From Deltaproteobacteria bacterium (GTDB lineage Bacteria > Myxococcota_A > UBA9042 > DTJE01), in contig JAKPTZ010000001.1 in NCBI GenBank assembly GCA_029555025.1, positions 9,782 to 73,781 on the forward strand: a stretch of 64,000 bases of DNA. Direction: 5' to 3'. Shown here in pieces: positions 1 to 64,000 of the stretch. The position numbers were made by a program, and so were the translations under genes. Numbering within the stretch: the first letter of the stretch is position 1; every line of letters begins with the position of its first letter. The notes under the pieces were generated by a model. It was not told the DNA's origin. It searched no databases and saw only the letters and a program-made list of their open reading frames with translations.

Positions 1-96
1 AACATCGGGAAGCTACCCGCGGATAAAGACCTTGCGATTGTATCCGAATCGGGCGCACCGGTGTTACGTCAAGGGGGTTAAGGTCAGCGGTTTCGG

Positions 97-648
97 TCAG
101 AAGGCGGTCATGCACTCGATTTCGACGTCGGCCAGCCTGGCGCGTCCGTTCAGTTCGGACGGAAGCTCGACCATGAACGCCGCGACCGCCACCTCGGCGC
201 CCATCTCGCGGACCAGCCGCACCGCGGCAGACATGGTGCCGCCGGTCGCAAGCAGGTCGTCGATAATCATGACGCGGTCGCCGGGTTGAATCGAGTTCTC
301 GTGAACCTCGATGGTGTCCGTTCCGTATTCAAGTGTGTACTTCACGCTGCGGGTTTTGAAGGGAAGCTTGCCCGGCTTGCGGAACAGCACCAGCGGCAGG
401 CCAAGGTCGGCCGCGACCGGCGCCGCGAACACGAAGCCGCGCGACTCGATGCCGGCGATCTTGGTCGCGCCGTGCTTTTCGGCCGCTTCGGCAAAGAATC
501 CCAGCGCGGCCTGGAACGCCTCGGGCTGTTCCAGGACGGTCGTGATGTCGCGGAAAAGGATGCCCGGCTTCGGGAAGTCGGGAATGCAGCGGATGTTGTC
601 GCGGACAAGCTGCTCAATCGGGTCATCGACGCGTCTGTCTTCGTGCAT
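97..648 (-). CDS. apt: adenine phosphoribosyltransferase
   Basis: ORF 97..690(-). It has IPDFPKPGILFRDIT near the N-terminus and the PRPP-binding motif VMIIDDLLATGGT. I trimmed the start to the ATG at 648 (MHEDRR...), which has GGGAGG 6 nt upstream. Confidence 0.9.
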   Translation of the reverse strand: MHEDRRVDDPIEQLVRDNIRCIPDFPKPGILFRDITTVLEQPEAFQAALGFFAEAAEKHGATKIAGIESRGFVFAAPVAADLGLPLVLFRKPGKLPFKTRSVKYTLEYGTDTIEVHENSIQPGDRVMIIDDLLATGGTMSAAVRLVREMGAEVAVAAFMVELPSELNGRARLADVEIECMTAF

Positions 649-667
649 CTTCAGCCTCCCTGAAAAG

Positions 668-1432
668 TCATTCCTGATCGTCCGGGACATTTGCCCAGGC
701 CAGGTGCTTGACTGCGTGATGGGCCATCAAATCCGGGCTGACCGGGCTGATCGACCCCCAGCCTTCGGCGACCGCGCCGGTATCCGAATCCGGGGAAAGC
801 TCGTTCGTGACGCGCGTCCCACCCACCCACAGGTACTTGCCGCCCCGCGGATCCTCGCGCGTAAGAACCTCGTTTGAATACTGGCGGTTGCCGAGCCTGG
901 TGACCTTGAACCCCTTGAATTCGCCAATCGTCCGATCCGGTATGTTGACGTTCAGCGTGACCCCGTCCGGGACACCATTCAAGACAATCCTGGCGACCAT
1001 TGAATCCACGGCGGCCCCGATCTCATTGAAGTCGAATGAACCCCTTGAAACCATTGAGAATGCCGCCGATGGAACCTTCTGTATGGTTCCTTCCATGGCG
1101 GCCCCGACCGTGCCCGAATAAAGCACGTCGAAACCAAGATTGGGCCCGCGATTCACGCCGGAAAAGACGAAGTCCGGCCGTCGCGGCAGAATGTGGTTCA
1201 AGCCGATGAACACGCAGTCAACCGGTGTTCCGTTAAGCGCGAAGCGCCTTTGGCCGACCTGGGTGTATCGCAGCGGCTCGGTCAGGGTGATCGCATGGGA
1301 AACGCCGCTCTTCTCGGAGTCCGGCGCCACGACCCAGACCTCTCCGTGGGCTTCGGCGGCCCTGATAAGCGGATCAAGTCCGGTGGAAAGGATTCCATCA
1401 TCGTTCGTGACAAGGATAAGTGGCTTGCTCAT
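668..1432 (-). CDS. surE: 5'/3'-nucleotidase SurE
   Basis: ORF 668..1597(-). It carries the SurE N-terminal signature ILVTNDDG and the GxNxGxN-like motif SGVNRGPNLG. I trimmed the start to MSKPL (ATG at 1432). The 55 upstream codons are Arg/Ser-rich and look non-coding. Confidence 0.9.
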   Translation of the reverse strand: MSKPLILVTNDDGILSTGLDPLIRAAEAHGEVWVVAPDSEKSGVSHAITLTEPLRYTQVGQRRFALNGTPVDCVFIGLNHILPRRPDFVFSGVNRGPNLGFDVLYSGTVGAAMEGTIQKVPSAAFSMVSRGSFDFNEIGAAVDSMVARIVLNGVPDGVTLNVNIPDRTIGEFKGFKVTRLGNRQYSNEVLTREDPRGGKYLWVGGTRVTNELSPDSDTGAVAEGWGSISPVSPDLMAHHAVKHLAWANVPDDQE

Positions 1433-1469
1433 AACTGGTCGATTCCGTATTAAGTGTCGCCCGCATACG

Positions 1470-3875
1470 TCAGAAGGCGCCGATATTGAACTCGAACACG
1501 ACCGGCGGGTCTCCCTCGCGCGGATTGATCGGGAAACCCCACTCGAAACGCAGCGGTCCGATCGGCGACCACCACCGGATGCCAAGGCCGGCCGCAAGCT
1601 GGAAGTTCAGCGGATTCGGCCATTCCGTATCGTCGAAAGCGTTGCCGGCGTCGAAGAACACGACACCCTTGATTCCCATCGCCTTCAGGATCGGGAATTC
1701 GACTTCGAAGTTGACGATCAGTTCCTTGTTGCCGCCAATCGTGAAGTACGACAGCGAGGATGCCGGGTCGCGGCTGGCCCCGACGGGGATCGATGGGCCC
1801 AGGGATGCCTGCTCGTATCCGCGGATCGTGAAGATGCCGCCGCACTGGAAGCGCTGGAAGATCGGAACCGGTCCGCCCTTCGGGTTGAAAATGTAACCGT
1901 ACCGAAGCGCGATCTTTCCAACGGCGCCCAGGAAAAGCGGGAAGTACTGCTTGGTACTTGCGCGGAACCGAAGGTAATCAAAGCTGGATCCGATCTCCGA
2001 ACCTGCCCATTCCATGCTCAGGCTGGTGACGTTGCCCTTCGTCGGGAACATGCGGTCGTCGCGGTTGTCGAACGCGGCCGTCAGCGTGATTGAACTGGTC
2101 AATCCGTTCAGGTTCATGTTGGCGACGGGAACGTCGAAGAAGTCCTCCTGTCCGCCGGCCTTGACATCCACCATTTCGAGGTTGTAGGTGGCCGCGACCG
2201 AGAAATAGTCGGCAAAGCGCCGGCCGATTGTCAGGCTCATGCCGGTCGAGTTTTCGTCGTACGTGTAATTGATGTAGTCGCGGTTGTACGCGGAAAATCC
2301 GAACGTCCATTCGGAGTCGAAGAAGTTCGGATCCTCGAACGAGAAGACGAAGTACTTCCTGATGCTGGACAGGCTTGCTTCCAGTCGCAGCGACTGTCCG
2401 CGTCCCAGGAAGTTCTGCTTGCTGATCTGGGCCTGGAACAGGAAGTTCTCGACCGAACTGAAGCCCGCGCCGATCGAGAACGCGCCGGTCTGGCGCTCCT
2501 TGACCCGCACCGTCAGGATTACCTGATCCGGTCCGTCGCCCTGCCTGGGAACAATCTCGACTTCCTCGAAGAAGCCCAGGCGGCGAATCCTGGCCTCGGA
2601 ACGTTTCATCTGCGTCTCGTTGAACATGTCGCCTTCATAGACGCGCAGTTCACGGCGGATTGTCCAGTCCCTGGTGCCTTCGTTGCCGGTGATGTCGATT
2701 CGCGTAATCCTGGCCTTGACGCCCTTCTGGATGATGTACGTGAAATCCAGGATCAGGTTCTTCTGATCCATGTTGGTCGTATTTCCGACATTGCAGAAGG
2801 CGTAACCTTCGTCCTTGTACTTCGTCAGGAGTCCCATAGCGTCCTTCTGGACGTTTTCCGCGTTGAAGATGTCGCCTTCCTTCAACGCCAGCTTCTTCAT
2901 CAGGTCTTCCTTCGGGAAGATGATGTCGCCGCCGATGTCAACCTTGCCGACCTTGTACTGCGGCCCTTCATGAATCGTTATCGCGATGGCGATGTGCTTG
3001 CGGTCGCGGGACAGCATCACGACCGGCTCCTCGATCTTGACCTCGGCGTAACCCTTCGTGTTATAGAAGAATTCCAGCCGCCGAACGTCCATTTCAAGGT
3101 TTTCCTTGGCGAAAAGTCCCTTGCTGGAAACGATTGAAAGCAGGTCGCCTTCCTGGGTCTGCATGAATTTCTTAAGGTCCTGATCCGGGATGTTGTGGTT
3201 CCCCAGGAATTCAATCGACCTGACTTTGACCTTCGAGTGTTCGCGGATGACAAAAACGACATCGACGACATTGTCGGGCTTCGGATCCAGCCGATAGGAA
3301 ACCTCGGCCAGATAGTACCCTTCCTCGACGTAGTGCGCCTTGATGGCCTCGACCGACCGCTCGACCTTCCTCATGTCGAGGATCGTCGATTCCCGCACGA
3401 CGATCTTCTCCTTAAGCTTGTCGTTGTCGATCTTCTTGTTGCCTTCCGTCCTGACGACCGCAACGGCCGGGTATTCCTTCACCTCGAACACCAGAACGAC
3501 ACCATCTTCTTCCGGAATCGCGCGAGCCTGGATCGTTTCGAAGGCACCGGTCTTGTAAAGTGCCTTGATATCGCGTGAAACCCGGGCCGGATCCAGTTCC
3601 GAAAGCACGCCTGACTTGACGCGGCGAAGCACTGTGTCGCGATCGGTTCTCAGCAGGCCGGTGAAGCGAACCTCGCGGATAATCTTCGCGTCCGGGGTCG
3701 CGCTCGCGGCGGCCGCCTGGGCGGGGGCTTCTTCCTCGGGCTCTTCAGGCTCCGCATCCTCGATCGGGTCGATTTCAGCGGCGCCCGGTGCCCTGGCCTG
3801 GAGTGGTTCGGCAGCGGCCGGACAGGCCACGGCGACGAACAACAGCAGGGCAGCAACCGTAAGGGTTCGTTTCAA
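1470..3875 (-). CDS. bamA: outer membrane protein assembly factor BamA (Omp85 family)
   Basis: 801 aa with a signal peptide (LLLFVAVACPAAA) and an N-terminal half of POTRA-like repeats. The C-terminal beta-barrel half ends in ...FEFNIGAF (terminal aromatic residue). The start overlaps the lolD stop by 4 nt. Confidence 0.9.
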   Translation of the reverse strand: MKRTLTVAALLLFVAVACPAAAEPLQARAPGAAEIDPIEDAEPEEPEEEAPAQAAAASATPDAKIIREVRFTGLLRTDRDTVLRRVKSGVLSELDPARVSRDIKALYKTGAFETIQARAIPEEDGVVLVFEVKEYPAVAVVRTEGNKKIDNDKLKEKIVVRESTILDMRKVERSVEAIKAHYVEEGYYLAEVSYRLDPKPDNVVDVVFVIREHSKVKVRSIEFLGNHNIPDQDLKKFMQTQEGDLLSIVSSKGLFAKENLEMDVRRLEFFYNTKGYAEVKIEEPVVMLSRDRKHIAIAITIHEGPQYKVGKVDIGGDIIFPKEDLMKKLALKEGDIFNAENVQKDAMGLLTKYKDEGYAFCNVGNTTNMDQKNLILDFTYIIQKGVKARITRIDITGNEGTRDWTIRRELRVYEGDMFNETQMKRSEARIRRLGFFEEVEIVPRQGDGPDQVILTVRVKERQTGAFSIGAGFSSVENFLFQAQISKQNFLGRGQSLRLEASLSSIRKYFVFSFEDPNFFDSEWTFGFSAYNRDYINYTYDENSTGMSLTIGRRFADYFSVAATYNLEMVDVKAGGQEDFFDVPVANMNLNGLTSSITLTAAFDNRDDRMFPTKGNVTSLSMEWAGSEIGSSFDYLRFRASTKQYFPLFLGAVGKIALRYGYIFNPKGGPVPIFQRFQCGGIFTIRGYEQASLGPSIPVGASRDPASSLSYFTIGGNKELIVNFEVEFPILKAMGIKGVVFFDAGNAFDDTEWPNPLNFQLAAGLGIRWWSPIGPLRFEWGFPINPREGDPPVVFEFNIGAF

Positions 3876-4579
3876 GCGTCGCCCCCCACGGGATGAACTT
3901 TTCCGTCTTCCAGCTTCAAAATCCTGTGCATCCTTCCAGCCAGCTTCATGTTGTGGGTCGCCACAAGGAAGGCGACCCCGAACCGTTCGTTCACTTCCAG
4001 GAAAAGGTTGTGAACCTCCTCGCTGGTGGCGTCATCCAGATTTCCTGTCGGCTCATCGGCGATGATGAGCATCGGGCGCATTACAAGGGCCCGGGCAAGC
4101 GCCACGCGCTGCTGTTCGCCGCCTGACAGTTCCGAAGGGCGGTGCGTCATGCGGTGTTCAAGACCGACTGTCGTCAGCAGGTCGGTCGCGCGTTCGTCGG
4201 CTTCCCTGCGCGACAGTCCGCCGATTATCGCCGGAATCATCACGTTTTCCAACGCCGAGAATTCAGGAAGAAGATGGTGGAACTGAAAAATGAATCCGAT
4301 GCGCTTGTTGCGGAATGCCGCAAGCCCCGGTTCGTCCAGCTTGAAAACATCGATGCCGTCGAATCGTATGGTACCGCCGTCCGGCTTGTCGATTGTCCCC
4401 AGGATATGCAGCAGCGTGCTCTTCCCGACACCGGACTTCCCGAGTATCGCCGTCATTTCACGCGGTTCCATAACGAGATCCAGGCCGCGCAGGACGTTGA
4501 TTTCACGGCCGCCGTGGGAAAACATCCTTGTAAGACCGGATGCCTCAAGAAGCGGAGCCTGTCTGTTTTCGTTTTCCAA
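3872..4579 (-). CDS. lolD: lipoprotein-releasing ABC transporter ATP-binding protein LolD
   Basis: Walker [13 protein letters not shown] signature LSGGEQQR and Walker [13 protein letters not shown]. It lies immediately downstream of an FtsX/MacB-type permease. Confidence 0.88.
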
Positions 4580-4587
4580 GTCGCCAC

Positions 4588-6297
4588 CTAGTCGTTTCGA
4601 AGACCGTCGGCCGGGCTCATCGATGCAACCGCCGAAGTCGGGTAAATCGTCGCGATCAGGGCAGCCCCGAGAGCGGCCAGGGCGACGAGAGCCACGTCAA
4701 GCGCGCTGACGCTGACGGGCAGCCGTTCGATGTAGTATTCCTGGGGCAGGGCGATGCCGGCCGTCTTGATGTACAGGCAGGTCAGCAGCCCGAGCGCCAG
4801 GCCGGAAACGGTGCCGGTAAGGCCTATCACCCAACCGATGGTGAAATAGACCGACCTGATTCCGGATGCGGTCACGCCCATGCTCCGCAGCACGGCGATG
4901 TCCCGCGTTTTTTCCATCGTCACCAGCAGCAGCGACCCGAAGACATTGAATGCCGCAACCAGTATCACCAGTCCAAGCACCAGGAACATCGCTATTCTCT
5001 CGACCATCAGGGCGGAAAACAGGGATCTGTTGGTCTGCGTGACCGTCCTGACCCGGGAGCCTGGGACGCCGTCGGCGACCCCCTGAACTTCGGCGGCGAT
5101 TCCCTCCAGTTTCTGGATGTCGGACACCATGATTGCCATCTGTTCGCGGGATGCGCCGGAAAAAAGCCGGCGGCCGCTGTCCGCGAGCACGAAGGCCGTC
5201 TTCAGGTCGAACTCGTAAAGGCCGCTCTTGATGGTTCCCACGACCCTGAAGACCGAAGTCGATGGCTGGAGTCCAAGGGGACCGACATCCCCGTCCGGGA
5301 TCACCACCGTGACTTCGTCTCCTTCAGTGACGCCAAGTCCCAGCGCAAGCTCGGAACCAAGAATGATGCCGTCCCTTACCCTGACCCCGTCGTCCGGTTC
5401 CGCAATCGGCGGAACGTCGATCTCGTCGGGCGCCGCAATTGGGGGAACGTTGAGTTCGGCGGTCTCAACGCCAACGGTGGCGGCATCTTCGGCCTTCCTG
5501 CCTTCAGACGGTTGCGATGGAGCAATCCCGTCCCTGGCCGGCGGCTGAACCGCCGCTTCACCCGGTTCCGCCGCCTGGCGCGTGGCCGGATCCGGGAACA
5601 CGAAGCCAAGGTCCCTGTCGGAAATGGTTGTTTCCGGTCTTACAAGTCCCTCAAGCGCACCCCTTGAAACGGAATTCCGAAGCCAGCGGGCCTCAAGCGC
5701 ACCGCCCGGGGTGATTCCACGGATGGTTGTTCCCGGGCCCATGTTTGAGCTCGACGCCAGCAGCGCATCGCCCTGAACGAAAGATTCGGCCATCACCACG
5801 TCGGGAATGCGCCCGATCCGGTCGGCCATCGGCTGGCAGGTCTGTCCTCCGTCGAAGTCGTCGGCCGAAGCCGCGCACCGCTCGACGGTTATGTGTGGAT
5901 TGTTGCGGATGATCTTGTCCTTGAGGTCAAGCTCGAACCCGCTCATCACGGAAAGAACAACGATAAGCGCCCATACGCCGATTGCGGTTCCGGTCATCGC
6001 GATGAAGTTCTGCGTGGCGACCGGCACCAGGCGGCGGAACCAGGATCGCTTTTCCTCGCGGAAGCCAAGCAGGAAGCGCAGTGCCAGCAGCAGCTTCCAG
6101 GAGCCGGCGCCGCCCCTTTCGGAAAAGCGCTTCAGTGCCCGGACAATCATGCCGACAAGCACGGCGGTCATGATCAGGGAAGCAAGGATAACGCCGGTAA
6201 GTTGCACCGCGGGCAGCATGTATCCAATCGCCGCCCCGGCCCTTTCCAGCAGTCCTTCCAGCATTTTGCCCCGGAGGCCGTTTCCGGCCGCTTCCAT
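4588..6297 (-). CDS. LolC/LolE-family (FtsX-like) lipoprotein-release permease, atypically long
   Basis: 569 aa. The typical LolC/E beginning LLLALRFL...IAMTGTAIGVWALIVVLSVMSGFE is present, followed by a large periplasmic domain and a C-terminal FtsX-type 3-TM bundle (FLVLGLVILVAAFNVFGSLLL...). The start is uncertain: Met codons at 6297, 6264, 6171 and 6150 all lack a strong RBS. Confidence 0.82.
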   Translation of the reverse strand: MEAAGNGLRGKMLEGLLERAGAAIGYMLPAVQLTGVILASLIMTAVLVGMIVRALKRFSERGGAGSWKLLLALRFLLGFREEKRSWFRRLVPVATQNFIAMTGTAIGVWALIVVLSVMSGFELDLKDKIIRNNPHITVERCAASADDFDGGQTCQPMADRIGRIPDVVMAESFVQGDALLASSSNMGPGTTIRGITPGGALEARWLRNSVSRGALEGLVRPETTISDRDLGFVFPDPATRQAAEPGEAAVQPPARDGIAPSQPSEGRKAEDAATVGVETAELNVPPIAAPDEIDVPPIAEPDDGVRVRDGIILGSELALGLGVTEGDEVTVVIPDGDVGPLGLQPSTSVFRVVGTIKSGLYEFDLKTAFVLADSGRRLFSGASREQMAIMVSDIQKLEGIAAEVQGVADGVPGSRVRTVTQTNRSLFSALMVERIAMFLVLGLVILVAAFNVFGSLLLVTMEKTRDIAVLRSMGVTASGIRSVYFTIGWVIGLTGTVSGLALGLLTCLYIKTAGIALPQEYYIERLPVSVSALDVALVALAALGAALIATIYPTSAVASMSPADGLRND

Positions 6298-6327
6298 CCC
6301 GTCAAAGGGACGGGGTCAACGACAAGG

Positions 6328-7881
6328 TCATTTTTCCGGGCGGAGCATCGGGAACAGTATTACGTCCCTGATGCTGTCCGAACCTGTCATCAGCATCGCA
6401 AGCCTGTCGATGCCGATGCCTTCGCCCGCGGTCGGGGGAAGCGCGTACTGAAGTGCGCGGATGTAGTCCTCGTCGTATTCCATCGTTTCCTGGTCGCCGG
6501 CCGCCTTTGCGACCATCTGCGCCCGGAAGCGTTCTTCCTGATCCTGCGGATCGTTCAGTTCCGAGAACGCATTCCCGAATTCGTTCGTCGCGACATACAG
6601 TTCGAACCGATCGACCAGGGTCGGATCGGAATCCTTGCGGCGCGAAAGCGGGGAAATGGCCGCCGGGAAGTCGGTCACGAACGTCGGCTGGATCAGGTGC
6701 TGCTCCACGGTCTCCTCGAACACCATCATGCAGATTTCCAGGGCGCAGTTGCGCTGGGCGTTTGGATCCCGGGAATCCTGGTACTTCTTCATCACGATGT
6801 CGGCGGCCTTGCGGTCGATTCGGTGTTTCAGGCCCCATTCATAGGCCGCCCGTCCGTCATGGAACGCCTGTTCCGGAGCGTCGGCATATTCACGCAGACC
6901 CTCGCACACGGGAAGCCGGCGGAACGGCTTTCCCAGGTCGATATCGTGGCCGCGGAACTGCACGACGGTCTTTCCCAGGATGTCCCTGGCCATGGACTGG
7001 AAGAGATCCTCGGTCATGTCCATCAGGTCAAGATACGTCGCATAAGCCTGATACAGTTCGATCATGGTGAATTCCGGATTGTGACGGTTGGAAAATCCCT
7101 CGTTCCGGAAGTTGCGGTTCATTTCATAGACGCGGTCGAAACCACCGACGACAAGACGCTTCAGATAAAGCTCGGGTGCGATTCGCAGGTAAAGATCGAC
7201 ATCCAGCGTGTTGTGGTGTGTGACGAACGGCCTGGCGTTTGCCCCGCCCAGGATCGGATGCATCATCGGGGTTTCGACCTCGATGAAGTCCCTCTGATCC
7301 AGATAGTCGCGGATGTACTTGATTATCCTGGTTCTGGTCCGGAAAACCTCGCGGGAGTCGTCGTTGACGATCATATCGACGTATCTCATCCGCTGACGCA
7401 TCTCGGCGTCCTGCAGGCCGTGGAACTTCTCGGGCAGAGGTCTCTGGGACTTGGAAAGAATCCTGAAAGACTTCGCCTTGACGCTCAGTTCACCGGTTCT
7501 TGTAACGAAAAGCTCGCCCTCGACGCCGACGATATCGCCGATATCGAGCAACTTGAACCTTGTGAACGACATCTCGTCAACTTCGTCCTTCTTGACGTAA
7601 ACCTGCATCGTGTCCGAGCGATCCCTGACCCGGATGAAGGCCGCCTTGCCGAAAGAGTTGACCGCCATGGCGCGGCCGGCCACGCTGACCTGGATTGCCG
7701 CGGCCTCAAGTGCTTCGTTGGAAAGCTGTTCGCCGTCGGGGCCGATGCCACGGGCGCGTACGGTCGCAATGGATTCCGTAACGCGAAAATCGTTGGGATA
7801 CGCCGCACCATCGACTTCGCGCAGTTTCTGAAGCTTTTCGAGCCTCTGATCAATCAATGTATTTTCACTGGTTTCAATCAC
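6328..7881 (-). CDS. lysS: lysine--tRNA ligase (class II)
   Basis: 517 aa with an N-terminal OB-fold region and class II motifs: FRNEG, NPEFTMIELY and GEGIGIDRLAMLMTG. Confidence 0.95.
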   Translation of the reverse strand: MIETSENTLIDQRLEKLQKLREVDGAAYPNDFRVTESIATVRARGIGPDGEQLSNEALEAAAIQVSVAGRAMAVNSFGKAAFIRVRDRSDTMQVYVKKDEVDEMSFTRFKLLDIGDIVGVEGELFVTRTGELSVKAKSFRILSKSQRPLPEKFHGLQDAEMRQRMRYVDMIVNDDSREVFRTRTRIIKYIRDYLDQRDFIEVETPMMHPILGGANARPFVTHHNTLDVDLYLRIAPELYLKRLVVGGFDRVYEMNRNFRNEGFSNRHNPEFTMIELYQAYATYLDLMDMTEDLFQSMARDILGKTVVQFRGHDIDLGKPFRRLPVCEGLREYADAPEQAFHDGRAAYEWGLKHRIDRKAADIVMKKYQDSRDPNAQRNCALEICMMVFEETVEQHLIQPTFVTDFPAAISPLSRRKDSDPTLVDRFELYVATNEFGNAFSELNDPQDQEERFRAQMVAKAAGDQETMEYDEDYIRALQYALPPTAGEGIGIDRLAMLMTGSDSIRDVILFPMLRPEK

Positions 7882-8047
7882 TTTGAATTCTCCCGCGGGA
7901 AAGCGCGCCGTACCCTACCGGTAGAAGGTATAAATGTCAATCCCGGTGCGTGTGCGCCGCGAGCGTCCGGACACGCGTCCGCGTGCGTAAGGCGTTGCCT
8001 GGTTCGCTCCATTCCCTTGAATTCGCAGAACCGGGGTTTCAAATGAA

Positions 8048-8085
8048 CCGGTGCCCGTTCAATTTGTTTTTGAGCCGGGCACCGG
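8048..8085 (-). terminator. candidate hairpin downstream of rpoD
   Basis: CCGGTGCCCG (8048-8057) can pair with CGGGCACCGG (8076-8085), giving a 10-bp stem with an 18-nt loop. On the minus strand it is followed by TTCATTTGAAA. The loop is large and the U-tract is weak. Confidence 0.3.
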
Positions 8086-8139
8086 CTGAAGGGGCAATAA
8101 GATATTCAAACCCGGGCAGGCAGTCCGTAAACCGTGGAA

Positions 8140-9582
8140 TCAGGCATCCACCAGGAAACTGCCCATGTCACGTCCCGCGGCCGGGGCACGAAGCTTCTCA
8201 AGCGCCTTGACCTCGATCTGGCGCACTCGTTCCCGGGTGAGTCCGACGGCCTCGCCGACTTCCTCCAGGGTGTGTTCGCGCTTGCAACCGATGCCGAAGC
8301 GAAGGCGGACGACCGCCTCTTCCTTCGGGGACAGGCCGGCAAGGAGCCTTCTGACGCATGCGCTGAGGTTTTCGTCGCACGTCTCCTCGAAGGGCTGGCG
8401 TGAATTTGTGTCCTCGACAACGTCCATCAGCTTGTTGTCGTCGTCGCCGATCGGTGTTTCCAGGGAAATTGCCGACAGGATCGTCTTTTCGGCCCTGAAT
8501 ACCTGTTCAGCCGTGTATCCGGTCTCGGCGGCGATTTCTTCCATCGTCGGCTCGGCCCCGTTCTGTACCCGCAGCCTGGCCCTTGCGCGTCGAACCTTGT
8601 TGACGCATTCGACGAGGTGTATCGGAACCCTGATCGTCTTGCCGTGTTCGGCCAGCGTTCGGGATATCGACTGCCGGATCCACCACGTCGCGTACGTGGA
8701 AAATTTGTGGCCAAGGCGCCAGTCGAAACGGCTGACCGCCTTCATCAGGCCGATGTTGCCTTCCTGAATCAGATCCAGCAGGGGGATCCCGCGGTTGACG
8801 TACTTCTTGGCAATCGACACGACCAGGCGCAGGTTGGCGCGGATCATCCGTGAACGTGCCTTCTCGGCGCGGGCCTGGGCCCTTGTAAGGCCGGTCACCG
8901 CCTCCCGCAGTGCGTCGCCGCGCACGCCGAGTACCATTCCGGCGGCCTTGGCCGAGGCAGCGCCCGAGATCACGCCCGCATTCAGGTCGAGTGCCCCGAA
9001 GGCGCTGGCGTCGGCCTCGTCCATCGTGTTGATGCCCCGCGCGTCGTCTGAGAGCCGGCGAAGCTGATCCTGAAGGCTGCGGAGCACAAGCCGGACGATT
9101 CCGGCGCCGAACTTGAATTCGTGATACGCGTTGTAAAGGTTCAGGGAAAGAACATATTCGTCATGAACCTCGCCACCGCGCACCGAACCGGAAATCCCGT
9201 CAATTCTGTCAGCGAAATCCTGGAGTTCCTTTGAAAGCGACGGAGTCCAGTCCTCGTGGCTGCTTTCGTCAAGCAACGAAACGTCCAGAAGGCTTACTTC
9301 GCCGGATGTCAGCCTGTGCGGGAACCCGGTAAGGTGGTTCAGGCAGAAGGGAATCCGCACCATCCACAGGAAGCTTTCCTTCTCGCCGTCCTCGATCGTT
9401 CTTGCCAGCGACTGCTCCTGCTCGCGGGAGAGCAGAGCCGTGTCGCCAATGCGGCTGAGGTAGGCCATGATCGAATTCGACGTGATTTCGGAAACCGCGT
9501 CGTCGTCCATCAGAAGGGTACGCTGTTCGCCATCCTCGATGGCCTCTTCCAGGTCAAAAACCTTGTCTTCGCTGGCGTACAT
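8140..9582 (-). CDS. rpoD: RNA polymerase sigma-70 family factor (RpoD-like, group 1/2)
   Basis: ORF 8140..9900(-). Region 1.2 reads [19 protein letters not shown]. Region 2 reads [38 protein letters not shown]...[12 protein letters not shown]. Region 4.2 reads [29 protein letters not shown] trimmed the start to MYASEDK (ATG at 9582), which has GGAGGTG upstream. Confidence 0.88.
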
Positions 9583-9833
9583 GGAACACCTCCACGGGGA
9601 AGTCCACGCCGGTTTGTATTGCATATTGCGGGCCACCTTCGGGACGAATTCTGAAGTTAAGGAAATAAAAGGTATTTCGAGCCAAACGCGAAAGTGTTTC
9701 AGGCGAGGGGCTTCGGCAGGGCCCGCCGAAGCGCACCGGATCGTGACAAAAATGTCGCGATGATTCGTCCGATGTCGCGGTTCTCGGAAGGGCTGAAATC
9801 GCGACTGTTGAAAGTGCGGTGTAACTCCTCGAA

Positions 9834-9881
9834 ACACAATCATTTGGGGGATACCTGTCGAATAACCCCAACATATAGTGG
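9834..9881 (+). promoter_or_regulatory. candidate tandem NrdR boxes upstream of nrdJ
   Basis: Box 1 at 9834-9849 (ACACAATCATTTGGGG) matches about 11/16 positions of the NrdR-box consensus acaCwAtATaTwGtgt as I recall it. Box 2 at 9866-9881, read on the reverse strand as CCACTATATGTTGGGG, matches about 12/16. The centre-to-centre distance is 32 bp, the usual tandem spacing. Confidence 0.4.
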
Positions 9882-9888
9882 TTTTTTC

Positions 9889-9916
9889 TTGACGTCCCAC
9901 AAGGCGGGGTTACGAT
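9889..9916 (+). promoter_or_regulatory. candidate sigma-70 promoter for nrdJ
   Basis: TTGACG (9889-9894), a 16-nt spacer, then TACGAT (9911-9916). It lies just downstream of the NrdR-like boxes and about 20-50 nt upstream of the first possible nrdJ start codons. Confidence 0.35.
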
Positions 9917-9937
9917 CGCCATTCGTCGCGGTGACGT

Positions 9938-12900
9938 TTGTCTGGACCAATCTGGCGGATCGGTATGGCTGGAAACTGGAACGAAGATGACTTGTTTGGA
10001 GCCGGGGGCGGGGAATCCGTACCTGATTCTGTCCCCGATGTGGTGCCGGTGCCGGTTATTCCCGGGCCGCTGCCCGTCGAGCCCGGCGTTGCGGATGCGC
10101 ATATTCAGGATCTCGGATCGGTGGAGCCGGATTCTGTGGAGCCGGAACCGGTGGAGCCGGATTTCGCGGAGCATGCGTTTTCAGGCGACGGCTCCCCGGT
10201 TGATGTTTCAGAGGGTGAGTCAGTCTGCGATTTTCCCGATGAAGGTGTCGAGCCCGTCGTGTGCCAGGGTGCGGGTGTCGATGGTGAAGGGCTGGTTGAA
10301 GAAGGGATTGAAAAGATGAGCAGCAAAGGCGGGTTGGATTCTTCCATGGGCAAGGTCATGCCATACGGCAGGTATTTCACCAGGGAAGGCCAGGACATTT
10401 TTTCGACGGTGACGTGGGAAAAGCGCGACGCGAAGATCGTCGCGCACGATGGTGCCGTTGTCTTCTGCCAGACCGGGATGGAGTTCCCGGATTTTTATTC
10501 CCTTACCGCCTCAAACGTGGTCGCTTCAAAGTATTTCCGTGGAACCGAGGGCGGTCCGGATCGCGAATCCAGTCTTAAGGCAATGATCACCCGCGTGGTG
10601 GAAACGATCGCCGGCTGGGCGCTTCAGGGCGGATATTTCGCGGATCAGGACGCCGTCGATGTCTTCGCGGACGAGCTTGCATGGCTGATTCTGCACCAGT
10701 ACGGTTCGTTCAACAGTCCAGTCTGGTTCAATGTCGGCGTCGAGGATCATCCGCAGTGTTCGGCCTGTTTCATCAATTCGGTTGAAGACACCATGGAAAG
10801 CATCCTGGGTCTGGCGGTGACCGAGGGCCTGCTTTTCAAGTTCGGATCGGGAACCGGCACCAATTTTTCGACAATCCGTTCTTCCCGGGAACGACTGAAG
10901 GGTGGCGGCATTCCCTCCGGCCCGGTTTCGTTCATGCGGGGATACGATGCGTTCGCCGGCGTCATCAAGAGCGGCGGCAAGACCAGGCGGGCCGCCAAGA
11001 TGGTCGTGCTGAACGCGGATCACCCCGATATCGTCGATTTCATCGAATGCAAGGTTCGCGAGGAAGACAAGGCACTTGCCCTGATTCGCGAAGGTTATGA
11101 CGGTTCGTTCGGCGGTGAGGCGTACGACTCTATCTTCTTCCAGAATGCCAACAATTCGGTTCGCGTGACCGACGAATTCATGAATGCCGTCGTTTCAAAC
11201 GGTTCCTGGCAGACAAAGGCCATCACGACCGGCCAGGTGGTCGAGACGATGAAGGCCGGCGACCTGATGGACAGGATGGCGAAGGCGGCCCATCGCTGCG
11301 GCGACCCGGGAATCCAGTTCGACACGATCGTAAACGACTGGCACACGTGTTCCGTGTCGGGCAGGATCAACGCTTCCAACCCTTGTTCCGAGTTCATGTT
11401 CCTGGACAATTCCGCGTGCAACCTGGCCTCGCTGAACCTGATGCGATTCGTTGACGACGACGGGGAATTCAACACGGCGGCTTTCCGTCACGCGGTCAGG
11501 ACTTTCATCATCGCCCAGGAAGTCATCGTGTCCAACGCGAAGTATCCGACCGAGGCCATCGGACGCAACAGCGAAAGCTATCGGCCGCTTGGTCTGGGAT
11601 ACGCCAATCTCGGCGCGTTGCTGATGAACCGGGGGCTGGCGTATGACAGTGATGCCGGCCGTGCCTACGCGGCGGCGGTGACCGCGTTGATGACCGGCGA
11701 GGCTTATGTCCAGAGCGCCATCCTGGCCGGCCGCGTCGGCCCGTTCGCGGAATACACGCGGAATTCATCCTCGATGCTGCGGGTCATCCGCAAGCATCGC
11801 GCCGCGCTCGAGACCGTGAGCGACAGGCTTGTTCCCGACGTCCTGATGGAAGCAGCCCGAGAAAGTTGGGACAACGCGGTTGCTCTGGGGGGTGAACATG
11901 GGTTCAGGAATGCCCAGGTGACGCTTCTTGCGCCGACCGGCACGATCGGGTTCATGATGGACTGCGATACTACCGGCATCGAGCCCGAGATGGCCATCGT
12001 CAAGTACAAGAACCTTGTCGGCGGCGGCCGCATGAAGATCGTCAACCGAACCGTTCCGTCCGCGTTGAGGAAACTGGGTTACACCGATTCCCAGATCAAG
12101 GCGATTTCCGACTACGTTGACAGGAACAACACGATTGAAGGGGCTCCCGGCCTGAAGGATGAACATCTTTCCGTCTTTGATTGCGCGTTCAGGGCCACCA
12201 ACGGCGTGCGTTCAATCGCCGTTGACGGGCACATTCACATGATGGGCGCGGTTCAGCCGTTCCTTTCGGGCGCGATTTCGAAGACCGTCAACATGCCGGC
12301 CGACGCCACTGTCGAGGACGTCAGGAAGGCGTATATCGATGCGTGGAAGTACGGCCTTAAGGCGGTGGCAATATACAGGGACGGTTCGAAGGGAACCCAG
12401 CCGGTCGAGACGTCGGCCAGGAAGGAACCGGAAAAGCCCGCCGCCCCGGCCGCCGCGGTTCCGGTCAGGTCGAAGCTGCCCGACGAACGTCAGTCGCTTA
12501 CGCACAAGTTCACAATCAGCGGGCTGGACGGATATATCACGGTCGGAATGCACGAGGATGGACGCCCGGGCGAGATCTTCATCACGATGGCCAAGCAGGG
12601 GTCGGCGATCCGCGGCCTGATGGACAGCTTCGCGACGTCGGTTTCCATCGCGTTGCAGTACGGCGTGCCCCTGGAAGTCCTGGTGTCGAAGTTTGCTCAC
12701 GTAAGGTTCGAGCCGAACGGCTTCAGCTCCAATCCGGCAATCGGTTACGCGAAATCAATCGTGGACTACGTCTTCCGCTGGCTGGAACTGAAATTCATCA
12801 GCAACACCGCATGGCAGAGAAGAACCGAGGTTCCGCTTGATCTGGAGGCGATGGCCGGGGACGACGCGCCGCCTCCCGAGGTCGAAAAGCAGAACGACCT

Positions 12901-13012
12901 GTTCCAGGGCCAGGAGGACGCGCCCCCCTGCTCCAATTGCGGCTGGATAATGGTGCGCAACGGAAAGTGCTACAAGTGCGTCAACTGCGGCTCGACTTCC
13001 GGCTGTTCATAG
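9938..13012 (+). CDS. nrdJ: adenosylcobalamin-dependent (class II) ribonucleotide reductase NrdJ
   Basis: The canonical body begins near MPYGRYFTREGQDIFSTVTWEKRDA. The active-site region reads SNPCSEFMFLDNSACNLASLNL. The C-terminal Cys-rich tail reads CSNCGWIMVRNGKCYKCVNCGSTSGCS. The start is uncertain: TTG at 9938, ATG at 9965, or ATG at 10316 (MSSKGG). The open 126-codon upstream frame and the in-frame 15-bp repeats favour a real acidic N-terminal extension. Confidence 0.9.
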   Translation: MSGPIWRIGMAGNWNEDDLFGAGGGESVPDSVPDVVPVPVIPGPLPVEPGVADAHIQDLGSVEPDSVEPEPVEPDFAEHAFSGDGSPVDVSEGESVCDFPDEGVEPVVCQGAGVDGEGLVEEGIEKMSSKGGLDSSMGKVMPYGRYFTREGQDIFSTVTWEKRDAKIVAHDGAVVFCQTGMEFPDFYSLTASNVVASKYFRGTEGGPDRESSLKAMITRVVETIAGWALQGGYFADQDAVDVFADELAWLILHQYGSFNSPVWFNVGVEDHPQCSACFINSVEDTMESILGLAVTEGLLFKFGSGTGTNFSTIRSSRERLKGGGIPSGPVSFMRGYDAFAGVIKSGGKTRRAAKMVVLNADHPDIVDFIECKVREEDKALALIREGYDGSFGGEAYDSIFFQNANNSVRVTDEFMNAVVSNGSWQTKAITTGQVVETMKAGDLMDRMAKAAHRCGDPGIQFDTIVNDWHTCSVSGRINASNPCSEFMFLDNSACNLASLNLMRFVDDDGEFNTAAFRHAVRTFIIAQEVIVSNAKYPTEAIGRNSESYRPLGLGYANLGALLMNRGLAYDSDAGRAYAAAVTALMTGEAYVQSAILAGRVGPFAEYTRNSSSMLRVIRKHRAALETVSDRLVPDVLMEAARESWDNAVALGGEHGFRNAQVTLLAPTGTIGFMMDCDTTGIEPEMAIVKYKNLVGGGRMKIVNRTVPSALRKLGYTDSQIKAISDYVDRNNTIEGAPGLKDEHLSVFDCAFRATNGVRSIAVDGHIHMMGAVQPFLSGAISKTVNMPADATVEDVRKAYIDAWKYGLKAVAIYRDGSKGTQPVETSARKEPEKPAAPAAAVPVRSKLPDERQSLTHKFTISGLDGYITVGMHEDGRPGEIFITMAKQGSAIRGLMDSFATSVSIALQYGVPLEVLVSKFAHVRFEPNGFSSNPAIGYAKSIVDYVFRWLELKFISNTAWQRRTEVPLDLEAMAGDDAPPPEVEKQNDLFQGQEDAPPCSNCGWIMVRNGKCYKCVNCGSTSGCS
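10121..10165 (+). repeat. 3 x 15-bp in-frame tandem repeat (VEPDS/VEPEP/VEPDF)
   Basis: GTGGAGCCGGA occurs at 10121, 10136 and 10151. The period is 15 nt, and the repeats lie inside the N-terminal extension of the nrdJ ORF. Confidence 0.85.
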
Positions 13013-13186
13013 GCGGCTTCCCGTCCTTCCACACCCCCCTTTCCCGGACGCTGTTTCTGGATAAAAATCCTGTCATTCTGGTAACAACCGTTGTCGTGCT
13101 TGATTTCCTTATTCCTGCGTGATTTCATTGACAGGTTGTGCCTTTATAGCCGGTTCTGTTCACAAACCTGAATGTGGAGGAGTCCT

Positions 13187-15565
13187 ATGTCTTTTCGCAT
13201 CCGCAAGGCCGCTGTCCTTGGCGGTGGCGTAATGGGTTCGGGCATCGCAGCCCACCTGGCCAACGCCGGAATCAAGACGTATCTGCTTGACATGGTTCCA
13301 CCTGGCGTTGGCCCGGACGCGTCGCATGACGAGCGTTCGGCTTTCGCCCTGAAGGGAATCGAGAATGCCCTGAAGTTCAAGCCAGCGCCGCTGTTTTATG
13401 ACAAGGGCGGGGCGGAACTCGTGTTTGCGGGCAACTTCGACGACGACATTGAGAAGATCGCCGAGTGCGATATCGTTGTCGAAGCGATCGTCGAAAACCT
13501 GGAAATCAAGCGGCAGCTTTTCGCGAAGGTCGTTCCGCACATGAAGCAGGATGCGATCCTTTCGTCGAACACCTCCGGTCTTTCGATCGCCTCGATGGCC
13601 GAGGCACTTCCGTTTTTCATGCGCGACCGCTTCCTGGTGACGCACTTCTTCAATCCGGTTCGTTTCATGAAGCTTCTGGAACTGGTTCCCGGACCGGACA
13701 CCAGCGCCGAGACGCTTCAGATCTGGGCCGATTTCGGTCGCAAGAAGCTGGGAAAGGGCGTTGTTTTTGGAAAGGACACCCCCAATTTCGTCGGTAACCG
13801 CATCGGCATCTACGCGATCGCCAAGACCGTTGAAGCCATGATGGCGGACGGCTTCTCGGTCGAGGAAATCGACTCCATCTTCGGCAAGCCGATGGGACGC
13901 CCGAAGACGGCCGCGTTCAAGACCCTCGACCTTGTCGGCCTTGATGTCTACGCGCATGTTTCGACAACTTGCCTCGAGAAGCTTGAAAACGATCCCGAAA
14001 AGGGCTCTTTCAAGGTTCCGGATTTCATCAATGCCATGATTGCCAAGGGCCTTCTGGGTGCCAAGAAGAAGGCGGGCTTCTATACCAAGGGGCCGAACGG
14101 CGAACGCATGGTCATCGATCCCGCGACGCTTGAATACAAGCCGATCGAGAAGCCGCGGCTTGAGCTTATCGGCATCGTGAAGGGCATGGCCTTGAACGAT
14201 CGCGTCAAGACGATGGTCAAGTCCGACGACCGGGTCGGGAAGCTTGCATGGAAGATCACGGCGCAGACCTTGATTTACGCGGCCAATCGTGTCGGCGAGA
14301 TCGCGGATGACGTCGTCAACATCGACAACGCGATGAAGTGGGGCTTCGGCTGGGAACAGGGCCCGTTCGAGACGTGGGACGCGATTGGCGTCGAGGAAAG
14401 CGTCGCGAGGATGCAGGCTGAAGGCTACCAGGTTCCCGAGACCGTGCTGAAGATGCTGGCTTCGGGTGCGAAGTCGTTCTATGGACGCCAGGGCGTCGAT
14501 AAGACGTTCTTCGACTTCGCGACCGGACAGTACAAGGTTCTCGAGACACCGCCGTGGCAGTTGACCATCAAGGGATTCAAGGATCAGGGCAAGGTCATCA
14601 AGAAGAACATGGGTGCCAGCCTGATTGATATCGGCGACGGCATCGCCTGCCTTGAATTCCACACGAAGATGAACGCTCTGGACGAGGACATCATGTCGAT
14701 GATTCTTGCGTCCTGCGACATCGTCGAGGATCGGTTCGAAGGTCTGGTCGTGACAAACGACGGCGATCACTTCAGCGCCGGCGCCAACATCGCGATGATC
14801 CTGATGGCGGCGAAGACCGGGAACTGGGAACTTCTGGAACAGAGCATCCGCGTCCTGCAGAGCTGCGGTTCCCGCCTGAAGTACTGCGCGAAGCCGACAG
14901 TTGTCGCCCCGTTCGGGATGGCGCTTGGCGGCGGCTGCGAAGTTTCCATCCAGGGCGCCGCCCTGCGTCCGCACGCCGAACTCTACATGGGTCTGGTCGA
15001 AGTCGGCGTCGGCGTGATTCCCGCCGGCGGCGGCTGCAAGGAAATGACTTGCCGCGCCCTGTCCCACATTCCTGGCGACAACGCGGATCTTTCCAGGCTT
15101 CCTTACATCGCCAAGGTGTTCGAGAACATCGCGACCGCGAAGGTCTCGACAAGTGCTTTCGACGCCAGGAGATACGGGTACGTCCGCAAGTATGATCAGA
15201 TAACCATTTCCAGGGATTCATTGCTGCACGACGCGAAGCAGACCGCGCTTGGCATGGCCCGTGCCGGCTATACGCCGCCCGCGGCGCCTGACTGGCTGAT
15301 CATGCCCGGTCGCGACGGCATCGCGTACCTTGAAGCCGGACTGGCCCAGTTCCTGGCCGGCGGAATGATGACGCAGCACGACTACGTGGTCAGCAGCAAG
15401 CTTGCCAACGTCCTTTGCGGCGGCGATGTAAGGCCGGGCACAAGGGTCGATGAGCAGCACCTGCTCGATCTCGAGTGCGAGGCATTCCTGTCGCTGTGCG
15501 GCGAGGAAAAAACCCAGGACCGTATCCAGTACATGCTGGAAAACGGAAAACCCCTGAGAAACTAG
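13187..15565 (+). CDS. fadN: bifunctional 3-hydroxyacyl-CoA dehydrogenase / enoyl-CoA hydratase (FadN-type domain order)
   Basis: The N-terminal NAD Rossmann motif is VLGGGVMGSGIA. The C-terminal crotonase-fold segment reads LVVTNDGDHFSAGANI...GGGCEV...GVGVIPAGGG. I trimmed the start to the ATG at 13187 (MSFRIRK), which has GGAGGA upstream. Confidence 0.88.
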   Translation: MSFRIRKAAVLGGGVMGSGIAAHLANAGIKTYLLDMVPPGVGPDASHDERSAFALKGIENALKFKPAPLFYDKGGAELVFAGNFDDDIEKIAECDIVVEAIVENLEIKRQLFAKVVPHMKQDAILSSNTSGLSIASMAEALPFFMRDRFLVTHFFNPVRFMKLLELVPGPDTSAETLQIWADFGRKKLGKGVVFGKDTPNFVGNRIGIYAIAKTVEAMMADGFSVEEIDSIFGKPMGRPKTAAFKTLDLVGLDVYAHVSTTCLEKLENDPEKGSFKVPDFINAMIAKGLLGAKKKAGFYTKGPNGERMVIDPATLEYKPIEKPRLELIGIVKGMALNDRVKTMVKSDDRVGKLAWKITAQTLIYAANRVGEIADDVVNIDNAMKWGFGWEQGPFETWDAIGVEESVARMQAEGYQVPETVLKMLASGAKSFYGRQGVDKTFFDFATGQYKVLETPPWQLTIKGFKDQGKVIKKNMGASLIDIGDGIACLEFHTKMNALDEDIMSMILASCDIVEDRFEGLVVTNDGDHFSAGANIAMILMAAKTGNWELLEQSIRVLQSCGSRLKYCAKPTVVAPFGMALGGGCEVSIQGAALRPHAELYMGLVEVGVGVIPAGGGCKEMTCRALSHIPGDNADLSRLPYIAKVFENIATAKVSTSAFDARRYGYVRKYDQITISRDSLLHDAKQTALGMARAGYTPPAAPDWLIMPGRDGIAYLEAGLAQFLAGGMMTQHDYVVSSKLANVLCGGDVRPGTRVDEQHLLDLECEAFLSLCGEEKTQDRIQYMLENGKPLRN

Positions 15566-15574
15566 GAGGCTGCG

Positions 15575-16738
15575 ATGAGAGATGTCTATATCGTGACTGC
15601 CGTCAGGACGGCTGTTGGCAAGGCGAAGAAGGGAACCCTGCGCAACGTCAGGCCCGAAACCCTGATCGGCACGGTCGTGAAGGCCGCGGTCGAAAGGGCG
15701 GCGGGGCTTGATCCCCACACCATCGACGACGTGATTGTCGGATGCGCGATGCCGGAAGGTCCGCAGGGAATGAACATCGGCCGCATCGCGGTGTTTGCGG
15801 CCGGGCTGCCCGAGACCGTCACCGGCATGACTGTCAACCGTTTCTGCTCTTCCGGTCTTCAGACGATCGCAATCGGTGCCCAGGCGATTTCCGCCGGCGT
15901 TGCCGATGTCATCGTGGCCGGTGGCGTCGAGAGCATGTCCTCGGTTCCGATGGGCGGATTCAACCTGATGCCCGATCCGGATCTGATGAAGAACATGCCG
16001 CAGGTTTATTCCTCGATGGGGATCACGGCCGAAAATCTGGTGGACAAGTATCAGATCAGTCGCCAGCGCCAGGACGAATTTTCCGTCGCTTCGCACCAGA
16101 AGGCAGGCGTGGCTCTTGCCGACGGCCGCATGAAGGAACAGATTGTCCCGCTGCTGGTTAACAACTTCGATGGAAAGGACCCTGTGGTCTTCGATGTCGA
16201 TGAAGGACCACGGCCAGGTTCGACGGTCGAGGCACTCGGGGCTCTCCGGGCATCGTTCAAGACGGGCGGCAGCGTGACCCCCGGCAACTCGTCACAGGTC
16301 AGCGACGGCGCCGCGGCGGTTCTTCTGATGAGCGAGGACGCTCTGAAGAAGTCCGGCCTGACGCCGATGGCCCGCTTTGTCGATTTCAGGGTCGCCGGCT
16401 GTGGCCCGGAAATCATGGGCATTGGTCCGGCGTACGCCATTCCGAAGCTGTTCGCGGCCACCGGCAAGTCGGATGCCGACATCGGTTTCTATGAACTGAA
16501 CGAGGCGTTCGCGGCCCAGTCGCTGGCCGTGCTCGACCAGCTCAAGGGCGTTGTCGATCCTGCCAAGGTGAATCCGAACGGCGGTGCCATTGCCTTTGGT
16601 CACCCGCTGGGATGCACTGGCGCGAAGCTGACGGTCCAGTCCGTTTATGAAATGAAGCGGATTGGGGCGAAGTACAGCATCGTGTCGATGTGCATCGGTG
16701 GCGGAATGGGCGCGGCCGGACTTCTTGAAAACCTCTGA
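15575..16738 (+). CDS. fadA: acetyl-CoA C-acyltransferase (3-ketoacyl-CoA thiolase)
   Basis: Thiolase motifs are present: the active-site Cys in VNRFCSSGLQ, then GNSSQVSDGAAA, and C-terminal GHPLGCTGA and CIGGGMG. The gene starts 9 nt after fadN. Confidence 0.93.
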   Translation: MRDVYIVTAVRTAVGKAKKGTLRNVRPETLIGTVVKAAVERAAGLDPHTIDDVIVGCAMPEGPQGMNIGRIAVFAAGLPETVTGMTVNRFCSSGLQTIAIGAQAISAGVADVIVAGGVESMSSVPMGGFNLMPDPDLMKNMPQVYSSMGITAENLVDKYQISRQRQDEFSVASHQKAGVALADGRMKEQIVPLLVNNFDGKDPVVFDVDEGPRPGSTVEALGALRASFKTGGSVTPGNSSQVSDGAAAVLLMSEDALKKSGLTPMARFVDFRVAGCGPEIMGIGPAYAIPKLFAATGKSDADIGFYELNEAFAAQSLAVLDQLKGVVDPAKVNPNGGAIAFGHPLGCTGAKLTVQSVYEMKRIGAKYSIVSMCIGGGMGAAGLLENL

Positions 16739-16883
16739 TCCCCTGCATTCATCTATTGTTTAAGCTCTGATTTTTCCCTAAAATTCGCACGATGTGATCC
16801 GTCCTGCGGGCGCGGCCATTCTGGTCCTTCCCGATTTCGGCGCGGTCGCGATTGCCCGATCTTGAAAATTCAGGAGGTTTCTG

Positions 16884-19800
16884 GTGAGAACTGGAACCGC
16901 ATTTGTCATTGCAGTCATTTTCGCGTTGCTTTCCGGTTGCGGCGGCTCGAACCCCGCGTCCGACAACGGACTTCCGGAAGATACCGCATCGGATTACATC
17001 ATCGGGTCGGATCTGAACGGACAGGATGTCCGCCTGGACACGATTTCGCCCGACGGCACCGGTCTGGACGGGGAAGAATCTGATTCTTCACGGGATCAGG
17101 GTCTGCCGCCGGAACCTTGTCGGCCCGGCGAATCGTGCGACGACCATGATCCGTGCACGATCGACGACCTGTGCGACGACGACGAGGAGTGCGCCGGGAC
17201 GCCGGTCGAGGACTGCGACGACGGAATCGAATGCACTTTCGACGAATGCACGACCGAAACCGACTGTTCGCATGAATTGAAGCCGGGATGGTGTTTCGTG
17301 GCGGGCAAGTGCATCGAGGACGGTCAGTCCGATCCTGCCGTGATTTGCAGATCCTGCCAGACGGCACTGAAGACCGATGAACTCCTTCCCGACGACAACA
17401 TGACCTGTGACGACGGCGATGCCTGCACCGTCAACGACAGGTGTCATGAAGGTTTCTGCATTGCCGACGCCCGCGACTGCGGCGATCGCAACTCATGCAC
17501 GGCCGACATGTGCGTTAACGGTTCCTGCGTCAACGAGGCCGTCGAAGGCATGTGCAACGACGAAGACCTTTGTACTGAAAACGACCTCTGTGTCGATGGT
17601 CAGTGCGTCGGTTCACCCATCGGTTGCTGGGATCAGAATCCCTGCACCCAGGATGCCTGTCATCCCGATTTCGGATGTGTCCACGAGTTCCTGGACATAC
17701 CGTGCGACGACGGGAACATCTGCAGCGTCGGGGATCGCTGCTGGCTTGGCAATTGCCTTTCCGGCGACGGAATGAAGGATTGCGACGACGGCAATCAGTG
17801 CACCGACGACGGCTGCGTGCCGGTTCGTGAAGGCGGTTGCGTCCACATCCCGAATACCGCGCCGTGCGACGATGGCGACCCGTGCACGCTGGAAGACAAG
17901 TGCAAGGCCAGCTCGTGCGATCCAGGCAAGGGCGTCCTTGACTGCGACGATGGGAATCCCTGCACGACGGACAGGTGCGAGAAGGGTACCGGATGTGTTC
18001 ATGACAACAACACCGTGCCTTGCGATGACGAGGATCCGTGCACCCTTGACGACGTCTGCGGCGGTGGCGTCTGCAATCCCGGCGTGACGCAGCTTGCCTG
18101 CGATGACGGCAACGAGTGCACCAGCGACTTCTGTGAGGCCGGGATTGGCTGCGTGTATGAAAACAACCTGAATATCTGCGACGACGACAACGTGTGCACG
18201 AACGTATCGACGTGCATGGACGGCGTGTGCATCGGCGAGTCCGCGGTCGATTGCGGCGATGATGATTCCTGCACCCTTGATTACTGCCTGCCGACCGGTG
18301 ACGCGCCCGGCTGCTATCACAAGCCGCTTCCCGAATGCAGGCCGCAGATTGTCATCGACTATCCACCCCGCGCATCCACTCTGAGCAAGAAGACCGGCGA
18401 CCAGATTGTGGTTCGCGGGCATATCGAGTATCCGCCGAACGCAATCCAGGAAGACGGTTATCCGAGCCCGGAAATGGCCATGAGCAAGGTCGTCGTCAAC
18501 GGCCTTGACGTCTGGGTCGATCCCAGGACGAAGCCGTGGTCATTCCAGAGCACGATGACGCTGCAGCAGGGGATGAATCCCATTGTTGCGTACGGCCAGG
18601 CCAATGCGGTGCCGGCATACAAGGATTACGTCGTCCAGTCTCTTTACTACTCGGACTCGTGGTTCCCGGTCAGTCACGCCAATCCGGCCGCCGGGATGGT
18701 CAGCGACGGCGTGAAGATATTCCTGGGCAAGACGGTCTGGGACGACAACAACACGGCGACCGCCGACGACATCGCGACCCTGTTGACCAACATCCTGAAA
18801 ACACTCAGCCTTTCCACGCTTATCAAGAATCCGGTCACCAAGGGCGAGTTCGGCTGGTGCGATTACAAGGTCAACCTGAAGAACATGAAATACGGGACGC
18901 CGTCGATTGACCTGATTCCCGACTGGGGAAAGATAAAGGTCAAGGTCGTGATCCCCAGGTTCAGCGTGGATATCGACGTCCCGATAAGCGGTTTCGCGTG
19001 TCCCGATTTCAGCGGGGATGCCTCGGCGACTTCGATAACGATTAATGCCGACTTGAACCTTGCAATCGATCCGCAGGGAAAGCCGCTTGCCACCATTTCC
19101 AATCCGGATGTCGTGGTTTCCGGGCTTGATGTCGATGTCGATGGCATCTGGGGCTTCCTTTTCAACTGGATCATCGACTTCTTCGAAGACAACTTTGCCG
19201 ACATGATCGAGGACGAGTTCGAGACCCAGCTAGCCGGCCAGCTTTCCGAACTGGTCAGGGGCGCCGTGGCCGATCTGGCCCTTGACCCGGAATTCCCGGT
19301 TCCCGAACTTCTGCCGGGAATGACGCCGGTCACGCTCCAGATGAAGAGCAAGTTTTCCACGATATCCATCACGCCCGAAGGCAGCGATATCGGTCTTGCC
19401 GCGGTCGTCCTGCCGGATGCCGCCCAGACGCCGCCGGCGGTGCTGCTCGGTTCTATCGGTCGCGGCGCCTGCCTGGGAACCGATCCCGGGATTCCCGCGT
19501 TCCCCCACACATACGAAATGGGGCTGATGGCCAAGGATGATTTCCTTAACGAGGCCCTTTACGCAATCTGGGCGTCGAATGGACTGAAGATTCCGGTCGG
19601 GCCCGAAATGCTCGGCGATTTTGACCTTTCCGAGTTCGGGATTTCCAATCTCAGCCTGAATGTCGATTTCCAGTTGCCGCCGTTGATATCGGACTGCAAT
19701 CTGGAACACAAGATGTTCTTCGAGGCCGGGGATATCAGGGTGAACGCGGGCATGAAGCTGCTCGGCTCCCAGGTTGACATGGTGATGTACGCCAGCCTGA

Positions 19801-20132
19801 TCGCCGAGGCCCGCATTGTCCTGGTGCCGGGCGCGACCGGAACAGAGGTCGGCATTCAGATCGAGACGCCGCTTTTCATCGATATTGAAGTCGCCCAGAT
19901 TGCCGGGGGGCTTGTCGGTGCCGAAGACACGATCAGCTCGCTGATCCGGACGGTCGCCCTTCCGATGGTTCTTGATCTTCTGTCCGGGGACACGCTGGCT
20001 TCGTTCCAGCTTCCAAGCATCGACTTGAGCTCGCTGGCCGAGGGATTCCCGGCCGGGTCGGTGATCGAAATCGACATGAAGGAAGTCAATCGTTCCAGGG
20101 GCGCGACCATAGTTCTTGGCAATGTGAAGTAA
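16884..20132 (+). CDS. Cys-rich repeat lipoprotein with C-terminal BPI/LBP/CETP-like (TULIP) two-lobed region, paralog 1
   Basis: GTG start with AGGAGG 6 nt upstream and a lipobox (ALLSGC). An acidic linker is followed by about 14 units of the type CDDGNxCTxDxC....GC.H / CDDGDPCTxxDxC..G.C at roughly 17115-18350. A short beta-sandwich-like segment follows. The last 477 aa (18699-20129) show BPI-like landmarks (see findings). Confidence 0.85.
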   Translation: MRTGTAFVIAVIFALLSGCGGSNPASDNGLPEDTASDYIIGSDLNGQDVRLDTISPDGTGLDGEESDSSRDQGLPPEPCRPGESCDDHDPCTIDDLCDDDEECAGTPVEDCDDGIECTFDECTTETDCSHELKPGWCFVAGKCIEDGQSDPAVICRSCQTALKTDELLPDDNMTCDDGDACTVNDRCHEGFCIADARDCGDRNSCTADMCVNGSCVNEAVEGMCNDEDLCTENDLCVDGQCVGSPIGCWDQNPCTQDACHPDFGCVHEFLDIPCDDGNICSVGDRCWLGNCLSGDGMKDCDDGNQCTDDGCVPVREGGCVHIPNTAPCDDGDPCTLEDKCKASSCDPGKGVLDCDDGNPCTTDRCEKGTGCVHDNNTVPCDDEDPCTLDDVCGGGVCNPGVTQLACDDGNECTSDFCEAGIGCVYENNLNICDDDNVCTNVSTCMDGVCIGESAVDCGDDDSCTLDYCLPTGDAPGCYHKPLPECRPQIVIDYPPRASTLSKKTGDQIVVRGHIEYPPNAIQEDGYPSPEMAMSKVVVNGLDVWVDPRTKPWSFQSTMTLQQGMNPIVAYGQANAVPAYKDYVVQSLYYSDSWFPVSHANPAAGMVSDGVKIFLGKTVWDDNNTATADDIATLLTNILKTLSLSTLIKNPVTKGEFGWCDYKVNLKNMKYGTPSIDLIPDWGKIKVKVVIPRFSVDIDVPISGFACPDFSGDASATSITINADLNLAIDPQGKPLATISNPDVVVSGLDVDVDGIWGFLFNWIIDFFEDNFADMIEDEFETQLAGQLSELVRGAVADLALDPEFPVPELLPGMTPVTLQMKSKFSTISITPEGSDIGLAAVVLPDAAQTPPAVLLGSIGRGACLGTDPGIPAFPHTYEMGLMAKDDFLNEALYAIWASNGLKIPVGPEMLGDFDLSEFGISNLSLNVDFQLPPLISDCNLEHKMFFEAGDIRVNAGMKLLGSQVDMVMYASLIAEARIVLVPGATGTEVGIQIETPLFIDIEVAQIAGGLVGAEDTISSLIRTVALPMVLDLLSGDTLASFQLPSIDLSSLAEGFPAGSVIEIDMKEVNRSRGATIVLGNVK

Positions 20133-20174
20133 CGGCTTCGACGTCCGAAGTCCTGCCGAATGGAGAAACGACCG

Positions 20175-23100
20175 ATGAGAAGAGTGCCGTTTGGTTCAAT
20201 GCTGGCCGCGATGATCCTTGCGATTCCGGCAATCACGGGTTGTGGCGGAACCGTCGATCCCGGACAGGATCTGGTTCAGCCGGAAGACGTGTCCGGGAAC
20301 GACGTCATTTCGCCCGAGGATGTTGAAGACATTTTCGATGCAGGGCGTGACGCGGCCGTGCCGGATGTCGGAACGGATCAGGGCCAGGAAACAGGTGGGC
20401 CCGATATCGCGCTGCCCGATTGTCCTTCCGGCCAGGCGTGCGATGACGGCGATTCGTGCACCATCAACGATCAGTGCCAGTCCGACGGCGAGACGTGCGT
20501 CGGAATCGTCGTGGAATCTTGCAGCGACAACCTGGCCTGCACTTATGATTCGTGTGTTTCCGAAACCGAGTGCACCAACGAGCTGAAGCCGGGATGGTGC
20601 CTGGTTGAAGGCGAATGCATCGAGGATGGCGAGTTCTCGGCGGCACAACCCTGCATGTCCTGCATCACCGCCCTGGGAACCGATCGTCTTTTCCCGGACG
20701 ACGCCGGCGTCTGCGACGACGGGAACGCCTGCACGACCGGCGACGCATGTCATGCGGGCGCCTGTGTCGGGGTCGCCATGGACTGCGACGACGGCAATCC
20801 GTGCACGACGGATGTGTGTGACAACGGAACCTGTCTTAACAACGCGACGGACGGTGCCGCGTGCGACGACGGCAATCGCTGCACTTTCGACGACATCTGC
20901 ACGATGAACGTCTGCGGCGGAACTGCGGTCGAGTGCGATGACGGTAATCTTTGCACCGACGATTCATGCGACCCGGAGTTCGGATGCATGAATATCAACA
21001 ACGAAGCCGGTTGCGACGACGGCAACCTGTGCACCGTCGGCGATACCTGTTTCCTTGGCGAGTGCGCGTCGGGAACGGAACCGCTTTTCTGCGACGATTC
21101 AAACATCTGTACCGATGACGGTTGCGTGCCGTCGAAGGGTTGCGTGGCGATACCGAATACGAGCCCGTGCGACGACGGTGATCCCTGTACCGTCAACGAC
21201 TTCTGCCAGGCTTCGGAATGCCTGGCCGGCAAGTTGCCCCTGGATTGCGACGACAACAACCTTTGCACCGATGAGGTCTGCACGAAAGGCATCGGCTGCG
21301 AGTACACGAACAACGAACTCGAGTGTGACGACAACAACGAGTGCACGGTTGGCGACACGTGCGGCGGCGGAACCTGCCGGCCCGGCGTCGGCGAACTCTT
21401 CTGCGATGACGGCAACGTCTGCACCGACGACGCCTGCGTGATTGGCGAAGGCTGCGTCAACGTCCCGAACAATGACGAGTGCGAAGACAACAACGTCTGC
21501 ACCGGCATGGGAACATGCGTTGACGGCTCGTGTCAGCGGGGATCTTACAACTACGACTGCGACGATGGTTTGCAGTGCACCGCCGATTCCTGCCACCCGG
21601 TTGACGGATGCCAGCACAGCCTGGTCAACAGCGCCGACTGCCGTCCACAGGCCGTCATCGACTTCCCGGAAAGGGCCGCCACGCTCAACGGCGCCAGGGA
21701 CATCACGGTAACCGGCCATGTCGATCTGGGACTTGACGGAATCCCGGTTCCGTTCGTGACCATTAACGGTAACCAGTACGCCCTTGGACTCGATGGAAGG
21801 TTTTCAGCTCCCAGAACTTCCGACCAGGGATTCAACGGCCTGGTAGTCGAGGTCGAAGACATCAACGGCATGAAGGATCGCGTGGTTCAGTCGTACTACT
21901 ACTCGACCGAATGGTTCCCGTTCAGTGAAACCGACCCGTCGGTTTCGAATGTAAACGACGGTCTTGTGCTTTTCATTGGCCCCGAGGTCTGGGACGACAA
22001 CGACACCTCCACTTACGACGACGTCGCAACGATTATCTCGACTTTCGTCGATGACATCGATCTGATGTCGATGATTTCGAACCCGGTCGAGGAGGGTGAC
22101 GACGGCTTCGTGTGCGGCGATCATCGAATCAACATCAACAGCATCACCTTCGGAACGATTGCGGTTGATCTGACGCCGGTAAACGGCGGGCTTTACATGA
22201 AGGTGACAATCCCGAACATCAAGATCGGCATCAGTGGAAAGTACTGCCACGTCAACTTCTCGGGCACCGCGAACGCAAGCAGCATCGTGGTCAACTCGAC
22301 CCTGAACATCTCGATCGATCCGGCCACCGGCAAGCCGGTAATCGCCATGACTGGAACCAATTCCAGCGTCAACGGGTTGTCAATCAATATCAATAACTTC
22401 CCGGGCTTCCTTGAAGACATCCTGATGTTCTTCCTTGAAGACACGCTGACCGGCATGATCGAGGACACCATCGAGGATCAGATTGCTGGGCTGATTCCGG
22501 ATCTTCAGGAAGCACTCGAGGGGCTGGCGATCGACCAGACCTTCGAGATTCCAGCGCTTTTCGACGGCGGTTCGCCGATGACGGTTACCCTTGATTCCGG
22601 TCTTTCGTCCATCGTCTTCACGCCGGCCGGCGGCACGCTGGGAATGAAGGCCGCCTTCAGTGCCCCGAAGGGAACCACGCACGAGAAGCTGGGCTCGTTG
22701 GGGCGTGCCAATTGCCTGCTTGGCGGTCTTGAGGCGAAGCCGGTGTTCCCGGTCGGTCCCAGTTCGCCCCAGCTTGAGCTTGGATTGAAGGACGATCTGC
22801 TGAACGAACTGGTATTCGCCCTTTACTGGGGTGGCGCACTCAATCTGCCGATTCCGGCGGAAATGCTTGGCGATTCCCTGGGTGACTACGGCATCACCGA
22901 CATGGTCGCGAACATCGATTTCCTGTTGCCGCCCGTCCTTTCGGCCTGCAATTCGCAGGGCATCCTGAAGGTTGCCGTCGGCGACGTGATGCTGGACGCG
23001 ACCTTGAAACTGTTCGGAGCTCCGCTGACCATGAAGATTTATGTCAGCCTGATGGCCGGGGCCAACATCATAGCCCGTCAGACCGAGACCGGTTCGACGA

Positions 23101-23390
23101 TGCTCGGCGTTGCGGTCAACTATCCGGACTTCATCGACATGGAGATCGCGAGTCTGGTCGGGAACCTTTCCGGGGCCGAGGACACGATCAAGGGGCTGGT
23201 CATGGACACGCTGCTGCCAAGCCTGCTCGGCACGCTTGACGGCGTCACGCCGCTGGTCGAATTCGAGATCCCGGCAATCGACATGTCTTCGTTCATCGAC
23301 GGCGTGCCGGCCGGTTCCGAGTTGAGCATCATGGTAAGGGAAGTTCTGCGCGCCGGGGCGTACACCGTCGCGTCGGGCACGGTTCAGTAG
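20175..23390 (+). CDS. Cys-rich repeat lipoprotein with C-terminal BPI/LBP/CETP-like region, paralog 2
   Basis: ORF 20160..23390. The ATG at 20175 has GGAGA 8 nt upstream (MRRVPFGSMLAAMILAIPAITGC lipobox). The architecture matches paralog 1 and stays collinear through the C-terminal region (21951-23387). Confidence 0.85.
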   Translation: MRRVPFGSMLAAMILAIPAITGCGGTVDPGQDLVQPEDVSGNDVISPEDVEDIFDAGRDAAVPDVGTDQGQETGGPDIALPDCPSGQACDDGDSCTINDQCQSDGETCVGIVVESCSDNLACTYDSCVSETECTNELKPGWCLVEGECIEDGEFSAAQPCMSCITALGTDRLFPDDAGVCDDGNACTTGDACHAGACVGVAMDCDDGNPCTTDVCDNGTCLNNATDGAACDDGNRCTFDDICTMNVCGGTAVECDDGNLCTDDSCDPEFGCMNINNEAGCDDGNLCTVGDTCFLGECASGTEPLFCDDSNICTDDGCVPSKGCVAIPNTSPCDDGDPCTVNDFCQASECLAGKLPLDCDDNNLCTDEVCTKGIGCEYTNNELECDDNNECTVGDTCGGGTCRPGVGELFCDDGNVCTDDACVIGEGCVNVPNNDECEDNNVCTGMGTCVDGSCQRGSYNYDCDDGLQCTADSCHPVDGCQHSLVNSADCRPQAVIDFPERAATLNGARDITVTGHVDLGLDGIPVPFVTINGNQYALGLDGRFSAPRTSDQGFNGLVVEVEDINGMKDRVVQSYYYSTEWFPFSETDPSVSNVNDGLVLFIGPEVWDDNDTSTYDDVATIISTFVDDIDLMSMISNPVEEGDDGFVCGDHRININSITFGTIAVDLTPVNGGLYMKVTIPNIKIGISGKYCHVNFSGTANASSIVVNSTLNISIDPATGKPVIAMTGTNSSVNGLSININNFPGFLEDILMFFLEDTLTGMIEDTIEDQIAGLIPDLQEALEGLAIDQTFEIPALFDGGSPMTVTLDSGLSSIVFTPAGGTLGMKAAFSAPKGTTHEKLGSLGRANCLLGGLEAKPVFPVGPSSPQLELGLKDDLLNELVFALYWGGALNLPIPAEMLGDSLGDYGITDMVANIDFLLPPVLSACNSQGILKVAVGDVMLDATLKLFGAPLTMKIYVSLMAGANIIARQTETGSTMLGVAVNYPDFIDMEIASLVGNLSGAEDTIKGLVMDTLLPSLLGTLDGVTPLVEFEIPAIDMSSFIDGVPAGSELSIMVREVLRAGAYTVASGTVQ

Positions 23391-23427
23391 TTTTCGGGGC
23401 CTTTCCGGGCCCTTGCGGAGGATATAG

Positions 23428-25581
23428 ATGCGCAAGCTGCTTTTTGCTTCAATGATCGGATTCGGGATGCTCGTGGCCTGTGGACCCGGTGAATCGGGAA
23501 CCGACGAGGGCACCGGCGTTGACGTCGGCTACGAGGATGTCAATCAGCCTGTCGATAACGGCCAGGATGTCCAGCCGGACACGGCTCGTCCCGACCTGAA
23601 CCAGCCGGATGATGGTCCGGTCGATGTCGGCCAGGATCACGGGATTGATACGAATCCCGGCGATTCTGTGGTTCTTCCGGACAACGGCGACTGCCTGGCC
23701 GGCGATCCCTGTGACGACGGCAATCCGTGCACCTGGGGCGAGACATGCGGCGAGTCAGGCGAATGTGGCGGCGGCACGCACTACACCTGCGACGATGGCC
23801 GGGCCTGCACCGATGACACATGTGACGGACTTGGAAACTGCCTGTTCGTCATGAAGGCCGGAACCTGCCTGATCAACGGAATCTGCCGCGACAAAGACGC
23901 CGCGGATCCCGAGGATCCCTGTTTCGTCTGCAAGCCGGGCACAAGTGTCAGCGAATGGTCAAAGGCACCCGACGAAACCGCGTGCGACCCGACGGTAACT
24001 CTGGGACGTTGCGAGGATTCGCCCGGCGGCACCTGCGTGGACGGCGTATGCGTTGCTTCGACGATTGTGCCGAAGGGGTGCGATGACAGTGATCCGTGCA
24101 CCGAGGATTCCTGCAATCCGGCGGTCGGCTGCATCAATACGCCTGTCAGCAGCGGGGAATGCGTTCTTGAAGACAAGTGCAAGCCAGGCTACTGCTTCCA
24201 GGGCGTGTGCATCGTTCCCGAAGACAGTTCATGCGATGACGGCAACTCATGCACCCTGGATTCCTGTGACGACGTCAAGGGATGCCAGCACAGCCCGATC
24301 GAGGAAGCCGCCTGCGACGACGGCGACGAGTGCACGTTCCAGGATTCCTGTTTCGAGGGCGTGTGCAACGGCCGGCCCCAGAACTGCGACGATGGCAACG
24401 TGTGTACCGAGGACGGTTGCGACAGCATCACCGGATGCTGGCACGACCTGGCAACCAATCCCTGCTGCATCGGCGGCGTTTCCGTTTGCGACGACAATAA
24501 TCCGTGCACCAATGACGATTGCGACCCCGATACGTTCGAGTGCTTCCACAACGACAACACGGCCGCGTGCAGCGACGGGAATCCGTGCACCGTCGGCGAT
24601 TCCTGCGACGAAGGTGATTGCTTCGGCTCGGCGAAGAACTGTTCGGACGGAAATCAGTGCACTTCCGATTACTGTGACGGCGGTCTCTGCCTGCATGACA
24701 TCCTTTCCGGGACTGCCTGTGATGATGGTCGCGATTGCTCGGTCAACGATCACTGCGAGGCCGGCCTCTGCGTCGCCGACGAGTCCGGCTGTGTCTGTCA
24801 GCCGACCTTCTATCCGGCGGTGTCCAAGTTCGTAACGATGGCGATTTCGACCAACGGAAAGACCGGTTCCGGCCTCGATCTCGATATGAAGCCGACGACC
24901 TGCGCGCCCGCGGAGGATTGCTGCTGTGGCATCGATAACGCTCTTGGTCCCGTGGCCGGCATGAAGGCGGCTCAGGACGGCATCAAGGACGCCATGGCCG
25001 AGGGCAGCATCACGCTTCTGTTTGAACACCGGGAGATCAAGACCGACGGGACGCCTTATACCTTGGCGTTCTATTCCGGTGAACTGGCCCCGACAAACGA
25101 ATCCTGCAACTTCCTGACCCAGGATTGCGACTATGTTGTCGAGCCGATGATGATCACCGACGAGTGTCTGCCGCTGGTCACTTTGAACAATGCGAAGATC
25201 GTCGGCAACAAGTTGACCGCGGGCGGGCTTGATTACGTGTTCCCGTTCGACCTTCCGCTGCTTGAAGGAATCAATCTTCACGTGGATCTGTATTTCACCA
25301 GGGTGGAAGCCAACGTAACCGTGTCCGGCGGGCGTGTCACGTCCATGCAGGGCATCCTGGGCGGCGCGATTCCGAAGCAGCAGATTTCGGACGCGGTGCA
25401 GGCCGTCCCGGACGAGACATGGGCCGACCTGCCGGTTGACAAGGCAACCGTTATGATGCTGCTTGACCTGGTCGTTATTCCCGATATCGATGGCGACAAG
25501 GACGGCATCATGGAATCGGCGTCAATCGGGATTCAGTTCACTGCTATTCCAGGCGAGATCGTCGGCCGCAAGGTTGACTGA
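23428..25581 (+). CDS. Cys-rich repeat lipoprotein, paralog 3, with a different uncharacterised C-terminal domain
   Basis: ATG with GGAGGA 5 nt upstream and a lipobox (GMLVAC). It has the same acidic linker and CDDGNxCTxDxC repeat array (about 23690-24790). The C-terminal region of about 260 aa (CVCQPTFYP...EDCCCGIDNALGP...) is unrelated to the BPI-like region of paralogs 1 and 2. Confidence 0.85.
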   Translation: MRKLLFASMIGFGMLVACGPGESGTDEGTGVDVGYEDVNQPVDNGQDVQPDTARPDLNQPDDGPVDVGQDHGIDTNPGDSVVLPDNGDCLAGDPCDDGNPCTWGETCGESGECGGGTHYTCDDGRACTDDTCDGLGNCLFVMKAGTCLINGICRDKDAADPEDPCFVCKPGTSVSEWSKAPDETACDPTVTLGRCEDSPGGTCVDGVCVASTIVPKGCDDSDPCTEDSCNPAVGCINTPVSSGECVLEDKCKPGYCFQGVCIVPEDSSCDDGNSCTLDSCDDVKGCQHSPIEEAACDDGDECTFQDSCFEGVCNGRPQNCDDGNVCTEDGCDSITGCWHDLATNPCCIGGVSVCDDNNPCTNDDCDPDTFECFHNDNTAACSDGNPCTVGDSCDEGDCFGSAKNCSDGNQCTSDYCDGGLCLHDILSGTACDDGRDCSVNDHCEAGLCVADESGCVCQPTFYPAVSKFVTMAISTNGKTGSGLDLDMKPTTCAPAEDCCCGIDNALGPVAGMKAAQDGIKDAMAEGSITLLFEHREIKTDGTPYTLAFYSGELAPTNESCNFLTQDCDYVVEPMMITDECLPLVTLNNAKIVGNKLTAGGLDYVFPFDLPLLEGINLHVDLYFTRVEANVTVSGGRVTSMQGILGGAIPKQQISDAVQAVPDETWADLPVDKATVMMLLDLVVIPDIDGDKDGIMESASIGIQFTAIPGEIVGRKVD

Positions 25582-25596
25582 CCGATCGTTTCCACC

Positions 25597-26214
25597 CTAG
25601 AAGTCGCAGCCGCGTTCTTCAAACCTGGCGGATGCCTGAAGCACCTTTTCGACGTAATCGACGTTCTGGGGAAGCTCCAGATTCTGTCTGGCCCTGCCCG
25701 GCATTCCGTGGCCGGCGTTATACCCGGAAAGCCCCAGGTAGATGGAATCCTTGTAGTATTTCAGGAAGGCCTTGATTACACGGGCGCCGCAACGCAGGTT
25801 TTCGTATGGATCGTTAAGCGGCCCGCAACGTTTTGCCCTGGCCGTTGCCGGCATGCACTGGGTCAGGCCGACGGCGCCGACAGGGGATTTCACGTCGTTC
25901 CTGAAGTTGGATTCCACTCGAACGATGCCGACAAGCAGCGACGTCTCGATGTCGAATTCGCTGGCGACCCTGGTTATCAGGGGAAGGAGCTCCCGGCAGC
26001 GTTCGGTCGCCGCGCTTGTGGCCGACCCTGTCCGCGAGGCGCCCGAATTCTTGACGGTCGGTCGTTTGGAATTCAGCGATGCCGTCGGGACGTGCCTTTT
26101 CCCATGCCCGGATGCGGCGGCAACCCGGGTGCCGGAAGTTCCGGCGTGGCAGCCCGCACCAAGGCCAAGAAGGGCGATAAGAATGATCGACGGCAGTGTG
26201 ATTGCCCGTTTCAT
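25597..26214 (-). CDS. lytic transglycosylase (SLT domain) lipoprotein
   Basis: This is the C-terminal 205 aa of ORF 25597..27216(-). It has a lipobox (LLGLGAGC) and the SLT motifs VRVESNF, GLTQCMP and YNAG. The start is the ATG at 26214 (MKRAITL). The longer upstream ORF overlaps rlmI and is rejected. Confidence 0.85.
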   Translation of the reverse strand: MKRAITLPSIILIALLGLGAGCHAGTSGTRVAAASGHGKRHVPTASLNSKRPTVKNSGASRTGSATSAATERCRELLPLITRVASEFDIETSLLVGIVRVESNFRNDVKSPVGAVGLTQCMPATARAKRCGPLNDPYENLRCGARVIKAFLKYYKDSIYLGLSGYNAGHGMPGRARQNLELPQNVDYVEKVLQASARFEERGCDF

Positions 26215-26280
26215 GGTGATAATCGTAAGATCGCGCCGGGCGGAAAGCCAAGTTAAGGCCAATTTCAGGGGTGCCATCCA

Positions 26281-27471
26281 ATGTCGAACCCATCCGTGAG
26301 TGTTGCCAGGGGAAGGGCGCGTCCTTTCTGGTTTGGCTGTCCGGTCGTTTTTTCTGGATCGGTGTCGCGCGTGCAGGGAGAACCCGTTCCCGGGGATTTC
26401 GTCGATGTCCTTGATGATATGGGCCAGTTGATCGGTCGCGGGTTTTTCAATCCCGGATCTTCGTACAGGGTTCGGATTGTTGCCCGTCCCGGGGAGCCCG
26501 ACACAGCCGCTGCCATCATCGCGCGAAGGATCGCCGATGCGTTCCGGGTCAGGGCGGCTTTTGGCATTCCTTCGGATCGCACCGATGTTTACAGGCTTTT
26601 CAACAGTGAAGGCGATGGACTGTCGGGCATGACCATCGATGTCTTTTCGCGAACCGTGGTCGTGATGGAATCCGCCCTCTGGGTGTCGCGGTTCAGGCGG
26701 CTGATTGTCGAATGTCTTGAAGCTGGACTCGGGCCTGGAATCAGCGTGCTGTTCCGGGTGGTCGGCGGCATCCGCGGACTGGAATGCATCATGGCCGAAG
26801 ACGAAGGGACGGCCCCCGTGGAACCGATAAAGGTGGTTGAGAACGGGTTGGGATTCCTGACAAGGCCGGGTGCCGGCCAGAAGACCGGATTTTATGCCGA
26901 CCAACGGGAAAACAGGCTCGCCATCAGGGATCTCTGTGTTGACGCGGACGTCCTTGACCTGTTCTGTTTCAGCGGTGGGTTTGCCTTGAATGCCGCATCT
27001 GCCGGCGCGAAAAAGATTACTGCGGTCGATTCTTCCGCAGATGCAATTGCGGCTGCCGCGGCCAACGCCGCCATCAACGGCCTCGACGACCGGATTTCCT
27101 TTGTCGAGCAGGACGCACTTAAGTTCCTTGCCGGCGCTCGGGAACACGACGTGGTCGTCTGCGACCCGCCAAAGCTGGCATCGGGAAGGTCGTCCATGGA
27201 GTCCGGCCTTAAACATTACGCCCGTCTTAATGTCGCCGCGATGAAGGCTTTGAGGGACGGCGGGATTCTCGTGACATGTTCATGCTCGTCAGTCGTTCGT
27301 CGCGACATGTTCCTTGAGATGCTTCGGGACGCAGCCGTTTCGGCCGGTCGGGTGATTTCGGTACTTGACGTCAGGGGTGCCGGTCGGGATCACCCGATCA
27401 ATCCTTCCTGGACAGAGGGCGAGTACCTCAAGGTGGCGACGGTCGTGGTAAGGGATCCTTCGCGGGCTTGA
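26281..27471 (+). CDS. rlmI: SAM-dependent 23S rRNA m5C methyltransferase, RlmI-like (PUA + class I MTase)
   Basis: 396 aa. The PUA-like N-terminus reads GDFVDVLDDMGQLIGRGFFNP. It also has GFYADQRENR, the SAM-binding motif VLDLFCFSGGFAL and the catalytic-region motif VVCDPPK. Confidence 0.8.
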   Translation: MSNPSVSVARGRARPFWFGCPVVFSGSVSRVQGEPVPGDFVDVLDDMGQLIGRGFFNPGSSYRVRIVARPGEPDTAAAIIARRIADAFRVRAAFGIPSDRTDVYRLFNSEGDGLSGMTIDVFSRTVVVMESALWVSRFRRLIVECLEAGLGPGISVLFRVVGGIRGLECIMAEDEGTAPVEPIKVVENGLGFLTRPGAGQKTGFYADQRENRLAIRDLCVDADVLDLFCFSGGFALNAASAGAKKITAVDSSADAIAAAAANAAINGLDDRISFVEQDALKFLAGAREHDVVVCDPPKLASGRSSMESGLKHYARLNVAAMKALRDGGILVTCSCSSVVRRDMFLEMLRDAAVSAGRVISVLDVRGAGRDHPINPSWTEGEYLKVATVVVRDPSRA

Positions 27472-27525
27472 CGGCCCGTTCAGTCAACACTAGCATTTCG
27501 ACCGCCGAATGCTCCAGGAGTGCGC

Positions 27526-28839
27526 ATGGAAAGCCAGTCTTTTGACCCGTCAATCATCGTCCTGATAGTCCTTGGAATCGGTTTCGTTGCCCTTGTCGTC
27601 GCGGTCGTGGCGAAGATGGCTGGCAAGAAGAAGGGACGTTCGCTGTCACCGTCGGCCTCGGCCAGGACTCGCGACTCGGACGATGAAGATGACAGGTTTG
27701 AACTGGTCGATCAGGAGATGACCATCAAGCGCGGGGGGCGCGGCGATCGGTCTCGAACCCCGGAATCATCGGCATCGGCTGCCGTTGGACAGGCCCAGAG
27801 GGGCTCCAGGCATCAGGATCGGGCCGGAAGCGCTTCCGCGGACACGGAAAAGCAGGTTCCGGCCTTGAAGGGTGCCGCGGATTCCGTTGCGGCGCAGTCA
27901 AGGTTCAGGGTCGATATTTCGTCCGCTCGCCGGTTGCAGGAAGGGCTTTCCCGGACAAGGTCGGAAGGTTTCATCGCCCGGCTTTCGGAGGCGTTCGGAC
28001 GTAGCTCTTCCGTTGACGAGGCGACGATAGCCGCCGCCGAGGAAGCCCTTCTTACCGCCGACATGGGTGTCGCCACGGCGATGGAGTTGTCGGAAGGGTT
28101 GCGCCGCGATTTCCAGCCGTCCGGCGGGCCCCTGGCCCCCCAGGTCATGGCATGGCTGAAGGATCGCACTTACGACATGATTCGAACCCAGCCCCACGGC
28201 ATGCCCGGGCTTGATCGCCCCGGACTGAACGTCGTCATGGTCGTCGGCGTCAATGGAACCGGCAAGACGACGAACATCGCGAAGCTTGCCAACTGGTACA
28301 GGAACCGTGGACGCAAGGTATTGCTTGCGGCCGGGGATACCTATCGCGCCGCCGGGGCCGACCAGCTTGGAATCTGGGCCGAGAGGCTTGGAATCGACGT
28401 GGTCGTGGGGCGGCCGGGGCAGGATCCGTCGTCACTGTTTTTCGATGCGGCCAGGAAGGCGACCGAGGAAGGCTTCGATATCATGATTGCCGACACTGCC
28501 GGTCGTCTTCATACCGATACCAACCTCGTGGATGAATTGAAGAAGGTCGCCCGCGTGCTTGGCAAGGCGGTTCCGGACGCCCCGCACCAGGTACTTCTGA
28601 TGCTGGACGCCACAATGGGCCAGAACGCCGTCAGGCAGGCCGACGTCTTCCTCAAGTCGGTCAATGTCAGTGGCATAGGCCTTTCGAAGCTTGACGGAAC
28701 CGCCAGGGGCGGGGTCGTTGTGTCCATTGCCCGTGACATGAATCTTCCGATCTGGTTCGTCGGCGTGGGCGAGGCCGTTGACGACCTGAGATCGTTTCAG
28801 CCCGAGGATTTTGTCAACGCGCTGTTTGCGGCCGATTGA
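27526..28839 (+). CDS. ftsY: signal recognition particle receptor FtsY
   Basis: An N-terminal TM segment and a charged acidic region precede the NG domain, which has GVNGTGKTT, DTAGRLH and LSKLDGTARGG. The ATG at 27526 has AGGAG 5 nt upstream. An alternative GTG start lies at 27520. Confidence 0.92.
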   Translation: MESQSFDPSIIVLIVLGIGFVALVVAVVAKMAGKKKGRSLSPSASARTRDSDDEDDRFELVDQEMTIKRGGRGDRSRTPESSASAAVGQAQRGSRHQDRAGSASADTEKQVPALKGAADSVAAQSRFRVDISSARRLQEGLSRTRSEGFIARLSEAFGRSSSVDEATIAAAEEALLTADMGVATAMELSEGLRRDFQPSGGPLAPQVMAWLKDRTYDMIRTQPHGMPGLDRPGLNVVMVVGVNGTGKTTNIAKLANWYRNRGRKVLLAAGDTYRAAGADQLGIWAERLGIDVVVGRPGQDPSSLFFDAARKATEEGFDIMIADTAGRLHTDTNLVDELKKVARVLGKAVPDAPHQVLLMLDATMGQNAVRQADVFLKSVNVSGIGLSKLDGTARGGVVVSIARDMNLPIWFVGVGEAVDDLRSFQPEDFVNALFAAD

Positions 28840-28857
28840 CCGCACTGGAGCAAAGGC

Positions 28858-30048
28858 ATGACCGAGATCCTGTGCAAGACAGATTCTTTCGCCAGGTCGG
28901 TGCGGGCCACGGTGATTGAGTGCGTCGCCACGGCGCCGGACCGGTTCCATGTCGTCCTGGATCGAACGGTAGTCTATCCGGGTGGTGGTGGCCAGCCAGC
29001 CGATTGCGGCACGGTTTCCGGGTATCCGATTCTTGATGTGCGCATGCGACCCGATGGTGGCGTTGAACATGTGCTGCAGGCCCCGGTCGCGGGAGTTGTC
29101 GATGTCGAGGTGAACTGGGCGGCTCGCCTTGATTTCATGCAGCAGCATACTGCCCAGCACTTGATGACGGCCATCGCGACGGCCAGGTTCGGATGGAAGA
29201 CCATCGCATTCCACATGAATCCGGATCGATCCGACATTGAATTTGAACTTGATTCGGTGTCCAGACAGGATCTGATGACACTTGAAGAAGCCGTCAACCA
29301 GGCGGTTTTCGATGATCTGCCAGTTTCAATTTCATTCGTTTCAAGGGAACAGATGTCGTCCATGAACGTTCGCAGCAGGTTGCTTCCGGACGGCCTTGAG
29401 GGACCTTTCAGGTTGGTCGGCATCGAAGGCATCGACCTTAATACCTGCGGCGGGACGCATGTTCAATCCACCGGCCAGATCCAGGTCGTCAAGATCCTTG
29501 GAACTGAAAAACTTGCTCGTGGAGTTCGCGTCTTCTATGCGGCCGGTTCAAGGGCAAGGCGGATTTTCGAGCAGACAATCGAGCGGGAATCAGCGATTGG
29601 CGCGGCCCTGACCACGGGGCCATCGGATTTCATCGCATCGATAGAAGCCCTGAAGAAGTCCGGGCGCGATCTCGACACCTCCCTTCGCCAGCTTTCCGCA
29701 AGGCTCGCCGGCCTGGTGGTCGAGAGGATGCTTGAGGATGCAGGTTCCGGTCAGGTTGCCGTCTATCATCAGGACGAGGCCGACGGGGATTTTCTTCGAC
29801 AGGTTGCCGAGCGGTTCCATGAGGCGCGTCCGGAAGCGCTTGCTCTGCTTACCGGCGGCGCGAGCGAAGGGCTGTTCATGGTTGTTGGTTCCGATGAAAG
29901 CGTTCGCCGCGTCGGCCCGGCCGTTGCCGGGATCCTCCAGGGGAGGGGAGGCGGCAGGGGGGCCATCTTCCAGGGCCGGGCACGCGCGCTTTCGCTCTGG
30001 TCCGAAGCGGTCGCGATCATTGCCTCGGAATCTGCTCGGAGTACATAA
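28858..30048 (+). CDS. alaX: alanyl-tRNA editing protein AlaX-L type (Ala/Thr-tRNA synthetase second additional domain plus DHHA1-like C-terminus)
   Basis: It carries the editing-domain zinc motifs HTAQHL and CGGTHV. The C-terminal segment with GRGGGRGAIFQG resembles the AlaRS C-terminal/DHHA1 domain. Confidence 0.78.
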   Translation: MTEILCKTDSFARSVRATVIECVATAPDRFHVVLDRTVVYPGGGGQPADCGTVSGYPILDVRMRPDGGVEHVLQAPVAGVVDVEVNWAARLDFMQQHTAQHLMTAIATARFGWKTIAFHMNPDRSDIEFELDSVSRQDLMTLEEAVNQAVFDDLPVSISFVSREQMSSMNVRSRLLPDGLEGPFRLVGIEGIDLNTCGGTHVQSTGQIQVVKILGTEKLARGVRVFYAAGSRARRIFEQTIERESAIGAALTTGPSDFIASIEALKKSGRDLDTSLRQLSARLAGLVVERMLEDAGSGQVAVYHQDEADGDFLRQVAERFHEARPEALALLTGGASEGLFMVVGSDESVRRVGPAVAGILQGRGGGRGAIFQGRARALSLWSEAVAIIASESARST

Positions 30049-33000
30049 GGCAGTCGTCAACAGCCTTGATCAATTCCGAATTTCTGAATGGTTTCGCAAG
30101 GAAGGATCTTGCGCCGGCCCTTATGAATTCGTCCCGCCTGTGGTCGAATGAGAAACCGGAAGCGACGATGAACGGCATTGTCGGGCTGATTTCCCGCATC
30201 GCCTTCAATGCAGTCATTCCGTCCATCTCGGGCATGATCACGTCAATGATTACCAGCCTAAGCCGATCGAGGTTTTCACGGAATTTCTGGACTCCGATCC
30301 GCCCGTTTTCGGCAGTCACCACCTCGAAGCCCGCCTCAAGCAGCATGGTTTCGGCCATTGAACTGATTATCGACTCATCCTCGACAATCAGCACCAGGCC
30401 TTCGTGTGGAATGGTCGTGCGATACTCTTCCGGTGGTCTGTATGCGTCATCGTGGCTGACCGGCAGATAGATGTTGAACTGGGTTCCACGGCCGATCTCG
30501 GTATAGACCTTTATCGCGCCACCGTGCTCGACGATTGCACCGTGCACGGCCGCCAGCCCGAGTCCGGTTCCCCGACCGACTTCCTTGGTGGTGAAGAACG
30601 GTTCGAAGATGTGTGAAAGGGTTTTGGGATCTATCCCAGTGCCTGTGTCCCTGACGTGTATCCCGACATACTCACCCGGCAGGATCTTGAATTCGCTTGA
30701 CCGGCAGTCGATTTCGGAAAGCACCAGGTTGTCGGTGAACACTTCAAGGCGTCCGCCATTCGGCATCGCATCGCGAGCGTTGATGCACAGGTTGAGTATG
30801 GCCGACTGTATCTGGGAAGGATCGCCCACGACCATGCTGTTTTGCGCATCAAGTCTCGATGTGATGACTATGGATTTGTCCAGGCTTCGTTCAAGAAGGC
30901 CGAGTGCGTTGCGGATTGATTCGTGCACGTCAATGGGCGTCGAGAGAGCCTTTCCCTTCCGGGCGAAAGCCAGAAGCTTCGATGTCAGTCCGGCGGCACG
31001 CTCGGTCGCGTTGAAGATGTTCTGGCAGAACTTCTGTTCCGGACTGTCCGGCGCCGCGCGACGGTTCAACAGTTCGGCGTATCCCTGGATGGCCGCAAGC
31101 ATGTTGTTGAAGTCGTGTGCAACTCCGCCGGCAAGCTGACCGATGGCCTCCATCTTCCTGGAATGCTGGATCTGGTCCTGGAAGAGCTGCTTCTGCGTCA
31201 CGTCGCGGAAGACGATGACGGTGCCCTGGCATGTATCGCCGCTTCCACCGACCACGGAAGCGCTGCTTTCGATAAGGCAGGTTCGGTTGCCTCTTGAAAT
31301 GAGGCTTGCCAGATCGGCGCGCCTTTGCTCCGGCGCCGCCCCGCAGATGACGTCCTCGGCCGGATTCGGCATCGGTTCGCCCGTGTCGGGATCGGCAAGT
31401 CGCATGACGGCGGCGACGTGTCTGCCAATCGCGTCATTCCTGCCCCAACCGGTCAGAGCTTCCGCCACCGGATTCATTCTGGTGATATTCAGGCCGGGGT
31501 CGGTCACGATGACGGCATCGGCGATCGAGTCAAGCGTCACGCGCAGGTTCTGCTCGCGCTTGAATGTCTCCTGCCGGCTTGCCCTGATTCGGACGGCAAA
31601 AACGGTGACCACCACAAGGAAGGCCACCGCGACCGCAAGGAGCATTTTCAGAACCGAATCGGTTGACCACCCCTGCCGGATGATCAGGCGATCCATGTAG
31701 CCGTCCTTCAGCATCTCCCCGTGATCGGGCGGAAGTGCCTGAATGCTCTTGGAAAGTATGTCGGCAAGAATCTTCTCTGATTTGGGAATCGCAAAGCTTA
31801 TCGGCTGTGGCGGGAGGCCGGTCGGGGCGGCGACAGAAATCCCTGCCAGTCCAAGTTCCTTCTTCAGCCAGAGCCCTGTGGAAAGAAAGCCAACCCAGGA
31901 ATCGATCTCCCCATTCTCAAGCGCCAGGATTCCTTCGCGCGCGGACTGGTAGGACACTACCCGGACGTCCGGGTGTTCGTCCTTCAGGATTGCCTCGATG
32001 CCCGATCCCGAAACCACACCCGCTTTCAGTCCGGCAAGGGAGTCAATGCCGCCGATGTAGGCCTGATCATCCCTTGAAAAGATGACCGTGTGAAGACGGG
32101 TGTACGGACTGGTAAGAATCCAGGATTCATCCAGGTTACTGCCCTTTGCCGCCAGGATGTGAATGACCCTGGAATTGCCCCGGCCGTCGGCGCGGTTTTG
32201 AACTTCCGTGGAATCCATGCTCTGTGGATTCCCGTCCTGAAAGTGTTTCAGTTCATCGATTGTAATTGCCAATCCATTCAGCGCCGAGATTTCGGTAAGC
32301 AGATCGACGACCATTCCGCTGGGTGGAGAACCGGGAATCATCAATGGCGGAGCGTCGCGAAGAACGGCGTGAATTTCGGGTCTTGACCGGATGAATTCGA
32401 TTTCCTGGGTGGTCAGCACAAGTTCACGCGGAAGATGATAGTTTCGTTCAAGGGGGAAGGTTGCAGGTATCGACCTGATTTCCGGCGGCAACTCGTTCCA
32501 ACGGATGTTCCAGCGGTCTTCAAGAACCGGTTTGTTCAACATCCTGTCGTGAACGCTGTCGCGCATTACCGGTATTTCGGCAGGCGGCTTGCCGCCAAGG
32601 ATTTCAAGCGCAATCCTGGCCGCCATTCGACCCTGATGAATCCCGGAAACGGCCGAGCCCCCGGCCATGCCGATTGACGGCGGCGTGCGAAGAACGACGA
32701 AAACCGGCGCGGAAGTCGCGGATACAATGCTTTCGAAAGCCTCGGTCACCGTCAAGTACCGGTTGGTTCGATCCCGTTGCCATGATGCGATGATCACTAT
32801 GCTGTCATCGCCGATCATCGAGAGGCGAGTCAGCAGTTCGGCGTGCGAAAGCGTCCGACCGGACAGGAAATCGACGGAAAGGTCGTCTATTGGAAACAAG
32901 GCCGCCGCCGCCTTTACGATATTGTCGCCGGTGATCGAGTTGTCAACGATGATCCAGGCTTTGCGGCGCTCCGGGAAGAGCGTCCGGGCCATGGCTGCAA

Positions 33001-33517
33001 TCCCCTTGTAGTCGAAAGACTCGACGACGCCGGCGAACCCGGGCGGCAGGGGCGTTACCGCCTCGTCAAGGAAGTTCACGCCGGTGAAGACGACCGGGGT
33101 TTCCGGGAACAGCGCGTCGCGGGATTCCTTCATGAAGGTGAATGCCCTGTCGTCGCTTGTGATGATCAGGTCGAAGAAGTCGGGTTTGAATTTTTCCTGA
33201 AGAGCCTTCGTGGTGGCCTGCTGTCTTTCCGCCGTGAAAGGGAAGTGCTTCGAGTCAAGATACTCAATATATATCCCGACGTTGGGCGCAATCTGCGAAA
33301 AGACCGACATGATGCCGGTCGTGATTGAGTCGGACCACTCGTAGCCCTGGTGGTAGGAGTTCAGAAACAGTACCCGCGTTGATGCGTCGCTTCCGGCCGG
33401 CGGCTCTGCCTGGGCACTTTGTGCGGCCGAATCCCGGCTGCAAAGCAGAAGCCCGGCTGTCATGAGGGCAAGCAGGGCCGGTCTGGTTGCAGACACCAAT
33501 CGAGACATTCCGTGCAC
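30017..33517 (-). CDS. hybrid sensor histidine kinase / response regulator with two periplasmic solute-binding-like domains
   Basis: It starts with a signal/TM segment. An ABC_sub_bind-like segment follows (VLFLNSYHQGYEWSD...), then an SBP_bac_3-like segment. After a TM helix (LLAVAVAFLVVVTVFAV) come a PAS domain, the H-box VAHDFNNML, the HATPase motif GTGLGLA and a C-terminal REC domain (LIVEDE...DVIMPEMDG...AKPF). The start is GTG at 33517 or ATG at 33508. Confidence 0.88.
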   Translation of the reverse strand: MHGMSRLVSATRPALLALMTAGLLLCSRDSAAQSAQAEPPAGSDASTRVLFLNSYHQGYEWSDSITTGIMSVFSQIAPNVGIYIEYLDSKHFPFTAERQQATTKALQEKFKPDFFDLIITSDDRAFTFMKESRDALFPETPVVFTGVNFLDEAVTPLPPGFAGVVESFDYKGIAAMARTLFPERRKAWIIVDNSITGDNIVKAAAALFPIDDLSVDFLSGRTLSHAELLTRLSMIGDDSIVIIASWQRDRTNRYLTVTEAFESIVSATSAPVFVVLRTPPSIGMAGGSAVSGIHQGRMAARIALEILGGKPPAEIPVMRDSVHDRMLNKPVLEDRWNIRWNELPPEIRSIPATFPLERNYHLPRELVLTTQEIEFIRSRPEIHAVLRDAPPLMIPGSPPSGMVVDLLTEISALNGLAITIDELKHFQDGNPQSMDSTEVQNRADGRGNSRVIHILAAKGSNLDESWILTSPYTRLHTVIFSRDDQAYIGGIDSLAGLKAGVVSGSGIEAILKDEHPDVRVVSYQSAREGILALENGEIDSWVGFLSTGLWLKKELGLAGISVAAPTGLPPQPISFAIPKSEKILADILSKSIQALPPDHGEMLKDGYMDRLIIRQGWSTDSVLKMLLAVAVAFLVVVTVFAVRIRASRQETFKREQNLRVTLDSIADAVIVTDPGLNITRMNPVAEALTGWGRNDAIGRHVAAVMRLADPDTGEPMPNPAEDVICGAAPEQRRADLASLISRGNRTCLIESSASVVGGSGDTCQGTVIVFRDVTQKQLFQDQIQHSRKMEAIGQLAGGVAHDFNNMLAAIQGYAELLNRRAAPDSPEQKFCQNIFNATERAAGLTSKLLAFARKGKALSTPIDVHESIRNALGLLERSLDKSIVITSRLDAQNSMVVGDPSQIQSAILNLCINARDAMPNGGRLEVFTDNLVLSEIDCRSSEFKILPGEYVGIHVRDTGTGIDPKTLSHIFEPFFTTKEVGRGTGLGLAAVHGAIVEHGGAIKVYTEIGRGTQFNIYLPVSHDDAYRPPEEYRTTIPHEGLVLIVEDESIISSMAETMLLEAGFEVVTAENGRIGVQKFRENLDRLRLVIIDVIMPEMDGMTALKAMREISPTMPFIVASGFSFDHRRDEFIRAGARSFLAKPFRNSELIKAVDDCLMYSEQIPRQ

Positions 33518-33593
33518 CGCACGTCTTCTGGATGAACCGATGATACACGTTTACGCGGTGAAAGTAACTGGCTGGAAGGCCTTAACCGTGTAA

Positions 33594-35198
33594 TCAGAAG
33601 AAGAACATAACGGAAGCTTCAAGCTGATAAACGGGATCGACCGCGCCCGGGAAGGGGCCCTTGTTGACGAAGGCCGCGGCGGCCTTGCCCGGAAGGAAAG
33701 TGGTTCCGGCGATATCGACCGACAGGTACTTCTTGTACAGGAATTCCAGGTGCAGGTCGGCTTCCAGGCCCACGAAATTGGCGCCCAGCGCGTTGCGGTC
33801 GTTCAGCGCCCAGCCGGCGCCAATCGTGACCATCGGCTTGAAGAAGTTCTTGTGAAGAAGCCCGAATGAGACATCGGCGACCGTAAGGCCGGCGCGGTTC
33901 AGCCAGAACTTTCCCTTGTCCGCGTTCCTTCGGTCTGAAACCAGTTCATCGATGTTTCCGCCGCGATCGCGGAGTTCGTCTTCCGTCAGGATCAGTGTCC
34001 TGCTGCGGCTCTTTCCCGAGTAGAGCCATGCGCCGTTGCGCGTGTTGCCGTCCCAGTCGTCGTCGGCGCTGATGGCAAGAACGTTCAGGTCGAGAAGGAA
34101 GTTGAGATCCTTCACGCCCTGAAGCCTGCGATCCATGTTCATGTACGCCTGAAGTGCCCAGGCAAGGGTCGTTTCATTGTCGCCGCCGGCCCTTCCTTCA
34201 GTCGTGCCGTACTGAAGGCCAAGATCCAGACCGAACTTGATCCACCGCCAGTCGCCGGACAGGTTGGCCGTGATGGCCATCAGATCCATCGTGCGGCCGA
34301 CCACCTGGCTGTCGTGAATGCCCCAGATCGCGGCGTCAAGCTTCAGCCTGTTGAACGGCATCGTCAGGCGGGCCCCGTAAAGGATTGTGTCGGAATTGAA
34401 GTTGTTGCTGTCGAAGGCGATTCCTTCGTACGTCTGATCCGGCATCTGGGCTACCGTGAAAGTGACCTGGCCCCATTTCTGCCTGGTCCAGAAGTTTGCG
34501 GCCCCGAGCCAGTGGCCGACGAACAGGCCGGTCGGATCGAAGAGCTTTTCATAGCCGACGCGGAAACCGATCTTCTGCTTTTCGAAGTTACCTTCCACAT
34601 ACGCCTGCCGGAAGCCGACGCGGAACCAGTCGGGCAGGCTGGTGCTGTAGTTGTCCGGATCGTGCGTGGACCAGATGTTAAGGCCCATTTCCAGTTCGAA
34701 CACCATCTTCAGTTCCTTGACCGGGGTAACCACAAGCATCGGGGCAAGGAATGTTCCGACGACGCCCACGTCCTGGCCGTTCGCGTTGTAAAGAGGCGGG
34801 GTCTGGTCGAAGTCCGAGTCGCTGCGCCAGAGGAATATGGTTTGCAGGCGTCCCATGAACCTGGCGTATTTGTTTCCGATGCCGAAACCTTTCTGTTCGG
34901 GGGGCAGCAGTTCGTCCGGGGTTGGTGGCTCGACTTCCGTCCCGGAAGCCTCGTCCTGGGATTCCGCGTCCGCCTGATCGATGGGGTCACCCTCAAGCGG
35001 CTCCGGTTCAATCGCGCCCGCCGGCCCTGCCGCGGGCTCGACCGAAGGAGCGTCGCCTTCCGCGGTGTTGGCCGGCGCCGGTGCTTCGGCAGACTCGACC
35101 GTCGCGACCGGTTCCGCCGTGGTTTTGTCCTGTTCCTGTGCAAGGGCCGGGACGTTGAACATGAAAACCAGGATTGATGCAATTATTGTGCGTTTCAT
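33594..35198 (-). CDS. putative outer-membrane beta-barrel (porin-like) protein
   Basis: It has a signal peptide (FMFNVPALAQE) and an acidic/Pro-rich linker of about 90 aa. Alternating-hydrophobicity strands follow, and the C-terminus is ...ASVMFFF (terminal Phe, an OMP signature). I recognised no specific family. Confidence 0.6.
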   Translation of the reverse strand: MKRTIIASILVFMFNVPALAQEQDKTTAEPVATVESAEAPAPANTAEGDAPSVEPAAGPAGAIEPEPLEGDPIDQADAESQDEASGTEVEPPTPDELLPPEQKGFGIGNKYARFMGRLQTIFLWRSDSDFDQTPPLYNANGQDVGVVGTFLAPMLVVTPVKELKMVFELEMGLNIWSTHDPDNYSTSLPDWFRVGFRQAYVEGNFEKQKIGFRVGYEKLFDPTGLFVGHWLGAANFWTRQKWGQVTFTVAQMPDQTYEGIAFDSNNFNSDTILYGARLTMPFNRLKLDAAIWGIHDSQVVGRTMDLMAITANLSGDWRWIKFGLDLGLQYGTTEGRAGGDNETTLAWALQAYMNMDRRLQGVKDLNFLLDLNVLAISADDDWDGNTRNGAWLYSGKSRSRTLILTEDELRDRGGNIDELVSDRRNADKGKFWLNRAGLTVADVSFGLLHKNFFKPMVTIGAGWALNDRNALGANFVGLEADLHLEFLYKKYLSVDIAGTTFLPGKAAAAFVNKGPFPGAVDPVYQLEASVMFFF

Positions 35199-35212
35199 AT
35201 TCCATCCCCCCT

Positions 35213-38125
35213 TCAGTCCGCGGCAACGACGAAGTCGCCGTTGACGAAGTAATCCCAGTCGCTTGAGTTCTGCCCCTGCAGCGGAGGCCTGATGGTCACC
35301 GTGTGCTCAATGCCCGGTTCATCCCTGTCGGGGAAGTAGTAGAGCCACTGGTCTTCACGATCCCACAGTGCGTATCCGTCGGAAAGCCACACATAGAAGC
35401 CGTCCGGATACTGAAGTTCGGGAACGAAAATCACCGTTGGAGCATGGGTTTCCTTGCTCTTGAAAACGATCTGGAACTCGCGTTCCGCGTTCGGCACGCC
35501 CTTCTCCGGGTCGAAGTAGTGCAGATCCGAATAGAAATGGGTGCTTACCGGCTTGCCCGAGATCAGGTGCGCGTACGGCCTGACGAAGGCCCTGTGTCCC
35601 CTGGGCGCGACAACGCCTTCCGGCTGTTCAACCTTGACCAGGTAACGTTCCGGTATTGCCTTGAAGGCATTCTCGTACCTTTCCGGTTCGCGGGATTTCT
35701 GTATGAATTCGACAAGCGAGAAGTCCTCGTGATCCCAGTAATCGCCGAGTTTCGGATCCGCATCCGGCGTATATACCCAGACCATGTTCCCGTGCATCAT
35801 CTGTTCGTAGTTCTCGTAGTAGTTGTCCAGAATCTGCGTGCTGATTTCGTAATCGAACTGACGTGACTGGATGTAACCGATTGGGCAGTTGAACTTCGCA
35901 GGTTCGCAGGCGGGATCCAGGAACTTGTCCTTTGCCAGGCGGCATTCCTTCAGTTCTTCGTCGCACGCCTCGTCGTTTTCCAGGTAACGGAAGTTCCAGT
36001 ACGTCCCGAATTCGCCCATGACGAACGGGATATTGTTGTATGCGAATTTCGCCCAGTCGGCCTTTTCCTTGATCACCGACGAGTAGTCCCTGAAATCGTA
36101 TTCGTCCATCGCGAATGTGCGTTCAGGCATGTTCAGGCCGATCATCGGATAGATGTCGGGATACCAGTGGGGTGACCAGACGAACTTGATTTCACCGAAT
36201 TTCTTCTCGAATTCCGGGGCCCCCGGGATGTCGGGCGTGGTTGCGTACTGCTGGTACTGTCCGCCGACGCCGCCGGCCCCGCCGCCGAGCAGCATGTCGA
36301 TGCCGTGCGCAGGTTCCAGCCAGAATGTCAGGCGGTTCGCCGGGGGTGTCTTTTCGTCTTCGGAATAGACCTTCAGGATACCTTCGCCGACGTATTCGTA
36401 AAGCGGTTCAAGGCAGTTCTTGTCAACCGCCATGTTCATTCCCAGGACCTTTATCAGGTCGGCGCCGTAAAGCCCCAGCATCTTGCGGGTTTCGTCGGTG
36501 TTGTCCTTCGGCAGGATGGCCAGGTTGGCCTCGATGACCTGCTGGGCCACCTCGCCGATGGTCTGGCCGCCGGGCAGCTTCATCGGGAGTCCCTCGTCGT
36601 CGAGCACGACGCCGTCAAGCAGGCTTGCCACAAGATCCGGCGACCCAAGTTCCAGGTATGCCAGGACGATTGACATCAGGACATAGACCGCGGCAGGTTC
36701 GTTCAGGATGTCGTAGCCGATTACGTTGGGGTACTTCTTCCCGATCCTGGCGATTTCTTCCCACGCGCCCCGGAATCCTTCCTGCAGCGATTCGCGCAGG
36801 TTGTTGACCTTCACATAGGTGTATCCCGCCGACCGCAGCTCGGCGGCCCTGGCATCGGCCTCTTCCGGGGTGTAGAAGGTTTCGATCTCGAGTCCTTCAT
36901 CGAGCCTGTCCGAGTATCCGTATTCAACCGTGCGGCGGTTCGGAAAGACTTCATCCCCGCTGTAGAATGCGGCAAAACAGATGTTCGTCTGCAGCGACAC
37001 GCCGTTGTTGATTCCCCACATCTTGAAGGGCAGCCCGTCGTAGGTGTCCTGCGAGCCGAAAGCGGTCGGCGGGAGGTAGGGTTCCATCCTGTCGAGCTGG
37101 GCGGTGATCTGCTCCTCGATTTCGTGGGTGATCATCGGTTCTTCCAGGTTGGCAAGGGTTGCCGCGATCATCTTGATGATGGTGAACAGATCCATGTAGA
37201 GGATGTCGCCGGTCTGGTTCACGGCAGCCCCGAGAAGCTTGCTGACGCCCCAGTAAGGAGATTCGAAGTTCTTTTCCGGAAGGCAGACCTGGCTTGCCCA
37301 CAGCGGTGCGCCGTCGCCGCTTACGCGGTCGTTGAAACCGGCACGGTACTTGGCTGCCTTCACCTCGGGCGTGTCCGACGCCTGGATGCCCAGTTCGTTG
37401 CGGGTCTTTGACGGGAAAACCGACCACAGCATGTTCATCGGATCGCCCTGGGGACAGCATTCGGCCTTGCGGTCATCGGTGCAGACGATGTCGGTCACTT
37501 TTCCGTCGGGGTCGATCGCGAAGTTGTCGGCGTTGTAGTTGCAGCACTGCTGGCAGACCGGCCAGTTGCTGTAAAGGCTGTAGAAGGTCCTGCTCCACAG
37601 GTTTTCATGCAGGTTGATCATCACGTAGATGTCGTACTTCGCGGCCAGTTCGACAATCTTTTCGAAGTATTCGAGGTATTCGCGATCGGGCTTGAACTTC
37701 TTTTCCGGATAGACCGTTTCCCACAGCCACAGAAGCCTTACCGAGTTGAAGCCAAGATCCTTCATCTGCTTGAAGTACTCTTCCGCCTTGGCCAGGCTGA
37801 AAGGCCTTCCAACGTACGAAAACGGCAGTTCGGCGCCGTCCTTCATGGCCTGGATCTGATCGCCGACGTGGCCGTAATAAGTCTGGGGCGTTTCGTCGTT
37901 CCTGGTCGAACGCACCACCGGAACCTTGATGTTTCCGCCCAGGTTGATGCCTTTAATGTTCAGGTACCGCCCTTCGGTATCCTTGAACCACGTAAGGTCG
38001 GTCACGATCGGTTTCAGGCCGTCGTTCAGATCGGGCTTTTCACCGGAACATCCCGAAAGGAACGCAAGGGCCACCGTCACGGCAAGCGTGGCAAGCGAAC
38101 CCCGGAGAAGGTCGGTCCGTTTCAT
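35213..38125 (-). CDS. glycoside hydrolase family 5 lipoprotein, endoglycoceramidase-like, with large insertions
   Basis: ORF 35213..38221(-), with the start trimmed to MKRTDLL (ATG at 38125, lipobox AFLSGC). GH5 landmarks are FNSVRLLWLWE, VMINLHENLW, the acid/base motif GYDILNEPA and the nucleophile motif FVMGEFG. The segments WFKDTEGRYLNIKGINLG and GDGAPLWA resemble Rhodococcus endoglycoceramidase II as I remember it. Confidence 0.75.
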   Translation of the reverse strand: MKRTDLLRGSLATLAVTVALAFLSGCSGEKPDLNDGLKPIVTDLTWFKDTEGRYLNIKGINLGGNIKVPVVRSTRNDETPQTYYGHVGDQIQAMKDGAELPFSYVGRPFSLAKAEEYFKQMKDLGFNSVRLLWLWETVYPEKKFKPDREYLEYFEKIVELAAKYDIYVMINLHENLWSRTFYSLYSNWPVCQQCCNYNADNFAIDPDGKVTDIVCTDDRKAECCPQGDPMNMLWSVFPSKTRNELGIQASDTPEVKAAKYRAGFNDRVSGDGAPLWASQVCLPEKNFESPYWGVSKLLGAAVNQTGDILYMDLFTIIKMIAATLANLEEPMITHEIEEQITAQLDRMEPYLPPTAFGSQDTYDGLPFKMWGINNGVSLQTNICFAAFYSGDEVFPNRRTVEYGYSDRLDEGLEIETFYTPEEADARAAELRSAGYTYVKVNNLRESLQEGFRGAWEEIARIGKKYPNVIGYDILNEPAAVYVLMSIVLAYLELGSPDLVASLLDGVVLDDEGLPMKLPGGQTIGEVAQQVIEANLAILPKDNTDETRKMLGLYGADLIKVLGMNMAVDKNCLEPLYEYVGEGILKVYSEDEKTPPANRLTFWLEPAHGIDMLLGGGAGGVGGQYQQYATTPDIPGAPEFEKKFGEIKFVWSPHWYPDIYPMIGLNMPERTFAMDEYDFRDYSSVIKEKADWAKFAYNNIPFVMGEFGTYWNFRYLENDEACDEELKECRLAKDKFLDPACEPAKFNCPIGYIQSRQFDYEISTQILDNYYENYEQMMHGNMVWVYTPDADPKLGDYWDHEDFSLVEFIQKSREPERYENAFKAIPERYLVKVEQPEGVVAPRGHRAFVRPYAHLISGKPVSTHFYSDLHYFDPEKGVPNAEREFQIVFKSKETHAPTVIFVPELQYPDGFYVWLSDGYALWDREDQWLYYFPDRDEPGIEHTVTIRPPLQGQNSSDWDYFVNGDFVVAAD

Positions 38126-38249
38126 GTCAATACCCCCGGAATCAAGTCGTTGAAAATCGTCCGCGCCGGGACGAAAAGTCGCTGCAAGGATAACCTGTGT
38201 AAAGGAAAATTGCCCATTCAAAATTCGGCCCTCCCGCCGGCGTCCCGCC

Positions 38250-38278
38250 TTGACAATTGTCCAGTCGTCGCCTAGAGT
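38250..38278 (+). promoter_or_regulatory. candidate sigma-70 promoter for nifJ
   Basis: TTGACA (38250-38255), a 17-nt spacer, then TAGAGT (38273-38278). A leader of about 100 nt with GC hairpins follows (CCCCGC..GCGGGG, CCGGCCTGGCCGG), then AGGAGA and the ATG at 38384. Confidence 0.5.
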
Positions 38279-38383
38279 TTCCCCGCGATTGGCGGGGCGG
38301 TACCGCCGGCCTGGCCGGATCAGAGAAACCGTTGGAAATCCGACGTGTTGCGAGTCTTATCACACTAGTTCAGGAGAAACGGG

Positions 38384-41300
38384 ATGTCCAGACGAGAGAT
38401 GGTGACGATTGACGGCAATGAAGCAACGGCATCCGTGGCACATCGCATAAGTGAAGTTATCGCGATTTACCCGATTACGCCTTCGTCCAACATGGGCGAG
38501 TGGGCTGACGACTGGTCCGCGCAGGGCCGCAGGAACATCTGGGGCACGGTTCCCCAGGTCACCGAGATGCAGTCCGAGGGCGGCGCTGCAGGCGCGGTTC
38601 ACGGCGCGTTGCAGGCCGGTGCCCTGACGACCACTTTCACGGCATCCCAGGGTCTTCTTCTGATGATCCCTAACATGTACAAGATTGCGGGCGAGCTTAC
38701 ATCCTTCGTGATGCATGTGTCCGCAAGAACCCTTGCCACGCACGCACTTTCGATTTTCGGCGATCATTCCGACGTAATGTCCTGCCGTGGAACCGGTTTC
38801 GCGATGCTTTCGTCGGCTTCGGTTCAGGAAGCCCACGACTTTGCTCTTATTTCCGCGGCGGCGACCCTGAAGTCAAGGGTGCCTTTCCTGCATTTCTTCG
38901 ATGGTTTCCGGACCAGTCACGAAGTCGCCAAGATTGAAGAGCTTACGAACGAAGACCTGGGTCACATGATCACGGACGAGATGGTCGCCGCCCACAGGGC
39001 GCGGTGCATGACCCCGGATAGTCCGGTTCTGCGCGGAACCGCCCAGAATCCCGACACGTTCTTCCAGGCCCGCGAGGCGTGCAACCGCTTCTACGATGCC
39101 TGCCCGGAAATCGTCCAGGGCGAGATGGATCGTTTCGGCGAACTGACTGGCCGTCGTTACAGCCTGGTCGAGTACTTCGGCGCCCCCGATGCCGAACGGG
39201 TGATCGTCCTGATGGGTTCCGGTTGCGACGTCGTCCACGAATACGTCGAATGGGCAATGGCGCGCGGCGAGAAGATTGGCGTCCTGAAGGTGCGTCTGTA
39301 CCGCCCGTTCCCGGTTCAGGCATTCATCGATGCCATTCCGAAGACCGTGAAGTCGATTGCGGTTCTTGACAGGACCAAGGAACCTGGCGCCGATGCCGAG
39401 CCGCTTTTCATGGACGTCGTGACCGCAATTCACGGGGCGAGGGCCGCCGGAAAGTTCCCGCTGGCCGTCGAGCCGAAGCTTGTCGCCGGTCGTTACGGCC
39501 TGTCTTCGAAGGAATTCACCCCGGCCATGATCAAGGCCGTCTATGACGAACTCGGCAGGGTCAGCCCCAGGGCGCGTTTCACCGTCGGCATCCACGACGA
39601 TGTCACGAACCTGTCGCTTGATTTTGACAAGGACTTCGATATCGAGCCCGAGGACGTCAGGCGTTCAGTGTTCTTCGGCCTGGGATCGGACGGAACCGTT
39701 GGGGCCAACAAGAACTCGATCAAGATTATTGCCGGCGATACCGACAATTTCGGCCAGGGTTACTTCGTCTATGACTCGAAGAAGGCCGGCGCAATCACCG
39801 TTTCGCACCTGCGCTTCGGGCCGCGCCAGATCCGGTCTTCATACCTGATCAGGAAGGCGAATTTTGTCGCCTGCCACCAGTACAGCTTCCTGGAAAAGTA
39901 CGACATGCTGCGCTATGCGGCAAAGGGTGCGGTCTTCCTTCTGAATGCACCTTATTCCGCCGAGGAAGTCTGGCAGCACCTGCCATGCGAGGTCCAGAAG
40001 GACATCATCGCCAAGCAGTTGAAGTTCTATGTGATCGATGCGTACAAGGTCGCCCGCGAAAACGACATGGGCGTTCGCATCAACACGATCATGCAGACGT
40101 GCTTCTTCGCGATTTCCGGGGTCCTGCCGAAGGACGATGCCATCAAGGCCATCAAGAAGGCGATTGAGAAGACCTATGGAAAGAAGGGGCCGGCCATTGT
40201 CGAAAAGAACTTTGCTGCCGTCGATAATTCGGTGGCGAACCTGCACGAAGTGAAGGTTCCGGAAATTGCCACCAGTTGCATCCTGCGTCCGCCGGCCGTG
40301 CATCCGAAGGCCCCGGATTTCGTGAAGAACGTGACTGCCCCGATGATGTCCAGCAACGGCGAGGACCTGCCGGTTTCGGCGTTCCCGGTCGATGGCACCT
40401 GGCCGACCGGCACGACCAAGTGGGAAAAGCGCAACATCGCCCTGGAAATCCCGGTGTGGGATCCGTCCCTTTGCATTCAGTGCGGAAAGTGCAGCCTGAT
40501 CTGCCCGCACGCCGCAATCAGGGCCAAGGTTTATGGTGCCGAGCATCTGGAAAAGGCCCCGGCGACTTTCAAGTGCGCCGACTACAAGGCCCCGGACTTC
40601 AAGGGCAACAAGTGGACCATCCAGATTGCGCCCGAGGACTGCACCGGCTGCGGCCTGTGCGCGAAGATTTGCCCCGGGAAGAACAAGGCCGTGGAAGGCG
40701 AAAAGGCATTGATGATGCGCGATCAGCTTCCGCTGCGTGTCACCGAGGCGCAGAATTTCGAATTCTTCCTTGGCCTGCCGAACATCGATCGCAGCAAGCT
40801 GAAGGGCGGCACCGTCAAGGGAAGCCAGCTCATGGAACCACTGTTCGAATTCTCGGGAGCCTGCGCCGGCTGCGGCGAAACTCCGTATGTGAAGCTGCTG
40901 ACCCAGCTTTTCGGCGACAGGGCGTTGATTGCCAACGCGACCGGTTGCAGCTCGATCTACGGCGGCAACCTGCCCACGACCCCGTACACCGTCAATTGCG
41001 ACGGGCGCGGACCGACCTGGAACAACAGCCTGTTTGAGGACAACGCCGAATTCGGTTTCGGCTTCCGGCTGGCGATCGACAAGCATCGCGAACAGGCGCT
41101 TGAACTGCTGAGCCTCCTGTCGGCGAAGATCGGCGACGAACTTGTTGCCGCGCTGGTCGAGGGCGCCGACAAGACGGATGATGCGGACATCGCCGCGCAG
41201 CGTGAACGGGTTGAAGGCCTTCGCGCGAAGCTCGCCGACGACAAGTCACCGGAAGCCCGCCGCCTGCTGGTTCTTGCGGACTACCTGGTTCACAAGAGCG

Positions 41301-41962
41301 TGTGGATCCTGGGCGGTGACGGATGGGCCTATGACATCGGTTACGGCGGACTGGATCACGTCCTGGCCCAGGGCCGGAACGTCAATATCCTGGTTCTGGA
41401 TACCGAGGTTTACAGCAACACCGGCGGACAGGCGTCCAAGTCAACCCCGCTGGGGGCTGCCGCCAAATTCGCGATGGCTGGAAAGGGTACCGCCAAGAAG
41501 GACCTGGCAATGATCGCCATGACCTATGGCAACGTCTATGTGGCGAAGGTCGCAATCGGCGCGAAGGATGCCCAGACCGTCAAGGCGTTCAAGGAAGCAG
41601 AATCCTGGCCGGGAACGTCCATCATCATCGCTTACTCGCACTGCATCGCCCACGGTTACGAGCTGATCGACGGGCCGGACCATCAGGCCACCGCAGTCAG
41701 CACCGGCATCTGGCCGCTGTTCCGCTGGGATCCCAGGCGTCTTGCGGAAGGTCTGAGTCCGTTGCAGCTTGATTCTGCCGCGCCGGTCGGCGATGTCGGG
41801 GACTTCGTGAAGAACGAGACCCGCTTCCGGATGGTGCAGGCCGCGAACCCGGATCGTTTCGAGAAGCTGATGGATATGGCCCGCAAGGAGGTCGCGACGC
41901 GATTTGCCATGTACGACCAGATTTCGAAGATGGACTTCTCGACCCAGAAGGATTCCGAGTAA
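38384..41962 (+). CDS. nifJ: pyruvate:ferredoxin (flavodoxin) oxidoreductase
   Basis: 1192-aa single-chain PFOR. It has two ferredoxin-type clusters (CIQCGKCSLICPHAAI and CTGCGLCAKICP), the TPP-binding GGDGWAYDIG motif and the C-terminal domain. Confidence 0.95.
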   Translation: MSRREMVTIDGNEATASVAHRISEVIAIYPITPSSNMGEWADDWSAQGRRNIWGTVPQVTEMQSEGGAAGAVHGALQAGALTTTFTASQGLLLMIPNMYKIAGELTSFVMHVSARTLATHALSIFGDHSDVMSCRGTGFAMLSSASVQEAHDFALISAAATLKSRVPFLHFFDGFRTSHEVAKIEELTNEDLGHMITDEMVAAHRARCMTPDSPVLRGTAQNPDTFFQAREACNRFYDACPEIVQGEMDRFGELTGRRYSLVEYFGAPDAERVIVLMGSGCDVVHEYVEWAMARGEKIGVLKVRLYRPFPVQAFIDAIPKTVKSIAVLDRTKEPGADAEPLFMDVVTAIHGARAAGKFPLAVEPKLVAGRYGLSSKEFTPAMIKAVYDELGRVSPRARFTVGIHDDVTNLSLDFDKDFDIEPEDVRRSVFFGLGSDGTVGANKNSIKIIAGDTDNFGQGYFVYDSKKAGAITVSHLRFGPRQIRSSYLIRKANFVACHQYSFLEKYDMLRYAAKGAVFLLNAPYSAEEVWQHLPCEVQKDIIAKQLKFYVIDAYKVARENDMGVRINTIMQTCFFAISGVLPKDDAIKAIKKAIEKTYGKKGPAIVEKNFAAVDNSVANLHEVKVPEIATSCILRPPAVHPKAPDFVKNVTAPMMSSNGEDLPVSAFPVDGTWPTGTTKWEKRNIALEIPVWDPSLCIQCGKCSLICPHAAIRAKVYGAEHLEKAPATFKCADYKAPDFKGNKWTIQIAPEDCTGCGLCAKICPGKNKAVEGEKALMMRDQLPLRVTEAQNFEFFLGLPNIDRSKLKGGTVKGSQLMEPLFEFSGACAGCGETPYVKLLTQLFGDRALIANATGCSSIYGGNLPTTPYTVNCDGRGPTWNNSLFEDNAEFGFGFRLAIDKHREQALELLSLLSAKIGDELVAALVEGADKTDDADIAAQRERVEGLRAKLADDKSPEARRLLVLADYLVHKSVWILGGDGWAYDIGYGGLDHVLAQGRNVNILVLDTEVYSNTGGQASKSTPLGAAAKFAMAGKGTAKKDLAMIAMTYGNVYVAKVAIGAKDAQTVKAFKEAESWPGTSIIIAYSHCIAHGYELIDGPDHQATAVSTGIWPLFRWDPRRLAEGLSPLQLDSAAPVGDVGDFVKNETRFRMVQAANPDRFEKLMDMARKEVATRFAMYDQISKMDFSTQKDSE

Positions 41963-42015
41963 GGGCTCCTGATTCCCGCCGTCCTGCAGTTCCCGTCCGG
42001 CCACATCCCCATTTA

Positions 42016-42044
42016 TTGCCTTGATTCCGGTCGAGGGTTAGAAT
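42016..42044 (+). promoter_or_regulatory. candidate sigma-70 promoter for the pil operon
   Basis: TTGCCT (42016-42021), a 17-nt spacer, then TAGAAT (42039-42044). Confidence 0.45.
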
Positions 42045-42101
42045 ACACGGCGCCGGACTATGTCCAGCATCCAAGCTTACCTGGTGAAACGAGGACTTCA
42101 G

Positions 42102-43916
42102 ATGCCGATTGACAACGGAAAGAATGGCAAGCTCATGATGCCACCGCCGATTCCCGACTCGCCCTCCCAGCCCCCGCGCAGCCGCGAGTACATGCCGGTC
42201 AAGGTTGACAGCGGCGCCGCGATGGGTGAAATCCTGCTGCGCGAGAAACTGGTCAACGTGGATCAGCTCCACGAGGCCAAGCAGGTTCAGGGTGACGGCG
42301 AAAATCTGGGATATACGCTTGCAAGGCTTGGATATCTTGAAGAAAGCCAGCTTCTCAACTTCCTTTCCCGCCAGTACGGGGTTCCTTCGATCAATCTGGA
42401 CGAGGTCGAGGTAATCGACGACGTGATCTCCCTGGTGCCCAGGGAGGTGGCGGAGCGTCATTGCCTGATGCCAATCGCGAGGCAGGGTTCGACCATCATC
42501 GTGGCGATGACCGACCCCGGCAACATCTACGCGATGGACGACCTGAAGTTTCTTACAGGCCTGAACGTGGAATCGGTGGTTGCCTCCGAGACCGCGATTA
42601 AGACGGCCATCGAGAGGTATTACGGCGAGTCGAAGGCAGGGGCGGATCTGGATGGAATCATCCGCGAAATGCAGGAGGAGGACGACGAGGTCAGCCTGGT
42701 TGATGAAGCCGACGCCGTCGATGTCACCGACCTGACCAAGGCGACCGAGGAAGCACCGGTTGTCAGGCTCGTCAACATGATCCTGGTTGACGCGGTCAAG
42801 CGCCAGGCTTCCGATATCCACGTCGAGAGTTACGAAAAGGACTTCCGCGTCAGGTACAGGATGGACGGGGTTCTTTACGAAATAATGCGTCCGCCGATGC
42901 GGTTCAAGAACGCGATCACGTCCCGTCTGAAGATCATGGCCGAACTGGATATCGCCGAAAGGCGTCTGCCCCAGGACGGCCGTATCAGGATGGTGATGGG
43001 ACACAAGAAGGAAGTCGATTTCCGCGTGTCGGTCCTGCCGTGCCTCTTCGGCGAGAAGATTGTTCTTCGAATCCTGGATAAGGGCGCCCTGAAGCTGTCC
43101 CTGGATGCGATCGGTTTCGAGGCCAAGCCGCTGGCCCATTTCCGCGAGGCCATCAATCAGCCGTGGGGAATGGTGCTGGTTACCGGTCCGACGGGATCCG
43201 GAAAATCGACGACCCTGTATTCGGCGCTTTCCGAATTGAACATGCCCGACACGAATATCTCCACGGCCGAAGACCCGGTTGAAATGAACATTTCGGGCAT
43301 CAATCAGGTTCACGTGCGTGAAGACATCGGGCTGACGTTTGCATCCGCGTTGAGATCCTTCATGCGGCAGGACCCCGACATCATCATGGTCGGGGAGATT
43401 CGAGACTTCGAAACGGCCGAAACCGCGGTCAAGGCCGCGTTGACAGGCCACCTGGTGCTTTCGACCCTGCATACGAACGATGCGCCATCGACCATCAACC
43501 GACTTCTGAACATGGGTATCGAACCGTTCCTGCTGACGGCCACGCTTGTCCTGATTTGTGCCCAGCGACTGGTACGCAGGATTTGCCCGGAATGCAAGGA
43601 ACCTTTCCCGGTCGATAAGAGCGTCCTCATCGACATCGGCTTTTCGCCGGAGCAGGCAGAGGGCCTGGTTCCGATGAAGGGCAAGGGCTGCAAGAATTGC
43701 AACGGGACCGGTTACCGCGGTCGGTCCGGTCTTTACGAGATCATGCCGATGTTCGACGAATTGAAGGAATACGTCCTGCAGGGATATTCGGCGATTGAAC
43801 TGAAGCGTGAAGCCATGAAGATGGGGATGCTGACGTTGCGTCAGGCCGGCCTGGCCAAGGTGGCGGCGGGAACGGCGACGATCGAGGAAGTCCTGCGCGT
43901 GACCCGCGCGGACTGA
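42102..43916 (+). CDS. pilB: type IV pilus assembly ATPase PilB (GspE family)
   Basis: It has an N-terminal T2SSE_N/MshEN-like domain, Walker A GPTGSGKST, Walker B IIMVGEIRD, the His box TGHLVLSTLHTNDA and the tetracysteine motif CPEC...CKNCNGTG. The ATG at 42102 has GAGGA upstream. An ORF-track alternative start lies at 42060. Confidence 0.92.
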   Translation: MPIDNGKNGKLMMPPPIPDSPSQPPRSREYMPVKVDSGAAMGEILLREKLVNVDQLHEAKQVQGDGENLGYTLARLGYLEESQLLNFLSRQYGVPSINLDEVEVIDDVISLVPREVAERHCLMPIARQGSTIIVAMTDPGNIYAMDDLKFLTGLNVESVVASETAIKTAIERYYGESKAGADLDGIIREMQEEDDEVSLVDEADAVDVTDLTKATEEAPVVRLVNMILVDAVKRQASDIHVESYEKDFRVRYRMDGVLYEIMRPPMRFKNAITSRLKIMAELDIAERRLPQDGRIRMVMGHKKEVDFRVSVLPCLFGEKIVLRILDKGALKLSLDAIGFEAKPLAHFREAINQPWGMVLVTGPTGSGKSTTLYSALSELNMPDTNISTAEDPVEMNISGINQVHVREDIGLTFASALRSFMRQDPDIIMVGEIRDFETAETAVKAALTGHLVLSTLHTNDAPSTINRLLNMGIEPFLLTATLVLICAQRLVRRICPECKEPFPVDKSVLIDIGFSPEQAEGLVPMKGKGCKNCNGTGYRGRSGLYEIMPMFDELKEYVLQGYSAIELKREAMKMGMLTLRQAGLAKVAAGTATIEEVLRVTRAD

Positions 43917-45256
43917 TGCTCGATCGGGGTTATGGGATGATGGAAGAAGGCAGAAGATCCAATACGCAGAATATGCAGGCGGTCAGGGCGGGAGACTCCG
44001 GGATGGCCAGGAATCCCACCACGCAGGCGGTCAGGACGGGCGAATCCGGGATGGCCAGGAATCCAACCGTTCAGGCGCAGCCACAGAGTGCCCCGTCACA
44101 GAGTGCCCCGTCACAGAGTGCGCCGGTTCAGGGCTCGCCGACCCAGATAGTTCAGACAAACGCCGGTCCGGCAGGGCAGGGTGGTCAGGGCGTTCCCGGT
44201 CTTGACATCAACCAGTTGCTTCAGGTGATGGTTGAAAAGAATGCGTCCGATCTTCACATCACCGTCGGTTCGCCGCCGCAGTTGAGGATTGACGGGTCGC
44301 TTTATCCGATCAAGGTTCCCCCGCTGATCCCGGCCGACACGCAGCGCCTCTGCTTCAGCATCCTGAACGACGCGCAGCGCCAGAAATTCGAGGACATGCA
44401 CGAAGTCGATCTGTCCTTCCAGTGGCGAACCAAGAGTCGTTTCCGGGCGAATTTCTTCATGCAGCGCGGCAGTATCGCCGGTGCAATCCGACAGATCCCC
44501 CAGAAGATCCTGTCGATGGAGGAACTCGGGCTGCCTCCGGCGCTGGCGCAGGTTCTGGATCGACCGCGCGGCCTTGTGCTGGTAACCGGCCCGACCGGTT
44601 CCGGCAAATCTACATCGCTGGCTTCGATGGTTGATACCATCAACCAGAGGCGCCGCGGTCATATCATCACGATCGAGGATCCGATCGAGTTCCTTCACCG
44701 CCACAAGAACTGCATTGTCAACCAGCGTGAAATCGGCGCGGACACGGCGGACTTCCACGGTGCGTTGCGTTATATCATGCGACAGGATCCGGACGTCGTC
44801 CTTGTCGGCGAAATCCGCGACCGGGAAACCATGGAAACCGCGTTGACGCTTTCGGAAACCGGCCACCTGGTTTTCTCGACCCTGCATACCAACGGCGCCG
44901 TCCAGACGCTGCATCGCGTGATGGACCTTTTCCCTGCCGATCAGCAGGAACGCGTTCGAACCCAGCTTTCGTTCGTTATCGAGGGAATCATGTCCCAGCA
45001 GTTGCTGCGGCGTGTTGATGGCGGTCGCGTGGTTGCGGTCGAATTGATGATTCCGAATGCCGCCATTCGTAATCTTATTCGGGAAGGCAAGGCTCATCAG
45101 ATATACTCACAGATGCAGATGGGACAGGCGAAGTTCGGGATGCAGACGATGAACCAGTCGTTGCTGCGTCTTCACCAGGAAGGATACATCACCCGCGATG
45201 ACTGCCTGATGACGGCGGGTGACCTGGAAGAGATGATTGCAATGCTTAACGGATGA
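43916..45256 (+). CDS. pilT: twitching-motility (retraction) ATPase PilT with a repeat-rich N-terminal extension of about 100 aa
   Basis: The core runs from LDINQLLQVMVEKNASDLHITVGSPP and has GPTGSGKST, VVLVGEIRD, TGHLVFSTLHTNGA and the PilT signature AIRNLIREGK. The ATG overlaps the pilB stop (TGATG). Alternative ATG starts lie at 43937 and 43940. Confidence 0.9.
   Translation: MLDRGYGMMEEGRRSNTQNMQAVRAGDSGMARNPTTQAVRTGESGMARNPTVQAQPQSAPSQSAPSQSAPVQGSPTQIVQTNAGPAGQGGQGVPGLDINQLLQVMVEKNASDLHITVGSPPQLRIDGSLYPIKVPPLIPADTQRLCFSILNDAQRQKFEDMHEVDLSFQWRTKSRFRANFFMQRGSIAGAIRQIPQKILSMEELGLPPALAQVLDRPRGLVLVTGPTGSGKSTSLASMVDTINQRRRGHIITIEDPIEFLHRHKNCIVNQREIGADTADFHGALRYIMRQDPDVVLVGEIRDRETMETALTLSETGHLVFSTLHTNGAVQTLHRVMDLFPADQQERVRTQLSFVIEGIMSQQLLRRVDGGRVVAVELMIPNAAIRNLIREGKAHQIYSQMQMGQAKFGMQTMNQSLLRLHQEGYITRDDCLMTAGDLEEMIAMLNG
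43976..44071 (+). repeat. 2 x 48-bp in-frame tandem repeat (QAVRAGDSGMARNPTT / QAVRTGESGMARNPTV)
   Basis: The units start at 43976 and 44024 and are near-identical. A third, partial unit begins at 44072. Confidence 0.85.
44082..44126 (+). repeat. 3 x 15-bp in-frame tandem repeat (QSAPS)
   Basis: CACAGAGTGCCCCGT occurs at 44082 and 44097. A variant, CACAGAGTGCGCCGG, occurs at 44112. Confidence 0.85.
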
Positions 45257-45276
45257 CGTCCGCATTGGAGGTTTGA

Positions 45277-46494
45277 ATGGCCAAGTTCAGCTGGGAAGCG
45301 ACATCGGCGGAAGGAATCAGGAAGAAGGGCGTAATCGATGCCGCCAGCCCCGACGAGGCCAGGAAGCGCCTTCGATCGATGAACCTGGAGCCGGTATCGG
45401 TCAGCCGCAGCCTGTCGTCAATCGAGATTACGATTCCCAGGCTCAGCGGCATCCCGATGAAGACGCTGGTCGTCTTCACCCGTCAGCTTGCGACGATGAT
45501 TGACGCGGGCCTTCCCCTGGTTCAATGCCTGGACATCCTTGGAACCCAGGAGCCCGACCTGGAATTCAAGAAGATCATCATGGGCGTCAAGGCACACGTC
45601 GAAACCGGCGGAACGCTGGCCGACGGCATGAAGAAGTATCCGAAGGCCTTCGATACGCTTTTCGTTTCGCTTGTCCAGGCCGGCGAAGTCGGCGGTATTC
45701 TGGATACCATCTTGAACAGGCTTGCCGCATATGTGGAAAAGAACCAGAAGACGAAGCAGAAGGTTCAGGCGGCGCTGAAGTATCCGACATTCGTTTCCGT
45801 GGCCGCCGTCGTAATCGTCGGCTTCATGCTCTGGAAGATCGTTCCCCAGTTCGCCGGCATGTTCAAGAGCCTTGGCGGCGCCGAGCTTCCGGCGTTGACG
45901 GCCATGGTTGTCGCGGCATCGGAATGGTTCGTCAACCACATCATCATCATCCTGCTGATTGCGACAGGTGCGGTGGTCGGATTCACTCTGTTCAAGAAGT
46001 CCAAATTCGGCATTTCCTTTCTGGACAAGGTCGCGCTGCGCCTGCCAGTAATCGGCGACCTGATCAGGAAGTCGGCGGTCGCCCGATTCACGAGGACGCT
46101 CGGCACCCTGATATCGTCCGGTGTTCCAATCATGGAAGCGCTTGATGTCGTTGCAAGATCTGCCGGAAACGTCCATATCGAAGCCGCAATCATGCACACC
46201 CGCGCCAAGGTGGCTGAAGGTCACAATATTGCCGGTCCGCTGGGTGAAACGAAGATCTTTCCGTCGATGGTCGTCCAGATGGTCGGCGTCGGGGAATCGA
46301 CCGGCGCACTGGACGTCATGCTTACCAAGATCGCCGACTTCTACGACGACGAGGTCGATGTCGCCGTCGATTCGCTTACGTCACTCATGGAACCATTGCT
46401 GATGATTGTCATCGGCGGATCGGTCGGCGTCGTGCTCATTTCGATGTACCTGCCGATCTTCGGCATGGCGGACAATCTTTCCAGAAAGCAATAG
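45277..46494 (+). CDS. pilC: type IV pilus platform protein PilC (GspF family)
   Basis: 405 aa with two GspF-type repeats, three TM segments and the conserved GESTGALD motif. Confidence 0.92.
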   Translation: MAKFSWEATSAEGIRKKGVIDAASPDEARKRLRSMNLEPVSVSRSLSSIEITIPRLSGIPMKTLVVFTRQLATMIDAGLPLVQCLDILGTQEPDLEFKKIIMGVKAHVETGGTLADGMKKYPKAFDTLFVSLVQAGEVGGILDTILNRLAAYVEKNQKTKQKVQAALKYPTFVSVAAVVIVGFMLWKIVPQFAGMFKSLGGAELPALTAMVVAASEWFVNHIIIILLIATGAVVGFTLFKKSKFGISFLDKVALRLPVIGDLIRKSAVARFTRTLGTLISSGVPIMEALDVVARSAGNVHIEAAIMHTRAKVAEGHNIAGPLGETKIFPSMVVQMVGVGESTGALDVMLTKIADFYDDEVDVAVDSLTSLMEPLLMIVIGGSVGVVLISMYLPIFGMADNLSRKQ

Positions 46495-46508
46495 GCGCCC
46501 CGCGCCCG

Positions 46509-48290
46509 GTGGCACGAATGTTCGGCCAGATTCGACTACGCCCCGACCATACAGAATCGTCACGAATCAGGAACCTGCTCAGGTCTCTTTCCCTTCGGGA
46601 CAGCTTTCCGCTTGAGTCGATGGATCGGGACGACGGCGACAGCAGCAACACCTTCAGGGGACGCCTGGTGTGGCTGTCGTGGATCCGGCTGGCAATGCTT
46701 GTCGCGCTGGCGGGATCCACGATTGGCTTCTCGCTTGGCGAGAATGTCGCGCTTGATGGAGATGCCCGCGGTTTCCTGATGTGGTTCACCATTGTCTGCA
46801 TCGTTCCTGGATCCCTGTACTTTCCGCTGATCCTTGCCGTCCGGTCGATGGTCGCCCTGCGCAGTGTCGCGGTGATTCAGATCATCCAGGACAGTGCCTT
46901 CGCCGCCGTCATGGTGACAACGACCGGCGGTTCGACATCCGGCTTCACGTTCTTCTTTCCCCTTATGATCATCATTGCCGGACTGTTGCTTCAGAAGACC
47001 GGAGCGTTGATAGGCATCCTTATCTCGTCACTGTTCCTGCTGATCATTTCCATGTGGGAAATCGGAATGCTCGTTCCGCCCCCGATGATTGGGACGATGC
47101 TGACGACGGGACGGTTCGAGGATGTCTTTTACGCGTACGCGATCAATGTTGTGGCGTTCATCGTCGTCGGGGTGCTTTCCAATTTTTTGATGGCCCAGAT
47201 TCGCAAGTCCGATGTCGAGCGCGAAACCTATCGGATTGACCTGGCCGATCTGCGCATCCTGCACGAGACGATCATTTCTTCCCTTGACACCGGGCTGGTG
47301 ACGGTTTCCCTGGAAGGCACCGTGGTTCATCTCAACAGGGCGGCGGCACAGCTTCTGCGTCTTGATGCACGGGCCGCCGTCGGCCAGCCGATTCAGTCCA
47401 TCCTGCCGGAACTCAATCGTCCGCTTGAAGACATCGAGGGCGAGGTCGATATAGTTCGAAAGTCCGGGGATGAGGCGCCTTCGTATTTCCTGGTCGTCGT
47501 TAAGCCCCTGCTGTCAAGTCGGTGGATGATGGTGGGCCGCTTGATCAGAATCGAGGACGTAACCGGCATTCGCCAGATGGAGGCCCAGAGGAAGGAAGAT
47601 GAACGCCTGGCGACAATAGGCAAGCTGTCGGCCGTGGTCGCGCACGAAATCCGCAATCCGCTGGCGGCGATTTCGGCATCGGCCCAGATGGTTGCCATGT
47701 CGCCTCAGGTGGGTGAGGAAGATCGCCAGGCCCTGGAGATTGTGGTTAAGGAGACTGATCACCTCAACGAGTGGATCACGGATCTGCTGGATTATGCCAG
47801 GCCTAAGAGGGGTGTCCTGTCGAAGTTCGATCTCTCGGAGATGGTTCTTCACCAGGCCGGCCTTGCCGGTTCGTTCGAGGGTGCCGTGGGCGTCTCGATA
47901 ATCACCGACATCGAACCGGACGTGATTATCAAGGGGGATTCCCAGAGGTTTGGACGCGTCGTCATGAACATCATGAAGAACGCGGTTGAGGCCATGAACG
48001 GGATAGGAACCATCAAGGTCGGGTTGAAGACCGGCCAGTCCGGCTCCGGAGAGTCTTCAAATGAAACTCCGCCGCCCCCGGTCGCCGTGCTGACCATATT
48101 CAATGACGGCCCGGCAATCCCGCCAGAGGAACTGGGCCGGATATTTGATACCTTCTACACAACCAAGGCTCGTGGAACAGGGCTTGGCCTTTCCACCGTC
48201 GCGCAGATATGCGCCGATTACGGGGCGAAACTCTCGGTGACCAGCGACGAGCATGAAGGTACCGAATTCAGGGTGGAAATACCCCTGTGA
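46509..48290 (+). CDS. membrane sensor histidine kinase, PilS-like by position
   Basis: A polytopic N-terminal region of about six hydrophobic helices is followed by a PAS-like segment, the H-box VAHEIRNPL and HATPase motifs (NAVEAM, GTGLGLS). The start is uncertain: GTG at 46509, ATG at 46518, or ATG near 46620. No response regulator gene is adjacent. Confidence 0.8.
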   Translation: MARMFGQIRLRPDHTESSRIRNLLRSLSLRDSFPLESMDRDDGDSSNTFRGRLVWLSWIRLAMLVALAGSTIGFSLGENVALDGDARGFLMWFTIVCIVPGSLYFPLILAVRSMVALRSVAVIQIIQDSAFAAVMVTTTGGSTSGFTFFFPLMIIIAGLLLQKTGALIGILISSLFLLIISMWEIGMLVPPPMIGTMLTTGRFEDVFYAYAINVVAFIVVGVLSNFLMAQIRKSDVERETYRIDLADLRILHETIISSLDTGLVTVSLEGTVVHLNRAAAQLLRLDARAAVGQPIQSILPELNRPLEDIEGEVDIVRKSGDEAPSYFLVVVKPLLSSRWMMVGRLIRIEDVTGIRQMEAQRKEDERLATIGKLSAVVAHEIRNPLAAISASAQMVAMSPQVGEEDRQALEIVVKETDHLNEWITDLLDYARPKRGVLSKFDLSEMVLHQAGLAGSFEGAVGVSIITDIEPDVIIKGDSQRFGRVVMNIMKNAVEAMNGIGTIKVGLKTGQSGSGESSNETPPPPVAVLTIFNDGPAIPPEELGRIFDTFYTTKARGTGLGLSTVAQICADYGAKLSVTSDEHEGTEFRVEIPL

Positions 48291-49240
48291 CGGACGGTCT
48301 GATGGAATCACTCTCACTGGTATTCGAAGGCGGCTTCAAGTTATCCGGCGGAATCCTTGGATTTGATCACCCCGGGGCCGGCCTTTCCTTCCTGTCGTCC
48401 GCCGAGGTGCCCGGGGCGTGGAGGTCAAGGAAGCCGCTGTGTACCGAAACGACGGCTTCGTTGTTGCGAAACCTGAGACGTGAGTTCCGCGCGCTGGTTC
48501 TGCCTTATTCGAGGCCGACCGGCATCGGATCAATCATCGTGACACTGTTCCCGGCGGCCCCGTTGCCGGGGGCCGCGGCAATCCTTGTCGAGCATGGCGG
48601 CCGGCGGCTTCTGTACTGCGCCGGACTTCCGGATCGTTCGGTTCACCTTCCGGCCTGTGACATTGTGGCTGCAGTTGTGGCCCCGGAGCCCGGCCTGCCT
48701 TCCGCCGACTTTCGGGAAAGGCTTACCAGGTCGGTCACGACGGCGCTGTCGGCCGGCATGACCCCGGTCATCAGGAGCAACTCCTTTGGTGGAGCCATCG
48801 CCGTCAGCCAGGCGCTTTCACTTGCCGGAGTTCCCTGCCGCCAGCATGAAAACGGTTTCCGGCATAACGCGGTGTGGCGGGCGACCGGATTCGATTCCTG
48901 CCTCTGCGCCCGTCTTGGTTCGCGCATTCCGGCGGGTTCGGCCGTCCTTCTGCCGCTTCATCTTTCGCAAGGAGCCGTCGAGTCCAGGATCGTCGCTCCC
49001 TGGAGGATATGCGTTGCCAGACCGGGCGAGGACGGCGGGCCCGCGCCCTGCGACGAACTGATCCGTCTTCATGCGGGCCTTGAACCCGTTTCCATGGTTG
49101 AGCTTGTTTCCAGGACATCCCCGGCGGAAGTCGTGGTCTGGGGCCAGGGAGCCGAGCCATGCCGGGCCATGCTTGCCGGCAGCGGTGTCAAAGTGCGGAC
49201 TGTCGATGGAACCAGGCAGTGCGCGCTGGATCTGTCATGA
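48287..49240 (+). CDS. hypothetical protein, degenerate beta-CASP/metallo-beta-lactamase-like (predicted inactive)
   Basis: The ATG overlaps the kinase stop (ATGA). The segments IIVTLFPAAPLPGAAAILVEHGGRRLLYCAGL and LHAGLEPVSMVELVSRTSPAEVVVWGQG parallel the beta-CASP motifs (..GH.pGSa......g..ilYtGD.. and ..SgHad..eL...v....P..v.lvHGe), but the metal ligands are substituted. Confidence 0.5.
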   Translation: MTDGLMESLSLVFEGGFKLSGGILGFDHPGAGLSFLSSAEVPGAWRSRKPLCTETTASLLRNLRREFRALVLPYSRPTGIGSIIVTLFPAAPLPGAAAILVEHGGRRLLYCAGLPDRSVHLPACDIVAAVVAPEPGLPSADFRERLTRSVTTALSAGMTPVIRSNSFGGAIAVSQALSLAGVPCRQHENGFRHNAVWRATGFDSCLCARLGSRIPAGSAVLLPLHLSQGAVESRIVAPWRICVARPGEDGGPAPCDELIRLHAGLEPVSMVELVSRTSPAEVVVWGQGAEPCRAMLAGSGVKVRTVDGTRQCALDLS

Positions 49241-49291
49241 CCTTTCAGTGAGTCCCCGGGACGGGGCTGTCGGTCGAACCGTGGGCTGTCT

Positions 49292-50740
49292 TCAGGCAAG
49301 TCTTTCGAGCAGGGCCTTCAGGAAATCATAGAAAATCCTGGTGGATGGAATCGAAAGCGTTTCCTCGGGGGAATGTGCCCCGGTGATGTTCGGACCAAAA
49401 GAAATCATGTCCATTCCCGGGTATTTCTCGCCGATGACGCCGCACTCGAGACCGGCGTGAATCGCGGTGACCCGGGGATCGACGCCGGTTCTTTCCTTCC
49501 ACAGCGCCCTGGCCGTCTTCAGGACTTTTGAATCCATGTCGGGACGCCAGCCGGGATAGGAATTGATCAGTTCGCAGTCGGCACCGGCCAGGCCGGCGAC
49601 CGCGCGAATCGATTCACGGACCGCTTCCATTGCAGATCCAACCATCGATCGGCTGTTGCACAGGATCTGGACAGAGCCATCCAGCGTCGTGACCTGGGCC
49701 ATGTTCGAAGACGTTTCAACCAGGCCGACGATGGCCTGGCTCATCGTTACCGGGCCATGGGGCAGCGCCAGCAGCATCTTCCAGATTGCGGGCGATTCGG
49801 CGATAGCCTGGCACTCGCATTCAACCGGGGTGACAGACAGGTTGACGCCGGGATCCGACTTCCCAAGTTCGATCTTCACTGTCTGTTGAAGCGTCGCCAC
49901 GGCCGATTTGAAGTGATCGGCGTCTGATTCCGGGATGAAGACGCAGGCCTCGGCATCCCGTGGGATAGCGTTTCGCTTGGTGCCACCCGAAATCGTGCAG
50001 AAAAGCGGCGGATGGATGGGATCGAGCACGGTTGCCATCCTGGCAAGCAGCCGAATCGAGTTGCCACGGCCGGCATGAATCTCAAGGCCGGAGTGGCCCC
50101 CACGCAGGCCTGAAACCCCGATCCTGAATGCCATGGTTCCGGCCGGACGGGGTATTGCCGTTGTCTTCATGGTAATCGTCGTGTCGCCGCCGCCGGCGCA
50201 ACCAACGTACATGGTGCCTTCTTCTTCCGAGTCCAGGTTCAGCATCACCCTGCCTCGAAGAAGATCGGGTTCAAGCCCGAAAGCACCGCCCATGCCGGTC
50301 TCCTCGTCAACGGTCAGCAGCAGTTCAAGGGGCCCGTGCACGCATGACGGGTCGATTGCGGCGGCCATTCCGGCGGCGACGCCAATGCCGTTGTCGGCGC
50401 CAAGCGTGGTGCCGCGGGTGCGTATGAATTCCCCTTCAACAAAGGCCGGAATGGGATCCGTCTCGAAGTCGATCGCGGTTTCCGGCGTCTTTTCCCAGAC
50501 AATGTCCAGATGTCCCTGGATGACGATGATCGGCGCGCTTTCGTGTCCCGGCGTGGCTGGAACCGATATGGCGATGCTGCCGGCCGCGCCTTCCCTGACG
50601 TCGAAGCCGTGCCTGCGGGCCCATGCCAGGCAGTATTCACGGGCGGCTTCTTCCTTTTTCGAACCGCGCGGTATCGCAACCAGATCGTCGAAGATTTCAA
50701 AAACAACCCTTGGCTCAAGATCACGGATTCCGGTTCCCAT
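49292..50740 (-). CDS. pepD: aminoacyl-histidine (Xaa-His) dipeptidase PepD, M20C family
   Basis: PepD-like motifs are LEPRVVFEIFDDLVAIPRGS, IQGHLDIV, GADNGIG and TVDEETGMGGA. I trimmed the start to the ATG at 50740 (MGTGIRD), which has GGAGG 6 nt upstream. Confidence 0.88.
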   Translation of the reverse strand: MGTGIRDLEPRVVFEIFDDLVAIPRGSKKEEAAREYCLAWARRHGFDVREGAAGSIAISVPATPGHESAPIIVIQGHLDIVWEKTPETAIDFETDPIPAFVEGEFIRTRGTTLGADNGIGVAAGMAAAIDPSCVHGPLELLLTVDEETGMGGAFGLEPDLLRGRVMLNLDSEEEGTMYVGCAGGGDTTITMKTTAIPRPAGTMAFRIGVSGLRGGHSGLEIHAGRGNSIRLLARMATVLDPIHPPLFCTISGGTKRNAIPRDAEACVFIPESDADHFKSAVATLQQTVKIELGKSDPGVNLSVTPVECECQAIAESPAIWKMLLALPHGPVTMSQAIVGLVETSSNMAQVTTLDGSVQILCNSRSMVGSAMEAVRESIRAVAGLAGADCELINSYPGWRPDMDSKVLKTARALWKERTGVDPRVTAIHAGLECGVIGEKYPGMDMISFGPNITGAHSPEETLSIPSTRIFYDFLKALLERLA

Positions 50741-50881
50741 TGGCAGCCTCCAAAGCAATTGCGGTCACAGGATATCATGTCCGCGATGCTTGTCCACCTT
50801 GCCTGAAACACGCAGTGAAAGTACTATTCCCGAAGCAATTGATGAATAATCCGGCATGAACCTGATTCTGCGGAGGAACCG

Positions 50882-51289
50882 ATGCCCAGAGGCTTGATAC
50901 CCGCGATACTCGTCGCAATGCTGACTTCAACCGCCTGCGCCCCCGCCTTCACCGGCCGATGGGACGGTTCCGGTGAAATCGGCGAGGCCGGGTATTTCAG
51001 TTTCAGCCTGGATTTTGTAAAGGGGCCCGGCTCCGGGGAATTCCGGACAGATAAGTCAGATGTCGTTGCCGGGCCGGTATGTCAGGTGGTTCGCCGCGAC
51101 CGGCACGTTGAATTTGTCATCGCGTCCCGGTCCGGCTCGGCGGATTGTGCAAGCCTTTCCTATCCACTGACTTTTGTCGGTGATTTTGGACAGGATGTCG
51201 TTACCGGAAGCGTGCTTGAACGGAAAACCGATGGTGGCGAGCGCCTCGTCGGGGTTTTCCGGGCTTTCAGGGTCAGGAAGGATAAGTAA
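50882..51289 (+). CDS. small hypothetical lipoprotein
   Basis: 135 aa with GGAGGA upstream and a lipobox (MLTSTAC). I recognised no family. It ends 14 nt before the FHA gene. Confidence 0.6.
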   Translation: MPRGLIPAILVAMLTSTACAPAFTGRWDGSGEIGEAGYFSFSLDFVKGPGSGEFRTDKSDVVAGPVCQVVRRDRHVEFVIASRSGSADCASLSYPLTFVGDFGQDVVTGSVLERKTDGGERLVGVFRAFRVRKDK

Positions 51290-51303
51290 CCGGAGGTGTT
51301 GAC

Positions 51304-53025
51304 GTGGCTCTTCTGAAATTCCAGGACGAGACCGGTGCCGAGCAGTTCGTTCACGTTGGTCCGGATCGCCCGGAGATAACGATCGGGCGCGTCAGAACCT
51401 GTGACCTGGTGACGACTAACATCACCGTTTCGCGCCGTCACGCATCGGTCACCTTTCAGGATGGCAAGTTCATCCTTCGTGACCTGAACAGCGCCAACGG
51501 CGTATTTTACAACAAGCAGCGCGTTGGCGAACTGGTGCTCAAGGACGGCGATTCGATGCTTGTCGGCAGCATGCCGGTTTTTTTCGAGCTTGAGCCAAGC
51601 GACATGAAGGGGCATTCCGCCTCTGCCGCCGTCGCGCCTTCCAGGGATCCAGTTCATGCCCGTCCGACTGTTGCGGCCCCCGGAACCGGCGTGCAAGGTC
51701 AGCAGGAGGCGGCGCCGGCTCCAGCCCCCGGGCCGGCACCAGCGCCGGCCCCAAAGCCCCCGGTCGCGCAGGCACCGGCGGCGGCCCGGCAGCCGGCACC
51801 GGCACAAGCGCCAGCCCCAAAGCCCCCGGTCGCTCAGGCACCGGTACCCAGGCCGGCACCGGCACCCAGGGCTCCGGTTCAGCCTGCACCGGCACCCAGG
51901 CCGGCACCGGTGGCGTCTCCAGTTGCCAAAGCCGCCCCCGCCCCGGCGGCGCAACCCGCCCCCGAACAGCAGGACAGGGCTCCAAGGAATGTTCCGGCAG
52001 CCTTCAGGGCCGACTGGAAGCCTTCAGCGGCACCAAGGCCCGCGCCGGCAGCCACCGCGAAGCCATCCGTCCAGAGATCGGTCGTGGCCAGGCCCGCCAG
52101 CGATCCAGGCCCGTCTGTCGCATCCGATGGCCCGCGTGTCGACGACGAACTCGACAGCACCCTGGTTCAGCAGCCCGGGCAGGGCGGTCGCCCGGTTCAG
52201 CCAGTGACTGCCGTTCCCCCGAAGCCGGTTTCGCCAGGGGAGTCCTCCGGCCGGACTGTCGAACTTGAAAAGGCGCTTGAACTGGAGCGGGCAGATCGTC
52301 TTCAGATTGCCGAGGCGCTGAAGGTGGCCCAAGAGCGTTACTACGATGCATCCGAGCGTGCCGACATTGCCGAAGCGGCGCTGATCGATGTCAAGTCGGA
52401 AATGGATCTGATTTCCCAGGAAAACCGTGAAATGGCGGATCGGGCCGACCAGCTTGAACGTGAGAATGCTGACCTGTTGCAGGAAATCGATGATTTGCGT
52501 CGCGAAAGAACCGAGAACTCTTCGTCCGCGAGCTCAGTCCAGCAGCAGATTTCGTCGCTTCAGGCAGAGGTCGGCAGGTTGAAGGGCGAGCTTTCCAGAA
52601 GGGAACTGGAGGTGTCGTCGCTGAAGAGTGAACTGGAGCAGGCCAGGACGACCACGCAACCCGCTTCGTCGGGCGATCTTGATGCCGCCCTGCGCCAGAT
52701 AGAAGAACTGAAGATGTCCAACAAGGGCTACCTGAAAAGAATCGGGCGCCTGATGGAAGAGCAGGAGAAGGCGGTTCCATGCGGCGTGATCGTGACTCCG
52801 GAAGTCATCGGACTGGCCGATCGTCTGGTTGATCTGGCCGGGGAATCGATCGACGCAGCCAGCCTGGCGCGAAGTCTTGTTTCCGAACTGAAGGCTGCCG
52901 GTGCCGCGGACGAGACGGTTCTTGAAATGAGATCCGCCATCGCGAGCCTGGCCGATTCCGTCAATGATCTTCGAAAGGTTTCGGCGGACATGCAGACGAT
53001 GCTCAAGCCGCCCGTCCAGGACTGA
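51304..53025 (+). CDS. FHA domain protein with Pro/Ala-rich linker and C-terminal coiled coil
   Basis: GTG start with GGAGG 7 nt upstream. The N-terminal FHA domain reads ITIGRVRTCDLVTTNITVSRRHASVTFQDGKFILRDLNSANGVFYN. A PA-rich tract of about 200 aa contains a 66-bp duplication. The C-terminal region is heptad-like and rich in E, L, R and Q. Confidence 0.85.
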   Translation: MALLKFQDETGAEQFVHVGPDRPEITIGRVRTCDLVTTNITVSRRHASVTFQDGKFILRDLNSANGVFYNKQRVGELVLKDGDSMLVGSMPVFFELEPSDMKGHSASAAVAPSRDPVHARPTVAAPGTGVQGQQEAAPAPAPGPAPAPAPKPPVAQAPAAARQPAPAQAPAPKPPVAQAPVPRPAPAPRAPVQPAPAPRPAPVASPVAKAAPAPAAQPAPEQQDRAPRNVPAAFRADWKPSAAPRPAPAATAKPSVQRSVVARPASDPGPSVASDGPRVDDELDSTLVQQPGQGGRPVQPVTAVPPKPVSPGESSGRTVELEKALELERADRLQIAEALKVAQERYYDASERADIAEAALIDVKSEMDLISQENREMADRADQLERENADLLQEIDDLRRERTENSSSASSVQQQISSLQAEVGRLKGELSRRELEVSSLKSELEQARTTTQPASSGDLDAALRQIEELKMSNKGYLKRIGRLMEEQEKAVPCGVIVTPEVIGLADRLVDLAGESIDAASLARSLVSELKAAGAADETVLEMRSAIASLADSVNDLRKVSADMQTMLKPPVQD

Positions 53026-53120
53026 TCCACCGTAATTCAATACTGATATTCACGACTGGGATGGATCGCGTTATATTGTGTCGTTCCATGTTCCCTGCGG
53101 ATTTCCCCTGGAGGTTTCGA

Positions 53121-55169
53121 ATGAAGGTAATCGTTAACGCTGTTGTGGCCCTGGCAGCCCTGGTTGTCATGATTTCGGGCGCAAACGCCGGTGAACAGAT
53201 GCATCAGGTAACCATTGACGACGTCATGAAGTTCCGGGTTATCAACAATGTCAGCCTGCTGCCGTCGGGTGATTTCATCCTCCGAGTCCAGGACTGGGGA
53301 ACCGATCGCTCGTTTGCAAAGGATCTGTATCTGCTTGGTGCCGATGGAAGGCTGCGCCAGCTTACTTTCTCGGGAAAGCTGAAGGGCGACTTCGCGGTCT
53401 CGCCGGATGGCAAGTCGATTGTCTTTGCCGGTGAACGCGACGGCAAGGCCGGTCTGTACGTTCTTCCGCTTGATGGCGGCGAAAGCCGGCTGGTGCTTGG
53501 AATGCCGATCGGCGTTTCCTCGCTGCGCTGGGCCGGGAACAAGGTGTATTTTTCGGCGGCGGTCTTCCCTGATTGCGGAATCGACTTCGAATGCACCAGA
53601 AAGCGCCTGGAACAGAAGAAGGACGTGACGTCCGCCATGGTTTACGACGACCTTTACGTCCGGCCATGGAGTTCCTGGTGGGACGGCACGCGCAACAACC
53701 TGTTTGCGTTCGATTTTGCAACTGGCGTTGTTGACCCGGTGGCAAGCGGTGATTTCGACGTTCCGACGGTTCCGTGGGGCGGGGTCGAGGATTACGACAT
53801 TTCCCCCGATGGAAAGTCGGTCTGCTATACCGCCAAGAAGGATCCCAAGAAGTACCTTTCAACAAACGACGACCTGTTTGAAGTCACCGGGGGCAAGGAA
53901 AAGAACCTGACCGCAAAGAACCTGGCTTCCGACCGCGCGCCGCGCTATTCGCCCGACGGAAAGTTCATCGCCTTCCTTTCGCAGGAAAAGCCCGGCTATG
54001 AGTCGGATCGGATCCTTCTGAAGGTCATCGATCGCAAGCGGGGCGAGGTCGTTTCCCTGACCGACGCCCTTGACAACTGGGTGATGGATTTCGTCTGGGC
54101 CGCGGACAGCCAGTCGCTTATCGCGACCGTGGCGCGGGAGGGTCACCGGGTTCTGTATCGCGTTTCCCTGAACAAGCGCACCGGCTTCACCCCTATGTTC
54201 GACAGCGGCATGTACCGCAACCTGATTCTTTCGGCCGACGGGAAGACCCTTTTCCATACCAGGGAAACGATTACGACCCCGCCCGAAGTGTATGCGATGG
54301 ATCTGGCAACCGGGGCCGCCCGTCAGCTTACGAATCTAAACGGTGAGGCGCTCAAGAACCTGCTGCTTCCTGAGATCGAACAGATTCGCTGGGACGGCGC
54401 GAAGGTCGATGGCGTCCCGCAGCGTGTTCACGGGTTCCTGGCCAGACCGGTCGGCGCCGACGGGAAGGCTTTGAAGAAGAAGGTTCCGCTGGTCGTCATG
54501 GTTCATGGCGGACCCCAGGGCGCGTGGGAAAATTCGATGCATCCACGCTGGACCCCGCTTGGGCTGACTGGGAACGGCTATGCAGTGGCGATGCCGAATC
54601 CGACCGGAAGCTTTGGCTACAAGCAGGATTTCGTCAACAAGGTCTCGACCGACTGGGGCGGACGCGCGTACGAAGACATCATGGGAATGGTCGATTACCT
54701 TTCAAAGGATTCACTGATTGACGGGAGTTCCGTGGCCGCGATGGGTGGTTCGTATGGCGGGTACATGGCCAACTGGATGGAGGCGAAGGCCGGCACCAGG
54801 TTCAAGTGCCTGATTTCGCATGCGGGTCCGGCGGATCTGGAAATCATGTACGGGACGACCGACGAGCTCTGGTTCCCCGAATACGAATTCCGCGGGCCGC
54901 CCTGGGCCGAGCCCGAAGAATACCGGAAGTGGTCGCCGCTGTCGTACGTGATGGACTTCAAGACCCCGATGCTGGTCATGCACGGCGCGAACGACTTCAG
55001 GGTTCCGCTTGAGCAGGCACTTGCAATGTTCACCGCCTTGAAGCGGCGCAACATCGACTCCCGGCTGGTCGTTTTCCCGGACGAGGATCATTTCGTCAAC
55101 ACTCCGAAAAACAGGCGTTTCTGGTATCGGACGGTTAACGAATGGCTGGATAAGTATCTGAAGAAGTGA
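53121..55169 (+). CDS. S9 family serine peptidase (prolyl oligopeptidase/DPP-type) with N-terminal beta-propeller
   Basis: It has a signal peptide (MKVIVNAVVALAALVVMISGANA) and GGAGG upstream of the ATG at 53121. Catalytic triad context: GGSYGGYM (Ser), HGANDFRVP (Asp) and FPDEDHF (His). Confidence 0.88.
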   Translation: MKVIVNAVVALAALVVMISGANAGEQMHQVTIDDVMKFRVINNVSLLPSGDFILRVQDWGTDRSFAKDLYLLGADGRLRQLTFSGKLKGDFAVSPDGKSIVFAGERDGKAGLYVLPLDGGESRLVLGMPIGVSSLRWAGNKVYFSAAVFPDCGIDFECTRKRLEQKKDVTSAMVYDDLYVRPWSSWWDGTRNNLFAFDFATGVVDPVASGDFDVPTVPWGGVEDYDISPDGKSVCYTAKKDPKKYLSTNDDLFEVTGGKEKNLTAKNLASDRAPRYSPDGKFIAFLSQEKPGYESDRILLKVIDRKRGEVVSLTDALDNWVMDFVWAADSQSLIATVAREGHRVLYRVSLNKRTGFTPMFDSGMYRNLILSADGKTLFHTRETITTPPEVYAMDLATGAARQLTNLNGEALKNLLLPEIEQIRWDGAKVDGVPQRVHGFLARPVGADGKALKKKVPLVVMVHGGPQGAWENSMHPRWTPLGLTGNGYAVAMPNPTGSFGYKQDFVNKVSTDWGGRAYEDIMGMVDYLSKDSLIDGSSVAAMGGSYGGYMANWMEAKAGTRFKCLISHAGPADLEIMYGTTDELWFPEYEFRGPPWAEPEEYRKWSPLSYVMDFKTPMLVMHGANDFRVPLEQALAMFTALKRRNIDSRLVVFPDEDHFVNTPKNRRFWYRTVNEWLDKYLKK

Positions 55170-55891
55170 TCAACGGCAATCCAGGCTTCCTGCCATCAGA
55201 GTTTTCCCGCCGCCTGCGGGCGTTTCCCGACCACCTGATGCGAAGGTCGGTTCTGAAAAACGCCATCGCCGCCATGTCCGACGACGATATACTGGCCCTG
55301 GCCGGATATCTTGTCTGTCGCACGGACGCGGACGATTCACGCCAGGTCTGGCTTGATTTCGTAAGGGAAATCCTGCTGACCCCACCCTGGTCGGCGGAAC
55401 GGATGGGGCTTGTTGCCAGTTATCCCGCCATCCGGGAGCGTCGTCCGGTGCTTGAATTCCTGGGCATTGACGATGAACGTTGCCGCGCCGGTGGCGGTCG
55501 ATTCGGCCAGTGGGCGATGGAGGACATCCCCCTCGGCGTGCGGAAGGCGAAGGCAAGGTTGAGCAACAGGGACACGTTGCTTCAGTTGACCCAGGATCCG
55601 GATCCGTCCGTGGCAAGGATTCTTCTGGACAATCCGTTCGTGACCGAGGTGATGGCCTTGCGGGTCACCACAAAGCGTCCCCAGAAGGCCCAGATTCTTC
55701 GTGGTGTGATGGAGTCCCGCTTCATTACGTCCGAGACGGTCCAGAATTCGCTGGTGAACAATCCCTACTGTCCCACGCGGATGGCGGTGGCCCTGGTTCC
55801 GCTGCTTTCCAGGACGCACCGGGCCGAAACGGCGGATTCCGGCAGCGTTGACGAGGCCGTGCGAAATGCCGCGGCTGCGATGAACCTTTGA
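55166..55891 (+). CDS. hypothetical protein (possible helical-repeat protein)
   Basis: The GTG start overlaps the peptidase stop (GTGA). Repeated ..LLDNPFVTEVMAL.. / ..LVNNPYCPTRMAV.. segments suggest LRV/HEAT-like repeats. No family is assigned and the start is uncertain. Confidence 0.45.
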   Translation: MINGNPGFLPSEFSRRLRAFPDHLMRRSVLKNAIAAMSDDDILALAGYLVCRTDADDSRQVWLDFVREILLTPPWSAERMGLVASYPAIRERRPVLEFLGIDDERCRAGGGRFGQWAMEDIPLGVRKAKARLSNRDTLLQLTQDPDPSVARILLDNPFVTEVMALRVTTKRPQKAQILRGVMESRFITSETVQNSLVNNPYCPTRMAVALVPLLSRTHRAETADSGSVDEAVRNAAAAMNL

Positions 55892-55904
55892 ATCAAGAAC
55901 AAGG

Positions 55905-57011
55905 TCACAGAAGCGGGGGTTCCTGTTCCTTCTGCTCGGCCTCGCTTGCGGCCGCGTCGCGCAGGGCGTTGTAGAACAGCTTCACGTCATACACGGGCTT
56001 TCCCTGCGGTGCCGGCCGGTTTTCGTAGTAGATCTGAAGAAGCTTCAGGCTGTTCGGTCCGATCAGGCTCGCAAGGTGGTTCAGGAAATGGTCCTGTCGG
56101 AAGCGCTGCATGAAGAATGTGGCGATTTCCAGGCGAACCCCGGGATCCTGCAGGTCTCCCGAAGCCTCCGGCAGATGGCTTATAAGCCTGGCGATGTGCC
56201 ACCCGAATCTGGATCTGACCGGGCTGGTGAACTGCCCGGGCGACAGCTTCATGACTTCTTCGGCAAGGGTGGAGTCGATGTGGGTAAGCCCCTTCTGGTA
56301 GCCGGCCTTCCTGTCGAAAGCGAACGAGTACTCCTGGTATGTCAGGTGATATGCCCGCTTCTTGAACTCGGGCGCGAAAATCGCCATGTCGGCAACTTCC
56401 GGCGGATCCTGTTCAAGCATCTGCCTGACGGCGGCCATCGGCGCCTGGCCCTCGTTCATGCATTCCTCGAACACCGCCGGGTCGCATGATTTCGGGTCGG
56501 AGCAGCAGATCCATTGATAATCCTGGACGTCGTACAGATCCACGTGATTGAAACGGGCCCAGACCTGCGGAAGGGCGAACATCTCCTTCAGCATGCCTTC
56601 CGGCACGTCCTGGGGTTGAAACTCCTGGACAATCTTTTTTTCGACATACCTGCTGGCCAGCGCACGCTCGAAGACCGACCTTTCTGGCACGAATCCGCGT
56701 CCATCGACCGCCTTGCGGGCCAGCAGTTCCTCCACCAGCACGGAATCAAGGACTTCCTGTGGGTCGGCCCCGGCGTCCGCCCGGGAAAATGCTTCCCTGA
56801 CGCGCCAGGCCGGGATGGCCACATCGCCGGCGCGTGCAACGATTTCATCGTCGCCAACGCCGTTCCACGCGGGCGAATCCACCAGGATTTCAATCGGTTC
56901 GACGACGGAAGGGCGCTGCGGGATTTCCTGGCTGCAGCCGATCGACGCGGCGCAGGCCAGAAACAGAAGCGGCAACGTTTGCATCAGTCGCGTGCCAGGC
57001 ACGTAAGCCAT
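55905..57011 (-). CDS. parvulin-type peptidyl-prolyl isomerase (SurA/PpiD-like) lipoprotein
   Basis: ORF 55905..57083(-). The PpiC-type motif is SPGQFTSPVRSRFGWHIARL and the lipobox is AASIGC. The start must lie below the upstream gene's stop at 57040, so it is ATG at 57011 or 56984. Confidence 0.7.
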   Translation of the reverse strand: MAYVPGTRLMQTLPLLFLACAASIGCSQEIPQRPSVVEPIEILVDSPAWNGVGDDEIVARAGDVAIPAWRVREAFSRADAGADPQEVLDSVLVEELLARKAVDGRGFVPERSVFERALASRYVEKKIVQEFQPQDVPEGMLKEMFALPQVWARFNHVDLYDVQDYQWICCSDPKSCDPAVFEECMNEGQAPMAAVRQMLEQDPPEVADMAIFAPEFKKRAYHLTYQEYSFAFDRKAGYQKGLTHIDSTLAEEVMKLSPGQFTSPVRSRFGWHIARLISHLPEASGDLQDPGVRLEIATFFMQRFRQDHFLNHLASLIGPNSLKLLQIYYENRPAPQGKPVYDVKLFYNALRDAAASEAEQKEQEPPLL

Positions 57012-57039
57012 CAGTTCAAGCCCCCAGAACCCGAAGAGA

Positions 57040-58710
57040 TCAGTTAATTGAAGAGCAGTCGGCGGTTGTGCCGCGCTTGTCAATCTGCAGATACGGGTTA
57101 TAGCAGTACGATGCCGAGAATCCGGACGCGTCGGCGGTCGGCGTGAGCCTGTGTCTTTGCGCGAAGTAATACGCCGGATGGATGAAGAAAGTGCCTTCCG
57201 AGAATTCCGTGTAGTAGAGATAGGCGTTCATCGTGGCTGGTTCCCACTCCCATCTCCAGGGGCTCTTGCCGCCTGCCGTGGTTCCCGTCGGACTCGGCCT
57301 GAAGTTGCCGGGCAGCACCATTCCGGATCCGGCCATTCCCTGGGGGGGCACATAGTCGATGGTCGCGCCGAACATCTGACCCTCGTCGATGCGGTCGCGC
57401 CTTACCCACCAGTCCTCGATCGCCAGGCGCAAGCCGTACCCCACGTCGCTGCCTTCCGAATTTTTGTACGCGAACGGTGTGTTCAGCGTTTCCGCGTCGG
57501 TTCCCTTGTGGGAGAAATGCATGATGTTCAGCGTCGATTTCATGGCCGAATCGAGCTGGCACTTGAAATCGAGCGAGTCTTCCTTTGTGACCTGAATCCA
57601 CGCGCATGATTCGTGCGACTTGCTGGTGATGTAGTTCTGGAAGTGTCCGCCAGGGAAGAGCTGGTCTTTCGGGAACACCCAGTTTGCGTTGTATTTCCTG
57701 CGATCGCCGTCGTTGTAATTGCCGTTTCCGTCATCGATGACCAGACCGGACTCGGTGGTCACGAAGCTGCGGATATCCTCGAAGCCGCCGTTGCCGAAGT
57801 ATGTCTCGACCGCAATCGGTTCCTCGGGATCCTTCTGGACGACGACCATGGTTCCGGAGACCTGGTTTCCAAACACGAATGTCGAATCATCGTGCCTGGC
57901 GTAGTAGTACATGTACCTTATGAAATAATGGGTATAGGTCTCGATGACGTCGTAATACACCCAGATCGGCAGGCTCTGCGCGGCTTCCAGCGATGGAACG
58001 TTGTTGTCCATGTTCCAGTCAAGGTCGAAATTGACCGACGTCGGGTAGTCCCACTGTGGCGCAAGAATCTGGGTCGCCTGGTACAGCCTTGGTGCATATC
58101 GGGACGCGATTTCGCGATATCCGTCCATGCCGTCCGGGCCCCTGGTGGAGAACCTGAACGTGTAGTCGCTTCCGAGCTCGTTGGCGGCCAGGTCCTGGAC
58201 GCTTCCGGAGATGCGGAAGCTGTAAGGGGCCAGCGACTGGATCTGGGTCGTTGATTCAGGCGTGAATGAAACCGTGAACGATGTCGCGTCGTATTCGATG
58301 GTTCCAGGAACCGACTGGCCATAAACGTCGAAAAGTTTCAGGAAATCGGCACTCAGAAACACCGCCCGCATGTCTTCGCTGAAAGTGACGCGGACGACGA
58401 AATCGGTCGGGATTCCGGTTTCCTCGTTCATCGGGTATGTCGCCACCACAAGGGGGGGGACTTCGTCCGGTGGAATTTCGACCGGAATGTCGGGCGTCGA
58501 AGTCTCGGACACGTCGCTTCCGACGTCGGGATTCGCAAGGTCATGGCCACCCTGGTCATTTCCGGTGTCGATCTGGATAACGATATCGATTCCGCCATCA
58601 TCGGCTTCGACGTCCTGATCCTGGGGCGTTCCGCCGCACCCGGCCATCAGGAAAGAAACGGCCAGAATTGCCAGCACGTCAACTCTGAAAATACCCATAA
58701 GTCTGTTCAT
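57040..58710 (-). CDS. hypothetical lipoprotein with Ig-like (SbsA-type) domain and a large unassigned C-terminal domain
   Basis: ORF 57040..59229(-), with the start trimmed to MNRLMGIF (ATG at 58710, GGAGGA upstream, lipobox LMAGC). The Ig-like segment reads PLVVATYPMNEETGIPTDFVVRVTFSEDM...GTIEYDATSFTVSFTP. The rest is unassigned. Confidence 0.7.
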   Translation of the reverse strand: MNRLMGIFRVDVLAILAVSFLMAGCGGTPQDQDVEADDGGIDIVIQIDTGNDQGGHDLANPDVGSDVSETSTPDIPVEIPPDEVPPLVVATYPMNEETGIPTDFVVRVTFSEDMRAVFLSADFLKLFDVYGQSVPGTIEYDATSFTVSFTPESTTQIQSLAPYSFRISGSVQDLAANELGSDYTFRFSTRGPDGMDGYREIASRYAPRLYQATQILAPQWDYPTSVNFDLDWNMDNNVPSLEAAQSLPIWVYYDVIETYTHYFIRYMYYYARHDDSTFVFGNQVSGTMVVVQKDPEEPIAVETYFGNGGFEDIRSFVTTESGLVIDDGNGNYNDGDRRKYNANWVFPKDQLFPGGHFQNYITSKSHESCAWIQVTKEDSLDFKCQLDSAMKSTLNIMHFSHKGTDAETLNTPFAYKNSEGSDVGYGLRLAIEDWWVRRDRIDEGQMFGATIDYVPPQGMAGSGMVLPGNFRPSPTGTTAGGKSPWRWEWEPATMNAYLYYTEFSEGTFFIHPAYYFAQRHRLTPTADASGFSASYCYNPYLQIDKRGTTADCSSIN

Positions 58711-58870
58711 CCGCAGGATCCTCCGTGTTGCCCGGCCCCGTCTGGCGGCAAATGTCGATGAAGTGCCGGAACACTGGAATAAAGACATGCAAAGACTCGC
58801 AAAAACGGCCCTGGATGTCAATTGGATGCTGCTGTCGTCAACCCCGTCCGAAACATTGACAAGACCCCGG

Positions 58871-58898
58871 TTGACTTGTTGCCGCGCGTGATTATTTT
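58871..58898 (+). promoter_or_regulatory. candidate sigma-70 promoter for dnaK
   Basis: TTGACT (58871-58876), a 16-nt spacer, then TATTTT (58893-58898). I saw no CIRCE element (TTAGCACTC-N9-GAGTGCTAA). Confidence 0.4.
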
Positions 58899-58959
58899 CC
58901 TGTCCGAACCGGGCCACGGGCCCCTGTGACAATGGATTCTGATTCGTCTGGAGGCGGAC

Positions 58960-60849
58960 ATGGAAAGGATAATCGGTATCGACCTTGGAACCACGAACAG
59001 TGTCGTGGCCGTGATGGAAGCTGGGGAAGCCAAGGTAATCCAGAACGAGGAAGGCGGGCGTACAACACCGTCCGTCGTTGCTTTCGACAACAAGGGTGCC
59101 GTGCTTGTCGGCCAGATTGCGAAGCGCCAGGCAATCACGAACCCGGAAAACACGATATTCAGCATCAAGCGCTTCATGGGCCGTCGCTTTGGCGAGGTCG
59201 ATCAGGAAATGAAGTTCGTGCCTTACCACGTTCGGCGCGGTGAAAACGATCAGGCCGTCGTCTTGGCACAGGGAAAGGATGTAACCCCGCCCGAGGTTTC
59301 GGCCAGGATTCTTCAGAAGCTGAAGAAGGCCGCCGAGGATTATCTTGGCGGTCCGGTCAGTGCGGCCGTCATCACGGTTCCCGCGTACTTCAACGATTCG
59401 CAGCGCCAGGCGACCAAGGATGCGGGCCGGATTGCTGGACTTGAAGTCAAGCGCATCATCAACGAGCCGACAGCGGCGGCGCTTGCGTACGGAATGGACA
59501 AGAAGAAGGACCAGACAATCGCCGTCTATGACTTTGGCGGCGGTACCTTCGATATTTCGATTCTGGAAGTCGGCGACAACGTCGTCGAGGTCAAGTCAAC
59601 GAACGGCGACACGCACCTTGGCGGCGACAACATCGACCTGAGGGTCATCGAGTTCCTGATCGAGGAGTTCAAGAAGGAATCCGGCATCGACGTCAGCAAG
59701 GACAAGATGGTGCTGCAGCGCCTGAAGGACGCCGCGGAAAAGGCCAAGATCGAGCTTTCGTCGATGATGGAAACGGAAGTCAGCCTGCCGTTCCTTACCG
59801 CCGACGCCAGCGGTCCCCGTCACATGAACATCCGCGTTTCCCGCGCCAAGCTCGAGCAGTTGATGCTTGATCTGGTCGAGCGTTCGATTGAACCGTGCCG
59901 CAAGGCGCTTGCCGACGCCGGACTGAAGGCTTCCGACATCGATGAAGTCGTCCTGGTCGGCGGTTCCACCAGGATTCCGCTTGTTCAGCAGAGGGTGAAG
60001 GAATTCTTCGGCCGCGAGCCGAACCGCAGCGTCAACCCGGACGAGGTCGTGGCCGTCGGGGCCGCCATCCAGGGCGCCGTGCTTACGGGCGAAGTGAAGG
60101 ACATGCTGCTGCTGGACGTAACCCCGCTGAGCCTGGGGATCGAGACCCTGGGCGGCGTGATGACCAGGCTCATCGAGCGCAACACCACGATTCCGACCAG
60201 GAAGCAGGAGACGTTCTCGACCGCGGCCGATGGCCAGACAAGCGTCGAAATCCACGTCCTTCAGGGCGAGCGCGAGATGGCCGCCGGGAACCGGACGCTG
60301 GGCAAGTTCATTCTGGACGGGATTCCGCCCGCGCCGCGGGGAATTCCACAGGTCGAGGTTACTTTTGATATCGATGCGAACGGCATCCTGAACGTTTCGG
60401 CAAAGGACAAGGCGACCAGCCGCGAGCAGAAGATCACCGTCACGGCATCTTCAGGCCTGACCGAAAACGACATCAATCGGATGGTTGACGACGCGGCGAA
60501 GAACGAGGCCGAGGACAAGCGCCGGCGCGAGGAAATCGAGACCAGGAACAAGCTGGACACCATGGTCTATCAGACCGAGAAGCTGATCAAGGACAACCGC
60601 GAGAAGATTCCCGTCGGTGAACTGGCCGAGGTCGAGCGCGAAATCGAGAGGGCCAGGGAAGCCCTGAAGGGCAACGATCAGGAAGCAATCCGGAAGGCGA
60701 TTGACGATGTCACCGCGGCGTCGCACAAGATGGCCGAAAAGATGTACGCCGCCGCAAGTTCGCAGCCCGGTGCCGCCCCCGGCGCCGAATCCCAGTCCGG
60801 CGCCCCCGAAGGCGAAGTCATCGACGCCGAGATTGAAGAGCAGAAATGA
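58960..60849 (+). CDS. dnaK: molecular chaperone DnaK (Hsp70)
   Basis: Hsp70 signatures are [24 protein letters not shown] and [16 protein letters not shown] lies upstream. No grpE or dnaJ gene is adjacent. Confidence 0.97.
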
Positions 60850-60866
60850 TCCCATCCACAAGGTAA

Positions 60867-60886
60867 GGGCGAATGAAAATTCGCCC
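60867..60886. repeat. REP-like hairpin copy 1 (GGGCGAAT-GAAA-ATTCGCCC)
   Basis: Perfect 8-bp stem with a GAAA loop, 18 nt after the dnaK stop. No U-tract follows. Confidence 0.8.
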
Positions 60887-60960
60887 GCCGCGGTCGAGCA
60901 CATTCCATCCGCCCCACGATCCGTGATTCCACGCTCGATGAATGACGCAGTCGTGCCTGT

Positions 60961-61017
60961 GGCCGGCCATGAAGTGTCCGGTTCGAGGGGCCTCACCGGA
61001 GCACTTATTGGCCGGCC
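60961..61017. other. nested inverted repeat (candidate structured RNA or REP core)
   Basis: GGCCGGCCA (60961-60969) pairs with TGGCCGGCC (61009-61017). Inside, TCCGGT (60977-60982) pairs with ACCGGA (60995-61000). The element is flanked by the direct repeats TCCGCCCCACGATC at about 60908 and 61021. Confidence 0.5.
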
Positions 61018-61039
61018 CGATCCGCCCCACGATCGGTAG

Positions 61040-61059
61040 GGGCGAATGAAAATTCGCCC
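61040..61059. repeat. REP-like hairpin copy 2 (GGGCGAAT-GAAA-ATTCGCCC)
   Basis: The 20-nt hairpin is identical to copy 1, and both are preceded by GGTA(A/G)G. It lies 54 nt beyond the stop of the minus-strand gene that ends at 61113. Confidence 0.8.
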
Positions 61060-61112
61060 GTCCTAAATCACGTCGAAGCTTCAGCGAAGTTGTGTGGTCG
61101 TTCCGAGGTTAA

Positions 61113-61742
61113 TCAGTTCTGGGTGGCCGGTGCGGCTTCAGCGGCCGGTGCCGGGGCAGGGGCTTCGGCGGCCGGAGCAGCTTCTGGAGCCGGTGCGGCA
61201 CCTTCGGCGGCCGGAGCAGCTTCTGGAGCCGGTGCGGCACCTTCAGCAGCCGGGGCGCCTTCCGGGGCGGGCGGCGGCGCCATGGCCTTCATCTTTTCCA
61301 TCTGGGCCTGCATGGCTTCCTTCATCATGCGGGCCATGTCGATCGCCCAGCCCTTTTCGGTCCGAACCATCGGTGCGCTGTTTTCCTTGCCGTTGGTCTT
61401 ATAGACGACGCGCGCCTCATCCTTGTTGTCCGGGCTCACGGTCTCGGAAATGACTTCCATTCCGCCGGCCTTGCTGAAGCCCTTGCACATCTCCTTGAAG
61501 ATGTCGAAGTCTTCGGCCTGGCCTTCCGGCTTCTGGGCGAAGTTCTTGAGCTGCTCGGAAATCTGGGTAAGCTGCTCGACGCTTTCCGCGGTGAGGCCAC
61601 CCTTGATGCCGGCGACATCGCACTTTTCGATTGCGGTCATCCATGCCTTGAATGAATCACCGGGGGTCGGGAACTTTTCCTTGCAGGCGGTAAACGCGAC
61701 AAGGGACATGGCAACTGTCAGCACCAACACGAGCTTCTTCAT
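61113..61742 (-). CDS. hypothetical lipoprotein with Ala/Pro/Glu-rich repetitive C-terminal tail
   Basis: ORF 61113..61772(-), with the start trimmed to MKKLVLV (ATG at 61742, GGAG upstream, lipobox VAFTAC). A globular domain of about 140 aa is followed by the tail PPPAPEGAPAAEGAAPAPEAAPAAEGAAPAPEAAPAAEAPAPAPAAEAAPATQN. Confidence 0.7.
   Translation of the reverse strand: MKKLVLVLTVAMSLVAFTACKEKFPTPGDSFKAWMTAIEKCDVAGIKGGLTAESVEQLTQISEQLKNFAQKPEGQAEDFDIFKEMCKGFSKAGGMEVISETVSPDNKDEARVVYKTNGKENSAPMVRTEKGWAIDMARMMKEAMQAQMEKMKAMAPPPAPEGAPAAEGAAPAPEAAPAAEGAAPAPEAAPAAEAPAPAPAAEAAPATQN
61163..61240. repeat. perfect 2 x 39-bp tandem duplication (in frame, 13 aa)
   Basis: CTTCGGCGGCCGGAGCAGCTTCTGGAGCCGGTGCGGCAC occurs at 61163-61201 and again, identically, at 61202-61240. 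A third, partial unit follows. Confidence 0.9.
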
Positions 61743-61768
61743 CTGGGACTCCATGAAAGACAAAAAAA

Positions 61769-62386
61769 TCAAGGATGTTTCGTCCCCGAAACACCGCCTG
61801 GAACACTGTTTTGATCGATGACTTCGTCGATCAGGCCGTATTCCCTGGCCTCTTCCGGACTCAGGAACCTTTCGCGGTCGGAATCCTTCAGGATTTGTTC
61901 AACGCTTCGTCCCGAATGGTTCGACAGCAGTTTAACCACCTGATTCTTCAAAAACAATATTTCCCTTGTGCGTATATCCACATCGGTCGCCTGGCCCGAG
62001 AATGAACCGAGCGGCTGGTGCAGCAGTATCCGCGAATGGGGCAGGGCCCGACGCTTGCCTGGCGTGCCGGCGGCAAGGAGAAGGGCGCTCATGCTGGAGG
62101 CCTGGCCGATGCAGATCGTCGAAATCGGGCACCTGACGTACTGCATCGTGTCATAGACCGCCAGCGTGGAGTTGACGTTCCCACCGGGCGAGTTGATGTA
62201 AAGATAGATGTCCTTGTCCGGGTCCTCTGACTCAAGGTAAAGAAGCTGGGCGATGACAACGCTTGCCAGGTTGTCGTCGATTTCCCAGCCAAGGAAGATG
62301 ATCCTGTCCTTCAGGAGCCGGGAAAATACGGTCCATTCACGTTCGCCGCGGGCCGTATGCTCGATTACCGTGGGAACCCACCACAT
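61769..62386 (-). CDS. clpP: ATP-dependent Clp protease proteolytic subunit ClpP
   Basis: This is the C-terminal 205 aa of ORF 61769..62635(-). The start is the ATG at 62386 (MWWVPTV), with GGAG upstream. Catalytic context: GQASSMSA (Ser), LHQPLG (His) and DSDRERFLS (Asp). Confidence 0.92.
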
Positions 62387-62429
62387 TGGATACTCCTTGC
62401 GTTGCGTCGCCGTGGCACGCCTTCCGGCG

Positions 62430-63938
62430 TCAGTCCTGCTTCGGGGCGGCAGCCTTTTTCGCCGCGGGCTTCCTTGCCGGCTTCTTCGCCGCCTCGGGCG
62501 CCGCATCCTCGGCCGGTGCCGCGGTTTCTTCAACCGGATCCTGCTTTTCGGCCGTCTTCTTCGCCCTGGTCGCCTTCCTGGCCGGCTTGTCCTCGGCAGT
62601 GGGGGCCGCGGCGGCCTGAACCGCGCCTTCGGCACCCGGGGTCACAACGGCATGCCTGGTCAGCAGATCCAGTGTCTTGCCGACCCGAAGCTGCCTGCCA
62701 AGCTGTTCAAGCCTTTCCTGGCCGAAAATCGCCTTGATCTTCGGCAACGGCATTCCATAGGCGTCGGCCGTTTCCTGCAGTTTGGCCTCAATATCCGCTT
62801 CCGTGACCTGGATTCCTTCCTTGTCGGCAATCGCTTCAAGGATGATTGACCGGGTCAGGTTGCGGCGGGCTTCCTCGAGAGACTTTTCCCGCGGAACGCC
62901 AAGGTCGAAATCCTTTGCGAGTTCGGCGCGTTTTTCTTCCGGAATCTGCTGAAGAACCCTGTCACGGGCTTCCTTTTCCGCCATGTCGGCCAGGCGCTCA
63001 ATGGTCCGCTCGCCGATTTCAAAGGGGTTGTTTTCACAGATCCTGGAAAGGATGAGTTCTTCGGTCTCTTCCTTCAGCTTTGAATCCCGCTGCTCTTCAA
63101 GCTGCTTCTTCAGCAGGGCATGGAATTCCTCGACAGTCTCAACATCCGCATGCTTCTTGACGAATTCGTTGTCCAGTTCGGGCATCTTCCGGGCGCGGAT
63201 CTTTTCGATCTTCACAACTGCGCGCACGTCCCCGGCCTGATCGGGATCCATCTTCTGCCCGCGGGCGGTGATTCGGCCAATCCTTCCCTGGACGGTCTTT
63301 TCCTCGCCGGCGGCCAGGCCAAGAATCTGGCGTCCGATACCTTCGACAGGTTCGTCGTCCGTCCCGCCCATGATCCTGGACGAGTGGGCATCCTTGATAA
63401 CCGTGCCGTCGGAAACCAGCGACAGGGTCACCTGGGTTTCGGCCATGTCGCCTTCCTCGACGACGCAACCTTCACCCTTGTCCTCGAAGCGGGACAGGGA
63501 TTTGCGAAGACCGTCGATGCGTTCCATGATCTGGGCTTCGGTCACTTCGGGAGCGAACGGCCCCGCCACTTCGACTTCCAGGTAGTCCTTCACATCGACT
63601 TCCGGGAAGACCTCGATTTCAGCGGTGTATTCGAGTGCGTTCTCTTCGTCGCGCACAAGGTCGAACTTCGGTTCGGTCGATGCCTTCAGCTTGAACTGGT
63701 CAATGGCGTCCCCGAACGTCTGTGAGATCAGGTTCTCGCGCACTTCGTATTCAATGCGCGGACCAAGCTGGGCCAGCACAAGGTGCATCGGCGCCATGCC
63801 GGGCCTGAAACCGGGAACGCGGACCTGGGCGGCGTACTTGCGGGCCAGCCTGCGCCTTTCCTTGTCAAACCCTTCCTTGTCGATGGCGACGGTGATGCGG
63901 TGTGTAAGCTTTCCAAGATCTTCGTGATCAACTTTCAT
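62430..63938 (-). CDS. tig: trigger factor with Lys/Ala/Pro-rich C-terminal extension
   Basis: The ribosome-binding signature GFRPGMAP is present, and the domain order is trigger-factor-like. The ATG at 63938 has AGGAG 7 nt upstream; the ORF-track TTG start is at 63941. The last 65 aa or so are low-complexity ([18 protein letters not shown]). Confidence 0.9.
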
Positions 63939-64000
63939 CAAATGACTCCTTGCAGCGGCGAACCGTGTCAGATTCCAAAAGGCGCGGGGAATGTATCAGT

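Follow-up and report, generated by a model that had tools for sequence, protein, structure and literature searches.

The 64,000-nt window analysed here comes from an uncultured myxobacterium and contains a block of three consecutive same-strand genes at 16884–25581, referred to in order as P1, P2 and P3 (Table 1). The original prediction placed these ORFs and their ribosome-binding sites correctly: all three sites are of the GGAG type, with AGGAGG lying 7 nt ahead of the GTG start codon of P1 and GGAG 10 nt ahead of the P2 start at 20175, for which an in-frame ATG at 20160 is a possible alternative. The genes are separated by gaps of 42 and 37 bp, no terminator was found between them, and the block holds no enzymes or regulators, as had also been proposed. 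Because a sigma-70 consensus was not found in the region upstream of P1, the likely promoter is assigned from the gap only. The convergent neighbour, a lytic transglycosylase that is also a lipoprotein (lipobox LGAG↓C), is by its position a candidate associate of the three genes.

Table 1. Features of the P1-P2-P3 locus (positions in the window).
Feature	Position	Strand	Description and evidence
Intergenic region 5' of P1, likely promoter region	16739..16883	+	145 bp
P1 (gene 1)	16884..20132	+	1082 aa lipoprotein; ORF, Pfam, AF2 model, Foldseek
P1 signal peptide	16884..16940	+	Lipobox LLSG↓C (Cys19); context kept in orthologues
P1 acidic low-complexity tether	16941..17117	+	59 aa, net −12
P1 disulfide-rich stalk	17118..18338	+	14 four-Cys Dicty_CTDC-type units, conserved insert after unit 2
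P1 Ig-like β-sandwich	18339..18671	+	AF2 strands 4–110 of C-terminal model
P1 double-TULIP (BPI/LBP/CETP-like two-barrel) module	18672..20129	+	Foldseek; profile vs PDB sequences
P2 (gene 2)	20175..23390	+	1071 aa; architecture as P1, paralogous over full length
P2 disulfide-rich stalk	20421..21641	+	14 units
P2 Ig-like domain and double-TULIP	21642..23387	+	Pfam; collinear with P1
P3 (gene 3)	23428..25581	+	717 aa lipoprotein; stalk homologous, head different
P3 disulfide-rich stalk	23692..24798	+	~11 units, 56 Cys
P3 head, α/β domain	24799..25578	+	260 aa, conserved; alignment, AF2, Foldseek
SLT-domain lytic transglycosylase, convergent neighbour	25597..26214	−	Pfam SLT; lipobox; synteny

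All three proteins begin in the same way, and here too most of what was first proposed holds. Signal peptides of the SPII type end in the lipoboxes LLSGC (P1), AITGC (P2) and MLVAC (P3), each after a basic and hydrophobic leader; Lys is absent at +2 in all three, this residue being the inner-membrane retention signal in M. xanthus, a distant relative of the present host. The acidic linkers that follow are 59, 59 and 70 aa long and contain 14–18 D/E against 1–2 K/R. The Cys-rich repeats, counted by eye as about 14 in P1, do number 14 there, and the module described as common to the three proteins is an insert after unit 2 (ELKPGWCF/LV..C.EDG...C.SC; KAGTCLINGICRD...PCFVC). The likeness of the repeats to the Dictyostelium CTDC family is borne out by Pfam, in which Dicty_CTDC scores 72–88 bits in P1, P2 and P3 (gathering score 27); an NCBIfam search of the repeats gave no match, and they are not DUF4215, TIGR02232 or TIGR04201. 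The P1 stalk has 61 Cys beyond that of the lipid anchor, and an oxidising, extracytoplasmic destination, as anticipated, is supported for all three proteins.

The genes had been described as a triplet of paralogs, which is correct for P1 and P2, collinear over their full length at 43% identity; P3 shares with them the stalk alone (33% identity), and its C-terminal domain is unrelated. An assembly duplication artefact, the caveat attached to the original prediction, can be dismissed because P1 and P2 are only 43% identical; the DNA repeat copies within the stalk genes are 60–80% identical to each other, and TRF found no DNA tandem repeats.

The repeat array had been taken for the last element of each protein, but it is followed by ~600 aa of non-repeat sequence in P1 and P2 and ~260 aa in P3. 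The repeats are thus real, yet a description as Cys-rich repeat proteins overlooks the heads, and these C-terminal domains are the informative part of the proteins; the repeats are best read as a stalk that carries a distal head. As modelled by AF2 (pLDDT 82.5, pTM 0.79), the P1 head consists of an Ig-like domain, with partial Foldseek matches to the Ig-like domain of sulfite dehydrogenase and to glucodextranase, and a two-barrel TULIP module of the BPI/LBP/CETP type, for which Foldseek returned BPI (1ewf, E 2.1e-19), LBP (6e-17) and CETP (4e-16) over ~520 columns, followed by OrfX/P47 and then by single-barrel TULIPs. The predicted P2 head is built alike. Weak Pfam matches agree with this assignment (LBP_BPI_CETP, E 1.8e-5 in P2 and 7e-4 in P1; Glucodextran_B, E 8e-4 in P2), as do phmmer of the head against LBP (1.7e-3) and a profile of the TULIP family searched against PDB sequences (LBP 1.1e-6, BPI 9e-5). 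Sequence homology to the BPI family is detectable in the N-terminal barrel, in its last strands and helix B; the PF01273 scores of the two window proteins, 19.7 and 25.0, lie under the gathering score of 28.8, and the Pfam search gave no PF02886 match in either. In three proteins (P0012, P0014 and P0016) the TULIP module follows Big-type Ig repeats, without CTDC repeats, which identifies the head as the conserved core.

The activity known for the TULIP fold is to take lipids into a hydrophobic tube, in which they are carried or bridged across water. BPI and LBP use a strongly cationic N-terminal barrel to bind LPS, and many Myxococcota are predators. With human BPI as the best structural match and predation common in the phylum, the heads could be a weapon that binds the LPS of Gram-negative prey and permeabilises the prey outer membrane, the more so as TipA, a TULIP protein of the predator Bdellovibrio, destabilises bilayers (Caulton et al., 10.1101/2025.09.09.675085). 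Such killing in the style of BPI is nevertheless very unlikely because the heads are strongly acidic: both barrels carry net −15 to −25 in every member of the TULIP family, unlike the cationic barrel by which BPI and LBP bind LPS. The BPI/LBP disulfide is not conserved, and the proteins are tethered rather than released. Acidic heads lacking this disulfide make a carrier or transfer function, as in CETP, PLTP or TipA, likelier than a cationic attack on LPS.

The P3 head is an α/β domain modelled with high scores (pLDDT 91.1, pTM 0.87) and marked by invariant cysteines, the motif GxDNALG and an acidic loop, DIDGDGDG. It has no match in the PDB by Foldseek (best E 0.17), including no likeness to C2, ExsB or TipB, and none in BFVD (best E 0.25); its profile found nothing among PDB sequences and shows no similarity to the TULIP profile. 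It is the most conserved part of the three proteins, with 82–84% identity among relatives vs. 68–78% for the TULIP heads. Distant homologues of the P3 head exist without an adjoining TULIP gene, and the head therefore has a function independent of TULIP proteins.

The family of TULIP and P3 proteins was compared across 33 loci, all in uncultured Myxococcota-type MAGs. Of these, 25 extend far enough past the TULIP-type gene to reveal its neighbour, and in 24 of them a P3-type gene lies directly downstream, down to 30% identity. Four relatives (68–78% identity) share the order sigma70-RNR-FadB-thiolase-P1-P2-P3-SLT-MTase-FtsY, and distant lineages keep the TULIP/P3-type pair amid other housekeeping genes; the SLT neighbour is syntenic in the triplet clade only and does not adjoin the genes in doublet clades. 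The accessory island first suspected here is contradicted by this identical synteny and by a GC content of 0.59–0.61 that is the same in block and flanks. P1, P2 and P3 are core genes, best read as one operon of three envelope-lipoprotein genes passed on by vertical inheritance. The TULIP-type stalk is nearly invariant, with 61 Cys down to ~38% identity, and where stalks differ, the Cys counts of TULIP-type and P3-type proteins covary (61/56, 57/54, 55/52, 77/72; r = 0.99, n = 20, representing only ~3–4 independent events in related lineages).

These observations bear on whether the Cys-rich arrays are themselves the functional part, in adhesion, in a matrix or in an S-layer-like coat, with the C-terminal domains as mere binding modules for a non-lipid ligand, a reading close to the original one. 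Dicty_CTDC-like arrays abound in giant extracellular proteins: 27,081 representative clusters match at E ≤ 1e-3, and lengths of 2,000–5,000 aa are frequent among them. Extreme acidity, here a net charge of −99 to −139 in mature proteins of the TULIP family, would suit cation-bridged matrices. This reading is nonetheless highly improbable: the conserved core is the head, the stalk type is swappable for Ig repeats, stalks keep a fixed length instead of varying, the known activities of TULIPs are binding of lipid or another hydrophobic ligand, and the block is no island.

From the gene structure, domain folds, co-inheritance and stalk covariation described above, we infer, with somewhat better than even confidence, that the heads are stalked lipid carriers working with P3 as a partner. 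Each protein would run from an SPII signal and lipid anchor through a flexible acidic tether of 60–70 aa and a stalk of fixed length to the distal head, the stalks keeping the heads at a defined distance from the membrane that holds the anchor. The modelled TULIP heads of P1 and P2 may take up, transport or bridge lipids as cargo, and the P3 head, by analogy with TipB, might be their obligate partner, acting as adapter, dock or gate. Because the P3 head is unlike TipB and C2 domains, the adapter role is proposed from linkage and stalk covariation only.

Lipoproteins sorted by Lol have a periplasmic orientation by default, and large disulfide-rich arrays of the CTDC, EGF or TNFR-like kind typically occur in proteins of the surface or matrix. 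The location tentatively favoured for the stalked carriers is the outer face of the cell, where lipid could be exchanged with prey, kin or vesicles; N-terminal modules combining SPII signals and Dicty_CTDC are known on myxobacterial teneurin-like surface proteins. A role spanning the periplasm is conceivable but less favoured; constant stalk length would suit surface display and, equally, a periplasmic gap of fixed width. In its specific form, which we judge rather unlikely, the proteins would ferry phospholipid or another lipid between the membranes of the cell's own envelope, with their lipid anchors in the outer membrane's inner leaflet, the stalk as a periplasm ruler, TULIP heads reaching the inner membrane and P3 as a co-anchored dock. 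The default orientation, a near-invariant stalk as expected for a fixed distance, the status of core genes amid housekeeping genes and, in the triplet clade, an adjoining lipoprotein lytic transglycosylase that could open peptidoglycan all fit this ferry; moreover, the TipA dimer is, according to its authors, as long as periplasm-spanning lipid transporters, and YceB, an outer-membrane lipoprotein with a TULIP fold, has been discussed for possible periplasmic lipid traffic (Wong and Levine). Against it, myxobacterial precedents for such arrays are surface receptors, the family is restricted to a single uncultured lineage when a device for envelope homeostasis might be broader, and doublet clades lack the SLT adjacency.

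Among bacterial TULIP-fold proteins, the clostridial OrfX1, OrfX2, OrfX3 and P47 (E 1e-9 to 1e-5 with the P1 head) and E. coli YceB (marginal, E 7.6e-3) agree with the heads much less well in structure (TM 0.2–0.3) than BPI and CETP do. OrfX/P47 genes lie in neurotoxin clusters, unlike P1-P2-P3, and YceB, a lipoprotein like P1 and P2, has only one barrel, set on a spacer of 10 aa. The eukaryotic BPI, LBP, CETP and PLTP (PF01273/PF02886) share the two-barrel boomerang fold and an extracytoplasmic location with P1 and P2, which differ in their acidic rather than cationic barrels, the missing family disulfide, the Ig-like domain in front and tethering through a lipid anchor and stalk. Predicted bacterial proteins cluster structurally with human BPI in AFDB, and that cluster as described includes proteins of Planctomycetes and of a 'Deltaproteobacteria bacterium' (Barrio-Hernandez et al., 2023, PMC10584675); the P1 and P2 heads very probably belong to this class. 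The account of the cluster gives fold similarity, and stalked lipoproteins, tandem paralogy, a partner gene and covariation do not figure in it.

TraA, the outer-membrane-exchange receptor of Myxococcus, is likewise a myxobacterial envelope protein whose Cys-rich tandem repeats were proposed to serve as a rigid stalk with the head displayed at its far end, and its system passes lipids and lipoproteins of the outer membrane from cell to cell (Pathak et al., 2012, PMC3325183). Its parts are arranged differently: TraA has a type I signal, an N-terminal PA14 head, TIGR04201 repeats and a C-terminal MYXO-CTERM anchor, whereas P1, P2 and P3 have an N-terminal lipobox anchor, Dicty_CTDC-type repeats and C-terminal TULIP or other heads.

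The closest parallel, drawn from the published description of TipA rather than its sequence, appears to be TipA/TipB (Bd2538/Bd2539) of Bdellovibrio bacteriovorus, in which the double-TULIP TipA is opened by its operon partner TipB (Caulton et al., 10.1101/2025.09.09.675085). TipA is described as secreted, without its signal peptide, and stalkless, whereas P1 and P2 are lipoproteins on disulfide-rich stalks of ~400 aa; that system has one TULIP gene in place of two paralogous ones, and TipB is a small C2-like β-sandwich where P3 bears a 260-aa α/β head on a separate stalk. In both systems, the gene for a bacterial BPI-like double-TULIP directly precedes that of a dedicated partner within one operon, BPI, CETP and LBP are the best structural neighbours, and the proteins are exported ones from a lineage that is delta-type or predatory. 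Double-TULIPs with a fused β-sandwich are also noted in the TipA study, and P1 and P2 carry a fused Ig-like domain.

The products of the three tandem genes P1, P2 and P3 (see table) each comprise a lipobox leader, an acidic linker, a Cys-rich stalk and a C-terminal head. The original prediction had made the repeat array the last element, which proved wrong: ~600 aa of non-repeat sequence lie beyond the array in P1 and P2, and ~260 aa in P3. Its description of a paralogous triplet holds for P1 and P2, which are collinear over their full length (43% identity), and for the leader, linker and stalk of P3 (33% identity); the C-terminal part of P3 is unrelated to that of P1/P2. The other elements of the layout were recovered as predicted, namely three consecutive plus-strand ORFs with unchanged coordinates, a GGAG-type ribosome-binding site ahead of each start, a lipobox after a basic and hydrophobic segment (LLSG/C, AITG/C and MLVA/C in P1, P2 and P3, respectively), and an acidic linker of 59–70 aa with 14–18 acidic and 1–2 basic residues. 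An in-frame ATG at 20160 is an alternative start for P2, but GGAG lies 10 nt ahead of 20175. The intergenic gaps are short (P1–P2, 42 bp; P2–P3, 37 bp) and no terminator-like site was found between the three genes, which fits a single operon. From the motif alone (basic n-region, hydrophobic h-region and lipobox [LVI][ASTVI][GAS]C within the first ~25 residues), all three are predicted to be bacterial lipoproteins processed by SPII; equivalent lipoboxes are present in most orthologues. The net charge of the whole mature proteins is −128 (P1), −139 (P2) and −99 (P3).

Coordinates of the stalked lipoprotein genes, their neighbours in the window, and features of homologous loci (L numbers)
Feature	Sequence	Coordinates	Strand	Description
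P1	window	16884-20132	+	ORF, 1082 aa
P2	window	20175-23390	+	ORF, 1071 aa
P3	window	23428-25581	+	ORF, 717 aa
SLT-domain lytic transglycosylase	window	25597-26214	-	205 aa, lipoprotein (MKRAITLPSIILIALLGLGAG/C); convergent, stop 15 bp from P3 stop
BamA	window	1470-3875	-	
Long ORF	window	5893-8046	+	717 aa; putative gene, no Pfam match at thresholds used
Long ORF	window	33594-35198	-	534 aa; putative gene, no Pfam match at thresholds used
PFOR	window	38384-41962		
Type IV pilus-type cluster	window	42060-48290	+	PilB-like ATPase with MshEN, PilT-like ATPase, PilC-like platform protein, histidine kinase
NAD-GH/Big_5 ORF	window	57040-59229	-	N-terminal Pfam NAD-GH, Big_5 domain; overlaps next ORF
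ORF	window	58960-60849	+	
Kelch-repeat gene	L021	14076-15851		~590 aa, beta-propeller
Kelch-repeat gene	L027	14276-16051		~590 aa, beta-propeller
P0035	L036	5541-6911		456 aa, distant P3-head homologue

On its predicted structure, the P1/P2 head consists of an Ig-like domain and, after it, a complete two-barrel TULIP module of the BPI type (boomerang fold). An AlphaFold2 model of P1 residues 485–1082, built with 19 homologues (pLDDT 82.5, pTM 0.79), matched human BPI (E 2e-19), LBP (6e-17) and CETP (4e-16) over ~520 aligned columns when compared with the PDB by Foldseek, with TM scores to the target of 0.53 for BPI and 0.54 for LBP and CETP. The next matches were clostridial OrfX/P47 and then single-barrel TULIPs, among them SPLUNC1, latherin, Takeout and JHBP; E. 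coli YceB was matched marginally (E 7.6e-3). The first ~110 residues of the head form the Ig-like sandwich, which gave partial Foldseek matches to the Ig-like domain of sulfite dehydrogenase and to glucodextranase; the corresponding region of P2 weakly matches Pfam Glucodextran_B. Among PDB sequences, mouse LBP was found by phmmer (E 1.7e-3), and a profile of eight family members matched LBP (1.1e-6) and human BPI (about 1e-4). The Pfam model of the N-terminal LBP_BPI_CETP domain (PF01273) scored 19.7 bits in P1 (E 7e-4) and 25.0 bits in P2 (E 1.8e-5), both below the gathering score of 28.8, and is assigned in precomputed annotation to several orthologues.

These sub-gathering scores, together with three further features, make the P1/P2 heads non-canonical members of the eukaryotic BPI family. 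PF02886, the model of the C-terminal domain, found no match at E ≤ 1 in either protein. The disulfide of the N-terminal barrel (Cys135–Cys175 in human BPI) has no counterpart: in the HMMER alignment the BPI cysteines of "TCSSC" and "QVCEKV" and their LBP equivalents lie opposite non-Cys profile positions, and other conserved Cys residues are present in the family. Finally, the LPS-binding tip of BPI and LBP is cationic, whereas both barrels are acidic throughout the present family, with a net −15 to −25 in the window proteins; the TULIP-N charge is −15 in P1 and −25 in P2, and in 19 family members it ranges from 0 to −30. Both this acidity and the lack of the disulfide make it less likely that LPS is attacked in the manner of BPI.

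The stalk beneath these heads is an array of units of the C-x-D-x-N-x-C-T-x-D-x-C type, with four Cys per ~25 aa. The motif count is 14 in P1, the number estimated earlier by eye, 14 in P2 and ~11 in P3, and the shared insert after the second unit, formerly termed a head module, was found in all three. The suspected resemblance to Dicty_CTDC was borne out by Pfam: PF00526 scored 71.9, 80.2 and 88.2 bits in P1, P2 and P3 (gathering score, 27), matching 6–7 stretches in each. The myxococcal repeats DUF4215, TIGR02232 and TIGR04201 (TraA type) were not found at E ≤ 1 in an NCBIfam scan of the three proteins, and the array matched no PDB sequence. A profile that included the Cys-rich columns retrieved 27,081 matching clusters, many of them giant proteins, from a 1.84-billion representative set, a figure that reflects the spread of the Dicty_CTDC-like repeat rather than how large the TULIP family is, because the Cys-rich columns dominated the search; ~40 of the best 150 matches reach into the TULIP module. 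For the TULIP-head family itself, the lower bound is ~40 clusters at 50% identity, to which a word-indexed search adds 17 clusters at 90% identity. Thousands of giant proteins in public data (2,000–5,400 aa; e.g., P0049–P0057 and P0097) consist largely of the Dicty_CTDC-like array; in P0097 (2,236 aa), a stalk and TULIP module are embedded at residues 601–1471 of the larger protein.

Two observations bear on the function of the stalk. A 61-Cys stalk is unchanged among orthologues down to ~38% identity, and the array is thus a length-constrained structure and not a drifting repeat. In the homologues P0012, P0014 and P0016, the Ig-like and double-TULIP head stands on Big-type Ig repeats in place of the Dicty_CTDC array, with the lipobox kept; the stalk type is therefore interchangeable under the TULIP head, which makes the head the functional core and the stalk a spacer.

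P3 ends in a different head. Its last ~260 aa align well across 24 orthologues and contain invariant cysteines, a GxDNALG motif and an acidic DIDGDGDG loop that looks like a calcium site. AlphaFold2 modelled a 260-aa alpha/beta domain (pLDDT 91.1, pTM 0.87) for which Foldseek found nothing significant in the PDB (best E 0.17, TM ≤ 0.23) and a best E of 0.25 in the viral BFVD; single-sequence and profile searches of PDB sequences also gave no match. For the modelled P3 head, the lack of a solved relative can be claimed; "new fold" is not claimed, the comparison covering the PDB and BFVD. A cryptic single TULIP barrel was also considered and rejected, as hhalign of the P3-head alignment against the TULIP alignment matched residual Cys-repeat sequence only. 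The domain is rare (31 clusters in 5.8 billion proteins). Two distant homologues carry a faint precomputed match to PF28386 "BfoA_C", a name for which the literature search returned optimisation-algorithm papers only. Distant homologues also occur without an adjacent TULIP gene, which implies some independent activity of the domain; one of them, P0043, has upstream of it an 826-aa gene that does not encode a TULIP protein. Another, P0035, on a JGI 3300008952 contig, is followed directly by a contractile-injection-system cluster (Pvc16_N, two phage-sheath genes and two gp19 tube genes), with no TULIP gene seen nearby.

The two head types are closely linked in genomes. When one genome from each of 185,579 species was scanned with the P1 C-terminal region, 33 loci were identified, all in uncultured MAGs assigned to Myxococcota, Myxococcales, Anaeromyxobacteraceae, "Deltaproteobacteria" or Proteobacteria/Pseudomonadota, with one labelled Oligoflexales. 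The latter (L014, DUVQ01000065.1, "Oligoflexales bacterium") has the full triplet with SLT and FtsY downstream as in Myxococcota MAGs, which points to a wrong taxonomic label or a very close kinship. By tblastn mapping of the 33 loci, a P3-type gene lies directly downstream of a TULIP-type gene in 24 of the 25 that are long enough, after two TULIP genes in the triplet clade that includes the window or after one in doublet clades, and down to 30% identity; the exception (L025) has no P3 head in ~5 kb of downstream sequence. In the closest relatives, the P3 head is the best-conserved part of the block (82–84% vs. 68–78% for the TULIP heads). The flanks of distant loci differ, one clade having GreA, TsaE and RdgC and another a Kelch-repeat protein, and the TULIP/P3 pair alone is constant; no third component conserved in all distant loci was found, neighbours being clade-specific only.

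The stalks of the paired genes also change together. Counted between the lipid-anchor Cys and the head, stalk cysteines in TULIP-type and P3-type proteins number 61 and 56 at most loci, including the window, 57 and 54 in L016, 55 and 52 in L018, 77 and 72 in L021 and L027, and 78 and 72 in L030; the P3-type partner also has 72 in L022 and L026. Across pairs, Pearson r is 0.99 for Cys number and 0.95 for length (n = 20), the pairs not being independent and probably representing three or four events. Each change has the same direction in both genes, and in the long-stalk clade both have gained 16 cysteines (four units). Recent gene conversion is an unlikely source of this match, the identity between the stalks of P1 and P3 being only 33%. 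For a putative physical binding of P3 to the TULIP proteins, the covariation is only indirect support. In the long-stalk clade (L021, L027, L022 and L026), a gene for a Kelch-repeat beta-propeller lies directly downstream of the P3-type gene.

The block is a vertically inherited core feature of its lineage, as gene order is kept in the closest relatives. It had been taken for an accessory-looking island, a view that its composition, distribution and borders contradict: islands are marked by atypical composition, patchy presence among close relatives and mobility genes at their borders, and here GC (0.59–0.61) equals that of the flanks and the order from sigma-70 to AlaX is identical in the four closest relatives (L001–L004; 68–78% identity). 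The neighbours are common chromosomal genes: sigma-70, a class II ribonucleotide reductase, a FadB-like enzyme and a thiolase upstream, and the SLT lytic transglycosylase, an RlmI-like methyltransferase, FtsY and an AlaX-like protein downstream; the SLT gene adjoins the P3-type gene throughout the triplet clade and not in doublet clades. An assembly duplication, the other possibility raised for three similar genes in tandem, is excluded by the 43% protein identity of P1 and P2; DNA repeat copies are 60–80% identical over 33–75 nt, and Tandem Repeats Finder reported nothing. The wider window, with BamA, PFOR and type IV pilus-type genes (see table), fits the chromosome of an anaerobic or microaerophilic member of the Myxococcota. 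NAD-GH matches in GC-rich DNA are often wrong-strand artefacts, which makes the NAD-GH/Big_5 gene call doubtful.

TULIP folds are documented to enclose lipids or other hydrophobic ligands and to transfer or bridge them. By analogy with TipA of Bdellovibrio, and in view of how strictly the genes are linked and how well their stalks match, P1 and P2 may carry or bridge lipids at a fixed height, and P3 may be a partner whose head, at the height of the TULIP heads, would dock with, load or gate them. As to location, display at the cell surface is a tentative reading that falls just short of probable: P1, P2, P3 and their orthologues all lack the Lys at +2 that signals retention in the inner membrane of M. 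xanthus, and precedents point to the surface. The Cys-rich repeats of TraA, from a Myxococcus system for exchange of outer-membrane lipids between cells, are proposed to form a rigid stalk for surface presentation (PMC3325183), and in teneurin-like proteins of myxobacteria SPII signals occur together with N-terminal modules, Dicty_CTDC among them. A role spanning the periplasm, with the stalk as a ruler, is possible but more doubtful; the near-invariant stalk length, the core-gene status of the block and the adjacent lipoprotein SLT enzyme would suit it equally well. Improbable, on present evidence, is the bolder proposal that P1, P2 and P3 stand stalk alongside stalk as one fixed-height heteromeric lipid conduit, of a kind undescribed in bacteria, in which a new-fold P3 head docks on or gates BPI-like tubes, so that an uncultured Myxococcota lineage could pass lipid from one membrane to another or exchange it with prey, kin or vesicles. 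Should lipid indeed be moved by heads that stand a fixed distance off the membrane, the locus would be a tractable model for bacterial lipid bridging across aqueous gaps, and possibly also for predator–prey or kin lipid exchange.

BPI/CETP-type TULIPs were long thought to be eukaryotic, and bacterial examples have been recognised only recently; to our knowledge, TipA/TipB is the only bacterial system of this type to have been studied. The locus represents another deployment of the fold, lipid-anchored on a long, length-conserved disulfide stalk and present in two paralogous copies. It also suggests that bacterial Dicty_CTDC arrays function as stalks; no other role is assigned to them, and the protein clusters that carry them number in the tens of thousands. 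What sequence similarity to BPI/LBP is left is of interest for the origin of the eukaryotic family, and as a further part of the bolder, improbable proposal, this detectable homology could mean that the family marks the bacterial source of the eukaryotic two-barrel BPI/CETP architecture. A reading as stalked TULIP and P3 proteins is more specific and more testable than one as giant Cys-rich lipoproteins. Bacterial structural relatives of human BPI, including some from "Deltaproteobacteria bacterium", are already noted in an AFDB clustering study (PMC10584675), and a literature search for TULIP proteins in Myxococcota found nothing relevant. The combination of lipobox anchor, acidic tether, length-conserved CTDC stalk, Ig-like and double-TULIP heads in two paralogues, and a co-inherited, equally stalked P3 partner was not found described. 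The nearest bacterial case to P1/P2 is Bdellovibrio TipA (Bd2538), which with TipB (Bd2539) establishes the pairing of a double-TULIP protein with a partner (bioRxiv 10.1101/2025.09.09.675085). The window is alike in that a double-TULIP gene has its partner gene directly downstream in the same operon (37-bp gap, no terminator). The partners differ: TipB is small, a C2-like beta-sandwich whose insertion loops are hydrophobic, whereas the P3 head is modelled as a 260-aa alpha/beta domain, and no C2, ExsB or other beta-sandwich protein was among its best 50 Foldseek PDB matches listed (all E ≥ 0.17). P3, an obligate neighbour with a confidently modelled head and no solved match, is thus a candidate for a new TULIP partner or regulator.

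What the first reader, a model, noticed from the sequence alone, without database searches (positions are those of the whole stretch)
18699..20129. C-terminal 477 aa of paralog 1 follow the two-lobed BPI/LBP/CETP (TULIP) lipid-binding architecture
I read this region against human BPI as I remember it, and the landmark order is conserved. (1) VKIFLGKTVWDD corresponds to VVVRISQKGLDY. (2) CDYKVNLKNMKYGTPSIDLIPDWGKIKVKVVIPRFSVDIDV corresponds to [41 protein letters not shown]. (3) FSGDASATSITINADLNLAIDPQGKPLATISNPDVVVSGLDVDVDGIWGFLFNWIIDFFEDNFADMIEDEFETQLAGQLSELV corresponds to [79 protein letters not shown]. (4) A second lobe opens with DFLNEALYAIWASNGLKIPV, corresponding to [21 protein letters not shown]. 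(5) The end, ...LPMVLDLLSGDTLASFQLPSIDL, corresponds to ...VLPRVNEKLQKGFPLP. The overall length is also close to mature BPI (roughly 450 aa). A complete two-barrel BPI-like module fused to a Cys-repeat stalk on a bacterial lipoprotein is not an arrangement I know to have been described. It would point to binding or extraction of LPS, phospholipid or other lipids at the cell surface or across the periplasm.
Basis: inference. Interest (0 to 1): 0.9.

Follow-up and report, generated by a model that had tools for sequence, protein, structure and literature searches.

The report
Stalked bacterial BPI-like lipid-binding lipoprotein
The last 477 residues of this Myxococcota lipoprotein are a real relative of the human lipid- and LPS-binding proteins BPI/LBP/CETP, held on a long cysteine-rich stalk; the protein family is large and unstudied, but bacterial BPI-like proteins as such were already known.

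Summary
Window 18699-20129 encodes residues 606-1082 of a 1082-aa lipoprotein (16884-20132).

- **Sequence evidence:** A family profile finds only mouse LBP (E=1.9e-11) and human BPI (E~6e-8) among 177,635 PDB sequences.
- **Structure evidence:** An AlphaFold2 model (pLDDT 83, pTM 0.79) matches BPI, LBP and CETP over its full length (Foldseek E=4e-19 to 9e-16). All further significant matches are other TULIP proteins.
- **Anatomy:** lipobox signal, acidic linker, about 16 four-Cys repeats, a beta-sandwich, then the double TULIP. A 39%-identical paralog follows in tandem.
- **Partner gene:** A third lipoprotein has the same stalk and a 265-aa head with no known fold (pLDDT 94). It lies directly downstream of the BPI-like gene in 34 of 57 informative related loci.
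- **Family:** at least 1588 clusters, nearly all from uncultured Myxococcota MAGs, and every name found is 'hypothetical protein'.
- **Differences from BPI:** the head is strongly acidic, lacks BPI's conserved disulfide and falls below Pfam's cut-off.
- **Prior art:** bacterial double TULIPs are already described (DUF4403, an AlphaFold-database cluster, Bdellovibrio TipA).

This is a new variant of a known kind. Lipid binding is inferred, not shown.

The parts
16872..16877 (+). Shine-Dalgarno-like AGGAGG, 6 nt before the GTG start of paralog 1
   Evidence: Read directly from the sequence.
16884..20132 (+). Paralog 1: 1082-aa lipoprotein. Order of parts: signal peptide, linker, Cys-repeat stalk, beta-sandwich, BPI-like double TULIP.
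   Evidence: ORF list; Pfam Dicty_CTDC E=3.6e-20 and LBP_BPI_CETP E=7e-4.
16884..16940 (+). Lipoprotein signal peptide MRTGTAFVIAVIFALLSGC with lipobox L-S-G-C (Cys19); Gly at +2
   Evidence: Read from the translation. 76 of 118 full-length family representatives have a lipobox-like motif in the first 45 aa (permissive regex).
16941..17117 (+). Acidic, low-complexity linker (aa 20-78, net charge -12)
   Evidence: Composition.
17118..18338 (+). Cys-rich repeat stalk (aa 79-485): 62 Cys, about 16 units of four Cys, core motif CxDxNxCTxDxC, net charge -79
   Evidence: Cys positions and motif scan; Pfam PF00526 Dicty_CTDC; no solved homologue by sequence.
18339..18698 (+). Beta-sandwich (Glucodextran_B-like / Ig-like) plus short linker (aa 486-605), always found directly before the TULIP head in this family
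   Evidence: PF09136 hits at this position in paralog 2, in 4 of 23 members and in 9 of 9 Cys-poor family members.
18699..19418 (+). BPI-like N-lobe (aa 606-845): strand, short helix A, five long strands, 40-residue helix B, and central-sheet strands. Probable disulfide C659-C706.
   Evidence: AF2 secondary structure; HMMER/hhalign alignment to BPI/LBP residues ~53-200; Foldseek; Cys positions.
19419..20129 (+). BPI-like C-lobe (aa 846-1082), the most conserved part of the family (LGSxGR..C, DDxLN, LPP..C, GD). Invariant Cys863 and Cys938.
   Evidence: Invariant columns of A2; AF2 model; full-length Foldseek alignment to BPI; start of the lobe aligned to BPI 250-287.
20160..23390 (+). Paralog 2: 1076-aa lipoprotein (lipobox I-T-G-C) with the same architecture, 27 nt after paralog 1. 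Stalk and sandwich are 46% identical to paralog 1; the head is 39% identical.
   Evidence: (PF01273 E=1.8e-5).
21951..23387 (+). BPI-like double TULIP of paralog 2 (aa 598-1076)
   Evidence: Family HMM match E=6e-187; coordinates.
23428..25581 (+). Paralog 3 ('p3'): 717-aa lipoprotein (lipobox L-V-A-C) with a homologous Cys-repeat stalk but a different head, 37 nt after paralog 2
   Evidence: It lies directly downstream of the BPI-like gene in 34 of 57 informative related loci.
24778..25578 (+). p3 head domain (~265 aa): confident model with no known fold match; conserved DIDGDKDG...S motif (possible Ca2+ loop)
   Evidence: AF2 pLDDT 94, pTM 0.90; Foldseek PDB best E=0.077; BFVD best E=0.37; no PDB sequence hit; invariant and near-invariant columns.

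Best explanation
Paralog 1, and the tandem paralog 2, is a membrane-tethered lipid-binding protein. Its head is a true homologue of the eukaryotic BPI/LBP/CETP double-TULIP module.

Shown here: a lipoprotein signal peptide; an acidic linker; a ~400-aa stalk of about 16 four-Cys repeats; a beta-sandwich; and a 477-aa head made of two tubular helix/beta-sheet/helix lobes joined by a central sheet, as in BPI.

Inferred:
- The protein is acylated at Cys19 and sorted to the outer membrane, most likely to the cell surface.
- The stalk acts as a spacer that holds the head away from the anchoring membrane.
- The two lobes enclose apolar pockets that take up acyl-chain lipids (phospholipid or other amphiphiles) from a membrane or particle the cell touches, such as another cell, vesicles or detritus, and hand them on. 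In this it resembles CETP/PLTP and Bdellovibrio TipA more than BPI.
- It works together with the co-transcribed third lipoprotein (p3). p3 has the same kind of stalk and would present its unknown-fold head near the BPI-like heads, as an adaptor, dock or recipient.

Because the head is strongly acidic, cargo capture is not expected to rely on BPI's cationic grip on LPS phosphates.
For: - **Homology:** Pfam PF01273 at E=7e-4 and 1.8e-5. 8 of 23 family members hit it and one member passes the gathering cut-off (30.4 bits). phmmer finds LBP. The family profile finds LBP at E=1.9e-11 and BPI at ~6e-8, as the only significant PDB hits. hhalign gives Prob 93%.
- **Fold:** AF2 pLDDT 83, pTM 0.79, with the helix/strands/helix pattern twice. 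Foldseek gives BPI 4e-19 (TM 0.57/0.61, 514 columns), LBP 1e-18, CETP 8.6e-16, then only TULIP proteins.
- **Tethering and export:** lipoboxes in all three genes and 62 stalk cysteines that need an oxidising compartment.
- **Stalk as a spacer:** across the family the beta-sandwich plus TULIP module is constant, while the stalk is either Cys repeats or Big_1-type Ig repeats.
- **Operon and partner:** gaps of 27 and 37 nt on one strand. p3 lies directly downstream in 34 of 57 informative loci, down to ~28% head identity.
- **Accessory role:** the family was found almost only in Myxococcota/Bradymonadia MAGs, with several loci per genome.
- **Precedent:** TipA, a secreted bacterial double TULIP, carries lipids, binds and destabilises bilayers and uses an operon-encoded beta-sandwich adaptor (bioRxiv 10.1101/2025.09.09.675085).
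Against: - No lipid-binding data exist, and I could not inspect model coordinates, so hydrophobic pockets are assumed from the fold.
- The window proteins fall below Pfam's gathering score (21.6 and 24.9 bits against 28.8) and do not hit the C-domain model PF02886.
- BPI's conserved Cys135-Cys175 disulfide is absent.
- The net charge of -36/-46 is the opposite of BPI's cationic N-lobe.
- Surface exposure is a guess. By default a diderm lipoprotein faces the periplasm.
- The stalk geometry was not modelled.
- The link to p3 rests on synteny only, and 23 of 57 informative loci lack p3.
- TM-scores of ~0.6 show substantial divergence, or a different angle between the lobes.
Confidence: 0.7

Rival explanations
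1. Predation or antibacterial weapon in the strict BPI sense. The head binds LPS or lipid A of other Gram-negative cells, perturbs or strips their outer membrane and helps kill or feed on them. The stalk lets it reach the prey surface.
For: The closest solved relatives are the LPS binders LBP and BPI. TipA of the predator Bdellovibrio destabilises bilayers and is secreted into prey. The family sits in Myxococcota/Bradymonadia, lineages that from general knowledge include many predators. There are several paralogs per genome.
Against: The head is strongly acidic (net -36/-46, family median -48), whereas BPI and LBP bind LPS through a cationic N-lobe tip (established knowledge). The protein is tethered to its producer rather than released. 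The lifestyle of these uncultured organisms is unknown. No toxin, lipase or immunity genes lie next to it.
Confidence: 0.25
2. Housekeeping lipid traffic inside the cell's own envelope. The lipoprotein is anchored on the periplasmic face of one membrane, and the stalk spans the periplasm so that the TULIP head shuttles lipids to or from the other membrane. This is the role proposed for YceB and DUF4403.
For: A lipoprotein anchor with Gly at +2. By default diderm lipoproteins face the periplasm. Levine 2019 predicts periplasmic roles for bacterial TULIPs. A lytic transglycosylase gene is a recurrent neighbour, in 13 loci.
Against: The phyletic range is narrow and copy number varies, which does not fit a core envelope function. 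The interchangeable stalks are Big_1 Ig repeats and Dicty-type Cys repeats, which from general knowledge are typical of surface or extracellular proteins. A mature protein of about 1060 aa would have to thread through peptidoglycan. Synteny with the transglycosylase gene is limited to the closer relatives.
Confidence: 0.2
3. The TULIP fold is used here for something other than lipid carriage, for example as an adhesin tip, a surfactant-like protein (compare latherin) or a scaffold.
For: Some TULIP-fold proteins have no open pocket (Wong & Levine 2017, section 3 heading; latherin appears among the fold matches). The rest of the protein looks like an adhesin (stalk plus Ig-like domain).
Against: The best matches are the full-length lipid carriers BPI, LBP and CETP, not the short single-lobe proteins. 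The long helix B and the long strands are retained. The most conserved residues lie inside the head, not at exposed tips as far as sequence can tell.
Confidence: 0.1
4. Chance resemblance, or an artefact of composition or of the structure predictor.
For: Single-sequence Pfam scores are below the gathering cut-off. The alignment used for AF2 had only 23 sequences.
Against: Independent methods agree: HMMER profile E=1.9e-11 with no off-target hits, hhalign Prob 93% and Foldseek E=4e-19 with all 33 matches at E<=0.001 being TULIP-fold proteins.
Confidence: 0.01

Closest known systems
Eukaryotic BPI / LBP / CETP / PLTP family (Pfam PF01273 + PF02886; PDB 1EWF, 1BP1, 4M4D, 2OBD)
   Same: About 450-480 aa, extracytoplasmic, with two pseudo-symmetric TULIP lobes and a central sheet. 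N-lobe homology is detectable by sequence (E=1.9e-11). The fold matches over its full length.
   Different: It is bacterial, and it is the C-terminal head of a ~1080-aa lipoprotein rather than a free secreted glycoprotein. It is strongly acidic rather than cationic (BPI/LBP). The conserved Cys135-Cys175 disulfide is absent and other Cys pairs are present. It falls below the Pfam gathering cut-offs, with ~15% identity in the structural alignment.
Bdellovibrio bacteriovorus TipA/TipB (Bd2538/Bd2539), a solved bacterial BPI-like double TULIP with a beta-sandwich adaptor (bioRxiv 10.1101/2025.09.09.675085)
   Same: A bacterial, exported double TULIP. It is associated with a beta-sandwich (fused here, separate in TipB) and with an operon partner. 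The paper reports lipid carriage and membrane binding for TipA.
   Different: TipA is a soluble ~570-aa protein that forms a hairpin-mediated homodimer and was annotated DUF2785. The window proteins are stalked lipoproteins with no DUF2785 hit. Their operon partner is a ~265-aa head of unknown fold on its own stalk, not a small C2-like sandwich.
DUF4403 (PF14356), predicted bacterial full-length BPI-like pseudodimer (Levine 2019, PMC6791001)
   Same: A bacterial protein of ~460 aa predicted to have two TULIP lobes and the BPI-type beta-meander interface.
   Different: There is no Pfam DUF4403 hit at E<=1. The published DUF4403-N to BPI-N link is HHsearch probability 63%. The present family reaches HMMER E=1e-11 and hhalign 93% against BPI/LBP, so it appears closer to the eukaryotic family, although the methods are not strictly comparable.
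Bacterial AlphaFold-database models that cluster with human BPI (e.g. A0A2D5ZNG0; Barrio-Hernandez et al. 2023, PMC10584675)
   Same: Uncharacterised bacterial proteins with a BPI-like predicted structure (TM 0.81 to human BPI). The figure legend's list of organism abbreviations, which covers all panels, includes a 'Deltaproteobacteria bacterium'. The present family includes marine MAG proteins such as MBR57665.1, so A0A2D5ZNG0 could be a member.
   Different: Membership of A0A2D5ZNG0 in this family could not be checked. That paper does not describe the lipoprotein/stalk architecture, the tandem paralogs or the p3 partner.
Single- or other-architecture bacterial TULIPs: E. coli YceB (3L6I), Clostridium P47 and OrfX1-3
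   Same: The same superfamily fold. P47 and OrfX3 are the next-best fold matches (E 1e-8 to 1e-10), and YceB is also a lipoprotein.
   Different: The matches are much weaker (TM ~0.3 or less), the domain arrangements differ, and no sequence-level hit was found.

Membership tests
BPI/LBP/CETP family (Pfam PF01273 / PF02886) | N-terminal domain matches PF01273 at or above the gathering score (28.8 bits) | tested here: not met
   Full-length paralog 1 scores 19.7 bits (21.6 for the head alone) and paralog 2 scores 24.9 bits. The E-values are still significant (7e-4, 1.8e-5). 8 of 23 relatives hit the model, and one relative (P0021) passes at 30.4 bits.
BPI/LBP/CETP family (Pfam PF01273 / PF02886) | C-terminal domain matches PF02886 | tested here: not met
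   No hit for the window proteins at E<=1. Only 1 of 23 relatives hits, at E=1.3e-3. The start of the C-lobe aligns to BPI 250-287 only within the longer hhalign alignment.
BPI/LBP/CETP family (Pfam PF01273 / PF02886) | Profile-level sequence homology to solved family members | tested here: met
   Family profile against PDB: LBP E=1.9e-11, BPI E~6e-8, no other significant hit. hhalign Prob 93%, E=3.2e-7.
BPI/LBP/CETP family (Pfam PF01273 / PF02886) | Two pseudo-symmetric elongated lobes (helix A, long twisted sheet, helix B) joined by a central beta-sheet | tested here: met
   On a predicted structure only. AF2 pLDDT 83, pTM 0.79, with the expected order of elements. Foldseek aligns 514-547 columns to BPI, LBP and CETP at E=4e-19 to 9e-16, TM 0.44-0.61.
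BPI/LBP/CETP family (Pfam PF01273 / PF02886) | Conserved N-lobe disulfide (BPI Cys135-Cys175) | tested here: not met
   In the HMMER and hhalign alignments the columns opposite BPI C135 and C175 hold no Cys. The head has other pairs instead: C659/C706 and the invariant C863/C938.
BPI/LBP/CETP family (Pfam PF01273 / PF02886) | Apolar pockets that hold lipid acyl chains; measurable lipid binding or transfer | not testable with these tools
   Model coordinates could not be analysed and no experiment was possible.
BPI/LBP subgroup (LPS binders) | Cationic N-lobe that binds the anionic groups of lipid A | tested here: not met
   N-lobe net charge -19; whole head -36 (paralog 1) and -46 (paralog 2); family median -48, pI ~4.1.
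TULIP superfamily | Tubular fold: a long helix wrapped by a highly curved antiparallel sheet; nearest structural neighbours are TULIPs | tested here: met
   All 33 PDB matches with E<=0.001 are TULIP-fold proteins, or complexes and fusions containing one (BPI, LBP, CETP, OrfX3, P47, OrfX2, SPLUNC1/BPIFA1, latherin, beta-carotene-binding protein, Der p 7); Takeout, JHBP and YceB follow at E up to ~0.01.
TipA-type bacterial double TULIP (Bdellovibrio Bd2538) | Sequence relationship to TipA (annotated DUF2785) and its hairpin/helix dimerisation insert | tested here: inconclusive
   There is no DUF2785 hit at E<=1, but the TipA paper itself calls that annotation a mis-annotation. No TipA structure appeared among the Foldseek matches and no TipA sequence was available to me, so no direct comparison was possible.
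TipA-type bacterial double TULIP (Bdellovibrio Bd2538) | Operon-encoded beta-sandwich adaptor (TipB) that opens the N-lobe | tested here: inconclusive
   A beta-sandwich is fused directly upstream of the head throughout the family. A conserved operon partner exists, but its head is ~265 aa with no fold match. No interaction was modelled.
DUF4403 (PF14356) | Match to the Pfam DUF4403 model | tested here: not met
   Not listed at E<=1 for any of the three window proteins, nor at E<=0.01 among the 23 family members.
Bacterial lipoproteins | Signal peptide ending in a lipobox [LVI][ASTVI][GAS]C | tested here: met
   LSGC (paralog 1), ITGC (paralog 2) and LVAC (p3), each after a basic n-region and a hydrophobic core. 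Acylation itself is not testable here.

The most novel reading that the evidence does not exclude
This Myxococcota family is the closest prokaryotic sequence relative of the eukaryotic BPI/LBP/CETP proteins. On this reading the animal innate-immunity and plasma lipid-transfer double TULIP shares a direct origin (vertical or by ancient transfer) with a bacterial cell-surface device. The three-gene unit, two stalked BPI-like heads plus a stalked head of a previously unseen fold, would be a new kind of contact-dependent lipid-extraction machine. Uncultured, probably predatory Myxococcota would use it to pull lipids out of other cells or vesicles.
Probability: 0.15. Interest if true: 0.8.

Novelty: new variant of a known kind. 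Interest (0 to 1): 0.55.

Why it matters
- **Evolutionary link:** BPI, LBP, CETP and PLTP are central to human innate immunity and lipoprotein metabolism. Their evolutionary roots and the general way double TULIPs load and unload lipid are still debated. This family has at least 1588 clusters at 50% identity, all unnamed. It links to the eukaryotic proteins by plain profile searches, more directly than the published DUF4403 link, so it could be used to root the family.
- **Natural variation to work with:** the head is the same throughout while the stalk is swapped (Cys repeats or Ig repeats), and about 60% of informative loci carry a conserved operon partner of unknown fold.
- **Parallel with TipA/TipB:** together with the Bdellovibrio work, this suggests that stalked or secreted BPI-like proteins with partner domains may recur in the way some bacteria handle foreign or envelope lipids.
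- **Limit:** the existence of bacterial BPI-like proteins is not itself new.

Tried and rejected
- **Genome scan with A2:** A1 was used instead.
- **Folding the p3 head from locus-derived sequences:** Homologues were fetched with a protein search and A4 was folded.
- **NCBIfam:** no model hits any of the three lipoproteins.
- **PDB sequence searches:** the stalk gave nothing. The sandwich region gave only designed Kelch-repeat proteins through summed sub-significant repeats (each stretch E>20), which I treat as spurious.
- **p3 head:** no PDB sequence hit, no PDB or viral fold match, and no profile similarity to the BPI-like head. It is therefore not a third, degenerate TULIP as far as these tools can see.
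- **Functional clue from neighbours:** fadB/fadA lie directly upstream, but that adjacency holds only in the three closest loci. Clustering all flanking ORFs found no widely shared neighbour other than p3, an SLT transglycosylase gene and a methyltransferase gene (13 loci each). Recurrent neighbours in the distant loci (PAD_porph, Ser/Thr kinase, epimerase) give no lipid link.
- **Promoter and terminator scan of the operon:** no sigma-70 consensus site, and fewer terminator-like sites than in shuffled sequence.
- **Literature:** searches for this architecture or for Myxococcota BPI-like proteins found nothing specific.
- **A0A2D5ZNG0:** its identity could not be checked in the supplement of the Nature paper.
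- **Word-indexed protein searches:** they recovered only 3 and 9 relatives. The exhaustive HMM search was needed to see the family.

Full report
**1. What is at the coordinates**

Window 18699-20129 on the + strand is an uninterrupted 477-codon stretch. It forms residues 606-1082 of a 1082-aa ORF (16884..20132, GTG start) with an AGGAGG box 6 nt upstream. The protein begins MRTGTAFVIAVIFALLSGC, a signal peptide ending in a lipobox.

After the signal peptide come:
- an acidic linker (aa 20-78);
- a 407-aa region with 62 cysteines in about 16 four-Cys units with the core CxDxNxCTxDxC (Pfam Dicty_CTDC, E=3.6e-20);
- a ~120-aa beta-sandwich region, which scores as Glucodextran_B-like in paralog 2 and in relatives;
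- the 477-aa segment in question.

A second gene follows 27 nt downstream (20160..23390, 1076 aa). It has the same architecture and is 46% identical in the stalk and 39% in the head. A third gene follows 37 nt further on (23428..25581, 717 aa). It has a homologous stalk (33% identity) but a different C-terminal head. All three have lipoboxes.

**2. Is the BPI resemblance real?**

Yes. The evidence, from the least to the most sensitive method:
- Pfam's LBP_BPI_CETP N-domain model hits paralog 1 at E=7e-4 and paralog 2 at E=1.8e-5, over profile positions ~45-165.
- phmmer of the 477 aa against all PDB sequences returns a single protein, mouse LBP (E=1.3e-3), with query 105-173 opposite LBP 107-175.
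- An exhaustive HMM search of 1.84 billion cluster representatives found 1588 relatives at E<=1e-3 and 410 at E<=1e-30.
- A profile of 23 diverse, mostly head-only members (A2) searched against PDB returns LBP at E=1.9e-11 and the two BPI entries at ~6e-8. The next hit is at E=0.36.
- hhalign of A2 against the human BPI sequence gives Prob 93%, E=3.2e-7 over 221 columns, BPI 53-287.

**3. Structure**

AlphaFold2 on A2, with no templates, gave mean pLDDT 83 and pTM 0.79. No segment fell below pLDDT 50. The order of elements is: a strand, short helix A, five long strands, a 40-residue helix B, central-sheet strands, then a second unit of helix, long strands and helix that returns to the central sheet. 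This is the double-TULIP plan.

Foldseek against PDB ranks BPI 1EWF first (E=4e-19, TM 0.57/0.61, 514 aligned columns). Then come 1BP1, LBP 4M4D (1e-18) and CETP 2OBD (8.6e-16). After these come OrfX3, P47, SPLUNC1/BPIFA1, latherin, Takeout, JHBP and YceB. All 33 matches with E<=0.001 are TULIP-fold proteins, or complexes and fusions containing one.

**4. How it differs from BPI proper**

- The window proteins stay under Pfam's gathering score (19.7-24.9 bits against 28.8) and do not hit the C-domain model. One relative passes the N-domain cut-off (30.4 bits).
- The columns opposite BPI's conserved Cys135 and Cys175 hold no cysteine. The head has C659/C706 in the N-lobe and the family-invariant C863/C938 in the C-lobe instead.
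- The head is strongly acidic: net -36 in paralog 1, -46 in paralog 2, family median -48, pI ~4.1. BPI and LBP grip LPS with a cationic N-lobe (established knowledge), so that particular mechanism is unlikely here. A CETP/PLTP/TipA-like carrier role fits better.
- Sequence conservation is highest around the start of the C-lobe (LGSxGR..C, DDxLN, LPP..C, GD), not in the region that resembles BPI.

**5. The family and its genomic setting**

A scan of one genome per GTDB species returned 74 loci. Nearly all come from uncultured Myxococcota / 'Deltaproteobacteria' / Bradymonadia MAGs from lakes, digesters and marine water. One distant Gemmatimonadota homologue also appeared, and several genomes hold 2-3 of the loci. 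This scan used two conserved peptide patterns and is biased towards closer relatives.

Every database name I could retrieve is 'hypothetical protein'.

With HMMs built here, the head lies at the C-terminus of proteins of roughly 600-1600 aa. Many family representatives start with a lipobox (76 of 118). The region before the head is either Cys-rich (36 of 118) or Cys-poor. In nine Cys-poor members examined, four have Big_1-type Ig matches (all below Pfam's cut-off). All nine still carry the Glucodextran_B-like sandwich immediately before the TULIP head.

So the constant module is sandwich plus double TULIP, and the stalk is interchangeable. I take this as support for a spacer role.

The p3-type gene lies directly downstream on the same strand in 34 of 57 loci with enough flank. 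This holds down to ~28% head identity. Eleven loci have the tandem pair of BPI-like genes, as in the window. The other 23 loci form a subfamily without p3.

No other neighbour is broadly conserved:
- fadB/fadA upstream occur only in the three closest loci.
- An SLT transglycosylase gene and a methyltransferase gene recur in 13 loci each.

The rest of the window is ordinary chromosome: class II RNR, RpoD, FtsY, PFOR, pilB/T/C and others.

**6. The partner head**

The last ~265 aa of the third lipoprotein fold with very high confidence (pLDDT 94, pTM 0.90). Even so, the domain has:
- no significant fold match in PDB (best E=0.077, TM<=0.27) or in viral models;
- no Pfam, NCBIfam or PDB sequence hit;
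- no profile similarity to the BPI-like head.

It carries a conserved (invariant or near-invariant) DxDxDxDG...S motif (DIDGDKDG), which suggests a Ca2+ loop. Its function is unknown. Its conserved operon position and matching stalk make it the obvious candidate partner.

**7. Most likely mechanism**

Shown: homology and fold of the head, the lipoprotein signal, the domain order, the operon arrangement and its conservation.

Inferred:
- acylation and sorting to the outer membrane (Gly at +2), probably with surface exposure, because the stalk modules are of extracellular type and the family is lineage-restricted and multi-copy;
- a stalk that acts as a spacer;
- uptake of acyl-chain lipids into the two lobes from a contacted membrane or particle;
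- cooperation with the paralogous head and with p3.

The rivals are a BPI-style anti-Gram-negative weapon (weakened by the acidic charge), periplasm-spanning housekeeping lipid transport (weakened by the distribution and the stalk types), and a non-lipid role. Chance resemblance is excluded.

**8. Comparison with what is known, and novelty**

Bacterial TULIPs have been known since YceB and P47/OrfX (PMC5507252). The closer precedents are:
- Levine 2019 predicted DUF4403 as a bacterial full-length BPI-like pseudodimer (PMC6791001).
- Barrio-Hernandez et al. 2023 reported that human BPI clusters with bacterial AlphaFold models such as A0A2D5ZNG0 (PMC10584675).
- Caulton et al. solved Bdellovibrio TipA, a BPI-like double TULIP opened by the operon-encoded sandwich TipB. 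They also noted Foldseek homologues with fused beta-rich domains (bioRxiv 10.1101/2025.09.09.675085).

The present proteins hit neither DUF4403 nor DUF2785. They are detectably closer to eukaryotic BPI/LBP than the published DUF4403 figure (HHsearch 63%).

I found no description of the following:
- the architecture of lipoprotein, Cys-repeat or Ig stalk, sandwich and head;
- the tandem duplication;
- the conserved partner of unknown fold;
- the size of the family.

Hence: a new variant of a known kind. Interest 0.55.

Noticed in passing
window 24778-25578 (C-terminal head of the gene at 23428-25581): A ~265-aa domain folds at pLDDT 94 / pTM 0.90 but has no significant fold match in PDB or BFVD and no Pfam, NCBIfam or PDB sequence hit. 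It carries a conserved DIDGDKDG...S motif (possible Ca2+ loop). It may be a new fold, and its gene is a conserved operon partner of the BPI-like genes.
   Followed up: yes
window 18339-18698 and 21639-21950; family members P0012, P0021, P0024, P0029, P0035, P0037, P0039, P0043, P0044: A Glucodextran_B-like beta-sandwich always sits directly before the double TULIP, whatever the stalk type (Cys repeats or Big_1 Ig repeats). This recalls the TipB sandwich and the fused sandwich in a Planctomyces double TULIP described in the TipA preprint.
   Followed up: partly
window 13172-16738: FadB-like 3-hydroxyacyl-CoA dehydrogenase/enoyl-CoA hydratase and thiolase genes lie directly upstream on the same strand, 145 nt before paralog 1. 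A link between lipid uptake and beta-oxidation is tempting, but the adjacency is conserved only in the three closest loci, L002, L003 and L016.
   Followed up: partly
loci L025-L030, L033, L038, L039, L041, L046, L049-L058, L064, L066-L068: A second subfamily of BPI-like lipoproteins (25-31% identical to paralog 1) has no p3 gene downstream. Some of these loci share other neighbours, for example a ~1000-aa protein with a Porphyromonas-type peptidyl-arginine deiminase domain.
   Followed up: partly
window 25597-27216 (- strand) and 26281-27471 (+ strand): A convergent SLT lytic-transglycosylase gene and a PUA/SAM-methyltransferase gene follow the operon. Both recur in 13 related loci. The listed ORFs overlap by almost 1 kb on opposite strands (26281-27216), so at least one listed start, probably the SLT start, is too far upstream.
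   Followed up: partly
L027, L029, L039, L059 (record titles): MAGs titled 'uncultured Enterobacteriaceae bacterium' carry this otherwise Myxococcota-restricted family. This most likely reflects wrong taxonomic labels on third-party assemblies. L012 is titled Oligoflexales, and L064 (25% identity) is a Gemmatimonadota chromosome.
   Followed up: no
window 5893-8046 (+) and 33594-35198 (-): Two long ORFs (717 and 534 aa) have no Pfam or NCBIfam match. I did not check whether they are real genes.
   Followed up: no
window 42060-46494: A type IV pilus-like set of genes (PilB-like and PilT-like ATPases and a PilC-like platform protein) is followed by a histidine kinase gene. This fits a surface-motile Myxococcota-type organism.
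   Followed up: no

What the first reader, a model, noticed from the sequence alone, without database searches (positions are those of the whole stretch)
21951..23387. Paralog 2 carries the same BPI-like region with conserved Cys pairs, so the module is under selection
Paralog 2 is collinear with paralog 1 through the whole C-terminal region. VNDGLVLFIGPEVWDDN matches VSDGVKIFLGKTVWDDN. FSGTANASSIVVNSTLNISIDPATGKPVIAMTG matches FSGDASATSITINADLNLAIDPQGKPLATISN. LLNELVFALYWGGALNLPIP matches FLNEALYAIWASNGLKIPVG. DFIDMEIASLVGNLSGAEDTIKGLVMDTLLP matches LFIDIEVAQIAGGLVGAEDTISSLIRTVALP. Four Cys positions are conserved between the two: GWC/FVC, FAC/KYC, GAC/ANC and SDC/SAC. That is consistent with one disulfide per lobe. 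Surface residues have diverged substantially, so this is an old duplication, possibly with different ligand specificities.
Basis: seen in the sequence. Interest (0 to 1): 0.7.

Follow-up and report, generated by a model that had tools for sequence, protein, structure and literature searches.

The report
BPI-like lipid-binding lipoprotein paralog pair
Two neighbouring genes of an uncultured myxobacterium each encode a membrane-anchored protein whose far end is predicted to fold like the human lipid-carrying and antibacterial protein BPI; the copies are old, intact and conserved, and belong to a large bacterial family that nobody has studied.

Summary
Paralog 2 (20160/20175..23390) is collinear with paralog 1 (16884..20132), 43% identical with no frameshifts, and all four quoted peptide matches and four shared Cys are present.

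The BPI reading also holds. With a 101-sequence alignment, AlphaFold gives pLDDT 92. Foldseek's top hits are full-length BPI (E 5.5e-20), LBP and CETP. The family profile hits LBP and BPI by sequence (2e-13, 3e-10).

The duplication is old: 13 genomes carry both copies, in separate clades. Close orthologs give dN/dS of 0.09-0.13 for both copies. Cys residues appear and disappear in pairs. The C-lobe pair is invariant (171-172 of 172). The N-lobe pair is optional, and BPI's own disulfide is absent.

These proteins differ from BPI. They are lipoproteins with a Cys/Asp-rich repeat stalk and an Ig-like domain, and they are very acidic (pI about 4). A third stalk protein with an unknown head domain always accompanies them.

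The most likely function is lipid binding or transfer at the cell envelope or surface, closest to Bdellovibrio TipA. This is a new variant of a known kind, annotated only as "hypothetical protein". Different ligand specificities were not shown. I found only faster evolution of paralog 2's N-lobe.

The parts
16884..20132 (+). Paralog 1 (P1, 1082 aa). Lipoprotein with lipobox LSGC (Cys19), an acidic linker, 13 Cys/Asp-rich repeats, an Ig-like domain and a BPI-like double-TULIP module at 18630..20129.
20160..23390 (+). Paralog 2 (P2). The ORF runs from 20160 (1076 aa). The public call and the likely true start are ATG 20175 (1071 aa).
20175..20243 (+). P2 signal peptide with lipobox ITGC. The lipidated Cys codon is at 20241..20243.
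   Evidence: read from the sequence; lipobox assignment is by pattern only
20415..21641 (+). P2 Cys/Asp-rich repeat stalk: 12 CxDxxxCxxxDxC-like units, 62 Cys, net charge -77. Matches Pfam Dicty_CTDC.
21642..21881 (+). P2 Ig-like beta-sandwich (weak Glucodextran_B match) directly before the TULIP module. It is conserved across the family, with G519, G557 and N559 nearly invariant.
21882..22529 (+). P2 N-lobe TULIP barrel (N-terminal strand, helix A, long meander strands, 39-residue helix B). Carries the Cys652/Cys696 pair at the predicted distal tip.
   Evidence: Cys placement inferred from the secondary-structure string
22530..22790 (+). P2 central sheet strands and inter-lobe linker. Carries the invariant Cys852 (22713..22715).
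22791..23387 (+). P2 C-lobe TULIP barrel and the C-terminal strands that return to the central sheet. Carries the invariant Cys930 (22947..22949).
23428..25581 (+). P3 (717 aa). Lipoprotein with the same leader and repeat stalk but a different, unknown 267-aa head domain ('P3C', 24778..25578). It is the constant gene neighbour of the BPI-like genes.

Best explanation
P2, like P1, is an exported lipoprotein whose distal end is a real homolog of the BPI/LBP/CETP double-TULIP. The module has two helix-wrapped beta-barrels joined by a central sheet, and this fold encloses lipid acyl chains. The module sits on an Ig-like domain and a roughly 410-residue disulfide-rich, strongly acidic repeat stalk. 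The stalk is tethered to a membrane through the N-terminal lipid anchor. The most likely function is binding and handing over lipids, or other large hydrophobic molecules, at the cell envelope or surface. It probably acts together with P1 and the co-encoded P3 protein, by analogy with Bdellovibrio TipA/TipB. One disulfide staples the inter-lobe linker to the C-lobe in every family member. A second disulfide staples the N-lobe tip in most members, including P1 and P2. Shown here: paralogy, homology, predicted fold, purifying selection, old duplication, conserved gene trio. Inferred: lipid binding, disulfide bonding, operon, cooperation with P3, cellular location.
For: Homology. Pfam PF01273 gives E 1.8e-5 for P2 and 7e-4 for P1, and 24 of 58 family members match it. 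The family profile hits LBP at 2.1e-13 and BPI at 2.6e-10. Single members also hit other TULIP families (LmeA, JHBP, Grp7 allergen). Fold. AlphaFold gives pLDDT 92 and pTM 0.87. Foldseek gives BPI 1ewf at E 5.5e-20 (TM 0.55/0.59), followed by LBP, CETP, OrfX3 and P47. Export. All three proteins have lipoboxes, and the 62-67 Cys per protein imply an oxidising compartment. Selection. Omega is 0.09-0.13 between close orthologs and 0.04-0.17 per segment. Disulfides. The C-lobe Cys pair is present in 171-172 of 172 modules. N-lobe Cys occur as (1,1) in 109 modules, (0,0) in 29 and (0,2) in 33, with almost no singletons; Fisher p = 1.5e-14. System. P1-P2-P3 occur as a trio in 13 genomes, and a single BPI-like gene plus P3C in others. 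In L032 a P3C protein flanks the BPI-like gene on both sides. Gene gaps are 27 and 37 nt with no terminator-like site between the genes. Precedent. TipA is a secreted bacterial BPI-like double-TULIP that holds lipids and binds bilayers, and is opened by its operon partner TipB. [quoted passage not shown]
Against: There is no experimental data for any family member, and all are annotated as hypothetical protein. Neither P1 nor P2 reaches Pfam's gathering score for PF01273 (24.9 and 19.7 against 28.8 bits), and nothing matches the C-terminal family PF02886. The location (periplasm-facing or surface-exposed) is unknown. P3C has no detectable similarity to TipB or to anything else, so the TipA/TipB analogy rests on gene neighbourhood alone.
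Confidence: 0.6

Rival explanations
1. The protein is a BPI/LBP-style weapon against other Gram-negative bacteria. The N-lobe would bind lipopolysaccharide of prey cells and permeabilise their outer membrane.
For: The best sequence and fold matches are BPI and LBP. The host is a member of Myxococcota, a phylum with many predators. TipA of the predator Bdellovibrio destabilises bilayers.
Against: From general knowledge, BPI and LBP bind LPS through a strongly cationic N-terminal tip. Here the N-lobe has net charge -26 and the whole protein -136, with pI about 4. The protein is tethered by a lipid anchor rather than released. The genes lie in a housekeeping neighbourhood conserved across lineages. 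The MAG's lifestyle is unknown.
Confidence: 0.1
2. The protein is a housekeeping periplasmic lipid shuttle or bridge between inner and outer membrane. It would be anchored in one membrane, with the stalk spanning the periplasm.
For: It is a lipoprotein with Gly at +2. The trio sits in a conserved core-genome neighbourhood next to an SLT transglycosylase, FtsY and a methyltransferase, with BamA and a Lol-like permease in the window. From the literature, other bacterial TULIPs such as YceB are periplasmic lipoproteins (PMC5507252).
Against: The family is confined to a subset of lineages and its N-terminal regions vary greatly, which is unusual for an essential envelope machine. A 400-aa repeat stalk plus an Ig domain plus a double-TULIP is probably longer than a periplasm is wide; this is an inference and was not measured.
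Confidence: 0.2
3. The protein is a surface adhesin or matrix protein, or a carrier of a small hydrophobic signal, as Takeout and JHBP are. Bulk lipid handling would not be its role.
For: Dicty_CTDC repeats and Ig-like domains are typical of extracellular matrix and adhesion proteins. The TULIP superfamily includes hormone and odorant carriers.
Against: The conserved core of the family is the full two-barrel module, not the stalk. The best matches are the two-barrel lipid carriers, not the single-barrel small-ligand binders.
Confidence: 0.1

Closest known systems
Eukaryotic BPI / LBP / CETP / PLTP family (Pfam PF01273 + PF02886; PDB 1ewf, 1bp1, 4m4d, 2obd)
   Same: A module of about 500 residues with two pseudo-symmetric barrels, a central sheet and an inter-lobe linker. 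These are the best Foldseek matches over the full length. Sequence similarity to the N-terminal domain is detectable at profile level. The proteins are extracytoplasmic.
   Different: Identity is only 13-15%. The hits lie below Pfam's gathering score, with no PF02886 match. BPI's Cys135-Cys175 disulfide is absent and is replaced by family-specific pairs. The protein is strongly acidic rather than cationic. It is lipid-anchored and carries a repeat stalk and an Ig-like domain. It is bacterial.
TipA (Bd2538) with its adapter TipB, Bdellovibrio bacteriovorus (bioRxiv 10.1101/2025.09.09.675085)
   Same: A bacterial, exported BPI-like double-TULIP encoded beside a partner gene. That paper also shows other bacterial double-TULIPs fused to beta-rich domains, including a beta-sandwich packed on the N-lobe. 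Here an Ig-like beta-sandwich always precedes the module.
   Different: TipA is soluble, forms a homodimer through a hairpin insert, and has no stalk and no lipid anchor. Its partner is a small C2-like sandwich, whereas here the partner is a 717-aa stalk lipoprotein with an unrelated 267-aa head. No direct sequence or structure comparison with TipA was possible, because it is absent from both PDB copies searched.
Clostridial OrfX1/OrfX2/OrfX3 and P47
   Same: Bacterial multi-TULIP proteins. They are the next-best structural matches after the BPI group (E 1.5e-11 to 9e-5).
   Different: Global superposition is much poorer (TM 0.17-0.30). They belong to a toxin-cluster context in Firmicutes, and no sequence-level match was found.
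YceB/DUF1439, DUF4403, DUF2140, DUF2993/LmeA (bacterial TULIPs of Levine 2019, PMC6791001)
   Same: Bacterial envelope TULIP-fold proteins. YceB is a lipoprotein. One family member weakly hits the LmeA Pfam model.
   Different: According to that paper's abstract, the three previously identified bacterial TULIP families (P47, OrfX2, YceB) are too distant from eukaryotic TULIPs to specify a common origin. The present family is linked to BPI and LBP by ordinary profile HMM searches. YceB matches only marginally in fold (E 0.06).

Membership tests
BPI/LBP/CETP double-TULIP superfamily (fold level) | Two tandem barrels, each with helix A, a long antiparallel sheet and a long helix B, joined by a central sheet | tested here: met
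   The AlphaFold model (pLDDT 92) shows this order of elements. The best full-length Foldseek hits are BPI, LBP and CETP at E 5.5e-20 to 1.2e-17. This is a prediction, not a solved structure.
BPI/LBP/CETP double-TULIP superfamily (fold level) | Continuous apolar lipid-binding cavity or pockets | not testable with these tools
   Model coordinates are not exposed. The only indirect indication is a positive GRAVY of 0.36 for an exported domain.
Pfam LBP_BPI_CETP N-terminal domain (PF01273) | Score at or above the gathering threshold of 28.8 bits | tested here: not met
   P2 scores 24.9 bits (E 1.8e-5) and P1 scores 19.7 bits (E 7e-4). Of 58 relatives, 24 match at E <= 0.01, the best at 3e-7. The family profile hits LBP at 2.1e-13 and BPI at 2.6e-10. 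Homology is therefore supported, but curated membership is not reached.
Pfam LBP_BPI_CETP C-terminal domain (PF02886) | Detectable match in the second barrel | tested here: not met
   No hit at E <= 1 for P1 or P2, and none among 58 relatives at E <= 0.01. Only a 4-bit stretch aligns with LBP's C-terminal domain.
BPI/LBP proper | Conserved N-domain disulfide (human BPI Cys135-Cys175) | tested here: not met
   In the phmmer alignment, the BPI segments TITCSSCSS and SQVCEKV face Cys-free P2 sequence. P2's Cys residues lie elsewhere.
BPI/LBP proper | Cationic N-terminal tip that binds LPS | tested here: not met
   The P2 N-lobe has 5 K+R against 31 D+E, and pI is about 4. That this feature defines BPI and LBP is from general knowledge.
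TipA-like bacterial double-TULIP with adapter | Double-TULIP gene paired with a conserved partner gene | tested here: met
   A P3C-domain gene lies next to the BPI-like gene in every stalk-type locus that extends far enough (18 loci plus the window), and on both sides in L032.
TipA-like bacterial double-TULIP with adapter | Sequence or structure similarity to TipA and TipB; hairpin-mediated dimer | not testable with these tools
   TipA and TipB are in neither PDB copy. P3C matches nothing known.
Bacterial lipoprotein | Signal peptide ending in a lipobox with an invariant Cys | tested here: met
   LSGC in P1, ITGC in P2 and LVAC in P3, each following a hydrophobic stretch. This is a pattern reading only; no dedicated predictor was available.

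The most novel reading that the evidence does not exclude
The P1-P2-P3 trio may be a previously unrecognised surface apparatus of Myxococcota. Two diverged BPI-like lipid tubes and a new head domain (P3C) would each be held on a disulfide-rich stalk, and together they would extract or deliver lipids outside the cell. P3C would be a membrane- or target-binding module that is reused beside contractile injection systems in other bacteria. This family would also be the closest bacterial sequence relative of the eukaryotic BPI/LBP/CETP proteins, which bears on where that innate-immunity and lipoprotein-metabolism family came from.
Probability: 0.15. Interest if true: 0.75.

Novelty: new variant of a known kind. 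Interest (0 to 1): 0.5.

Why it matters
Only one bacterial BPI-like double-TULIP, Bdellovibrio TipA, has been characterised, in a recent preprint. This family is large: 1511 clusters at 50% identity. It is entirely unannotated. Ordinary profile searches link it to human BPI and LBP, which the literature says was not possible for the three bacterial TULIP families identified before Levine 2019 (P47, OrfX2, YceB). It comes with a distinct architecture (lipid anchor, repeat stalk, Ig-like domain), a retained ancient duplicate and a constant partner of unknown fold. This provides a concrete gene set for asking how bacteria move lipids outside the cytoplasm, and whether the eukaryotic BPI family has a bacterial origin.

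Tried and rejected
- The word-indexed homolog search found only 2 relatives and made the family look rare. The exhaustive HMM search showed 1511.
- AlphaFold with 4 sequences gave an unusable model (pLDDT 50), so I did not search with it.
- dN/dS between the two paralogs is saturated (pS 0.58-0.67, dS > 1, omega 0.4-0.5). I rejected it as evidence and used close orthologs instead.
- The search for clade-diagnostic residues that might mark different specificities found only one, a trivial I/L.
- P3C compared with the TULIP module by hhalign gave no relation (probability 0.2%). P3C against the PDB and Pfam gave nothing.
- NCBIfam had no family for any of the three proteins.
- The promoter scan found nothing, and the terminator-like sites were fewer than in shuffles.
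- A link to the upstream fadB-fadA genes (lipid uptake feeding beta-oxidation) was rejected as a general feature. That adjacency exists only in the closest relatives.
- Long antisense ORFs over the region (for example 22380..23513, minus strand) are treated as by-products of 59% GC, given omega of about 0.1 in the plus frame.
Full report
**What is at the site**

Three plus-strand ORFs lie head to tail. P1 is at 16884..20132 (1082 aa), P2 at 20160..23390 (1076 aa) and P3 at 23428..25581 (717 aa). The gaps between them are 27 and 37 nt, and no terminator-like site lies between the genes. The public gene call for P2 starts at ATG 20175 (1071 aa), and a GGAG lies 10 nt upstream of it. Residue numbers in this report count from 20160. 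All three proteins begin with a hydrophobic leader that ends in a lipobox: LSGC in P1, ITGC in P2 and LVAC in P3.

**Check of the observation**

- BLASTP of P1 against P2 gives one collinear alignment over the full length: 468/1097 identical, E = 0. Identity is about 40% over the last 500 residues.
- The four Cys pairs are aligned as stated: GWC/FVC, FAC/KYC, GAC/ANC and SDC/SAC. Their codons were verified.
- P2 is an intact ORF, and the similarity is not low-complexity.

**Is it BPI-like?**

- Pfam gives sub-threshold hits to the LBP/BPI/CETP N-terminal domain in both paralogs: P2 at E 1.8e-5 (24.9 bits) and P1 at E 7e-4 (19.7 bits), against a cutoff of 28.8 bits.
- phmmer against PDB sequences puts LBP and BPI first, but only weakly (E 0.02-0.05).
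- The word-indexed protein search found just two relatives. The exhaustive profile search found 1511 cluster representatives at E <= 1e-3 and 372 at E <= 1e-30. The module lies at the C-terminus in nearly every full-length hit.
- A profile of 101 members hits LBP at 2.1e-13 and BPI at 2.6e-10.
- Of 58 members scanned, 24 match PF01273. Single members touch other TULIP families: LmeA, JHBP and Grp7 allergen.
- AlphaFold with 4 sequences failed (pLDDT 50). With 101 sequences it gave pLDDT 92 and pTM 0.87. The order of elements is that of BPI: N-terminal strand, helix A, four long meander strands, a 39-residue helix B, central strands, linker, then a second helix A, sheet and helix B, and finally C-terminal strands.
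- Foldseek against the PDB returns BPI 1ewf first (E 5.5e-20, TM 0.55/0.59 over about 520 columns). 1bp1, LBP and CETP follow, then OrfX3 and P47, and the single-barrel TULIPs come far behind.
- I conclude that the module is a real, distant homolog of the BPI family and a double-TULIP. It does not meet Pfam's curated thresholds, and PF02886 is not detected.

**Selection and age of the duplication**

- Paralog-versus-paralog dN/dS is saturated and uninformative.
- A scan of one genome per species found 28 related loci. All are in uncultured MAGs, most labelled Myxococcota, Myxococcales or Deltaproteobacteria. The nearest orthologs of P2 are 71-77% identical.
- Thirteen genomes, including this one, carry both copies followed by a P3 ortholog. 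Others carry one copy plus P3.
- In a neighbour-joining tree the upstream and downstream copies form two separate clades covering the same genomes. The duplication therefore predates their divergence. Single-copy loci L030 and L022 branch outside both clades. The tree has no bootstrap support.
- Close ortholog pairs with unsaturated dS give omega 0.09-0.13 for both copies. Each structural segment gives 0.04-0.17.
- The module is therefore under purifying selection in both paralogs.

**Cysteines**

Across 172 near-complete modules, the two C-lobe positions (P2 C852 and C930) are Cys in 171 and 172 sequences. The N-lobe shows three states:

| N-lobe state | Modules |
|---|---|
| One Cys at each of the two sites, as in P1 and P2 | 109 |
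| No Cys at either site | 29 |
| Two Cys around the second site | 33 |
| One Cys at the first site only | 1 |

Fisher p for co-occurrence of the two sites is 1.5e-14. Gain and loss in pairs is the expected signature of disulfides.

From the strand register I infer two placements. C652 lies just before strand 1, and C696 lies in the strand 2/3 turn. They face each other at the distal tip of the N-lobe. C852 lies in the inter-lobe linker, next to C930 in the proximal strand 1'/2' turn. Distances could not be measured.

BPI's own Cys135-Cys175 positions are not Cys in P2. The disulfides are therefore family-specific.

**How it differs from BPI**

- P1 and P2 are extremely acidic: pI about 4, net charge -127 and -136, and -26 for the P2 N-lobe alone. 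This argues against a BPI-style cationic LPS-binding or bactericidal tip.
- Ahead of the module lie an acidic linker and 12-13 CxDxxxCxxxDxC-like repeats (Dicty_CTDC, 62 Cys).
- An Ig-like beta-sandwich comes next. It is conserved in the family: Glucodextran_B matches 32 of 58 members, and three of its residues are nearly invariant.
- N-terminal regions vary widely across the family, and the repeat stalk is present in only about half of the members.

**The partner, P3**

- P3 shares the leader and the stalk with P1 and P2.
- It ends in a 267-aa domain (P3C) that has no Pfam, PDB or profile similarity to anything, including the TULIP module.
- P3C follows the BPI-like gene in every stalk-type locus that extends far enough downstream.
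- In L032, P3C proteins flank a single BPI-like gene on both sides.
- The wider neighbourhood of SLT transglycosylase, methyltransferase and FtsY is conserved across lineages. The fadB-fadA adjacency exists only in the closest relatives.
- The window otherwise carries core genes: BamA, a Lol-like permease, RpoD, ribonucleotide reductase and PFOR.

**Divergence between the paralogs**

Only one site is diagnostic between the two clades, a trivial I/L. In the 13 genomes that carry both copies, pairwise identity by region is as follows:

| Region | P1-type copies | P2-type copies |
|---|---|---|
| N-lobe sheet | 62% | 41% |
| N-lobe helix B | 64% | 44% |
| Central region | 51% | 57% |
| C-lobe | 57% | 57% |

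The N-lobe barrel of P2-type copies is thus the fast-evolving part. This is compatible with a diverging ligand or partner surface but does not prove one.

**Comparison with what is known**

Among bacterial BPI-like double-TULIPs, only TipA of Bdellovibrio has been characterised. It holds lipids, binds bilayers, and is opened by its operon partner TipB. The same preprint shows predicted bacterial double-TULIPs fused to extra domains, including a beta-sandwich packed on the N-lobe.

The bacterial TULIPs identified earlier (YceB, P47, OrfX2) were judged too distant from the eukaryotic families to specify a common origin (PMC6791001). Every public copy of P1, P2, P3 and the relatives I looked up is named "hypothetical protein".

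**Verdict**

Two qualifications apply: the "different ligand specificities" remain untested, and the disulfides are inferred rather than seen.

The most likely function is lipid binding or transfer by a stalk-mounted double-TULIP at the envelope or cell surface, working with P1 and P3 (confidence about 0.6). The fold and homology are much more certain than the function.

This is a new variant of a known kind and is of moderate interest. The unknown P3C partner and the detectable link to eukaryotic BPI/LBP are the features most worth following up.

Noticed in passing
window 24778-25578 (P3 C-terminal domain); L034 7001-8266, L035 2846-4111, L036 5541-6911: The unknown P3C head domain also occurs without a stalk (P0200 at 421 aa, P0206 at 456 aa; 35-39% identical). 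In two lineages it sits immediately upstream of contractile-injection-system clusters (a small ORF, Pvc16_N, phage sheath, T4 gp19 tube). It contains a conserved DIDGDGDG motif and nine Cys.
   Followed up: partly
L032 6110-13465: In a more distant genome the arrangement is P3C protein, BPI-like protein, P3C protein, followed by pilMNO-like genes and a secretin gene (PF00263). The partner, rather than the TULIP gene, is duplicated there.
   Followed up: partly
window 21882-22529 compared with 18630-19280: The N-lobe barrel of P2-type copies evolves much faster than that of P1-type copies across 13 genomes (41-44% against 62-64% pairwise identity). All other regions evolve at equal rates.
   Followed up: yes
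window 20160-20177: The longest ORF for P2 starts at ATG 20160. The exact public protein starts at ATG 20175, which has a GGAG 10 nt upstream. The 20160 version is absent from the 15-billion-protein collection.
   Followed up: yes
L001 5177-8499: The P1 ortholog in this metagenome contig is split into two overlapping ORFs (5177..6772 and 6271..8499). This is either a frameshift or an assembly error inside the repeat region. Gene callers also truncate the P2 ortholog there to 592 aa, and they place spurious minus-strand genes over its repeat region.
   Followed up: no
window 13172-16738: fadB-like and fadA-like beta-oxidation genes lie directly upstream of P1. The adjacency is kept only in the closest relatives (L005-L007, L031), so it is probably not functionally tied to the trio.
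   Followed up: yes
P0011 (2236 aa, ENA metagenome): One family member matches the module profile in two separate stretches. It appears to carry two double-TULIP modules in one chain.
   Followed up: no
window 21642-21881: The Ig-like domain before the module has nearly invariant residues (G519, G557, N559) across 58 diverse members. It is therefore part of the conserved core and may pack on the N-lobe, as in the planctomycete example of the TipA paper.
   Followed up: partly
window 25597-27216 (-) and 26281-27471 (+): The long minus-strand ORF overlaps the methyltransferase gene. Only its C-terminal part (about 25597-26400) matches an SLT lytic transglycosylase, so the real gene is much shorter than the ORF.
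   Followed up: partly
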